Assembly: GCA_963771175.1 (NCBI GenBank)
Contig: CAVYSY010000045.1
Location: 1-64,000, forward strand
Reading direction: 5' to 3'
Origin: an uncultured delta proteobacterium
Lineage (GTDB): Bacteria > Myxococcota > Myxococcia > Myxococcales > Myxococcaceae
DNA length: 64,000 nucleotides
Positions 1-64,000 of this stretch are shown here, in pieces (within the stretch, counting starts at the first letter, position 1; the number at the start of each line of letters is the position of its first letter). A model generated the notes under the pieces. That model was given only the letters and a program-made list of their open reading frames with translations, did no database searches and had not been told where the DNA came from. The translations under genes were made by a program, and so were the position numbers.

Positions 1-4130
<4,130 letters not shown>

Positions 4131-4133
4131 ACC

Positions 4134-7927
<3,794 letters not shown>

Positions 7928-8016
7928 GAGGTGCCAGAGCCACGTTCTGGTTGCATGTCTGTGATTGAGGGAAGCGATTGAGGAGGTTGACGATGTTTGA
8001 CGTGGAGGAGCACTCC

Positions 8017-8274
8017 ATGAGCATTGAACGTCCTCCCAGCACGCCGATGGAGCACCGGCTCGCCGGCTACTGGAGCGAGCTGCTCGGCCTCCAAGAGGTC
8101 GGGCGGGGAGATCATTTCGTCGAGCTCGGTGGCAATTCCTTGCTGGCGACCCTGCTCGCCAACCGCATCGAGGACGAGCTGGGGATCCGCCCGATGATGG
8201 GGGAGCTGTTCGACACCCTGGAGCGGGTGGCGGTGCTCTGTGAGGGGTTGCTCCAGGAGCAGGCGAGGTCGTGA
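8017..8274 (+). CDS. Stand-alone acyl/peptidyl carrier protein (alternative start 7993)
   Basis: DHFVELGGNSLLA phosphopantetheine motif; ~85 aa; GGAGGAG RBS at 8004-8010. Confidence 0.85.
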   Translation: MSIERPPSTPMEHRLAGYWSELLGLQEVGRGDHFVELGGNSLLATLLANRIEDELGIRPMMGELFDTLERVAVLCEGLLQEQARS

Positions 8275-8275
8275 A

Positions 8276-9181
8276 ATGAGTTACGAACTGTCACATCTGC
8301 AGGCGCTGGAGGCGGAGTCCATCTTCATCATCCGCGAGGTGGTGGCCGAGTTCTCCCGCCCCGTGCTGCTCTTCTCCGGAGGCAAGGACTCGGCGGTGAT
8401 GCTGTGGCTGGCGGAGAAGGCCTTCGCGCCCGCTCCGCTCCCCTTCCCGCTGATGCACGTGGACACGGGGCACAACTTCCCCGAGGTGCTCGAGTACCGG
8501 GATCAGCGCGTGGCCGCGCTCGGCGCCCGGCTGGTGGTGGCCTCGGTGCAGGAGCTCATCGACTCGGGCCGGGTGGTGGAGGAGAAGGGGCCGCGTGCCT
8601 CGCGCAACCGGCTCCAGACGGTGCCGCTGCTCGAGGCCATCGCGAAGCACCAGTTCGACTCCGTCTTCGGCGGCGCCCGCCGCGACGAGGAGAAGGCCCG
8701 TGCGAAGGAGCGGGTGTTCTCCTTCCGCGACGAGTTCGGCCAATGGGATCCCAAGAACCAGCGCCCGGAGCTGTGGAACCTCTACAACGCGCGCCACCGC
8801 CGGGGGGAGCACATCCGCGTCTTCCCCCTGTCCAACTGGACCGAGATGGACATCTGGCAATACATCGCCCAGGAAGGCATTCCCCTGCCGTCCATCTATT
8901 ACAGCCACCGGCGTGAGGTGTTCCGCCGGGATGGGATGCTGATGGCCTGCTCGCCGTACCTGCCGCTGCTGCCAGGAGAGCAGGTGACGAGTGCCCGGGT
9001 GCGGTTCCGTACCGTGGGAGACATGACCTGCACCGCGTGCGTCGAGTCCGAGGCCACCACGGTGGAGCAGGTCATCCAGGAGGTGGCCGCCTCGCGCGTG
9101 ACCGAGCGTGGAGCGAGCCGGGCCGATGACAAGTTCAGCGAGACGGCCATGGAAGACCGTAAGCGCGAGGGGTATTTCTAA
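8276..9181 (+). CDS. cysD: Sulfate adenylyltransferase subunit 2
   Basis: [21 protein letters not shown]-loop, [26 protein letters not shown] and C-terminal [10 protein letters not shown]. Confidence 0.97.
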
Positions 9182-10439
9182 TGGAGCTGCTCAGGTTCGC
9201 CACGGCCGGTTCGGTCGATGACGGGAAGAGCACGCTGATCGGCCGGCTGCTCTACGACACCAAGTCCATCTTCGAGGATCAGCTCTCCGCGGTGGAGCGC
9301 ACCAGCCAGGCGCGCGGGGACGAGTACGTCAATCTGGCGCTGCTGATGGACGGCCTGCGCGCCGAGCGCGAGCAGGGCATCACCATCGACGTGGCGTACC
9401 GCTACTTCGCCACGCCGAGGCGCAAGTTCATCATCGCGGACACGCCCGGGCCACGTCCAGTACACGCGCAACATGGTGACGGCGCCTCCACGGCGGATCT
9501 GGCGCTCGTCCTGGTGGACGCGCGCAAGGGCGTGCTCGAGCAGACGCGGCGCCACGCCTTCATCGCCTCGCTGCTTGCGCGTGCCCGCACGTGGTGCTGT
9601 GCGTCAACAAGATGGACCTGGTCGACTACGACGAGGCCGTCTTCGAGTCCATCAAGGAGGAGTTCCGCAAGTTCTCCATGAAGCTGGAGCTGACGGATCT
9701 CACCTTCATCCCCATCTCGGCGCTCAACGGCGACAACGTGGTCACGCGCTCCGAGAGGATGCCCTGGTACCAGGGGCCGGTCGTTGTTGCACCACCTGGA
9801 GCACCTGCACATCGCCTCGGACCGGAACCTCATCCAGGTGCGCTTCCCGGTGCAGTACGTGCTGCGGCCGCATGTCGAAGAAGCACCACGACTACCGGGC
9901 CTACGCCGGGCAGGTCCTGGGCGGGGTGCTGCGGCCGGAGACGAGGTGATGGTGTTGCCCTCCGGTTTCACCTCACGCATCAAGGCCATCGAGCTGGCGG
10001 GGAAACAGGTGGAGGAGGCCTTTCCTCCCATGTCCGTCAACGTCTCGCTGGCCGACGAGCTGGACATCAGCCGCGGCGACATGCTCTGCCGGCCGGGCAA
10101 CCCGCCCACCGTCGGGCAGGACCTCGACGCCATGGTGTGCTGGCTGGTGGAGCAGCCGCTGCGGCCCGGGGCGAAGCTGGCCCTCAAGCACACCACCCGC
10201 GTCCGCCCGGGCGATGCTCAAGGACATCCAGTACCGGCTCGACGTGAACACGCTGCACCGGGACGAGCAGTGCGAGTCCCTGAAGCTGAACGAGGTCGGC
10301 CGGGTGTCGCTGCGCACGACCGTCCCGCTCTTCTTCGACGAGTACCGGCGCAACCGGCACACCGGCAGCTTCATCCTCATCGACGAGGGGACGAACGCCA
10401 CGGTGGGCGCGGGGATGATCAACGGTCCGGTGAGCCTGA
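9181..10439 (+). CDS. cysN: Sulfate adenylyltransferase subunit 1 (GTPase); several frameshifts; end approximate
   Basis: [48 protein letters not shown] and C-terminal [19 protein letters not shown]. Confidence 0.93.
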
Positions 10440-10448
10440 GGAGAGGCC

Positions 10449-11246
10449 ATGAACGTCAGCGGATTGGTGGTGCTGGGCGCGGTCTGTGGCCTCGTGGTGG
10501 GCCTGACCTCGACGGGAGGCGGCGCCATGCTCACCCCGGGGCTCATCCTGCTCGGTGTTCCTCCGGCGATGGCGGTGGGCACGGATCTGCTGATCGCCAG
10601 CGTGATGAAGCTCTTCGGGGGGGGCATCTACGCCCTGCGGGGCGAGGTCCATTGGCCCACCGTGCGAGGGTTGGCCTGTGGCTCCATTCCCGGCGCCTTG
10701 TTGGGGGTGTGGCTGCTCAACCGGCTCTCCGCCGTGCATGTCGAGGTGTTCCTCCAGAAGGCGGTGGGAGTGGCGCTCCTGTTGGCCGGGGGCTCGCTGC
10801 TCGTGCGTGCGATGTGGAGGCCAGGACCCGCCCGCCGCTCGATGCCCCGGCTCTGGGTGAGGGTGTTGCTCGGAGCGGCGGTGGGGGTGCTCGTCAGCAT
10901 CACGACGATCGGGAGCGGCTCCCTGCTGCTGTGCGTGCTGGCGGTGCTCTTCCCGCTGTCTTCGTCAGCCCTGGTGGGGACGGACCTGGTGCACGCGCTG
11001 CTGCTCTCCAGTGCCGCCACCGCGGCCCAGCTCGCCTCGGGCCGGGTGGACTTCCAGCTGGCCGCCTGGGTCCTGCTGGGCGGGATTCCCGGGGTACTGC
11101 TGGGCGCGAAGTTGACCTCCCGCGTGCCCGAGCGCGCCATGCGTGGCGTGTTGGCCTGTGTCCTGGTGGGACTGGGCCTGCACTTCGCGCTCTCCACGAA
11201 GACCCACGTGCCTCCGCCCCTGGTGGCGGAGCAGGGACAGGAGTGA
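10449..11246 (+). CDS. TauE/SafE-family (sulfite exporter-like) membrane protein
   Basis: Hydrophobic 265 aa with VGLTSTGGGA...AVGTDL and a second repeat TTIGSGS...VGTDL; lies between cysN and cysC. Confidence 0.85.
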   Translation: MNVSGLVVLGAVCGLVVGLTSTGGGAMLTPGLILLGVPPAMAVGTDLLIASVMKLFGGGIYALRGEVHWPTVRGLACGSIPGALLGVWLLNRLSAVHVEVFLQKAVGVALLLAGGSLLVRAMWRPGPARRSMPRLWVRVLLGAAVGVLVSITTIGSGSLLLCVLAVLFPLSSSALVGTDLVHALLLSSAATAAQLASGRVDFQLAAWVLLGGIPGVLLGAKLTSRVPERAMRGVLACVLVGLGLHFALSTKTHVPPPLVAEQGQE

Positions 11247-11250
11247 AGCG

Positions 11251-11844
11251 ATGCGGAATGAGCGCGACGTGGCAGTGAGTGGGGTGGAGGAGGGCCTTCC
11301 CCGGTCGAGCGGTTTCATCCTCTGGTTCACCGGCATGTCCGGCGCGGGCAAGAGCACGCTCTCCCAGGCGGTCCGCCGCCGGCTGGAGCCTGTGCGGCCA
11401 GTGGAGATTCTCGACGGAGATGAGGTCCGCACCTTCCTCTCGCGAGGACTGGGTTTCACCCGGCCGGACCGGGAGGAGAACATCCGAAGGATTGGTTACG
11501 TGGCGCGGCTGCTCGCCCGGCACCGCGTGGCGGTGATCTCCGCGGCCATCTCGCCGTACCGCGACTCGCGCGATGAGGTGCGGCGACTGGCCACCGAGAT
11601 GGGCATCCCCTTCATCGAGGTGCACGCGCAGGCCAGCCTGGATGCGCTCGTCCGCCGCGACGTGAAGGGTCTCTACAAGAAGGCCCTGGCGGGGGAGATC
11701 CCCTTCTTCACCGGCATCTCGGACCCCTACGAGCCACCCGAGTCGCCCGAGGTCACCGTCCGCACCGACTCGGAGACGGTGGAAGAGGGGGTGGAGCGCA
11801 TCCTCGTTGCCCTGCGTGAGCGGGGGCTCATCGCGGCCCGCTGA
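11251..11844 (+). CDS. cysC: Adenylyl-sulfate (APS) kinase
   Basis: WFTGMSGAGKST P-loop, LDGDEVR, LGFTRPDREENIRR, ISPY, RDVKGLY and FTGISDPYEPP. Confidence 0.96.
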   Translation: MRNERDVAVSGVEEGLPRSSGFILWFTGMSGAGKSTLSQAVRRRLEPVRPVEILDGDEVRTFLSRGLGFTRPDREENIRRIGYVARLLARHRVAVISAAISPYRDSRDEVRRLATEMGIPFIEVHAQASLDALVRRDVKGLYKKALAGEIPFFTGISDPYEPPESPEVTVRTDSETVEEGVERILVALRERGLIAAR

Positions 11845-11856
11845 GCCCACTTCCCC

Positions 11857-11884
11857 ATGACGGCTTCTCCCAGCAAGGACGACA
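11857..11884 (+). repeat. 28-bp direct repeat, copy 1 (copy 2 at 14764-14791)
   Basis: atgacggcttctcccagcaaggacgaca versus atgacggcttctcccggcaagaacgaca: 26/28 identical. Confidence 0.8.
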
Positions 11885-13510
11885 CCATGGCCACTCCCGC
11901 CTCCAGGGGGCCGGTCAACAAGTGGCTCGTCACCCTCTCGGTGTCCTTCGGCACCCTGATGGGCTCCATCGACTCCTCCATCGTCAACGTGGCCCTGTCG
12001 CAGATCCGCGGCTCGCTCGGGGCCACCCTGCAGGAGATCACCTGGGCCAGCACGGGCTTCATGATCGCCACGGTGCTGGTGATGCCGCTCACCGGCTTCC
12101 TCGGGAGGTTCTTCGGCCAGAAGCGCGCCTACCTGGCGTGCCTCGCCCTCTTCATCGGCAGCTCGTTCCTGTGCGGGGTGGCCTGGAATCTGCCCTCGCT
12201 GGTGTGTCTTCCGGGCCCTGCAGGGCCTCGGCGCCGGCGCGCTCCTGCCTATCGAGCAGTCCATCCTCCGCCAGACCTTCCCCCCCGAGGAGCAGGGCAT
12301 GGCCATGGCCGTCTTCTCGGTGGTCATCACCGTCGGCCCCGCCATCGGCCCCACGCTCGGCGGCTACATCGTCGACAACTTCCACTGGTCGTCGATCTTC
12401 TTCATCAATCTTCCGGTGGGGCTGCTCGGTCTGCTCATGGTGTGGCGCTTCGTCCACGAGCCGGAGGACGTGCGGGCCGCCAACCAGGCCGTCGCCGAGC
12501 TCCAGCGCCGCAACATGGACTGGGCTGGCATCGGTCTGCTGTGGGTGGGCCTGGCCGCGCTCCAGTACCTGCTGGAGGAGGGACAGCGCCATGACTGGTT
12601 CGAGTCCCGGCAGATCACCGCCTGCGCACTGGTGGCGGCCTTCTGCCTGGCGGCCTTCGTGCTGCGCGAGCTCACCGCCGTGGCGCCCGCGGTGGACCTG
12701 CGCCTCTTCCAGGAGCCGGTGTTCGCCTCGGGGGCCGTACTCGGCGCGGTGATGTTCTTCATCCTCATCGCGAACATGTTCCTGCTGCCGCTCTTCATGC
12801 AGGAGGTGCTCGGCTTCACGGCCATGCAGTCCGGCATGGCGCTCCTCCCGCGCACGCTGGTGATGCTCATGGCGATGCCCCTCGTCGGGCGCCTGTACAA
12901 CCGGGTGTCTCCGCGGCTGCTCATCGTCGTGGGGCTGGGCATCATCGGACTGGGTGTGCACCGCATGTCCAGCGTCTCCCTGGAGACGGGCGCGGGGCAC
13001 ATCGTCGCCGCCATCATGCTGCAGGGGCTTGGCACCAGCCTGCTCTTCGTGCCGCTCAACATCGTCGTGTTCGACAAGGTCCCCCGCCCCCGGGTGGCGG
13101 ATGCCGCGGGCCTCAACGCGCTGCTGCGGCAGATCGGCAGCTCGGTGGGCCTGGCCCTCTTCGCCTCCTTGATGACGCGCTACACCGCTCAGGCCCAGGT
13201 GGGGCTCTCCACCCAGCTGGTGCCCGAGCGTCCCGAGGTCTTCGAGCGGCTCGCGGGGGGAGTGGGGGGGCTCGTGGCGGCCGGCATGGACGGGTTCGAG
13301 GCCACCGAGGCGAGCCTGCGCCTGCTGGCGGGGGCCACCCAGCGCCAGGCGATGGTGCTGGCCTTCAACCAGCTCTTCACGCTGTCGACGCTGCTGTTCG
13401 TGCTGACGCTGCCGCTGCTGGGCTTCCTCTGGATTTCACCGGCTCGCCGGCCCTCGCCGGAGGCGCGGACAGAGGAGCGCAACGAGGTTCACGTGGATGT
13501 GGAGGTCTGA
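11857..13510 (+). CDS. DHA2-family MFS efflux permease (EmrB/QacA-like); one frameshift near 12205; start may be 11887
   Basis: GTLMGSIDSSIVNVAL, GPAIGPTLGGYI, WSSIFFINLPVG, LEEGQRHDWF and LLRQIGSSVG; 14-TM pattern. Confidence 0.92.
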
Positions 13511-13516
13511 CGGAAG

Positions 13517-14763
13517 ATGAGCGCGACCCCCCGATTGGTGGAGAAGCAAGTGCCCGCTCCGGGAGCCTCCCCCGCGGAGGCCCGTCCGGAGCGCGGGGGC
13601 CGCCGGGGCGCGCTCGTCCTGGGCGCGGTCACGGTGGCGGTGCTCGCGAGCATCGGTGGCTACGCGCTGCTCACGCGCGGGCAGGAAGTGACGGACAACG
13701 CGCAGGTGCAGGCGGACCTCGTGCCGCTCAGTGCTCGGGTAGGCGGTCCGGTGCTGCGCGTTCACGTGGCGGACAATGCCCGGGTGCGGAAGGGGGACGT
13801 GCTGGTGGAGCTCGATCCGCGCGAGTACTCCGTCCGCGTCAAGCAGGCGGAGGCGGAGCTGGCCTCGGCTCGGGCGCAGGCGGAGGCGGCCGATGCGCAG
13901 GTGGTCGTGGCCGAGGCCGGCGCCCGCGGTGGGCGCTCCGCGGCACGCGCCCTGGTGTCCACCAGCACGGCGGTGGTGAGCAACGCCGGGGCCCAGGTGG
14001 AGGTGGCTCGCGCGGCTCTCGCACGGGCGGACGCGGAGGCGCAGCGGAACGCTCTGGAGCTCGAGCGCGTGAAGCGGCTGCGCGCCTCGGAGGTCGCCTC
14101 CCAGCAGGAGCTCGACGATGCCCTGGCCGCCCATGAGTCCGCCCAGGCCTCCCTGGCCGAGGCCCGCGCCGGGCTCGCGGCGGCGGAGCAGTCCCGGCAG
14201 GTCGCGCTCAGCAGGGTGGACGAGGCCCAGGGCCAGCTCGATCAGAGCGCTCCGGTGGACGCGAAGATCATGGTGGCCCGCGCGGGCGCGGCGCTCGCGC
14301 AGGCCCGGAAGGATGCCGCCGAGGCCGCGCTGGCGCAGGCCCGGCTGATGCTCGAGCACACCCGCCTCCTCGCACCCGCGGACGGGCAGGTGTCCAAGCT
14401 GTCCGTGCGCGAGGGGCAGCTCCTGGCGGCCGGGCAGCCGGTGGCGAGGCTCGTCCCGCCGAGCACGTACGTCCTCGCCAACTTCAAGGAGACGCAGGTG
14501 GGGCACATCCGCCCGGGCCAGCGGGTGGAGGTGAAGGTGGATGCCTTTCCGGATCTTTTGCTCCAGGGGCGGGTGGAGAGCCTCTCCGGCGGGACGGGGG
14601 CGAGCTTCTCCCTGCTGCCTCCAGACAATGCCTCGGGAAACTTCGTGAAGGTGGTGCAGCGCGTTCCCGTTCGCATCGTCTGGGCGGAACCGCCGGGGGC
14701 GCTGCCATTGCAAGCCGGTCTCTCGGCGGAGGTCACGGTCTTCACCCTCGGCGACGAGCCCCG

Positions 14764-14767
<4 letters not shown>
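13517..14767 (+). CDS. HlyD/EmrA-family membrane fusion (periplasmic adaptor) protein
   Basis: N-terminal TM, TDNAQV, an Ala-rich coiled coil, ANFKETQ and FSLLPPDNASGNFVKVVQRVPVRI. Confidence 0.95.
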
Positions 14768-25177
<10,410 letters not shown>

Positions 25178-25229
25178 CCGGGTGAGCGGCCTACTGGGCA
25201 ATCCCACCTGTCTCGCGAGTAGCGGGGCT

Positions 25230-25286
25230 GTCAATGAATTCTGGAGAGTCGTAGCTATTGACCCTTGCCGAGTTGTCGACCATTGT
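25230..25286 (+). promoter_or_regulatory. Putative sigma70-like promoter with an overlapping inverted repeat, upstream of the kinase-lyase-PLP-ATP-grasp operon
   Basis: AT-richer intergenic DNA; TTGACC (25258)-17 bp-CATTGT (25281); inverted repeat GTCAAT (25230)-N21-ATTGAC (25257). Confidence 0.4.
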
Positions 25287-25333
25287 GCGCCGCCAACATG
25301 GGGACCGGCCTGGATTGGGCGGCGCAGCGGCTT

Positions 25334-27271
25334 GTGCATGAGGTTGTCGCGACTACCTCTGCCGCAGCGATGGCGCCAGTGACGTGTGGAGAATTGGTGC
25401 AAGGGGTTGTGGGGGGGCGAGACTTCCTCATTACGAGCCCCATCGCGCTTCACAGTCGGGTGACAGTGGACCTGTCGCCGGAGTTCGAGGGGGTCCGTGT
25501 CGAGTCCGAGCTCAACTTCGGCAAGACGCTGAAGGCCGTGAGCCTGCTGCTGCGGACCTTGGGGGCGAAGCACCTGGGAGCCCGGCTGCGGGTGGAGACC
25601 CCCGTGCCTCGCAGCAAGGGGCTGGCCTCGAGTACGGCGGATCTCGCGGCCGCGCTGCACGCGTGCGCGGAGGCGCTGGGACATGCGCTCCCTCCCTATC
25701 TGCTGTCGCGCATCGCCGCGGATATCGAGCCTTCGGATGCCGTCTTCTTCCCAGGCTCGGTCATCTATGATCACCTGCGAGGCGAGATCCTCGAGTTTCT
25801 CGGGGCGCCTCCCCCGCTGTCATTCGTGATCATCGACACGGGCGGTGAGGTGGATACGCTCGGCTTCGATCGGGAGCGGGCCAGGGCCCATGCGCGCGCC
25901 TCCGAGGCGCAGGTGGCCCGCGCCATGGCACTGGTGCGGCAAGGCTTCCGCCAGCAGGTGCCGGCACTCGTGGCCGAGGGAGCCACCCTCAGCGCGCGCT
26001 GCCACCAGGCGGTGCTCTTCAAGCCCTGGCTGGAGGAGTTGCTGCGAGCCACGCGCGAGCTGGGCGTGCTGGGGATCAACTGCGGCCACAGTGGTACGGT
26101 GCTCGGGCTGATGTTCGACCCGACCCGGCACGACGGCGCCCCCATCGCCGAGCGGGCCGCGCAGATCACTGGCCCCGGGCGGCTGCTGGGCATTCACCGC
26201 CTCATCTCCGGGGGGACCCGGCTCCTGCGCAGCAGCCGCCAAGGGCTCTCCCAGGCACAGCAGTCCTCCCTCGACACGCTGGGCGAGCCCCTCACGCGTG
26301 TCCCGGTGCGGGATGGGATGGCGATCGCGTTCGAGCATGGGCCGGAGCGGCGGCGCATCTTCGTGTTGCCGGATGGACAGCGGGTCTCGGAGCCTCCCGA
26401 TCCCCTGGAGGGATTGTGCGAGCCCCGCGCCGTGCCGGTGCCGAGGGAAGGCGAGGCATGGGAGATGCGTGTCTCGCGTCTCTCCGAGGAGGAGGGGGTG
26501 GTGCGGTACCTGCCAGGGGAGAACGCCTCGGGGCTGCGCGCCGCGCCGCGCCTGTTGTCGCGGGCGCTCTTCGAGGCCGCCTTCACCCTCCAGGACGGGG
26601 TCTTCGTGCGCCGCGTGCGGGTGGTGAAGACGAGCGAGGGCCGTGTCACCTACGCGGCACCGGATGGCGCGCACATCGTGCTGCCGGTGCCGTTGTTCCT
26701 CTCTGCCTTCCAGCGGAGCCCGCTCGCCGCGGAGTCCCACAGGAGAACGGACATGAGCAGTGCAGCAGTCGACAAAGAGGGCAGCGAGCGGTTGGCGCAC
26801 TATCTCTCCACACAGCAGGTGGACGCCTCCCTGGTCCGGCCCGGGCAGGAGATGCCCACGGTGCCGCTGGCGGCGGTCGCGCTGGGCGTGGGCCCCGAGC
26901 AGATCGTCAAGTCCATCCTGTTCGAGGGCAAGAAGGATCGGGAGCGGGTCGTCCTGGCGATCGCGCCGGGGGACGTGCGTGTGTCCGCGGCGAAGGTCGG
27001 CGCCGCAGCCGGTGTTTCGCAGCTCAAGCTGGCCTCGCCAGACACGGTGCTGCGGACCCTGGGCTATGCGGTAGGCGGAGTGCCGCCGGTAGGGCACGCG
27101 ACCCCGGTCGCCGTGGTGGTGGACGCTCGCGTGCTCAACCACGCCTTCGTCTTCGGGGGGGGCGGGGACGAGCACCACATGCTGCGCATCACCCCTCAGG
27201 ACATCGTCCGGCTGACGGAAGCACGAGTCGCCGATGTGGTGGCGGACCCCGAGCCGAGGCAGGCACCTTGA
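25334..27271 (+). CDS. GHMP kinase (PduX/L-threonine-kinase-like) plus an unknown ~160-aa domain, in frame with a YbaK/EbsC domain; start uncertain (25298, 25334 or 25370)
   Basis: PVTCGELVQG, VPRSKGLASSTAD (GHMP motif II), IEPSD and GHSGTVLGL; the ORF stays open to TGA 27271. Confidence 0.85.
   Translation: MHEVVATTSAAAMAPVTCGELVQGVVGGRDFLITSPIALHSRVTVDLSPEFEGVRVESELNFGKTLKAVSLLLRTLGAKHLGARLRVETPVPRSKGLASSTADLAAALHACAEALGHALPPYLLSRIAADIEPSDAVFFPGSVIYDHLRGEILEFLGAPPPLSFVIIDTGGEVDTLGFDRERARAHARASEAQVARAMALVRQGFRQQVPALVAEGATLSARCHQAVLFKPWLEELLRATRELGVLGINCGHSGTVLGLMFDPTRHDGAPIAERAAQITGPGRLLGIHRLISGGTRLLRSSRQGLSQAQQSSLDTLGEPLTRVPVRDGMAIAFEHGPERRRIFVLPDGQRVSEPPDPLEGLCEPRAVPVPREGEAWEMRVSRLSEEEGVVRYLPGENASGLRAAPRLLSRALFEAAFTLQDGVFVRRVRVVKTSEGRVTYAAPDGAHIVLPVPLFLSAFQRSPLAAESHRRTDMSSAAVDKEGSERLAHYLSTQQVDASLVRPGQEMPTVPLAAVALGVGPEQIVKSILFEGKKDRERVVLAIAPGDVRVSAAKVGAAAGVSQLKLASPDTVLRTLGYAVGGVPPVGHATPVAVVVDARVLNHAFVFGGGGDEHHMLRITPQDIVRLTEARVADVVADPEPRQAP
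26753..27271 (+). CDS. YbaK/EbsC (INS superfamily) aminoacyl-tRNA deacylase-like protein; possibly its own gene
   Basis: QIVKSILF, GYAVGGVPPVGH and VFGGGGDE; own AGGAGA RBS (26741) and an ATGA start at 26753. Confidence 0.85.
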   Translation: MSSAAVDKEGSERLAHYLSTQQVDASLVRPGQEMPTVPLAAVALGVGPEQIVKSILFEGKKDRERVVLAIAPGDVRVSAAKVGAAAGVSQLKLASPDTVLRTLGYAVGGVPPVGHATPVAVVVDARVLNHAFVFGGGGDEHHMLRITPQDIVRLTEARVADVVADPEPRQAP

Positions 27272-28771
27272 GCACGCAGGCCATCGGGCGGCTCGTGCGC
27301 GGCCCCCACCCGGTCCTCTTCGAGCTGCTGTACGAGCCGCACTTCGCCTCCGACAAGGCGCAGGTCCTCCCGCACCTGCTGCGCATCGACGCCGCCCATG
27401 TCGTGATGCTCGCGCGCCGTGGCATCCTCGCACCCGAGCCCGCCGCGCGCCTGCTCGCGCTCAATCGGGAGCTGGCGCGCCGCCTGGCCGCGGGCGAGGA
27501 GCTGTCTCCCTCCGCCCCCCTCTCACCGGGGGCTCTATCTGCTCTATGAGGGCGAGTACATCTCCCGGCTGGGCGGAGAGGTGGGAGGCGCGGCCCACGT
27601 GGCGCGCAGCCGCAACGACATCAATGCCACCGTGACGCGCATGCGCCTGCGCACCGCCTTGGCCGAGGTGCTGCGGCAGGGGCTGCTGCTGGCCGGCGCG
27701 CTGGAGCGGCTTGGCGTGGCGCATGCGCAGACGCTGATGAGCGCCTTCACGCACCTCCAGCCAGCCCAGCCGGCCACCTTCGGCCACTACCTGGACGGGG
27801 TGTTGTCCGAGCTGCTGCGGACGCTCGACTGGCTCGCGGGGGCCCAGGAGCGCATCAACCGCTGCCCCATGGGCGCCGCGGCGGGCGTGGGCACCTCCTT
27901 TCCGATTGATACCGCCCTCGTGGCGGAGTTGCTGGGCTTCGACGGGCCGCTGGGCAACTCGCTGGACGCGGTGGGCTCGCGCGACTATGTGGTCCAGGTG
28001 CTCAGTGGGCTGGCGCTGCTGGGCAGCCTGCTCACGCGCCTGGCGGCGGATCTCCAGACGTGGGCCAGCTCGGCCTACGGCTTCCTGGGGTGGCCGGACG
28101 AGCTGGTGAGCACCAGCTCCATCATGCCGCAGAAGCGCAACGCCTTCGTCCTGGAGAACATCCGCGGTCAGGCCGTGAAGGCCACGGGCTTCCTGATGAG
28201 CACGCTGATGGGGCTCAAGAGCACGTCCTTCACGAACAGCGTGGAGGTCAGCTCCGAGGCCACCAGTCCCGTGTGGCCGGCCCTGGAGGCGAGCCGGACG
28301 GCGCTGGTGCTCATGGAGCTGCTGGTGTCCAACGTCATCGTCCAGCCGGAGGCCATGCGGCGGTTCCTGTTGGGACAGGACACCACCATGACGGCGCTGG
28401 CGGACCATCTCGTCGCGCGGCACGGGCTGGCCTTCCGCACGGCGCATGAGGTGGTGGGGCGGCTGGTGAACCTCAAAAGCGAGCCAGACCTCACGCCGGC
28501 CGCGGCGCGGAGCCTGCTGGAGCCCCTGCTCGCCACCGCGCTGGGCCGTGCCGTCTCCCTGGACGAGGCGGAGCTGGCCCGGGTGCTGGAGCCGGAGGGT
28601 TGTGTGCACGCGGCGGCCTACGGCGGCGGCCCCGCTCCGGAGGCGGTCCGCGCGCACCTGGCCGTGCTGGGGCAGGAGCGCCTGCGGCTCCAGCAGCGCG
28701 TGCAGGGGTGGAGAGCGCGGCTGGAGGCCGCGGACGAATCGTTGAATGCGGCGAGCGCCGCACAGGAGTGA
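27268..28771 (+). CDS. Argininosuccinate-lyase/fumarate-lyase superfamily C-N lyase; frameshift near 27510
   Basis: HVARSRND, FTHLQPAQP, SSIMPQKRN signature and FRTAHEVVG; TTG start overlaps the previous stop. Confidence 0.9.
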
Positions 28772-28781
28772 TTCCATTCCC

Positions 28782-29906
28782 ATGAAGCGAACCATGCTCA
28801 AGAAGGCAGCAACGGTTCTGGAGTTGATGAGGGACACCCCCCTGGTGGCACTCAAGGGGCGCGCCGTGTCGCGACCACGGGCTCAGCTGTGGGCCAAGCT
28901 GGAGCTGGCCATGCCCGGCCAGATGAAGGACCGGGTTGCGCTCAAGGCCATCGAGGATGCGGAGGCTCGTGGGCAGCTCTCGCCGGGCGGCATCATCGCG
29001 GAGAGTTCCTCGGGCACCATGGCGGAGGGGCTGGCCCGGGTGGGCGCGGTGAAGGGCTACCGCGTCATCATCGTCACCGATCCGCGGATCGACACGGGCC
29101 TGCTCAACAAGCTGCGCGCCTTCGGGGCCGAGGTGGATGTCGTCGAGAGCTACCACCCGACGGGGGGCTGGCAGCAGGCGCGGCTGATGCGGCTGCGGGA
29201 GATCCTCCGCGCGAATCCGGGTGCGTTCTGGCCACGGCAGTACGACTCTCCCAGCAACCCCGGGGCCTACACGGAGACGATGACGGCGGAGTTGGTCGAT
29301 GCGCTCGGGCCGCGTATCGCGGCGCTGGTGGGCACCGTCGGCAGCGGTGGCTCGCTCACCGGGACCGCGGAGCGGCTCAAGGCGCTGGCGCCGGGGGTCC
29401 GCATCGTGGCGGTGGATGCGGTGGGCTCGGTCATCTTCCACCAGCCCAACCTCCCGCGCCTCCAGAGCGGCCACGGAAACAGCATCATCGCCGGCAACAT
29501 CAACTACCGTGTCATCGATGAGGCGCACTGGCTGTCGGACGGCGAGGTGTTCAACGCCTGCCACGAGCTGGCGCGGCGCGAGTCCATCTTCGGCGGGGGC
29601 TCGTCCGGCGCCGCCTACGTGGTGGCCTCCTGGCTGGCCGAGCAGTTCGCGCCAGAGCAGCATGTCGTGGCGCTGATGCCGGACCGGGGGGATCGCTACT
29701 GCGAGACCATCTACTCGCGGAGCTACCTGGCCGAGCATGGGTTGGTCGGGGTGGAGGCGGCGGCTGCCCCCACGCCCATCCGCTATGGCGTGGACGTGGC
29801 CGATCGCTGGAGCCATGCCTCCTTGCCCCATGAGGGCTCCGTCCCCTACTACTCGCCTTCCGTGATGCGCAGCAGCGTGTTGACGCGGGCGCTGGAAATG
29901 GAGTGA
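28782..29906 (+). CDS. Cysteine-synthase-like PLP-dependent beta-replacement enzyme (DabA/SbnA-like)
   Basis: DTPLV, AKLELAMPGQMKDR (PLP lysine), ESSSGT, VGSGGS, GGSSG and PDRGDRY. Confidence 0.92.
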   Translation: MKRTMLKKAATVLELMRDTPLVALKGRAVSRPRAQLWAKLELAMPGQMKDRVALKAIEDAEARGQLSPGGIIAESSSGTMAEGLARVGAVKGYRVIIVTDPRIDTGLLNKLRAFGAEVDVVESYHPTGGWQQARLMRLREILRANPGAFWPRQYDSPSNPGAYTETMTAELVDALGPRIAALVGTVGSGGSLTGTAERLKALAPGVRIVAVDAVGSVIFHQPNLPRLQSGHGNSIIAGNINYRVIDEAHWLSDGEVFNACHELARRESIFGGGSSGAAYVVASWLAEQFAPEQHVVALMPDRGDRYCETIYSRSYLAEHGLVGVEAAAAPTPIRYGVDVADRWSHASLPHEGSVPYYSPSVMRSSVLTRALEME

Positions 29907-29910
29907 GCGG

Positions 29911-31164
29911 GTGAGTCATTTCGTCTTCGTCGAGAGCAACACCACCGGGACGGGGCGGCTGGCGGTGGAGCGCCTGCTGGCCCAGGGCGAACGGGTGACG
30001 TTCATCACCCGGCAGCCGGAGAAGTACCCGTTCCTCGTGGGCAACACGGCCCCCCACCTGCGGGTGTTGCGTGTGGAGACCAACGACGCGGCGGCGGTGG
30101 AGGCCAGCGTCGAGATGCTGGCGAGCGAGGGGCGCGTGGATGCGCTGCTCACCTTCTCCACGTTCTACGTGCCCACGGTGGCGGCCGTCGCGGCGCGGCG
30201 TGGCCTGCGCTACCTCCATCCGCGCGCGGCTTATGCGTGTCACCACAAGCACGAGGCGCGCACCCTGCTGCGCGCGGCGGGGCTGCCCGGGCCGGACTTC
30301 CACGTTCTCTCCTCCGAGGCGGAGGCGGAGCGGTTGGCTGGAACGCTGCGCTTCCCGTGCGTCGTGAAGCCACCCGCGGAGAGTGGTAGCACCGGGGTGC
30401 GGAGGGTGGAGACGCCCGAGGAGCTGCTGGCACACTTCCGCGCCCTGCACTCGCGCGCCGTCAACGAGCGCGGCCAGCCCTTGCTGGGGGAGGTGCTGGT
30501 GGAGTCCCTGCTGGAGGGGCCGGAGTTCAGCGTGGAGACGATGACGCTGGCGGATGGCACCACCCACGTCCTCGGCATCACCCAGAAATACCTCTCCGCG
30601 CCGCCGCACTTCGTGGAGATGGGGCATGACTTCCCGGCGGACTTGTCCCCCGAGCGGCGGCGCGCGCTGGAGGAGGCCGTGCTCGCGGGCCTCGGGGCGG
30701 TGGGCTTTGACTTCGGCCCGGCCCACACGGAGATCCGCTTCACCCCCTCCGGCCCCGTCATCATCGAGATCAACCCCCGGTTGGCTGGTGGAATGATCCC
30801 GGAGCTGGTGCGGCTGTCCACCGGAGTGGATCTGCTCACCGCGATGCTGGACCAGCTCCTGGGGCGGCCGGTGGACCTCACGCACACGCGCCAGGAGGTG
30901 GCCTGTATCCGCTTCCTCACCTCGGAGCGCCCCGGCGTGCTGGCCCGCGTGGCGGGGCTGGAAGAGGCCTCCCGGCTGGAGACGGTCCGCCAGGTGGCCG
31001 TGGACAAGGCCGCGGGGGCCCGACTCCGCTCGCCCGAGAGCGCGACGGATCGGCTGGGTTTTGTCATCGCCAGCGGACCGGAGCGTGAGCAGGTTCTCGG
31101 GGATGCGGCGCGGGCCCTCGGCCTGCTCCGGGTGGAGCTGGCCTCCGCCGAGGGGGGGTCGTGA
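29911..31164 (+). CDS. ATP-grasp amino-acid ligase
   Basis: FVESNTTGTG, FPCVVKP...GSTGVR, LVESLLEGPEFSVE, HTEIR and IIEINPRLAGG. Confidence 0.92.
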   Translation: MSHFVFVESNTTGTGRLAVERLLAQGERVTFITRQPEKYPFLVGNTAPHLRVLRVETNDAAAVEASVEMLASEGRVDALLTFSTFYVPTVAAVAARRGLRYLHPRAAYACHHKHEARTLLRAAGLPGPDFHVLSSEAEAERLAGTLRFPCVVKPPAESGSTGVRRVETPEELLAHFRALHSRAVNERGQPLLGEVLVESLLEGPEFSVETMTLADGTTHVLGITQKYLSAPPHFVEMGHDFPADLSPERRRALEEAVLAGLGAVGFDFGPAHTEIRFTPSGPVIIEINPRLAGGMIPELVRLSTGVDLLTAMLDQLLGRPVDLTHTRQEVACIRFLTSERPGVLARVAGLEEASRLETVRQVAVDKAAGARLRSPESATDRLGFVIASGPEREQVLGDAARALGLLRVELASAEGGS

Positions 31165-33800
31165 CAAGAGGGTGGGGAGGGCTTCTCGGGGCCTTGCTCG
31201 TGGCGACAGGGGCGGACGCCCAGGGGGCGCGTGAGCTGGAGCCGTCGCCCGCGCTGGTGCGGACGGTGGGATATATCGACACCCTGCGAGCGGTCTCACC
31301 GCCCACGGTGGATGGGAGCCTGGACGAGGAGGCCTGGCGGCAGGCGCCCGTCTTCCGCGACTTCCGCCAGACCCTCCCCGAGCCCGGAGCCGCTCCCAGC
31401 CAGCGGACCGAGGTGCGTGTCCTCCACGACGACGCGTACCTCTACTTCGGCATCATCTGCTTCGACACCGAGCCCGGGGCGATTGATCGGCGGCTGGGGC
31501 GCCGGGATGCGCCACCTACCTCGGATATGGTCACGGTATTCCTCAGCCCGCGCCCTGCTGCGCGCACGGGCTACGCCTTCAGCGTCAATGCCGCTGGGGT
31601 CCTCAAGGACAGCCTCATCACCGATGACAACCAGTTCACCGATGACTGGGATGCCGTCTGGGACGGAGTCTCCTCGGAGCGCTCGGACGGCTGGGCCGCG
31701 GAACTGCGCATCCCGCTGTCGCTGCTGCGTTTCGACGAAGACGTGCTCCAGCAATGGGGGGTCGGTGTCCGGCGCCACCTGGCTCGGACCCAGGAGGTCA
31801 TCGACTCGGCGGAGCTGCCTCCGGGCGCCAACGCGCTCATCTCCCGCCTGGGCTCGCTGCAGGGCCTGTCCGGGCTGAGCGCCTCGTCGTCGCTGGAGCT
31901 GAGCCCCTACGTCGCCCCCCGCCTCGTGCGCCGCCCTCAGTACACGGAGCCCTCCCGCCCATGGCCTCGCCTCTTCAACCCCGCGGCCGACGCGGGACTG
32001 GACTTCCGGTGGGCCCCGACGCGGGACCTGGCCCTGGTGGGCGCCCTCAACCCGGACTTCAGCCAGCTGGAGGCGGATCAGCTCCGGGTCAACCTCAGCA
32101 ACTTCGAGCTCTTCTTCCAAGAGCGGCGCCCCTTCTTCACCCAGGGGATGGAGCTGTTCGTCCCGGTGAGTGCCAACGAGGGGCGGGCCCGGCAGATCCT
32201 CTTCTACTCGCGCCGCATCGGGCTGGATGCGCCCATCCTCGGCGCGGTCAAGCTGACGGGCACGGTGGGCGAGGAGCTGGACATCGGCGTGCTGGACTCG
32301 CTGGTGATGGGCGCAGCGGATCCGGCCAAGGAGGCAGCGCTGGTGCGGGGAGAGGCTCCGGACGAGTCGAACCCCCGCCGGCAGGTGGGCTTCCACCCCA
32401 AGCGCCCGTTCCACCTGGGGCTGGATGACGAGCTGCCCTCCCTGGAGCCGGTGACGCGCAACTTCCTGGCCGCGGTGGTGCGGCGCCGCTTCGGCGCCCT
32501 GGGCTCTGTCGGAGGCACGGTGGCGGCCGTCACCCCCTTCGCGGCGCCTTGCCCGCGCGAGGAGCCGGGACAGGCGCCGGACACCGTGGCGCTGGCGCGC
32601 TGCCGCCCGGTGGGGGCGCAGGTGGGCTCGTTGGATTGGACACTTGGCACGGCCTCGGGCGAGTGGCGCGTGCTCGGCCACGTGGCGGGCTCGCGCGTGA
32701 CGGGCGGCGCGCCCGAGGGAGAGGTGCTGGCGGACGGCACCCTGCTGCGGGCGGGGGACACGGGCCTGGGAGCCTTCGTGCGTGCGGGCAAGCTGGGCGG
32801 CGAGCCGCTGCGCTTCTCGGTCGGGTACACGCGTGCCTCCCCGCGCTTGGAGCTCAACCGTACCGGCTACCTCGTCGCGCAGAACGAGCAGACCGCGGAC
32901 ATGCAGCTCACCTGGGTCCGTGCCTCTCGCCAGGGGTGGCTCGAGTCCCTGGAGTCCAACCTCACCCTGCTCGGCCGCTGGTCCTCGGACGAGCGCGGCG
33001 TGGGGCTGGCCCAGCGCCTCATCTCCGTCACCGAGGCCGTCCTGACTGGCTACCACACGCTCACCTTCACCGCGGGCTACGAGGTGGGGCGCCGGGACAT
33101 CTGGGAAATCGTCGGCACCGGCATTCCGGTGGAGCGCCCCAACCACCTCTATCTGGATGGCAGCCTGAGCACGGATCCTCGCCGCAGCGTCGTCCTGAAG
33201 GCCTCGGGCTACTTCGAGCGGCTCTTCTCCCAGGGCGCCAGCCCCACCCAGTCCGGCGGTGGAGGGGGGCTGACCCTCCAGATGAACGCCCACCCGGCGC
33301 TGGAGACGCGGCTGGAGGTGTCCCTGGAGCGGCCAGGGGAGGGCGCTCGGTTCCTGGAGGCGCTGGGCCCGGGCCGCTTCCTCTTTGGCGAACTGGAGCC
33401 CCAGTACGTCACCCTGACGCTGCGCCAGCTCTGGGTCATCACCCCGCGGCTGACCTTCCAGGGCTACGGCCAGCTCTTCCATGGCTCTGTACGGGCGAGC
33501 GCCGTCTACGAGGCCGCGCCCGAGCCAGGGGGGCCGGTTCGTCTGGTGGATCTGGTGCCGGCCTCCGCGGACTCGCGGCCAGACTTCGACGTCTCCGGCC
33601 TCAACCTCAACCTCGTGCTGCGCTGGGAGTACCGCCCGGGTGCCAGCTTCTACGTCGTCTATTCGCGCACGCAGAACGGGCTGCCGCTGGCGCCCTCCGG
33701 CCTCCGTCCCGAGCCCGGCCTGGTGCCGCGCGGCGAGCTCTGGAAGGGCCCCGCCACGGATCTGCTGCTGCTGAAGCTGTCCTGGTGGTGGGCGGCCTGA
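31161..33800 (+). CDS. Secreted/outer-membrane protein, CBM9-like N-terminus plus DUF5916-like beta-barrel
   Basis: Signal peptide; VDGSLDEEAW, WDAVW, GWAAELRIP, LNPDFSQLEAD, ERRPFF, FYSRRIG, NLVLRWEYRPG; aromatic C-terminus KLSWWW. Confidence 0.75.
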   Translation: MTRGWGGLLGALLVATGADAQGARELEPSPALVRTVGYIDTLRAVSPPTVDGSLDEEAWRQAPVFRDFRQTLPEPGAAPSQRTEVRVLHDDAYLYFGIICFDTEPGAIDRRLGRRDAPPTSDMVTVFLSPRPAARTGYAFSVNAAGVLKDSLITDDNQFTDDWDAVWDGVSSERSDGWAAELRIPLSLLRFDEDVLQQWGVGVRRHLARTQEVIDSAELPPGANALISRLGSLQGLSGLSASSSLELSPYVAPRLVRRPQYTEPSRPWPRLFNPAADAGLDFRWAPTRDLALVGALNPDFSQLEADQLRVNLSNFELFFQERRPFFTQGMELFVPVSANEGRARQILFYSRRIGLDAPILGAVKLTGTVGEELDIGVLDSLVMGAADPAKEAALVRGEAPDESNPRRQVGFHPKRPFHLGLDDELPSLEPVTRNFLAAVVRRRFGALGSVGGTVAAVTPFAAPCPREEPGQAPDTVALARCRPVGAQVGSLDWTLGTASGEWRVLGHVAGSRVTGGAPEGEVLADGTLLRAGDTGLGAFVRAGKLGGEPLRFSVGYTRASPRLELNRTGYLVAQNEQTADMQLTWVRASRQGWLESLESNLTLLGRWSSDERGVGLAQRLISVTEAVLTGYHTLTFTAGYEVGRRDIWEIVGTGIPVERPNHLYLDGSLSTDPRRSVVLKASGYFERLFSQGASPTQSGGGGGLTLQMNAHPALETRLEVSLERPGEGARFLEALGPGRFLFGELEPQYVTLTLRQLWVITPRLTFQGYGQLFHGSVRASAVYEAAPEPGGPVRLVDLVPASADSRPDFDVSGLNLNLVLRWEYRPGASFYVVYSRTQNGLPLAPSGLRPEPGLVPRGELWKGPATDLLLLKLSWWWAA

Positions 33801-33810
33801 GCGTCCGGCC

Positions 33811-35649
33811 TCAGTCCACGCGCCAGCGCATCCAGCGGGACAGGCCCACGAAGCTGGCCAGTGTCACCACGGCCAGCACCGCGAGGTCCAGCGCGAAGCG
33901 GGCATCCACGGTGCCATCCAGCGCCCGGCGCAGCGCGTCCGCCGCGTAGGTGGGGGGCAGCAGCATCCCGAGTGCCCGCAGGGGCGGGGGCAGCGCCTCC
34001 GCGGGGATGAACACGGGCGCGGCCAGCAGCAGCAGGGAGATGAGGGCATTGGTGACGACCACGAGCAGGTCCAGGTCTCGGATGAGCGAGCCCAGCACCA
34101 GACCTGCTCCGCAGAAGGACAACGCGCTGAGCGGGACGAGCACCAGCAGCCAGGGGCTCAGCTCCAGCCGGATGCCGTGCAGCAGCCAGCCGGCGAGCAG
34201 CGGGGTGACGACCCCGGGGAAGATGATGAACACGCGGGAGAGGACGAGGGAGGCGACGAAGGAGGCCTGGCTGATGGGCAGAGCGGCGTAATAGATGAGC
34301 CGCCCGTCCTTGCGCATCATCCCGATGCGCTGCGCGCAGGTGAGGAGCCCCTCGGTGGCCACCGCGAACACCGCTGCCCCGCTGACGATGTAGAGCAGGC
34401 TCATCCGGTCGCTCAGGCCCAGGCCGATGCGCGACAGCCCGAACACCATCGCCACCGGCATGAAGAGGGAGAAGACGGCGTTCCAGGCCCAGGTGTGCCG
34501 CACCTCCAGCATGTGCTCGAACCACAGGTACTTGAGCGCCACCAGCTCGCGCCGCAGGCGGCTCGGGCCGGGCGAGGGGCTCTCCTCGATGCTCGGGACT
34601 GGTGGCAGTGCTGGGGCCTCCTCGCACGCGCCGCGGTCCAGATCCAGATACACCTCTTCCAGGGAAGGAGGGGCGAGTCGGAGATCCTCCACCCGTTGCA
34701 ACCCCAGCGCCTGGAGGATCTCGGCGCTGGCCTGCCCGGCGCGCTGGGGCTCCAGGTAGGTGCGATAGTGCCCCTCGCGGATCTCGGTGACCTGACCATG
34801 GCCGCGCAGCCGCTCCAACTCCCAGTCCTCCAGCCGCACGCCCTCCTTGAGCTGCAGCTCCAGCCGCACGTGGCCGCCCGCGCGCTGCTTGATGTCCTGG
34901 GGCGTCCCGAGTGCGATGATGCGCCCCCGGTCCATCACCGCCACGCGGTGGATGACCCGCTCGGCCTCCAGCACGTTGTGGGTGACGAGCAGGCAGGTGA
35001 GGCCCTGCTCCCGGTTGAGCTGATCCAGGGTGTCCCAGACGAGGCGCCGCTTGTGCGGATCCAACTCGTTGGTGGGCTCGTCGAGGATGAGCAGCCGGGG
35101 GTTTCCCATGAGTGCCATGCCGAAGCCGACCAGCCGCGACATGCCGCCACTGAGGTGGTTGACGTACCGCCGCCGGAAGTCGCCCAGGCCGAGCATGTCG
35201 ATGAGCTGGCGGGTCTGCGCGCGCGCGTCATGCTCGCTCTGGCCCCTCAGCCGTCCGGTGTAGTGCAGCGCGCGCTCCACCTCCACGTAGTGGAGCGCCA
35301 GCTCGCCCTGGGGCAGGAAGCCGATCAGCTCCTTCACCGCGTCCGGCTGGCGAACGACGTCCACGTGCTCGACCTGGAGGTGGCCCGAGGTGGGGCGCAT
35401 GAGCCCCATGAGCTGCATGACGAGCGTCGTCTTCCCGGCGCCGTTGGGCCCCAGCAGCCCGAAGATCTCTCCGCGGTGGATGTCGAAGGAGAGCCGATCG
35501 TTGGCGACCACTGGCGGCTCGCCGGGAAACGTACGGACCAGCTCCCGCACCGCCACCGCCACGCGAGGGGTCACTGCGGGCGCCAGGGGGGCGAGGGGCT
35601 CGGCGGGGGGGGCAACAAGGAGTAGGGGCTGCCCGGGAGTGGAGTTCAC
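33811..35649 (-). CDS. ABC exporter: ATPase fused to an ABC-2-type permease
   Basis: GPNGAGKTT, LSGGM, ILDEP and THN, followed by a 6-TM domain with APVFIP...LPP...PPTYA. Confidence 0.88.
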   Translation of the reverse strand: MNSTPGQPLLLVAPPAEPLAPLAPAVTPRVAVAVRELVRTFPGEPPVVANDRLSFDIHRGEIFGLLGPNGAGKTTLVMQLMGLMRPTSGHLQVEHVDVVRQPDAVKELIGFLPQGELALHYVEVERALHYTGRLRGQSEHDARAQTRQLIDMLGLGDFRRRYVNHLSGGMSRLVGFGMALMGNPRLLILDEPTNELDPHKRRLVWDTLDQLNREQGLTCLLVTHNVLEAERVIHRVAVMDRGRIIALGTPQDIKQRAGGHVRLELQLKEGVRLEDWELERLRGHGQVTEIREGHYRTYLEPQRAGQASAEILQALGLQRVEDLRLAPPSLEEVYLDLDRGACEEAPALPPVPSIEESPSPGPSRLRRELVALKYLWFEHMLEVRHTWAWNAVFSLFMPVAMVFGLSRIGLGLSDRMSLLYIVSGAAVFAVATEGLLTCAQRIGMMRKDGRLIYYAALPISQASFVASLVLSRVFIIFPGVVTPLLAGWLLHGIRLELSPWLLVLVPLSALSFCGAGLVLGSLIRDLDLLVVVTNALISLLLLAAPVFIPAEALPPPLRALGMLLPPTYAADALRRALDGTVDARFALDLAVLAVVTLASFVGLSRWMRWRVD

Positions 35650-37940
35650 AGCTCCTCCGTCTGCGTGATGACCGTGGTGTCGGTGAAGCCGAAGCCATAC
35701 GGGGCCGCCATGAGGGTGGAGGGCCGCCGCTGGGACTCAGGGAGGGTGGGGATGCCCAGGGAGACGGCGCTGGCGCGCACGCGCACCGGGCCTCCCCCCC
35801 GCACCCTCAGGAAGAAGGGGAGCCCTTCCGGCGGGGGCTGCCAATAGTCGAGGTGGAGCCCCGCCCCCGCGGCGAGCACCGCGCCCGGCACTGGGGAGCC
35901 ACCCACCCGGGCCTCGAGGAGCTCCATCGGCGGCAGATCCAACTGGAGCAGCGCCGCGCCAGGGGGGACCTCCACCCGGAGGGTGAGGACGCGCACCTCG
36001 CCCTCCCGGCGCTCCTCGAGCAGGAGGGTGCGAGCCGGAGACAGCGGCAGCAGAGGCGCCTCGCGGTAGAGCACCTCCGTCTCCAGCCAGGGCAGGGCCT
36101 CGTCGAAGCGTCGCGCCGAGGGAGCCGTGCCGAGGAACTGCTCCGCCCACTGGCCATGGGTGGCCTCGTGGGACAGCCAGAAGGCCCGGCGCCCATCCCC
36201 GTCCAGCCAGTAGGCGATGCTCTCGGGCCAGGGGCGGGACGCCGAGGGGCTCGCCGCCAGCGCCCCGGCCACCAACAGCACCCCTCCGGCCGCCATCGCC
36301 CCGGCTGCCAGGGCGTGCCAGCGCTCGCGGATGAGCCACGCCAGGGCGGGAGCTAGCAGCCCGAGCACCAGGGAAGCGAGGAGCAGGCCCACGCCCGCCA
36401 GCGAGAGCCCGAGTGCCGAGAGGAGCGGGTACAGGGTGGAGGTGACCAGCATCAGCAGGGGCGCCCCACCCGCGGCGAGCACCAGCCCCGCCGCCCATGG
36501 GCGCTCGCCCACGCGGCGCAGGGCGAGGTGCGTCAGCCAGGCCAGGAGCAGGGGCCACGCGAAGAGATAGCTTGCCCCGGGGAGGAGCACGGCGGTGGCC
36601 ACCGCGAGCGCGGCCCATGGCAGCCGTGCCCCGTGCCCCCACTCCTCCTCCTGCACGCGCGCCTGCCCCCAGCGCCGGGCCAGCGTGAAGGGCACGAGCG
36701 CCAGGGCGAGGAGGCCGGCCTGGAAGGGCGCCGGTGTGTGGGCATCTCCCTGGGCGAAGGCCTCCAACCCGGTGGCGTTCTGCGTGGCGCGCCACGCCAG
36801 GGTGACGAGCACCGCCGCGGCCAGGGCGCTCAGCACCGTTCCCACCACCGCCAGGGCCAGCCCCCGGATCCTGAGCCGCCCGGCGCGCACCGCGCCCACC
36901 AGGGTGAGCACCTCGAGCACCAGCAGCAGCACCGCGAGCGGAATGGCCCATGCCCGGGGGTACGCGACGAGCCAGTCTCCCACCGGGTTGAAGTAGACGA
37001 GCCCCTGGGCCTCTCGAGGCGGCGTCTCCCCGTCCGCGAGCGCGCGCGTGAGGGCCAGCAGGTTCTCGCCATGGTGCTGGAGGCTGCCGTCGTCGAGCTG
37101 CTCCGGCGTGTCCAGCCACGTGTGGTAGTGGATGAGCCCCTCGATGAAGGCGAAGTTCATCCCCGCCAGGCCCGCCTGGCGGAAGATGGACAGGTCGGTG
37201 TCGGCCGACAGGTAGGGGTAGAGCTCTCCCGCGAGCGAGTTGCCCATCGGGTGGGGGGCCACCTCCCTGAACCGCTGGATGAGCCAGCCCTGGGGCCCGG
37301 TCGTCTCGAAGAGGAGGGAGGGCCCGCGCGTGCCACGGGCCTCGAAGTTGAGGGTGACCGCCACCTTCGCGAAGAGCGGGTGCTGGAGGAAGCCCTCGGC
37401 GCCGAGCAGCCCCGCCTCTTCCGCGTCCGTGAACAGAAAGAGGACGTCGTGTCGTGGTGGCGGCTCGGTGCGCAGGGCCCGCAGGGCCTCCAGCATGGCC
37501 GCGACCGCGGCGCCGTTGTCCGCGGCGCCGGGGCCGCTGGGGACCGAGTCGTAGTGCCCCACCACCAGCACGGCGTGGTGGCCCTCGGTGCCCGGCAGGC
37601 GCGCGAGGACGTTGTGCACGGTGGCTGCCACCACGGCGCCAGGGGCCCCCTGCGCCCGGAGGAGCTCGGTGGTCTGTACCTCGGGGGACACACCCAGCTC
37701 GGTCAGGCGCGCGAGCAGCTCCCGCCGCACCTCGGCCAGGCGCGCCGAGCCCACCGGCCGGGGCTGCGCCGTGAGCCAGGCGAGGTGCTGGCGCGCGCGC
37801 GCCGCCGAGAACGCGCCCACGGGCGCAGCTCCTCCCAGGGCGGCAGGCGGACGGTGGGTGGCGAGCGCGAGCACGACCGCCGCGGCCAGCAGGAAGGCCA
37901 GGCCGAGGCGTGGTGCGAGTTCGGGCGGGAGCCGGCTCAT
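35646..37940 (-). CDS. M28-family membrane-bound metallopeptidase (ERMP1-like architecture)
   Basis: GHYDSV, GAADNG, DAEEAGLLG, NFEARG and YHT Zn-site motifs, followed by a multi-TM region. Confidence 0.88.
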   Translation of the reverse strand: MSRLPPELAPRLGLAFLLAAAVVLALATHRPPAALGGAAPVGAFSAARARQHLAWLTAQPRPVGSARLAEVRRELLARLTELGVSPEVQTTELLRAQGAPGAVVAATVHNVLARLPGTEGHHAVLVVGHYDSVPSGPGAADNGAAVAAMLEALRALRTEPPPRHDVLFLFTDAEEAGLLGAEGFLQHPLFAKVAVTLNFEARGTRGPSLLFETTGPQGWLIQRFREVAPHPMGNSLAGELYPYLSADTDLSIFRQAGLAGMNFAFIEGLIHYHTWLDTPEQLDDGSLQHHGENLLALTRALADGETPPREAQGLVYFNPVGDWLVAYPRAWAIPLAVLLLVLEVLTLVGAVRAGRLRIRGLALAVVGTVLSALAAAVLVTLAWRATQNATGLEAFAQGDAHTPAPFQAGLLALALVPFTLARRWGQARVQEEEWGHGARLPWAALAVATAVLLPGASYLFAWPLLLAWLTHLALRRVGERPWAAGLVLAAGGAPLLMLVTSTLYPLLSALGLSLAGVGLLLASLVLGLLAPALAWLIRERWHALAAGAMAAGGVLLVAGALAASPSASRPWPESIAYWLDGDGRRAFWLSHEATHGQWAEQFLGTAPSARRFDEALPWLETEVLYREAPLLPLSPARTLLLEERREGEVRVLTLRVEVPPGAALLQLDLPPMELLEARVGGSPVPGAVLAAGAGLHLDYWQPPPEGLPFFLRVRGGGPVRVRASAVSLGIPTLPESQRRPSTLMAAPYGFGFTDTTVITQTEEL

Positions 37941-37956
37941 GCGTCGGTTCAGGGGC

Positions 37957-38871
37957 TCAGGCCGCCACCGCGAGGCGGGGTTCCTCCACCACCTCGGCCT
38001 GCGTGGCGGGCCGCGCCCAGACGATGAAGAGGGCGGGGTAGAGCAGGAAGAGGTGCCAGAACGAGATGTTCATCGTGAGGCCAACTCCCATGTGGAACAT
38101 CATGGACATGGCCCCCAGCCAGCGTGGGAAGCGCCCCAGCACCAGTCCCAGGGGAAGGAAGCCGAACTCGAAGATCCCGGCGAACAGTGTGGAGGCGGTG
38201 AAGAACCAGGGGAAGCGGGTGAGCTCCCGGCCAATCCACCCCCCTGTCTCCAGCGTCTGGATGAACGGGGTCTGCCCGAGCACGAACCAGTCCAGGCCGC
38301 CGGAGAGCAGCTTGGCCAGCCCGGCCTGGAAGTAGAAGACCGCGATGAAGAGCTGCATCGCGCCCATGGCGAACGAGGCCCGCTGCTGCTCGGCGAGCGG
38401 GTCCACCGGGGGGCGCGTCCGCCCCAGCCTCGCATCGAGCGAGAGGGCCTGTCCGCAGGGGAAGAGGCAGAGCGCGAGCAGGAAGAAGTTCAGGTAGGTG
38501 TTGTAGGCCCACGTCGGCCGGGTGAAGCAGGCGACGTAGTAGTTCCATGCGGTGAAGAGGGTGCCGAACAGCACCGCCGAGGGGCGCGTGGCCAGCCCGA
38601 GGGTGAAGAGCACCCCGGTGAGGATGATGGCTGCCTCGAGCACCCACAGCCCCGTACGCCCCAGCGGCGGGAAGAACGAGAAGAGCGGGCTCGGGCGGTA
38701 CAGCAGATCCGCGGTGTCGATCAGGAACTGGCTGTACGGCTCCAGCAGCACGTAGGCGATGCAGATGAGCCCCACTGAGATGCGCATGAGGGCCAGCCGA
38801 CGCAGGGGCTCGGGCTGCTCGAAGAGGAGGCGGTACAAATGGGTCTCGAGCTGGCGGAGTCGGGCCATCAT
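37957..38871 (-). CDS. HTTM-domain / vitamin-K-dependent gamma-carboxylase-like (SdpB-like) membrane protein
   Basis: LALMRISVG, LFTLGLATR, QALSLDA, YFQAGLAKL...W, FEFGF and FHMGVGLTMNISF pattern. Confidence 0.75.
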   Translation of the reverse strand: MMARLRQLETHLYRLLFEQPEPLRRLALMRISVGLICIAYVLLEPYSQFLIDTADLLYRPSPLFSFFPPLGRTGLWVLEAAIILTGVLFTLGLATRPSAVLFGTLFTAWNYYVACFTRPTWAYNTYLNFFLLALCLFPCGQALSLDARLGRTRPPVDPLAEQQRASFAMGAMQLFIAVFYFQAGLAKLLSGGLDWFVLGQTPFIQTLETGGWIGRELTRFPWFFTASTLFAGIFEFGFLPLGLVLGRFPRWLGAMSMMFHMGVGLTMNISFWHLFLLYPALFIVWARPATQAEVVEEPRLAVAA

Positions 38872-39410
38872 TGGGGGCGGGGCTCGGAGTAGGAGTAGAA
38901 GGGCACGCTCTTCAGGGGCTCGAGCGGGGAGCCGTACTGGTAGAGGGTGTAGTCGAGGGTGTCGGCGGTGAGCTCGAAGCCCACGAAGCGCGCTCCGGGC
39001 GCGGGCCGCAGCGGCAGGGCGAACTCATCGAAGTCCCGCCACGGCTCGCCGTTCACCCACTGGAGGATGAGCGGCGAGAAGCGCTCGCGCACTCCCGTGA
39101 GGTCGCCATCCGGCAGGTAGATGCGGTGCATCAGGTCCATGGCCAGCCAGTAGTCCATCGGGACGACGTTCCAGGGATCTCCGGTGACGCGGCGGCCCGT
39201 GTCCTCGATGAGGTGGACCTTCATCACCTCCTGCTGCAAGGGGGTGACGTGTTTGAAGAACGAGTGGTCGGCGAAGGGCCAGTTGGAGTGCTGCAGCACG
39301 GCGGTGTGGAAGAGCTGGATGCCCAGCAGCGCCGTGAGCACACCCGCCAGGAGGCGCTTGTGCGTGGGGGAGAGCCCGGCCCCTGAGTGGTTTCGAGGGG
39401 CGCCGCTCAT
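38868..39410 (-). CDS. Hypothetical membrane-anchored protein, probable partner of the HTTM protein
   Basis: One N-terminal TM, then NWPFADHSFF; 4-bp overlaps with both neighbours. Confidence 0.7.
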   Translation of the reverse strand: MSGAPRNHSGAGLSPTHKRLLAGVLTALLGIQLFHTAVLQHSNWPFADHSFFKHVTPLQQEVMKVHLIEDTGRRVTGDPWNVVPMDYWLAMDLMHRIYLPDGDLTGVRERFSPLILQWVNGEPWRDFDEFALPLRPAPGARFVGFELTADTLDYTLYQYGSPLEPLKSVPFYSYSEPRPQ

Positions 39411-42400
39411 GCCACGCTCTCCTGGCCGGGGGCCACCGGCGCCGCCGCGAGCCGCTTCTCCAGGCCCAGGATGGTGCGCTCGCGGAACAGGTCGCGCAGC
39501 GCGAGGTTCGCCTGGAAGGCCTCGTTGATGCGCGCCATCAGCCGGATGGCGTGGATGGAGTGCCCGCCCAGCTCGAAGAAGTCATCGGTGACGCCCACGG
39601 AGGGCAGCCCGAGCACGTCACACCAGAGCGCCGCCAGCCGCTCCTGGACGGGGCCCTGGGGAGGCACCGCGCGTTCCGGCTCGCGGGGGCCGAGCGGCAG
39701 CTCCGGCAGCGCACGCTCGTCCACCTTGCCGCTCGGCGTGAGGGGAAGGGCCGACAGGAACCGGAAGTGCTCCGGCACCATGTAGTCCGGCAGGCTGTCG
39801 CGCAGCTCCTGCCTCAGCGTGCGTGCCTCCACGGGGCGCCAGAGGTACTCCGCCGCGGGCGCGTGCGGGTGCTCCATCCAGACGCTCGGATCGTAGTACT
39901 CCCCCATGCCTGCCTCCAGGTCGATGTGCACTGGCCGCAGCGTGTCCCGGACGACGTAGTCGCCGCTGGCCGGGAACGTCCGCCCGGCCCAACGCTGCCA
40001 GTCCTCCACGCTCGCCTCTATCCGCTGCGAGCGGGGCTCCACGCGCAGCACGCGCGCGCCCATCCGTTCGTGGGTCCGCAGCCACCGGTCGTCCAGCTGG
40101 CCGTCCTCGCGCCGGCGCAGGCAGTACTCCTCGACGCTCTCCTCCGGGCGCGCGGTCTTGTCCACCGGCCGTACTGGTGCCACCAGGCGCTCCAGCCCCT
40201 GGGCATGGGCCAGGTGCTTCATCGCCTTCAAGAGGAAGGAGCTCAGGCCTTGGCCGTGGGCGTTCGTGCTCACCACCGCGGCGAGCAGCATCAGGGTGTC
40301 GGGGTGCTCGCCGCGCGAGGCACCCGCGAAGGCCCGCTCGATCGCGTCGTCCCACCCGCGCGGCAGCGTTTCCAGCGTGCCATTCCAGGAGAAGGGGAGG
40401 GCATTGCCGACGCCCACCAGGGTGTCCTTCTCGTCGAGCACGGCGAGCTGGTACTCGGGGAACTCGGCGCTCAGGCGCGGCCAGAAGGTGCGCATCGCGC
40501 AGTTGCCCAGGAAGTACTCGGGCCAGCTCTCCGCGTGCAGCGTGTCCGCGGCGCGCCGCAGCTCGGGGCGCTGGGACAGGGTGAAGAGCCGGTAGTGCCG
40601 GTCGTCGCCCAGCCGCACGAAGCGCTCGTGCAGCTCCAGGTACGCCACGAGCGTGTCGCCGCCGCCGGGGGCCTGCTGGTGGCGCACGAGGCACCTGTCT
40701 ACCGCCGGGTGCGCGGCCAGCCGGCCCTCCACTTCCTCCAGCTCCACGCGGTTGCCGCGGATCTTCACCTGCTTGTCCACGCGCGCCACGTAGTGGAGCT
40801 GTCCGTCCTCGGAGTAGCGCCCCAGGTCACCCGTGCGGTAGAGCCGCGCGCCCGGCACCGCCGAGTACGGGTCAGGGACGAACTGGAGCGCGGTGCGGAC
40901 CGGATCCTCGGCATAACCCCGCGCCAGACCCGGGGAGCTGATGAACAGCTCGCCCTTGACCCCGGGCGGCACCAGCCGGAGCGCCGTGTCGAGCACCAGC
41001 GCCCGGGTGTTGTCCAGGGGTCTGCCGATGGGCACCAGCTCCGTGGAGACGGGTGCGGCGCAGGGGAAGCGGGTGGCGTCCACCGTCACCTCGGTGGGGC
41101 CGTAATGGTTGGCCAACCGGCAGGGCAGGGCGGCCAGCGCGCGATCTCGTAGCTCCCGGGTGAGGTAGGCGCCGCCGCAGATGAGGAGCCGGAGGGAAGG
41201 TAGCGGGGGCAGCTCCCCGGCGAGCTGGGCCTGAATGAGCGCATCCAGCATGAGCGGCACCGTTTGGAAGGCCGTCACCTGATGGCGGGCGACCCGCGCC
41301 GCGATGCGGGCCGGATCCTTGTTCTCGCCCGGCTGAGGCAGGACGACGCGCGCCCCGAAGGCGAGCGGCCAGAAGAAGTCCAGCACGGAGGCATCGAAGT
41401 CCACGGGGGTGATGAAGAGCACCGTGTCCCCGGCCTTCAGGCCGTACTCGCGCTGGGTGGAGTCGATGAGGTTGTGCACGCCCAGGTGGGAGATCTCGAT
41501 TCCCTTGGGCGTGCCGGTGGTGCCGGAGGTGTAGAGGACGTAGGCGAGCTGCTCCGCCAGGACGCGCATCGGGGCGCCCGTGGGCAACGCGGAGACCTCG
41601 GCCCCGTGCTCCTCCATCCGGAAGACGCCCGGGCGATCCCTCAGGGCTGGCGCCTGGAGGGAGCCATGGGTGAGCACGGTGCGCACGCCCGCCTGCGTGA
41701 GCACGTGCTCGTGGCGCTCGGCGGGGTGGTCCGGGTTGAGGGGCACGTAGGCCGCGCCGGCCTTGAGGATGGCCAGCAGCGCGATCCCCAGATCCAGCGA
41801 GGGCTCGAGCAGCACCGCCACCCGCTCCTCGGGGCGCATCCCGCGGGCGAGCAGCCAGCGCGCCCACCGGTCCGAGGCCTCGTCCAGGGCCCGGTAGGTC
41901 AGGGTGCCGGAGTCGTGCTCGAGCGCCACCGCGTCCGGGGTGGCACGAGCCTGCGCGGACAGGCGCGCGGTGAGACCCTCCTGCTGCTCGAAGGCGTGGG
42001 TGGGGCCGGACAGCTCGCGCAGCCAGCGCGTCTCGGCCTCGGCGGTCAGCAGCCGGTAGTCCGCCAGGGGCTTGCCGGGGGCGCGTGCCGTCTCGGCGGC
42101 CAGGGAGAAGAACTGCTCCAGCATCCGCTCCACGCTCTCTCGCCGGAACAGGTCGCTGTTGTAGTTGAGGCTGACGATGGTGTCGTTGCCGAACTGCTCC
42201 ACGATGAAGGTCAGATCGAAGCGCGCGTTCTGGAACTCAGGCGTGGCCATGTTGGTGAGGTAGCGCAGCTCCAGCCCCTCGAAGCGCAGCTCCGAGGCCA
42301 GCTTCGTCTTGTTGTTCTGGACGCCGTACATCACCGAGAACAGCCGGTTGCGTGACAAGTCCATCTGGGGGTTGACCTCCTGGATGGAGAGCACGCTCGG

Positions 42401-45400
42401 GTACAGGTGATGATCGAAGCCCTGGAGCGCCGTCTCGCGGGTCTGCTCCAGGAGCTGCTGGAAGGTGAGCCCGGGGGAGATGCGGCAGCGCATGGGGAGC
42501 GCGGTGGCGAACAGGCCGAGCACGGGCTCCAGGGACTCGTCGGCGCGGTTGGCGATGGGGGTGCCGATGGCGAAGTCGGACTGGTTCGTCAGGCGGTGGA
42601 GCTGGAGGTTGAGCACCGCCAGCAGGTAGAGGAATGGGGTGAGGTTGTTGGCGGCCAGGAAGGGGTCCACCGCCGCGCGCACGTCCTCCGGCATCACCCG
42701 CGTCAGGGTGTCCCCGCGGAAGGTCTGAAGGGCGGGCCGGGGAAAGTCCGTGGGGAGGTCCAGCGCTGGGGGCACGGGGGTGAGCTGGCGCACCCAGTAC
42801 TGGCGCTGGTCCTCCAGCAGGCCGCCCTGGATGGCGGAGTTGAGCCAGCGCGTGTAGTCCAGGTAGTCGATGGGGAGCGCGGGCAGCACCGGCTCGCTGC
42901 CGGTGTGGTAGGCGCGGTACAGCGCGCTCAGCTCGCGCGCCATGCTCATCGTCGACGTCTCGTCCCAGAGGATGTGGTGGGTGGCGAAGACGAACTGGAA
43001 GCGCTTGCCCGGGAACTCCGCCAGCTTCACGCGGAACAGCGGCGGGCGCTTGAGGTCGAACGGGGCGTTGCTCTGCTCGTCCACCAGGCGTCGGATCTCC
43101 TCCTCCACCCGCTCGGGGGGCACGTCGCGGCGATCGATGTAGATGTCCTTCTGGGAGATCTCCAGCCGCGGCAGCACCCGGTGCACGGGGCGCCCGTCCT
43201 CGTAGGCGAACCAGGTCCGGAAGACCGTGTGCCGGTCGAAGAGCGTCTGCCAGGCGCGCGTGAAGGCCTCCAGGTCCACGTCTCCGACGAGCTGCACGTC
43301 GCCGACGGTGACGTTGTAGAGCGCGCTGCCGGGGTTCAGCTCATACATGTACCACTCGGGCAGCTGCAGGGCCGCGAGCGGGTAGGACTCCTGGGCGGGC
43401 AGCTTCACCAGCGGGTGGCGGTGGAGCAGCGGGGCAGCGCCCTCACCAGCGGTCGCGCCTTCGCCCCCGCGCGGCTTCTGTTCGAGGTACCGGGCCAGCT
43501 CCTCCACCGTCTGGTAGTCGAAGAACTCGCGGATGGACAGCTCGATGCCGAGGCTCTTGCGCAGCCGGGAGATGATCTGGATGGCGACGAGAGAGTGACC
43601 GCCCAGGTCGAAGAAGTTGTCGTGCACCCCCACCCGCGGCATGCCCAGCAGCTCCCGCCACTGGGTGGCCACCTCGGCCTCCAGGGGAGTGCGCGGCTCA
43701 TCCCCCTCGCCGGACTCCTGGGCCTGGAACTCCTCCGGGGAGGGCAGGGCCTTGCGATCCACCTTGCCGTTGTGGGTCAGCGGCAGGGTCTCCATCACCA
43801 CGAAGGCCGAGGGCACCATCGCCGCGGTGAGCTGCTCCTTGAGGAAGTCGGCCAGCGCCTTGGGCGTCGGCTTCGCGCCGGACTCCTTGGGCGCCACGTA
43901 CGCCACCAGCCGCTTGCCCTGGCCCCCGTCCTGCCGGGCCACCACCACGCACATCCCCACCTCGGGGTGCCGCCGCAGCGCCGATTCGATCTCTCCCAGC
44001 TCGATGCGGATGCCGCGGATCTTCACCTGGTGATCGTTGCGGCCCAGGAACTCGATCGTCCCGTCCGCCAGGTAGCGCACGAGGTCTCCCGTGCGGTACA
44101 TGCGCTCGCCCGGGGTGGAGGAGAAGGGGTTGGGCACGTAGACGCCCGCCGTCTTGGCCGGGTCTCCCAGGTAGCCGCGGCCCACGCCCACGCCGCCGAC
44201 GCACAGCTCCCCGGGCACGCCCAGCGGCACCGGCCGCAGCCACTCGTCCAGCACGTAGATCTGGAGGTTGGGCAGCGTGCCGTTGATGGGCATCCACGGC
44301 TGTTGCTGGGACGGCGCCTGGAACATCTTGTAGTGCGTCACGTCGTCCGAGCACTCGGTGGGCCCGTAGGCGTTCACCATGGGGATGTGCGGGTAGAGCT
44401 GGAACCACCGCACGCACATCTCCGCCGGCAGCGCCTCACCATTGAGGAAGAACCAGCGCAGCGCCGACAGGTCGTACTGCCCCCGGCGCGTCTCCAGCTC
44501 CTCCAGGATGAGCTTCATGTGGGCCGGCACCGTCTCCAACACCGTGACGTGCTGGCGCGCCATCTCCTTCATCAGCCGTTCCGGCTCCCAGGCGCTCTCG
44601 TCCTGGAAGACGGCCGTGCACCCGCCGCACAGCAGCGCCGCCAGGAACTGCCACACCGACACATCGAAGCTCTGCACCGCCACCTGGGCCACCACATCCC
44701 GCGGGCTCAGCTGAAGGTCGAACACCTTGGCCAGCAGGTGGTTCTTCATCCCCCGGTGCTCGATCATGGCGCCCTTGGGCAGACCCGTGGAGCCCGAGGT
44801 GAAGAGCACGTACGCCAGGCTCTTGGGCTGCACGTGGTGCTCGGGGTTGTGCCGCGGGTGCTCCTCCTCCTGTACCTGCTCCAGCGTCAGCACCGGCCGC
44901 CCCGCCGCCACCTCCTGGGCCAGCGACGTGTGTTTCTGCTCGCTGAGCACCAGCATGCACCCGCTCTGCTCCACCAGTCCCGCCAGTCGCTGCGCCGGCA
45001 GTGCCGGATCCAACGGCAGGTAGACCGCGTCCGCCTTGAGCACTCCCAGCAGGCTCGCCAGGTAGCCCTCGCCCCGGTCCTGCACCACCCCCACCACCCG
45101 CTCCAGCCCCGCACCTCGCGCCCTCAGCGCGTGCGCCACCTGGTTGGCCCAGGCGTTGAGCTGCTGGTAGCTCAGCGCCCGCTCCTGGCACACCACCGCC
45201 ACCGCGTCCGGCGTGCGCTCCACCTGCTCCTCGAACAGCTCGCAGAACAGCGAGGGTCCCTCTGCTTCCGGGCGCCTCGTCCGGTTCCACTCCTCCACCA
45301 CCCGCCGCCGCTCCGCCTCGCCCACCACCGGCAGCTCCCACAGCCGAGCCTCGGGGCGCGCCACCGCTCCGGCCAGCAGCACCTGGTAGTGCTCCATCAT

Positions 45401-46759
45401 CCGCTCGATGGTGCTCGGGTCGAAAAGGTCCGTGTTGTACTCGGCGATGGCGGACAGCCCGTCTGGGGTCTCGCTCATCCCCACGACGAGGTCGAACTTC
45501 GCCGTGCCGGTCTCCAGATCCTCGGGGCTGAGCTTGAGCCCGGGGAGCTCCACCTTGGGGGCGGGTGCATTCTGAAGCTCGAAGAAGACCTGGAAGAGGG
45601 GCGTGCGCGTCAGGTCCCGCTCCGGCTGCACCGCCTCCACCACCCGGTCGAATGGCGCCTCCTGGTGCGTATACGCCTCCAGCGTCACCTTCCGCACCCG
45701 CTCCAGCAGCTCGCTGAAACGCGGGTTGCCACCCACCTGCGTGCGCAGCGCCAGCGTGTTGATGAAGAAGCCGATCAGCTCCTCGATCTCCGCCCGGCCG
45801 CGGTTGGCCACGGAAGTGCCCACGACGATGTCTTGCTGCCGGGTGTAGCGGGCCAGCAGCGCGTTGAAGCCAGTCAGCAGCGTCATGAACAGCGTGGCGC
45901 CCTGCTTGCGGCTCAGTGCCTTCAAGCCCTCCATCAGCTCACGGGAGAGGGAGAACCTGTACAGCGCTCCGCGGGCGCCCTGCATGGGCCCGCGCGGCCG
46001 GTCCGTCTTCAGGTCCAGTGGCTCCACGCCCACGAGCTGCTGCTTCCAGTACTCCAGGTGCTTGTCCAGCACCTCGCCCTGGAGCCACTGCCGCTGCCAC
46101 AGGGTGTAGTCCACGTACTGCACCTTCAGCGCACCCAGCGGCGACGGCTGCCCCGCGCTGAAGGCCGCGTACAGCGTCCCCAGCTCCTTGAAGAACACGC
46201 CCACCGACCACCCATCCGACACGATGTGGTGCATGGTGAACAGCAGCACGTGCTCGGTGGGCTCCAGCTTGAGCAGCTGGGCCCTCACCAGCGGCCCCTT
46301 GCTGAGATCAAACGGCCTGCGCGCCTCCTCGCCGCCCAGGCGCTGGACCTCCGTGGCCCGCGCCCCCGGCTCCAGTGCGCTGAGGTCCAGCACCGCCAGC
46401 GGCAGGAGCACCGGCTCGCCGATGCGCTGCACCGGCAGGCCCTCTTCCTGCTCGAACGTGGTGCGCAGCACCTCGTGTCGCGCGACGATCTCCCCCAAGC
46501 TGCGCTCCAGCGCGGCCACGTCCAGCCGTCCGCTGAGCCGCAGCGCTCCCGGCACGTTGTACAGTGCGCTGCCCGGCTCCAGCTGATCCAGCACCCATAG
46601 GCGCTGCTGACCGAACGAGAGGGGAAAGCTCTTCTTCCGCTTCTTCTTCTTGGGAGGCGGGACCGCGGCGGAACTCGCCTCGGGGGCGATGGGATCCGCT
46701 TCATCATGAGTGGGACTGCCGCGTCGCTGCGCCTCGCCTCCAGCCTTGGGCTGACTCAT
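39407..46759 (-). CDS. Two-module NRPS C-A(diamino acid-like)-PCP-C(atypical)-A[GNAT insertion]-PCP
   Basis: Intact ORF. C1 has [10 protein letters not shown]1 has FDVSVWQ and AYGPTECSDD, then PCP GGHS. C2 has HHILWDETS. A2 has FDASVLD and HYGPTEVTVD, with a ~260-aa insert between A8 and A9. Final PCP GGHSIH; no TE. Confidence 0.95.
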   Translation of the reverse strand: MSQPKAGGEAQRRGSPTHDEADPIAPEASSAAVPPPKKKKRKKSFPLSFGQQRLWVLDQLEPGSALYNVPGALRLSGRLDVAALERSLGEIVARHEVLRTTFEQEEGLPVQRIGEPVLLPLAVLDLSALEPGARATEVQRLGGEEARRPFDLSKGPLVRAQLLKLEPTEHVLLFTMHHIVSDGWSVGVFFKELGTLYAAFSAGQPSPLGALKVQYVDYTLWQRQWLQGEVLDKHLEYWKQQLVGVEPLDLKTDRPRGPMQGARGALYRFSLSRELMEGLKALSRKQGATLFMTLLTGFNALLARYTRQQDIVVGTSVANRGRAEIEELIGFFINTLALRTQVGGNPRFSELLERVRKVTLEAYTHQEAPFDRVVEAVQPERDLTRTPLFQVFFELQNAPAPKVELPGLKLSPEDLETGTAKFDLVVGMSETPDGLSAIAEYNTDLFDPSTIERMMEHYQVLLAGAVARPEARLWELPVVGEAERRRVVEEWNRTRRPEAEGPSLFCELFEEQVERTPDAVAVVCQERALSYQQLNAWANQVAHALRARGAGLERVVGVVQDRGEGYLASLLGVLKADAVYLPLDPALPAQRLAGLVEQSGCMLVLSEQKHTSLAQEVAAGRPVLTLEQVQEEEHPRHNPEHHVQPKSLAYVLFTSGSTGLPKGAMIEHRGMKNHLLAKVFDLQLSPRDVVAQVAVQSFDVSVWQFLAALLCGGCTAVFQDESAWEPERLMKEMARQHVTVLETVPAHMKLILEELETRRGQYDLSALRWFFLNGEALPAEMCVRWFQLYPHIPMVNAYGPTECSDDVTHYKMFQAPSQQQPWMPINGTLPNLQIYVLDEWLRPVPLGVPGELCVGGVGVGRGYLGDPAKTAGVYVPNPFSSTPGERMYRTGDLVRYLADGTIEFLGRNDHQVKIRGIRIELGEIESALRRHPEVGMCVVVARQDGGQGKRLVAYVAPKESGAKPTPKALADFLKEQLTAAMVPSAFVVMETLPLTHNGKVDRKALPSPEEFQAQESGEGDEPRTPLEAEVATQWRELLGMPRVGVHDNFFDLGGHSLVAIQIISRLRKSLGIELSIREFFDYQTVEELARYLEQKPRGGEGATAGEGAAPLLHRHPLVKLPAQESYPLAALQLPEWYMYELNPGSALYNVTVGDVQLVGDVDLEAFTRAWQTLFDRHTVFRTWFAYEDGRPVHRVLPRLEISQKDIYIDRRDVPPERVEEEIRRLVDEQSNAPFDLKRPPLFRVKLAEFPGKRFQFVFATHHILWDETSTMSMARELSALYRAYHTGSEPVLPALPIDYLDYTRWLNSAIQGGLLEDQRQYWVRQLTPVPPALDLPTDFPRPALQTFRGDTLTRVMPEDVRAAVDPFLAANNLTPFLYLLAVLNLQLHRLTNQSDFAIGTPIANRADESLEPVLGLFATALPMRCRISPGLTFQQLLEQTRETALQGFDHHLYPSVLSIQEVNPQMDLSRNRLFSVMYGVQNNKTKLASELRFEGLELRYLTNMATPEFQNARFDLTFIVEQFGNDTIVSLNYNSDLFRRESVERMLEQFFSLAAETARAPGKPLADYRLLTAEAETRWLRELSGPTHAFEQQEGLTARLSAQARATPDAVALEHDSGTLTYRALDEASDRWARWLLARGMRPEERVAVLLEPSLDLGIALLAILKAGAAYVPLNPDHPAERHEHVLTQAGVRTVLTHGSLQAPALRDRPGVFRMEEHGAEVSALPTGAPMRVLAEQLAYVLYTSGTTGTPKGIEISHLGVHNLIDSTQREYGLKAGDTVLFITPVDFDASVLDFFWPLAFGARVVLPQPGENKDPARIAARVARHQVTAFQTVPLMLDALIQAQLAGELPPLPSLRLLICGGAYLTRELRDRALAALPCRLANHYGPTEVTVDATRFPCAAPVSTELVPIGRPLDNTRALVLDTALRLVPPGVKGELFISSPGLARGYAEDPVRTALQFVPDPYSAVPGARLYRTGDLGRYSEDGQLHYVARVDKQVKIRGNRVELEEVEGRLAAHPAVDRCLVRHQQAPGGGDTLVAYLELHERFVRLGDDRHYRLFTLSQRPELRRAADTLHAESWPEYFLGNCAMRTFWPRLSAEFPEYQLAVLDEKDTLVGVGNALPFSWNGTLETLPRGWDDAIERAFAGASRGEHPDTLMLLAAVVSTNAHGQGLSSFLLKAMKHLAHAQGLERLVAPVRPVDKTARPEESVEEYCLRRREDGQLDDRWLRTHERMGARVLRVEPRSQRIEASVEDWQRWAGRTFPASGDYVVRDTLRPVHIDLEAGMGEYYDPSVWMEHPHAPAAEYLWRPVEARTLRQELRDSLPDYMVPEHFRFLSALPLTPSGKVDERALPELPLGPREPERAVPPQGPVQERLAALWCDVLGLPSVGVTDDFFELGGHSIHAIRLMARINEAFQANLALRDLFRERTILGLEKRLAAAPVAPGQESVA
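43743..46609 (-). repeat. ~2.87-kb C-A module duplication, inverted relative to 58763-61626
   Basis: Protein and DNA are near-identical from [21 protein letters not shown] to [10 protein letters not shown], with a few divergent patches. Confidence 0.92.
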
Positions 46760-46941
46760 TTCGGGGCGGCATACTCGGTGCTCATCCCAGGACAGGTCAA
46801 CGAACATTCACGAGGCTGGCCTGTTTCTCTAGAAATCTAGTATAGGCGGGGTTCGCAGGTATGCGCGTCCTACGCCCCTCGGAGTGGCCTAGGGGGGGAT
46901 TGCTGCTCACTTGGGTGTTCCTGCTCACCGCCATCGTCGAC
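46760..46941. promoter_or_regulatory. Divergent promoter region between the two NRPS operons
   Basis: Short intergenic region between head-to-head genes; AT-rich core tttctctagaaatctagtata (46824-46844) containing TTTCT-N2-AGAAA. Confidence 0.6.
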
Positions 46942-49900
46942 ATGACTTCTGCTCGAATTGTCTCGTCTCCGCCGCCCGGTGTCCTCACGTTGGTCGATCT
47001 CGCTCGAGTCCGCGCCGAGCGGACCCCGGAGCAGACGCTCTACCTCTTCCTGGAGGAGGGCGGCTGGGAGGAGCAGCGCATCACCTTTGGGGAGTTCGAT
47101 CGGCGGGCGCGAGCCATCGCCAGCCGCCTTCAGGCGTTGGGGGCCGAGGGTGAGCGCGCGGTCCTCCTGTTCGCTCCCGGGGTGGACTACATCTGCACGT
47201 TCTTTGGGTGCCTCTACGCGGGAGTGATCGCTGTTCCGGCCTATCCGCCGGATCCGGCGCGCCTGGGCCGCAGCCTGCCCCGCCTGCAGGCCATCGCCAC
47301 GGATGCCAGGGCCCGGTTCGTCCTCACCACCTCCTTTATCGCCTCCATGGCCGAGTCGGTGTTCGAGCTCGCGCCGGAGCTGCGGGCCATGCACTGGCTG
47401 GCCACGGACGAGCTGGAGCACCAGGATGCGGACGCGTGGCGGGCGCCGGGGATCCGCCCGGAGGGGCTGGCGTTCCTCCAGTACACCTCCGGCTCCACGG
47501 GGATGCCCAAGGGGGTGCGGCTGAGCCATGGGAACCTGCTCCACAACCTGGAGCTGATCGCTCGGGCCTTCGAGACCTCGGAGGAGTCGAAGGGCGTCAT
47601 CTGGCTGCCGCCCTACCATGACATGGGGCTGATCGGTGGACTGCTCCAGCCGCTCTACCGGGGCTTCCAGGCGGTGATGATGTCGCCGCTGGATTTCCTG
47701 TCCCGCCCGCTGCGCTGGCTGCAGGCCCTCTCGCGCTACGGCGGGACGGTGAGCGGCGGGCCGAACTTCGCGTTCGACCTGTGCGTGCGCAAGAGCACGC
47801 CCGAGGAGCGCGCGGCGCTGGATCTGCGCTCCTGGCGGGTGGCGTTCAGCGGCGCGGAGCCCATCCGCCCGGAGACCATGGATCGCTTCTGCGAGGCGTT
47901 CGCGGTGGCGGGCTTCCGCCGCGAGGCTTTCTATCCCTGTTATGGGCTGGCGGAGGCGACGCTGCTGGTCTCCGGTGGCGAACCCAGCGAGCCGCCCCTG
48001 CTCGAGAGCTTCGACGCCGCGGCCCTGGAGCGCGGGCAGGTGGAGCGTCGGGCGGAGGGCGGCCGGGCCCTGGTGAGTTGCGGCCGGACCCGCGAGGGGC
48101 TGGAGGTGCTCATCGTCGATCCCGAGCAGCGCACCCGCTGCGCGCCGGGGCGGATCGGCGAGCTCTGGGTCGCGGGCGGGAGCGTGGCGGGGGGCTACTG
48201 GGACAGGCCCGAGGAGACGGAGCGCCAGTTCCAAGCCCGGCTGGCGGATGGGAGCGGCCCCTACCTGCGCACGGGGGATCTGGGCTTCTTCCAGGGCCCG
48301 GAGCTGTTCATCGCGGGGCGGCTGAAGGACCTGCTCATCATCCGTGGCCGCAATCACTATCCGCAGGATCTCGAGTACACCGTGGAGCGCAGCCATCCGG
48401 CGCTGCGTCCGGGGTGCTGCGCGGCCTTCTCGGTGGAGGTGGAGGGAGAGGAGCGGCTGGTGGTGGCGCAGGAGGTGGATCTGCGCAAGGCGCCCGATCT
48501 GGAGGAGGTGGGGGCGGCCATTCGCCGGGCCGTGCAAGAGGCCCATGAGCTGCATGTGCATGTCGCCGTGCTCCTGAAGCCGGGCACCATTCCCAAGACG
48601 ACGAGCGGGAAGATCCAGCGCCACGCGTCGCGCCGCGGCTTCCTCGAGGGCACGCTGGACGAGGTGGGCCGCAGCCAGGTCCACGCGGGACCCTCCCAGG
48701 AGGAGCCGCCCGCCGTCGAGGCCGCACAGGTGCTCGCCGCCACGGGGGCCGAGCGCACGGCGCTCCTCACCGCGTACCTCCAGACCCTGCTGTCGCGGGT
48801 GCTCGGGGGCTCGGGGGCCCGCGTCGACCCGGAGCGTCCCGTCCTGGAGCTGGGGCTCGACTCCCTCATGGCGCTGGAGGTGATCCATGTGCTGGAGCGC
48901 GAGCTGGGCGTGAGGCTGTCCTTGAAGGCGCTGCTCGAGGAAGTCTCGCCCCGCCAGCTCGCGGAGCGGCTCGCTGCCGCCGTCACCTCTCCGGCGCCGA
49001 TCGCCCCCCCGCCTGGGGCCGGCACGCGCACGGTGTCCCATGGGCAGGAGGCACTCTGGTTCCTTCACCAGGTAGCCCCCGAGAGCGCCGCCTACAACCT
49101 CTTCAGCGCGGTGCGCATCCGCTCCACTGTCGACGTCGAGGCCCTGCGCGCCGCGTTCGAGGCGCTCTCCCGGCGCCACCCGGTGCTGCGGACCCTCTAT
49201 CCGGTGCGCGACGGCGCGCCCACGGCTCAGGTGCTCGACGGGCCTGTGGACTTCGAGCGGGTCGAGGCCTCGGGTCTGGACGACATGGCGCTGCGGGCGC
49301 TCGTCTCGGATGAGGCGCACCGGCCGTTCGATCTCGGCCGTGGACCGGTCTTCCGGGTGCGGCTGTACGCACTCACGGACGAAGAGAGCGTGCTGCTGCT
49401 CGCGGTGCACCACATCGCCGCGGACCTCTGGTCCCTGATGGTGTTGCTGTCCGAGCTGCGCCAGCTCTATCCCGCGGCCCGTGAGCGGCGAGCGCTGGAG
49501 CTGCCAGCTCCGCTGGCGAGCTACGCGGACCATGTCCGCTGGCAGGAGGCGCTCCTGGAGGGTGAGGAGGGGGAGCGCCAGCGGACGTATTGGCGCACGC
49601 GGCTCTCGGGCGAGCTGCCGGTGCTCTCGCTGCCATTGGATGGCCCGCGGCCTCCGGTGCTGGGGACGTCCGGCGCGGCCCACCGCTTCCGGCTGGAGCC
49701 GAAGCTCGCGTCCCGGCTGAGGGCGCTGGCGCGTGAGGAGGGCACGACCCTCTTCACGGTCCTGCTCGCCGCCTTCCAAGTGCTGCTGTCCCGGTTGAGC
49801 GGGCAGCAGGAGGTGCTCGTCGGCAGCCCGGTGGCGGGCCGGAGCCTGGAGCGGTTCGGCTCCGTGGTGGGGTACTTCGTCAACCCGCTGGTGCTGCGCG

Positions 49901-52292
49901 CGGAGCTCTCCGGAGCACCCACCTTCCGCGAGTTCCTCGGGCAGGTCCGCGGCACGGTGATGGGGGCGTTGGAGCACCCGGACGTGCCTTTCTATCAGCT
50001 GGTGAAGGAGCTGAAGGCGCAGCGGGACGCGAGCCGCTCGCCGCTCGTGCAGGCGATGTTCGTGCTGGAGAAGCCCCACTCGCGCAGTGAGTCGTCGATC
50101 GCGGGCTTCGTGCTGGGGGACGAAGGCGCCGAAGCCGAGCTGGGTGGGCTGCGTCTGGGCGCCTTTCCGCTCGTGACGCGGACCGCGCCGTTCGAGCTGA
50201 GCCTGCGCATGGCGGAGGTGGGAGAGGCGCTCTCCGGGGCGCTCGAGTACAGCACGGAGCTGTACGAGGGATGGAGGGTGGAGGGGATGGTCCGGCAGCT
50301 GGTGGAGGTGCTGGAGCAGGTGGTGGAGAGGCCGGAGGAGAGGGTGGGCCGGTTGTCGCTGGTGAGGGGGGAGGAGAGGAAGAGGCTGCTGGAGAGAGGG
50401 AAGGGGAAGGAGGGCAAGTACCCGAGGGAGGCGAGCATCGGGGAGGTGCTGGAGGAGGTGGTGGAGCGTGCGCCGGGGGCGGTGGCGGTGGTGGGGGGAG
50501 GCAGGGAGGTGAGCTACGGAGAGTTGAACGAGAGGGCGGAGAAGCTGGCGCGCCGGCTGAGGGCGAGGGGAGTGGGACCGGAGCAGGTGGTGGGGTTGAT
50601 GGTGGAGAGGTCAGTGGAGCTGGTGGAGGGGATGGTGGGGGTGGTGAAGGCGGGAGGAGCGTATCTGCCGCTGGATCCGAAGCAGCCGAGAGAGCGGCTG
50701 GAGTACATGCTGAGGGACGCGGGCGCGCGGGTGGTGGTGACGCAGGGGAAGTGGAAGGGGCAGGTGGAGGGGCAGGGCTGGGAAGTGGTGGTGCTGGAGG
50801 AGGAGGAGCCGGAGGCGCAAGGGGGAGGGGAGGCGGTGGAGGTGGACGCGCGGGCGGTGGCGTATGTGATGTACACGTCGGGCTCGACGGGGCAGCCGAA
50901 GGGGGTGGCGGTCACCCATCGTGGCGTCGTGCACCTGGTGCGCGAGTGCAACTACGCGAACCTCTCCCCGGATGACGTCGTCCTGCAGTGGAACACGATG
51001 ATGTTCGATGCCTCGACTTTCGAGGTCTGGGGCGCGCTGCTCAACGGGGCACGGCTGGTGGTGAGCCCGCCGGGGCTGGCTTCGCTCGCGGAGGTGACGC
51101 GGCTCATCGCCGAGCAGGGGGTCAACACGGTGCTGACGACCGCGGCCCTCTTCCAGCAACTGGTGGACCACCAGCTGGAGGGGCTGCGCCCATTGAAGCA
51201 GCTGTTGGCTGGCGGGGACGCCATGCCGCCGGTACAGGCGAAGCGGCTGCTCGACACGCTCCCCGGCACGCGGCTCGTCAACGTCTATGGGCCCACGGAG
51301 AACGCGGTCTTCACCACCTGCCACACGCTCCAGCGGAGCTACGACGCGCGCACCAGCGTCCCGCTCGGGGTGCCCGTGGATGGCACGGACGTGTACGTGC
51401 TGGATGAAGAGCTGGAGCCAGTGCCGGAGGGAGTGGTGGGGGAGCTGTACGCGGGAGGAGACGGACTGGCGAGAGGGTACGTGGGGAGGCCGGAGCTGAC
51501 GGCGGAGAGGTTCGTGCCGGACCCGTACGGGAAGCCAGGGCAGAGGCTGTACCGGACGGGAGACCTGGCGAGGTGGAGGGGAGATGGAAGCCTGGAGTTC
51601 GTGGGGAGAGCGGACACGCAGGTGAAGGTGAGGGGATTCCGGATAGAGCTGGGGGAGGTGGAGGGGGTGCTGGGGAGCCATCCGGAGGTGAAGGCGGCGG
51701 CGGTGGTGGTGCAGGGAGAGGGAGCGGAGGGGAAGAGGCTGGTGGGCTTCGTGGTGGGGAAGGGGGAGGGAGGAGTGGAGGTGGGGGGAGTGAGGGAGTA
51801 CCTGGAGCAGAGGCTGCCGGAGTACATGGTGCCGAGCCTGCTGGTGGAGGTGGGGGAGTTGCCACTGACGGGCAACGGGAAGGTGGACCGCAAGGCGTTG
51901 GTGGGGAGGGTGGGAAGGCAGGAGGTGGCGGGGAGCAGCACCTACGAGGCGCCGAGGGACGAGACGGAGCAGAAGCTGGCGCAGCTGTGGGGGGAGTTGC
52001 TGGGGCTGCCGCGCGTAGGCATCCACGATGACTTCTTCGAGGCGGGCGGCCATTCCCTTCTCGCTACGCGGCTGGTGGCGCGTGTGCAGGAGGCCTTCGG
52101 CGTGGCGCTCCCCATCCGTGCCCTCTTCGAGGCCCGCACGGTGGCTTCCCTGGCTCCCCTCCTGTCGCGCCCCGAGCAGAGCGCGCCCGCTCCGCGCAAC
52201 GAGATCAAACGGATTTCTCGAGACGCACATCGTATCAAGCTGTCCCAGATCAAACCTTCTTCCGGCTCCAAGTCCGGCGGTGATTCACAGGC

Positions 52293-52296
<4 letters not shown>
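46942..52296 (+). CDS. Lipopeptide-initiating NRPS FAAL-ACP-C-A-PCP
   Basis: FAAL motifs FLQYTSGSTG, WLPPYHDMGLIG, CYGLAEATL and PKTTSGKIQR. ACP LGLDSL. C HHIAADLWS. A FDASTFE and VYGPTENAVF. PCP GGHS. Confidence 0.95.
50242..52067 (+). repeat. Direct repeat (offset 3320; copy at 53562-55387), purine-rich, interrupted by a non-shared specificity subdomain (50941-51390)
   Basis: 50242-50940 matches 53562-54260 and 51391-52067 matches 54711-55387 almost base for base. Confidence 0.92.
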
Positions 52297-61987
<9,691 letters not shown>

Positions 61988-61990
61988 CCC

Positions 61991-62749
61991 ATGGTGAAGG
62001 AACCTCTCATGTCCTCATCCCCCGCACGCTCCCAACGCTCGTTGGGGGCGCTCCTCACCGCGTGGCTGCGGGGGGAGCGCGCGGGGAGGCATTCGGAGCC
62101 GGGCGCGGTGTGGGCCTGCTTCGAGCGCCTCCACGCGTATGAGCCGAAGGTGCTCAGCTGGGTTCTGCCCGTGCCGGGCCTGGACCGGCGGTACCTGATG
62201 CTGGCCTTCCACACCGACTTCCTGCGCCGCTACACCGGCCACGAGGTGGTCCTCTTCGGAGAGCGCGAGTTCCTCTACTACTGGCTCCCCGGCGCCCGGC
62301 AGAACGCCACGGGCCATGTCTCGCCGGGCCACCATGCGCTCCTGCTGCACACCCGGACGGAAGGGCTGCGGCTGCGCCTGGAGCTGGAGAAGAGCGAGGA
62401 TGGGGCCCTCTCGGTGGGCGAGGTGGCCGTGACGCCGGAGGTGGCGCTCCCCGAGCGCACGGTGCTCTCCCCTCGCTCGCTGGACTATGGGCGCTACTTC
62501 CTGCCGGAGCTCGAGGCGGTCGTGATGATGTGGCTCACCTGGCACGCTCAGGCGCTCCACATGGGGGTCCTGAGGCCATCGCCTGGAGAGGCGGAGCGGC
62601 TCGCGGAGTTGGTCGAGCCCTGCCGGGCCCTGAACCCGGCCATCCGCGCCAGGGCGGGTGAGCTGCTCACCCGCCTGCCCCGCGCCACGCGCTCTCACCC
62701 GGTGCTGGAGGGCGTCCGGGTGCAGACGAAGAACTTCCCGAGCACATGA
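61991..62749 (+). CDS. Hypothetical protein (252 aa)
   Basis: Starts 3 bp after the NRPS stop; GC3-rich codons; no motif recognised. Confidence 0.6.
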   Translation: MVKEPLMSSSPARSQRSLGALLTAWLRGERAGRHSEPGAVWACFERLHAYEPKVLSWVLPVPGLDRRYLMLAFHTDFLRRYTGHEVVLFGEREFLYYWLPGARQNATGHVSPGHHALLLHTRTEGLRLRLELEKSEDGALSVGEVAVTPEVALPERTVLSPRSLDYGRYFLPELEAVVMMWLTWHAQALHMGVLRPSPGEAERLAELVEPCRALNPAIRARAGELLTRLPRATRSHPVLEGVRVQTKNFPST

Positions 62750-63495
62750 AAGCCAAGCCGGCCATAGAACTCCTTGGGCCAGTCCTCCGCGTCGGCCATG
62801 AGGAACGTGAAGGCGGCCCCGCGCTCCTTCGCGGCGCGCAGCGCTGCCGCCATGACCGCTCGGGCCAGCCCTCGCCCGCGGTACTCCTCCAGCGTCTCCA
62901 CGTCCTGGATCTCCGCCAGCTCCCCGCCCGGGTAGAGATCGCACGCGCTGGCAATCCTCCCATCGCAGATCGCGCCGAAGTGCCGGACCGACAACTGCCG
63001 GCCGAGGGTGTGGTTGCGTTCGGTGAGCTGCCGCACTGTCTCTTCGTCCCGGACGTACTCCATCCGGCGGAACATCTCCTCCCAGAAGGGGCGGATCTCC
63101 TCGGGCGCCAACTCCCGGACGGTGATGCGGCTGTCCGCCGGAGGCGCCTCTCCCGGATGCGCCATCACCCACTCGCACCGCACCTGCCACCCGAGCGAGC
63201 GGAGGCCCTCCGCGAGCCGCTCGCCGGCGGCCTCGTCATCCACCCAGACGCGGCGATGGGTGTGCCCGGCCTCCCCGTGCAGCGTCTCGGCCTGTCCCGC
63301 GAGCGCCTGCGCCGAGAGGCCCTCCGCGGGCGGATCCACGCGCAGGAAGTTATGGGTCCAGGATTGAGGGAATCGCTCGTTGAGCAGGACGGTCCCTCCG
63401 GGAAAGCGGAGGGCGCGCGTGGCGGTACGGTCCTGAAGCGCTCGGGAGAAGAGGCGGACCCGGGAGAGTGCGTCGGATGGCAGGTCGTTGTTCAT
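62695..63495 (-). CDS. GNAT-family N-acetyltransferase (two-lobed)
   Basis: C-terminal VETLEEYRGRGLA acetyl-CoA motif and FYGRLGF. Confidence 0.88.
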   Translation of the reverse strand: MNNDLPSDALSRVRLFSRALQDRTATRALRFPGGTVLLNERFPQSWTHNFLRVDPPAEGLSAQALAGQAETLHGEAGHTHRRVWVDDEAAGERLAEGLRSLGWQVRCEWVMAHPGEAPPADSRITVRELAPEEIRPFWEEMFRRMEYVRDEETVRQLTERNHTLGRQLSVRHFGAICDGRIASACDLYPGGELAEIQDVETLEEYRGRGLARAVMAAALRAAKERGAAFTFLMADAEDWPKEFYGRLGFHVLGKFFVCTRTPSSTG

Positions 63496-63603
63496 GGCAG
63501 GGGAGCTCAATGGCAGCACATACTACCAGGGCACCTGCGGTAGAGTCTCAACCCCGAATCCTGGCCATGCGCTGCATGGCCCACCCCACACAGGAGTCGC
63601 ATC

Positions 63604-63828
63604 ATGGCTACGAACGAGAATGAGGATACGACTGGCTACAAGGTCGTGGTGAACCACGAGGAGCAGTACTCCCTCTGGTCGGCCGATCGCGAGAACGCGC
63701 TCGGCTGGAAGGATGCCGGCAAGCAGGGCACCAAGGCCGAGTGCCTGGACTACATCAAGCAGGTCTGGACGGACATGCGCCCCCTGAGCCTGCGCAAGAA
63801 GATGGAAGGACAGTCGCACCGCAACTGA
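63604..63828 (+). CDS. mbtH: MbtH-like protein
   Basis: VVVNHEEQYSLW, GW and CLDYIKQVWTDMRPLSLR; AGGAG RBS. Confidence 0.97.
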   Translation: MATNENEDTTGYKVVVNHEEQYSLWSADRENALGWKDAGKQGTKAECLDYIKQVWTDMRPLSLRKKMEGQSHRN

Positions 63829-63852
63829 AGCCTTTCGAGAGCAATATCCCCC

Positions 63853-64000
63853 ATGTCCCAGCCCGCCAAGTACCTGAAGCCGAACGCCGCCGCCGAGCCG
63901 CTCTACAACCAGTGGTATGCGTGGTGGTACCTCGTGGCCCCGGCGACCGCGCCGCTCTTCGTGGCCAACCTGCATGTGAAGATCATGCAGTCGTTCGTTT
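63853..64000 (+). CDS. CmlA-like non-heme diiron beta-hydroxylase (MBL fold), N-terminus only
   Basis: Reads MSQPAKYLKPNAAAEPLYNQWYAWWYLVAPATAPLFVANLHVKIMQSFV, matching the YL-x-PN-x-EPL-x-NQWYAW start of this family; follows mbtH. Confidence 0.75.
   Translation, partial: MSQPAKYLKPNAAAEPLYNQWYAWWYLVAPATAPLFVANLHVKIMQSFV

Follow-up and report, generated by a model that had tools for sequence, protein, structure and literature searches.

The window, that is, the whole stretch of 64,000 nucleotides analyzed here, encodes an operon that probably makes (2S,3R)-2,3-diaminobutyrate (Dab) from threonine, as judged from sequence comparisons, and a lipopeptide NRPS, two modules of which (both with the A-domain code DVWEFNADDK) would load it. 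The first gene of the operon also encodes, in frame with its kinase, a YbaK/ProX domain that may remove Dab mischarged on tRNA(Thr) and so guard translation, as FthB does in the case of fluorothreonine. This second proposal, which is drawn from gene context, seems to us plausible, if short of probable.

Operon and predicted Dab pathway

Four genes (25334-31164, plus strand) form a single run with overlapping or close junctions. As the original prediction had claimed and domain matches confirmed, they encode a PduX-like kinase, an argininosuccinate-lyase-like enzyme, an SbnA-like PLP enzyme of the cysteine synthase type, and an ATP-grasp protein (Table 1). The reactions that had been drawn from them, from Thr to phospho-Thr followed by PLP-dependent beta-replacement with Asp and loss of fumarate, are those of the DabABC route of Burkholderia thailandensis E264 (Li et al. 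2024, PMC10906522), all parts of which are present here. What had been put forward as a candidate pathway is complete in its parts, but the route itself was already established by Li et al.; as this Dab chemistry has been published, what is new about the core of the operon would be the phylum, not the pathway.

Table 1 Features of the predicted Dab operon and the neighboring NRPS cluster
Feature	Positions	Strand	Basis or remark
PduX-like GHMP kinase domain, DabA equivalent	25334..26230	+	N-terminal part of the 25334-27271 frame; start codon unsure
Middle domain, about 170 aa	26231..26752	+	Found only behind this kinase
YbaK/ProX (INS family) tRNA-editing domain	26753..27271	+	PF04073, E 3e-25; in frame with the kinase
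Argininosuccinate-lyase-like enzyme, DabC C-half	27268..28771	+	Lyase_1 and ASL_C2
PLP beta-replacement enzyme, DabB equivalent	28782..29906	+	Profile matches, alignment to SbnA, tree
ATP-grasp protein, DabC N-half	29911..31164	+	PRK02186 positions 4-398, E 1e-101
DUF5916 protein, overlaps the ATP-grasp stop	31161..33800	+	Domain match
ABC exporter, M28 peptidase, HTTM-domain protein, 180 aa protein	33811..39410	-	Downstream of the minus-strand NRPS
Two-module NRPS	39407..46807	-	C-A(DVWEFNADDK)-PCP, then C-A(DALQIGHVDK)-PCP; no thioesterase
A domain DVWEFNADDK	43736..45262	-	Code read from sequence
Fatty-acyl-AMP-ligase-like loading unit and four NRPS modules	46861..61987	+	Codes in the text
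A domain DVWEFNADDK	60110..61633	+	Code read from sequence
Stand-alone GNAT acetyltransferase, cluster edge	62695..63519	-	Position conserved in G120, G122, and G131

By homology, the kinase would phosphorylate L-Thr, the PLP enzyme would eliminate the phosphate and add L-Asp at the beta carbon, as demonstrated for DabB, and the lyase would free Dab and fumarate, as DabC does in vivo. The product would be Thr with NH2 in place of OH, its configuration unchanged. No threonine aldolase was found in the cluster or in the 84 kb of the contig that were read, and the (2S,3R) isomer is therefore predicted; the clear aldolase copy of this genome lies on contig C26, not beside the operon. Li et al. tie threonine aldolase to the (2S,3S) isomer and report a Thr kinase in 4/4 Dab and 0/5 Dap clusters (PMC10906522).

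Likened by families and layout, dabABC of B. thailandensis and the related friulimicin dab genes share with the window a Thr kinase, a cysteine-synthase-like PLP enzyme, an ATP-grasp protein, an ASL-like lyase, the lack of an aldolase, and a partner A domain for a 2,3-diamino acid. In contrast to dabABC, the ATP-grasp protein and the lyase, which match the two halves of PRK02186, are separate genes here (such splits are noted in PMC10906522), the kinase is fused to a middle domain and a YbaK/ProX domain, and the host is a myxobacterium with a fatty-acyl-loaded six-module NRPS lacking a thioesterase, whereas B. thailandensis makes a monobactam. An operon of the dabABC layout on a Mesorhizobium plasmid (kinase-PLP-fused ATP-grasp/lyase) is 35/41/32/39% identical to the window enzymes. 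The pacidamycin, napsamycin, and mureidomycin Dab operons have the same four enzyme types (PMC10906522), but they include a threonine aldolase and yield (2S,3S)-Dab. Such a layout is found in the Streptomyces operon L155 (lyase-kinase-PLP/ATP-grasp-aldolase; 34/37/50/44% identity to the window enzymes). The primer pattern from the dabABC paper gave no matches in metagenome contigs.

The kinase domain, present in a single copy in the genome, is 32% identical to Salmonella PduX over 96% of the length (E 1e-19) and 44% identical to the kinase half of a PF00155-kinase fusion (P0131); no solved structure matched it under E 0.001. It lies among lyase, PLP, and NRPS genes and not in the pdu/cob context of the cobalamin pathway, in contrast to locus L160. 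The lyase retains the SRND, THLQPAQP, and SSIMPQKRN motifs. Its gene, which had been described as present, carries a frameshift in this assembly owing to a single additional base at 27506, which is missing from the contigs of 3/3 sequencing runs from two studies (the best-matching run may be the source sample itself); as the gene is also intact in relatives, a pseudogene was ruled out. The DUF5916 gene that follows the operon accompanies the cluster in several relatives.

SbnA is the best NCBIfam family for the PLP enzyme (E 1e-79), below the cut-off, and the score against the SbnA equivalog TIGR03945 is 267 bits, for a cut-off of 350. The enzyme shares the PLP fold with SbnA of the SbnA/SbnB (SulH/SulG) Dap pathway and keeps the residues aligned to Arg132 and Tyr152, but it has Gly at Ser185, a different loop, and a lyase rather than a dehydrogenase as partner. 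In a quick tree, from which L011, L012, and L018 were excluded as duplicates of counted genomes and matches under 220 aa were dropped, it falls among kinase/lyase-linked enzymes and not with the SbnA-type enzyme that the genome encodes elsewhere (C10:44236-45225). The operon has no SbnB partner; cyclodeaminases are found only on contigs C8 and C10 (C10:93913).

NRPS modules with a 2,3-diamino acid code

Both DVWEFNADDK A domains were recovered as predicted and are 93% identical to each other. The YGPTE-[CAT]-x-DD motif occurs three times in the genome, among 59 A3 motifs, and two of these are in the window. The code equals that of SulM A3 (DVWEMNADDK; PDB 9N1U/9N1V, PMC12042044) at 9/10 positions, with the Asp, Val, Trp, and Glu, the beta-amine-binding Asn (Asn301), and the two beta-amine-binding Asp residues (Asp330/Asp331) all in place; SulM A3 differs by a Met at position 299, where the window has Phe, and is fed with Dap by SulGH. 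By analogy, the A domains would hold the beta-amine by the two Asp and the Asn, and would load Dab and probably some Dap. The code had been associated with diamino acids in general. It marks 2,3-diamino acids and, by itself, cannot separate Dab from Dap.

The remaining modules of the plus-strand NRPS carry the codes DAFTLGVVFK, DALWLGGTFK, and DVWHISLVDK (the latter read across indels), ahead of DVWEFNADDK; there are several frameshifts after 55880. The second module of the minus-strand NRPS has the C motif HHILWDE, and its A domain is interrupted by a GNAT-like insert (39842-40642). Neither the peptide product nor a GNAT-interrupted A domain was found in the literature searched; searches for the A-domain code strings returned unrelated work only, and those combining myxobacteria with 2,3-diaminobutyrate only marine or general papers, judging from the listing.

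The pairing of the operon with these A domains is not due to chance. A D-[VI]-W...DD-K A domain was present in 9/10 lyase, PLP, and ATP-grasp regions of related myxobacteria, the exception being a 27 kb contig without an NRPS. The operon also sits beside the same right-hand NRPS, without the left-hand cluster, in G120, G122, and G131, and this synteny backs the earlier claim that it feeds two right-hand modules.

A YbaK/ProX domain fused to the kinase

The original prediction had treated the first gene as a kinase alone. The GHMP kinase assignment stands, but the frame continues to 27271, and the fused middle and YbaK/ProX domains, the least ordinary part of the operon, had been overlooked. 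An assembly artefact was rejected: no indel was seen in 3/3 sequencing runs, and the YbaK-kinase fusion occurs in five other protein clusters. The middle domain is predicted to be mostly beta, with a weak SH3/Tudor-like resemblance; its best VIA matches, Tudor/SH3-like barrels aligned over some 50 residues, reach a Z of 6.1, which is below significance. It had no Foldseek match at E <= 0.001 and no Atlas match, and there was no stand-alone homolog among 279 candidates.

The YbaK domain has its own ATG with an AGGAG upstream, and may therefore also be made alone. It has the tRNA_edit domain together with the conserved Lys and the GXXXP loop, which we take to be key motifs of the INS family. It scores 64 bits against TIGR00011 (the YbaK equivalog, a Cys-tRNA(Pro) deacylase; cut-off 153). 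Its subfamily comprises nine matches at 58-85% identity, all directly before the lyase wherever the surroundings were readable; the next tier is at 39% or less. In 20 genomes, 13 had both kinase and YbaK, 5 neither, 2 the kinase only, and none YbaK only, a count to be read with the reservation that these genomes are kin, in which neighboring genes are gained and lost together, and that completeness is given for only 2/5 of the "neither" genomes.

Outside this group, YbaK was found in 0/31 distant loci (L019-L049, DNA examined per locus), four of which (L034, L037, L040, and L043) have the kinase and the lyase and lack an aldolase. It is also absent from the annotation of L158 and L159 and from the published three-gene dabABC operon (PMC10906522), and none of 226 pattern matches in metagenome contigs was confirmed. 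By this comparison, the Dab pathway does not need YbaK. A strict rule restricting YbaK to makers of the (2S,3R) isomer was discarded, as it fails in G107 and G110, which carry both an aldolase and YbaK.

Tentative parallels are FthB and BesG, tRNA deacylases encoded in clusters for non-canonical amino acids (Millar et al. 2026, PMC13149037). As in the window, judged by family and context, a tRNA-editing protein is encoded with enzymes for a Thr analog, FthB being also of the INS family, and the YbaK domain shows the co-encoding and co-distribution with biosynthetic genes expected of FthB-like self-protection; the difference is that the editing domain is here fused to a pathway enzyme. Diaminobutyrate is not mentioned in the main text or the eight supplementary files of that paper. 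The gene context suggests that tRNA(Thr) may be mischarged with free Dab and that the YbaK domain may clear it.

Alternative explanations and significance

Roughly as plausible as this role is that the Dab route is right while YbaK acts on another tRNA, on mis-loaded carrier proteins, or on ATP-grasp by-products, or is a passenger. YbaK is missing from most Dab operons, the structures nearest to it, 2CX5 and 1WDV, are those of general trans-editing proteins, a copy fused in P0128 has diverged at the conserved motifs, and the domain sits alongside the aldolase in G107 and G110. Against this, the Lys, GGVPP, and the subfamily motif GGGGDE-H-M are kept in 9/9 aligned members, two separate fusions join YbaK to pathway enzymes (the kinase and, in P0135, the lyase), it never occurs without the kinase (0/13), and similar kinase and PLP clusters have recruited an unrelated deacylase, AlaX.

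The predicted Dab pathway itself has less serious competitors. It is unlikely that the modules load mainly L-Dap, with Dab minor, the Dap coming from phosphoserine by way of the PLP enzyme and lyase or from an SbnA-type pair elsewhere in the genome. Contig C10 does carry genes for the SbnA-type enzyme and for a cyclodeaminase, DabBC also yields Dap from phosphoserine (PMC10906522), the kinase-less G131 has the same A-domain code, and SulM A3, the nearest characterized pocket, prefers Dap. However, so does the Burkholderia A3 domain in vitro (kcat/KM about 85 vs 5.4 per mM per min), even though it is part of a dabABC cluster, expression of DabABC gave mainly the methylated product (PMC10906522), and the kinase here is intact and first in its operon. 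Very improbable is that 2,4-diaminobutyrate is what the A domains load, with the product of the operon going elsewhere. Among structures, the A-domain core matches best a PvdL module of pyoverdine synthesis (DIWELTADDK; E 3e-30), which we assume to load 2,4-Dab, but position 301 in the window is Asn, as in SulM A3, and not Thr, and the code class goes with the operon in nine of ten relatives; Burkholderia A3 was only slightly active on 2,4-Dab (PMC10906522). We give as little weight to the idea that the operon serves the NRPS/PKS cluster ending upstream at 25177. That cluster is on the same strand, its thioesterase gene lies about 160 bp before the operon, and it is cut off by the start of the contig, which leaves some of its modules unseen; however, the DD pair is absent from 3/4 visible A domains (those with a readable YGPTE; the fourth, at 2696, is broken by indels), and three relatives have the operon and the right-hand NRPS without it.

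The Dab route being settled, its presence here is a useful prediction of product chemistry only. The gain lies in a testable example of a biosynthetic enzyme that would carry its own translation quality control. More tentatively still, we propose that a kinase-fused Dab-tRNA(Thr) deacylase, forming a new INS subfamily, guards the makers of undescribed myxobacterial Dab lipopeptides with a conserved end module (HHxxWDE, GNAT-interrupted A domain, no thioesterase). If so, ThrRS would mischarge Dab, self-protection by tRNA deacylases would cover, besides fluorothreonine and beta-ethynylserine, a building block common in NRPS pathways, and YbaK would be a marker telling Dab from Dap producers with identical A-domain codes. 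The analysis further suggests that cultured myxobacteria harbor an orphan family of lipopeptides whose terminal module is unusual.

The operon between two NRPS clusters

Four plus-strand genes between the two NRPS clusters encode a PduX-like GHMP kinase, an argininosuccinate-lyase-like protein, an SbnA-like PLP enzyme and an ATP-grasp protein, as in the original prediction. The window covers the first 64 kb of contig C45. The assembly of this genome (G000; completeness 82%) has many single-base indels within NRPS genes, and its lyase gene is interrupted by a single extra base at 27506. This base is missing from the contigs of all three sequencing runs compared, which makes it very likely that the natural gene is unbroken.

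According to Li et al. 2024 (PMC10906522), (2S,3R)-2,3-diaminobutyrate (Dab) is made by DabA, a threonine kinase, DabB, a PLP enzyme coupling phosphothreonine with aspartate, and DabC, an ATP-grasp/lyase protein. Each part has a counterpart in the window, and the predicted chain (threonine to phosphothreonine, beta-replacement with aspartate, loss of fumarate) agrees with this chemistry; the Dab route itself is already published and is not new. Threonine aldolase, described there as the mark of (2S,3S) clusters, was not found within the cluster, which in this respect is like dabABC.

The kinase is 32% identical to Salmonella PduX in an alignment covering 96% of its length, and a relative, P0131, carries a PF00155 domain as fusion partner, which one would expect of a cobalamin threonine-phosphate enzyme. 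In the fused family PRK02186, positions 4-398 match the ATP-grasp protein and 410-873 the lyase. The PLP enzyme scores under the SbnA cut-off; it retains both residues that align with Arg132 and Tyr152 of SbnA and has Gly in place of Ser185, all positions with a role in SbnA. In a quick tree (54 rows), it clusters with kinase- or lyase-linked enzymes, apart from the SbnA-type gene on contig C10 of the same genome. Among named relatives, the closest come from myxobacteria, with 90% identity in Stigmatella sp. ncwal1 and 72% in Hyalangium, Melittangium and Corallococcus. Architecture and same-layout operons at 32-50% identity point to a putative dabABC member. A full operon of this layout lies on Mesorhizobium plasmid pMLa (L158:5818-10658), with no NRPS among its annotated neighbors, and many rhizobial plasmids bear similar kinases.

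A search across the family's 208 genomes located the PLP gene in 13. Eleven other regions were compared (each at most 120 kb, leaving out a 1.7 kb contig of G002); ten have the lyase, PLP and ATP-grasp genes, nine of these with a D-[VI]-W...DD-K A domain. The motif YGPTE-[CAT]-x-DD occurs three times in G000, versus 59 A3 motifs. In G120, G122 and G131, where the left-hand cluster is missing, the operon still adjoins this divergent pair of NRPS genes. This synteny assigns it to the right-hand NRPS and backs the proposed link to the DVWEFNADDK modules. The left-hand cluster, which has many frameshifts and is truncated by the contig start, also encodes an EmrAB-like exporter; its product is suggested to be sulfated.

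Features of the window surrounding the operon
Feature	Position	Strand	Remarks
Separate NRPS/PKS cluster	1-25177		left of operon; ends in thioesterase; contains the cys genes
cysD/cysN/adenylylsulfate kinase genes	8240-11844		
M28 peptidase, HTTM-domain protein with 180 aa partner, ABC exporter	33811-39410	-	flank NRPS
Second NRPS cluster	39407-61987		right of operon
Terminal NRPS module	39407-43411	-	C motif HHILWDE; A domain DALQIGHVDK; no thioesterase
Stand-alone GNAT	62695-63519	-	flanks NRPS

Substrate of the A domains and predicted peptide

Both A domains singled out in the original prediction again read DVWEFNADDK, with positions placed via conserved A-domain motifs in a numbering that we assumed. 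The nearest solved cores are PvdL (DIWELTADDK) and 9N1U (DVWEMNADDK), the latter being SulM A3. In the published description of SulM A3, two Asp and one Asn bind the beta-amine, and the largest C3 group accommodated is a methyl (PMC12042044). The window domains have all of these features in common with it, and on this basis are predicted to load 2,3- rather than 2,4-diamino acids.

The diamino-acid reading stands to this extent, but the code cannot decide between Dab and 2,3-diaminopropionate (Dap), because in vitro Dap is the preferred substrate of this kind of pocket (PMC10906522), because no kinase was found in G131, which has the same code, and because C10 also carries an SbnA-type gene, a cyclodeaminase and a DIWEMTADDK-type domain. 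The choice probably depends on which building block is supplied, and a mixture of congeners is plausible. Lyase, PLP and ATP-grasp operons occur in the genomes G131, G439, G440 and G843, in none of which a kinase was found. These genomes may use the DabBC route naturally; without the kinase it yields Dap from phosphoserine, and Li et al. (PMC10906522) observed it via engineering only. Another lipopeptide NRPS cluster lies on C10 (44236-94734), with the SbnA-type gene at one end, the cyclodeaminase 49 kb off and the A domain that reads DIWEMTADDK; it is likely a Dap route within the same genome.

The assembly line is predicted to make an acyl hexapeptide, X-Val-Ser-Dab-Dab-Y, in which we infer the order of the two NRPS arms and take Val and Ser to be the residues meant by their codes. 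The terminal A domain is interrupted by a GNAT-like insert of ~265 aa. Eight relatives (G120, G122, G131, G130, G093, G102, G107 and L009) share this type of last module, with an HHxxWDE C domain and a GNAT-interrupted A domain but no thioesterase. It comes after a diamino-acid module in the clusters read, and could acylate or release the product. The flanking genes suggest an acylated pro-drug cleaved on export and self-resistance through acetylation; a carboxylase step is possible for the HTTM-domain protein, given the likeness of HTTM to vitamin K-dependent carboxylases.

The kinase-linked tRNA-editing domain

The kinase frame runs on through ~170 unassigned residues into a tRNA_edit (YbaK) domain, with no indel across it in the sequencing runs. 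The same three-part fusion is found at locus L011 and in 5 of 11 other proteins from a homology search. The trans-editing proteins 2CX5 and 1WDV are closest to the editing domain, which scores well below the YbaK equivalog cut-off. Matches occur in 44 of 208 genomes of the family; besides the window's own copy, nine of them reach 58-85% identity, each immediately ahead of the Dab lyase, and the next best group is at most 39%. Sampling 401 genomes of the phylum gave no additional ones; among 401 genomes from the phylum to which G438 belongs, G438 alone matched, once more inside the operon. When 1.84 billion representatives were searched with a profile, 57 matched at E <= 1e-30, stand-alone proteins among them; the top six include two fusions to the kinase and one, P0135, to the lyase. 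More distant matches include HD-domain fusions to tRNA_edit (P0154, P0167, P0172 and P0215).

Co-distribution was counted over 20 genomes having this clade of PLP enzyme, which are kin and include several metagenome bins with no completeness stated. Kinase and YbaK subfamily occur together in 13, and neither was found in five (G131, G002, G439, G440 and G843). The kinase occurs without YbaK in G442, where it adjoins an aldolase, and in G844, which is fragmented; the converse was seen in none of the 20. In 6 of the 13, a distance of 7-37 kb separates kinase and YbaK, so adjacency does not fully account for the link.

Loss of the kinase would switch the product from Dab to Dap, and this pattern thus fits a domain guarding translation against Dab as a threonine analog, a role that we propose tentatively, at somewhat less than even confidence. 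Such deacylases are established as self-protection against threonine analogs by Millar et al. 2026 (PMC13149037), whose available text and supplement make no mention of Dab. AlaX, an unrelated deacylase, is present in other clusters with a PduX-like kinase and a PLP enzyme (G012 and two Bacillus plasmids). Several points count against the guard role, however. The genomes counted are related, and YbaK was absent from all 31 distant loci within the DNA examined around each, 18 of which have the aldolase. Four of these loci (L034, L037, L040 and L043) combine a kinase and a lyase with neither aldolase nor YbaK, and G107 and G110 carry aldolase and YbaK alike.

The G012 cluster (L004:6792-17326) has no lyase; it also encodes a LuxC-like reductase, a class V aminotransferase, an ATP-grasp protein, a racemase-like protein and the AlaX deacylase, and it is a different threonine-derived amino acid pathway. 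The Bacillus plasmid operon (L154:5054-10562 and L157:1701-5751) has the order kinase, alanyl-tRNA editing protein, PLP enzyme, cystathionine beta-lyase-like protein and, in some cases, EamA exporter, and may make a sulfur analog of threonine.

A literature search, with subscription papers mostly outside it, found no deacylase tied to Dab and no myxobacterial 2,3-Dab peptide, in keeping with the initial remark that no such pathway was known from a myxobacterial lipopeptide. What is new here is the phylum, the fusion of kinase, middle domain and YbaK with its co-distribution, and an orphan NRPS with a recurring last module.

Follow-up and report, generated by a model that had tools for sequence, protein, structure and literature searches.

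A putative two-gene relative of the vitamin-K carboxylase in a myxobacterial lipopeptide cluster with a GNAT-interrupted adenylation domain

The roles of bacterial HTTM proteins are largely open: MloH carboxylates, and the pairs found in linaridin and SDP systems have been linked to different maturation steps that are poorly explained. According to the accessible parts of the literature, MloH α-carboxylates Asp in malonomycin biosynthesis (PMC12186529, PMC12647623; original: Law et al. 2018) and combines an HTTM and a DUF5819-like region in one chain, and a two-gene DUF5819-HTTM pair resembles it (bioRxiv 10.64898/2026.08.19.745780). The roles of the active-site residues of the γ-carboxylase GGCX are set out in PMC12647623 (section 13). 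Adenylation (A) domains of nonribosomal peptide synthetases (NRPSs) may be interrupted between motifs a8 and a9 by M, Ox, KR, or MOx insertions (PMC8341866, PMC11355689), and GNAT-like decarboxylases (CurA, SxtA, GphF) belong to PKS loading modules.

The locus described here lies in a 64,000-nucleotide window of myxobacterial DNA, and its genes are as follows.

25265..31164, plus strand: genes for a GHMP kinase-YbaK protein, an argininosuccinate-lyase-like protein, an SbnA-like PLP enzyme, and an ATP-grasp protein (Pfam, NCBIfam).
33811..35649, minus strand: fused ABC-2-type exporter, ATPase and membrane domain (Pfam ABC_tran, ABC2_membrane).
35646..37940, minus strand: M28 peptidase bound to the membrane, following the HTTM gene in the operon (Pfam PF04389, E 1e-45; seven hydrophobic segments).
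37957..38871, minus strand: HTTM membrane protein, 304 aa, putative catalytic half of a split enzyme (PF05090, model, Foldseek, VIA, residue mapping).
38868..39410, minus strand: single-pass membrane protein of 180 aa that bears a WPF loop and is predicted to be the second subunit (gene order, predicted complex, fusions).
39407..46807, minus strand: terminal NRPS, 2466 aa, C-A-T-C-A(GNAT)-T (domain matches, A-domain codes).
39818..40633, minus strand: GNAT-like domain of about 270 aa inside the last A domain (Pfam below cut-off, CurA, model, Foldseek).
46861..52296, plus strand: starter NRPS, FAAL-T-C-A-T, fatty acyl start (aliphatic-residue-like code DAFLLGVVFK).
52293..61987, plus strand: three-module NRPS with a Val-like code followed by diamino-acid-like codes (Pfam, codes).
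61991..62749, plus strand: 252-aa protein without known family (homologues in the clusters of relatives).

The genes for the terminal NRPS, the 180-aa protein, and the 304-aa protein overlap stop to start, as the initial annotation had noted; both junctions are ATGA, and GC3 is 0.93-0.94 in all three genes. The operon runs on past the HTTM gene into the M28 peptidase and ABC transporter genes, on which that annotation was silent. The NRPSs consist of C-A-T modules only, and no epimerisation domain was seen in them. By analogy with Dab cassettes, the genes at 25265..31164 likely supply 2,3-diaminobutyrate or diaminopropionate. A search returned no named product for the cluster.

The 304-aa protein had been proposed to belong to the HTTM family, and this was borne out by a match to Pfam PF05090 (E 2.9e-8, 34.1 bits versus a cut-off of 27.7). 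Its predicted structure (pLDDT 94.7) retrieved GGCX at ranks 1 to 16 in Foldseek (best E 7e-5, TM 0.55-0.60 by query), and the VIA comparison with GGCX gave a Z of 12.4 (rmsd 4.2, 189 aligned residues), the next match having a Z of 7.7. Among solved structures, GGCX escaped searches made with single sequences or narrow profiles; a broader 45-sequence profile matched it with an E of 7e-31. The profile alignment equated K187 with K218 of GGCX, W195 with W223, E235 with D263, H260 with H287, and F271 with F299. Among 118 relatives, for a minority of which genomic contexts were checked, K187, W195, and H260 were invariant (118/118), E235 was present in 115, and F271, the equivalent of the CO2-stacking Phe299, in 116. 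Since Lys, Trp, and His are common to all 118 relatives, they do not discriminate carboxylation from other base chemistry. In comparison with GGCX (PDB 9BVK, 9L21, 9BUM, and others), the HTTM protein shares the membrane fold and, by alignment, keeps K218, W223, H287, F299, and D263 (as Glu), whereas Ala is found at K217 and Ala and Tyr at N159 and H160. Most of the lumenal propeptide-binding part of GGCX (758 aa) has no counterpart in the pair (484 aa). These observations support assignment of the 304-aa protein as a membrane enzyme of the GGCX/MloH fold, encoded as two genes with its partner and tied to a lipopeptide cluster.

The 180-aa partner contains one hydrophobic segment (residues 20-38) and matched no Pfam or NCBIfam family. 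Pfam families of the DUF5819/SdpA type matched none of seven partner sequences at E values up to 5, and the nearest Atlas clusters carry no family name. The partner gene precedes the HTTM gene in all five relatives with a full-length subfamily HTTM protein (E<1e-40). Complex prediction scored the partner and HTTM protein at 0.87, versus 0.38 for the best of three controls, by a measure that passes 116 of 157 solved pairs and 2 of 215 mismatched pairs, although this pass may reflect likeness to GGCX. At least 88% of contacts agreed between runs, the pLDDT of the partner was at least 85, and the WPF loop (residues 44-56) was predicted to contact HTTM residues including 185-187, 194-195, and 268-272. 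A scan of 149 unnamed relatives plus P0170 revealed four natural fusions with a strong partner-like region (P0052, P0107, P0095, and P0067; E 1e-26 to 3e-8), in either order. Because the two proteins are predicted to bind and the partner is fused to HTTM elsewhere, they would appear to be halves of a single split enzyme. Against the tails of fused HTTM proteins, the partner helix and WPF loop gave weak matches (best E 3e-4; reversed controls, 1.3 or worse), and against canonical GGCX-like tails they gave none; by eye, W44 stands at GGCX Y395 (loop 393-404). When profiles were compared with profiles, no signal was obtained for the partner and the fused tails, nor for one group of fused tails and another, and the approach was therefore uninformative. 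With its single N-terminal helix, adjoining upstream gene, and predicted heterodimer, the partner resembles those of DUF5819-HTTM, SdpA/SdpB, and LinL/LinG as far as these are described in the accessible sources. Unlike them, it has no DUF5819 or SdpA Pfam match, lies in an NRPS rather than a ribosomal-precursor context, and has no DCC1 domain, and no LinE was seen beside it. If paired as predicted, the two proteins would make up a bacterial counterpart of the human vitamin-K carboxylase, which likely acts on the finished peptide.

Full-length subfamily HTTM proteins were found in 6 of 208 genomes of the family (a fragment in G203 being excluded) and GNAT inserts in 11. Both occurred in five genomes, in four of them within the cluster, in two gene orders and with about 40% HTTM identity. 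The GNAT-A cluster was present in 5 of 6 HTTM carriers versus 6 of 202 other genomes, although kin are not independent; presence/absence counts do not include G281 and G254, whose contigs measure 5.0 and 17.9 kb. Two scans of genome contigs confirmed no locus. The sister clusters of G148 and G134 encode an 82% identical NRPS and lack the pair. The pair would thus be an optional tailoring step, and since the tree places G148 and G134 inside pair-bearing lineages, their clusters would have lost it. In G260, a 35%-identical pair lies beside a RiPP-like locus without such an NRPS, and the putative 36-aa precursor carries neither Asp nor Glu among its 19 C-terminal residues. MenD scored above cut-off in all five genomes tested; MenB was below cut-off in G000 (genome 82% complete), and a search for the futalosine route to menaquinone was negative.

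The initial annotation had noted a Glu/Gln-like code in the last module and proposed that the pair could introduce a γ-carboxyglutamate-like malonate. Reading the terminal A-domain code from the core motifs again gave DALQIGHVDK (the code script did not pick up the corresponding domains of P0161, P0165, G134, and G281). This code does resemble those for Gln, Glu, and Asn, but it does not distinguish Glu from either amide. The related DAVQIGHVDK equals DAVQMGCVDK, listed for Gln- and Asn-activating domains (PMC12283262), at 8 of 10 positions. The other A domain of the terminal NRPS has the code DVWEFNADDK. Asn159 and His160, which bind the Glu carboxylate in GGCX, align to Ala122 and Tyr123 at the level of sequence; a shifted register gives T125 and Y126, again without His in this copy. 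At the positions of Ala122 and Tyr123, the 118 relatives have Asn in 51 and Tyr in 67, whereas L028 and L034, canonical GGCX-like proteins of the same bacterial family, keep Asn and His in the motif NYLNHY. Tyr126 (His in 90/118 relatives) was considered as the lost His160 and rejected, as the alignment places it at Tyr162/Leu163 of GGCX. Clusters lacking the pair have the same A-domain code. A two-gene membrane enzyme of GGCX/MloH fold in a lipopeptide cluster is supported, γ-carboxyglutamate as its specific product is not, and judged from these residues and the pair-less sister clusters the latter reading appears weak.

In the last A domain, the GNAT-like insert lies between motifs a8 (40774) and a9 (39793), and a9 and a10 are intact. 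Pfam Acetyltransf_1 matched it below cut-off (E 0.0026), and CurA was the best match in a sequence search (E 0.0023). Its model (pLDDT 87.9) retrieved CurA, SxtA, and GphF at Foldseek ranks 1 to 5 (2REF, E 5.6e-11, TM 0.57 by query). The R387/H389 motif of CurA retains both its Arg and its His in 11 of 11 inserts, H188 (His2246 of the NRPS) being the catalytic His. Unlike the CurA group, all 11 have Val (V154 here) at the Thr355 position in a sequence alignment, so the His-Thr dyad appears incomplete, and the domain belongs to a last NRPS module rather than a PKS start. The substitution T355V cripples CurA (PMC3701320). Decarboxylation of the pair's product by this domain was considered and rejected because of this Val and because the domain is kept in pair-less clusters. 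The last C domain bears an HHILWDE motif at 42979, and no thioesterase follows the last T domain. Both features, a condensation domain with HHIxWDE and the lack of a thioesterase, recurred in 10 of 10 GNAT-insert NRPSs found. The initial annotation mentioned neither the insert nor the motif nor the missing thioesterase. We found no report of a GNAT-like domain inside an A domain, and the terms GNAT and acetyltransferase are absent from the main text of the two papers on interrupted A domains cited above. The GNAT-interrupted A domain would extend the grammar of NRPSs by a further type of domain, and it may provide a thioesterase-free release route. As Pfam annotation overlooks the insert, the products of such clusters are probably mispredicted.

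Our leading, though tentative, reading is that the pair performs MloH-type α-carboxylation outside the inner membrane. The two subunits would form one membrane enzyme of GGCX fold that acts late and optionally on a diamino-acid-rich lipopeptide. By analogy with the lumenal site of GGCX, and given the single N-terminal helix of the partner, the active site would face the periplasm, where menaquinol and O2 may generate a strong base. The terminal module would load a residue of the Gln/Glu/Asn type, the GNAT-like insert, standing in for the absent thioesterase, would most likely free the chain from the T domain or acylate it there, and the substrate would be the released peptide after export, perhaps trimmed by the M28 peptidase. 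The attacked carbon would lie next to a free carboxylate, should a C-terminal acid form despite the lack of a thioesterase, and CO2 would be added to the α carbon of the last residue, as by MloH. This resemblance to MloH, an HTTM enzyme of a PKS/NRPS pathway, is by description in the accessible sources; it differs in that the enzyme here would be split between two genes, belong to a lipopeptide cluster of myxobacteria, and be optional across sisters. Against α-carboxylation stand the loss of Asn159/His160, the lack of a thioesterase that would yield a free C-terminal acid, the RiPP-like context in G260, the pair-less clusters of G148 and G134, the broken upstream NRPS, and the MenB score in G000. 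The complete scheme, in which an unreported module made of an HHIxWDE condensation domain and an A domain interrupted by a CurA-like GNAT releases the chain without thioesterase, after which the last residue becomes an α-substituted aminomalonate in the periplasm through a split vitamin-K carboxylase, is rather doubtful.

Ranking close behind α-carboxylation, and possible, is a linaridin-type enzyme that would remove the α proton and cause L-to-D epimerisation or elimination (e.g. of diaminobutyrate or Thr to dehydrobutyrine) without CO2. CypH and CypL make D-residues, and this chemistry would suit NRPSs lacking epimerisation domains, the loss of the carboxylate-binding Asn/His pair, and the RiPP-like surroundings of the G260 pair. 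The accessible part of a linaridin study counts LinL and the membrane protein LinG among the proteins that might form dehydrobutyrine (bioRxiv 10.1101/2020.07.09.196543). However, no LinE-type hydrolase was seen beside the pair in the window or in G266, and the Phe299 equivalent is nearly always retained. MloH, to our knowledge the sole HTTM enzyme characterised from an NRPS pathway, carboxylates, which also counts against epimerisation or elimination.

Other quinone-linked or hydrolytic chemistry, or help in maturation or self-protection with the M28 peptidase and exporter in the manner of SdpAB, is fairly unlikely: the pair shares an operon with both, and the G192 cluster contains a second, unrelated long HTTM gene, but the catalytic residues are strictly conserved and the peptidase, retained in pair-less clusters, is independent of the pair. 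GGCX-like γ-carboxylation of a Glu loaded by the last module is improbable despite the fold, the quinol-site residues, and the Gln/Glu-like code, considering the missing Asn/His, the Gln and Asn assignments of the nearest listed code, and the identical code in pair-less clusters. Least probable is a passenger pair for which this lipopeptide is not a substrate. The pair is missing from the clusters of G148, G134, G265, G084, and G096, is present without the cluster in G260, and lies away from it in G134; yet it is coupled to the NRPS by ATGA in the window and G266, is retained within the rearranged G192 and G248 clusters, and is enriched among carriers of the GNAT-A cluster, related as they are, and the tree points to loss in G148 and G134.

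Sister strains with and without the pair amount to a natural knockout: the cluster is small, and comparing its product with that of near-identical pair-less sisters would reveal the chemistry of the pair. The three-module NRPS, broken in this assembly by apparent frameshifts within 55700-57700, is whole (3228 aa) in G148 and G134. Homologues of the M28 peptidase occur in the clusters of G266, G192, G248, G148, G134, and G254. The 252-aa protein has no match in the cluster stretches of G148 or G134 but is conserved in the G266 and G248 clusters and, as two copies, in that of G192.

The initial annotation of this region was confirmed in all of its observations by ORF and family scans of the window (contig C45 of genome G000, first 64 kb). 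The 304-aa HTTM protein and its 180-aa single-pass membrane partner, hereafter the pair, are encoded within a lipopeptide cluster.

Features of the pair operon and surrounding cluster (window coordinates)
39407-46807, minus strand: terminal NRPS (ORF and family scan)
38868-39410, minus strand: 180-aa gene (ORF)
37957-38871, minus strand: 304-aa gene, HTTM (ORF and Pfam)
35646-37940, minus strand: M28 peptidase (family scan)
33811-35649, minus strand: ABC exporter (family scan)
46861-61987, opposite strand to the pair operon: FAAL starter NRPS and three-module NRPS (family scan)
25265-31164: GHMP kinase, lyase, SbnA-like PLP enzyme and ATP-grasp gene (family scans)

ATGA overlaps were present at both the NRPS/180-aa and 180-aa/304-aa gene junctions, the 304-aa protein passed the Pfam HTTM cut-off, and the terminal A-domain code was DALQIGHVDK (preceding A domain, DVWEFNADDK). 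The 180-aa protein had no family match in Pfam and NCBIfam scans.

A model of the HTTM protein was built from a 118-sequence alignment (pLDDT 94.7). The vitamin K-dependent human gamma-glutamyl carboxylase (GGCX) occupied Foldseek ranks 1 to 16 and, in a structure comparison with 48,161 chains, was the only match above Z 8 (Z 12.4, rmsd 4.2, 189 aligned), although for helical proteins Z below about 13 can be common. A broader HTTM profile matched GGCX (E 7e-31), mapping K187, W195, E235, H260, and F271 to GGCX K218, W223, D263, H287, and F299, respectively. K187, W195, and H260 were unchanged in 118 of 118 aligned relatives. In GGCX, K218 is reported to be the base for the quinol, W223 its support, and F299 the CO2 stack (PMC12647623). 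The partner gene preceded the HTTM gene in the relatives G266, G192, G248, G134, and G260. The predicted HTTM-partner complex scored 0.87 versus 0.38 for the best control (contact agreement at least 88%, partner pLDDT at least 85); among solved pairs, 116 of 157 reached the score mark, as did 2 of 215 among mismatched ones, and split-gene halves can pass it through likeness to GGCX. Both halves are joined in a single chain in four natural proteins; the HTTM part comes first in one of them and the partner part in three. The pair is probably a split GGCX-fold enzyme that acts on this peptide. The split architecture itself is already known, since a preprint describes the same arrangement for DUF5819 with HTTM and reports both regions in a single chain for MloH (malonomycin), in contrast to the two genes found here (10.64898/2026.08.19.745780).

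Among 208 family genomes, 6 encoded a full-length HTTM protein of this subfamily, 11 harbored a GNAT-like insertion in the terminal A domain, which marks the cluster, and 5 had both. The pair was located between the NRPS and peptidase genes in G000 and G266, and elsewhere inside a rearranged cluster in G192 and G248. In G148 and G134, the NRPS was 82% identical to that of the window and its stop directly overlapped the peptidase start. Searches of G148, G265, G084, and G096 revealed no close HTTM, only distant paralogues with E values no better than 2e-22. A G192-type pair lay ca. 0.7 Mb from the cluster in G134, amid transposase genes. The tree of 15 terminal modules placed G192 and G248 on a long branch and recovered (G266,(G000,(G148,G134))) at 100/100. 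Since G148 and G134 are nested with G266 and G000, loss of the pair in the former two is the simplest reading. The terminal code DALQIGHVDK was found both with and without the pair, indicating that assembly is independent of the pair, which fits a late tailoring step. The locus thereby offers a split MloH/GGCX-like pair within an NRPS operon, with natural pair-less sister clusters. In G260, the pair occurred without the cluster in a RiPP-like locus (L045:524-8390), whose 36-aa ORF, two ThiF genes, HlyD, and ABC-type transporter gene run divergently from it. The G192 cluster contained a second long HTTM-like gene (L005:8680-10224; 515 aa, Pfam E 0.003). An 879-aa DUF5916/CBM9-like gene (window 31161-33800) was present in the window and G266 and absent from the G148 and G134 cluster stretches, a distribution parallel to that of the pair.

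The active site of the pair would face the periplasm and would use menaquinol to generate a strong base. MenD was found in the five genomes tested; MenB was not above the cut-off in G000. MloH is reported to carboxylate the alpha carbon of Asp (PMC12186529). Because a last residue that is N-acylated and has its carboxylate free would present an MloH-like site, alpha-carboxylation ranks first among the readings, as a tentative assignment by analogy. Chemistry of the linaridin LinG/LinL type, namely dehydrobutyrine-type elimination or formation of a D-residue, follows closely as a less likely reading; it owes its standing to the lack of an epimerisation domain in the cluster NRPSs, and CypH/CypL reportedly also yield D-residues. 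LinE, LinG, LinH, or LinL have been tied to dehydrobutyrine formation (10.1101/2020.07.09.196543).

Other maturation roles of the pair are unlikely. Still less probable is GGCX-style gamma-carboxylation of a terminal Glu, by which the initial annotation suggested that the pair could yield a gamma-carboxyglutamate-like malonate. The Glu binders of GGCX are reported to be N159, H160, and Y395 (PMC12647623). The first two aligned to A122 and Y123 in the window protein (subfamily sequence W-N-Y-N-T-H-L); within this bacterial family, NH is retained by the canonical GGCX-like proteins. Also against this proposal, the closest listed code, DAVQMGCVDK, is described as common to Gln- and Asn-activating domains (PMC12283262); the supplement of that paper contained no code fragments of this cluster, and no paper was returned by a literature search for DALQIGHVDK, DAVQIGHVDK, and DVWEFNADDK as exact codes. 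That the pair is a passenger is the least probable reading.

The initial annotation had missed that the terminal A domain is interrupted, between motifs a8 and a9, by ca. 270 residues (39818-40633). Foldseek ranks 1 to 5 for the model of this insert (pLDDT 87.9) were CurA, SxtA, and GphF (best E 5.6e-11), which are carrier-protein-dependent GNAT-like decarboxylases; ordinary acetyltransferases ranked lower. In the Atlas, the insert fell among stand-alone GNAT proteins (score 0.99), most of them actinobacterial. CurA R387 and H389 were retained in all 11 inserts, but Val occupied the position of T355 in each of them. Since the T355V substitution is reported to cripple CurA (PMC3701320), decarboxylation is unlikely, judging from the sequence. 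SbzI and FeeM are described as GNATs that acylate an amine with a group delivered by a carrier protein (PMC11685415), and by analogy the insert may release or acylate the T-bound chain.

A protein search over lengths 1347-3845 identified 10 NRPSs with the insert, among whose source labels were Stigmatella, Hyalangium, Sorangium, and Haliangium. All had an HHIxWDE C domain, none had a GxSxG motif within the last 400 residues, and two ended in a C-terminal GHMP kinase. Terminal codes, extracted from eight, were DALQIGHVDK (six), DPLQLGHVDK, and DPLQIGHIDK. Listings from literature searches outside subscription journals contained no report of a GNAT insertion in an A domain, and the words GNAT and acetyltransferase were absent from the main texts of PMC8341866 and PMC11355689. 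The GNAT-interrupted terminal module beside the pair is apparently unreported; both are variants of kinds already known. Variant clusters with an amidinotransferase-like gene were seen at L066, L068, and L070 (G265, G084, and G096); their terminal NRPS extends ca. 360-380 residues beyond the last T domain, where the related proteins P0164 and P0166 have a GHMP kinase. The last T domain contained GGQS, not GGHS, in G192 (L005 16818 to L006) and G248 (L043-L041).

The three-module NRPS gene was in four pieces in the window versus a single 3228-aa protein in G148, and NRPS/PKS genes at 1-25000 and 55700-57700 were likewise in many pieces. Since fragmentation also affects the other NRPS genes at 1-25 kb, an assembly error is likely, real decay being the alternative. 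The module order of the intact G148 orthologue was fatty acyl, aliphatic residue, Val-like, three DVWEFNADDK modules, and the terminal module. We take DVWEFNADDK to be a diamino-acid-like code, from its resemblance to Dab codes, and the genes at 25265-31164 presumably supply 2,3-diaminobutyrate or diaminopropionate, given their likeness to such cassettes. In literature on myxobacterial lipopeptides with these features, no publication on this cluster was found by title or abstract start.

A 252-aa protein without family (61991-62749) displayed invariant R-x-Y-x-G-H-E and YYWxPGA motifs. It was present in the four pair-bearing clusters and absent from the G148 and G134 cluster stretches; since this distribution matches that of the pair, the two may work together. 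The gene at 62695-63519 (minus strand) resembles by eye a stand-alone GNAT gene at the G266 cluster edge and is possibly a self-resistance acetyltransferase. MbtH-like and metallo-beta-lactamase-fold hydroxylase-like genes (63523-64000; labels by eye), also present in G148 and G134, probably belong to a neighbouring PKS/NRPS cluster. Beside the fragmented NRPS/PKS genes, sulfate adenylyltransferase subunit-like, TauE-like exporter, and APS kinase genes (8240-11844; by eye) might contribute to a sulfated product made by a second cluster.
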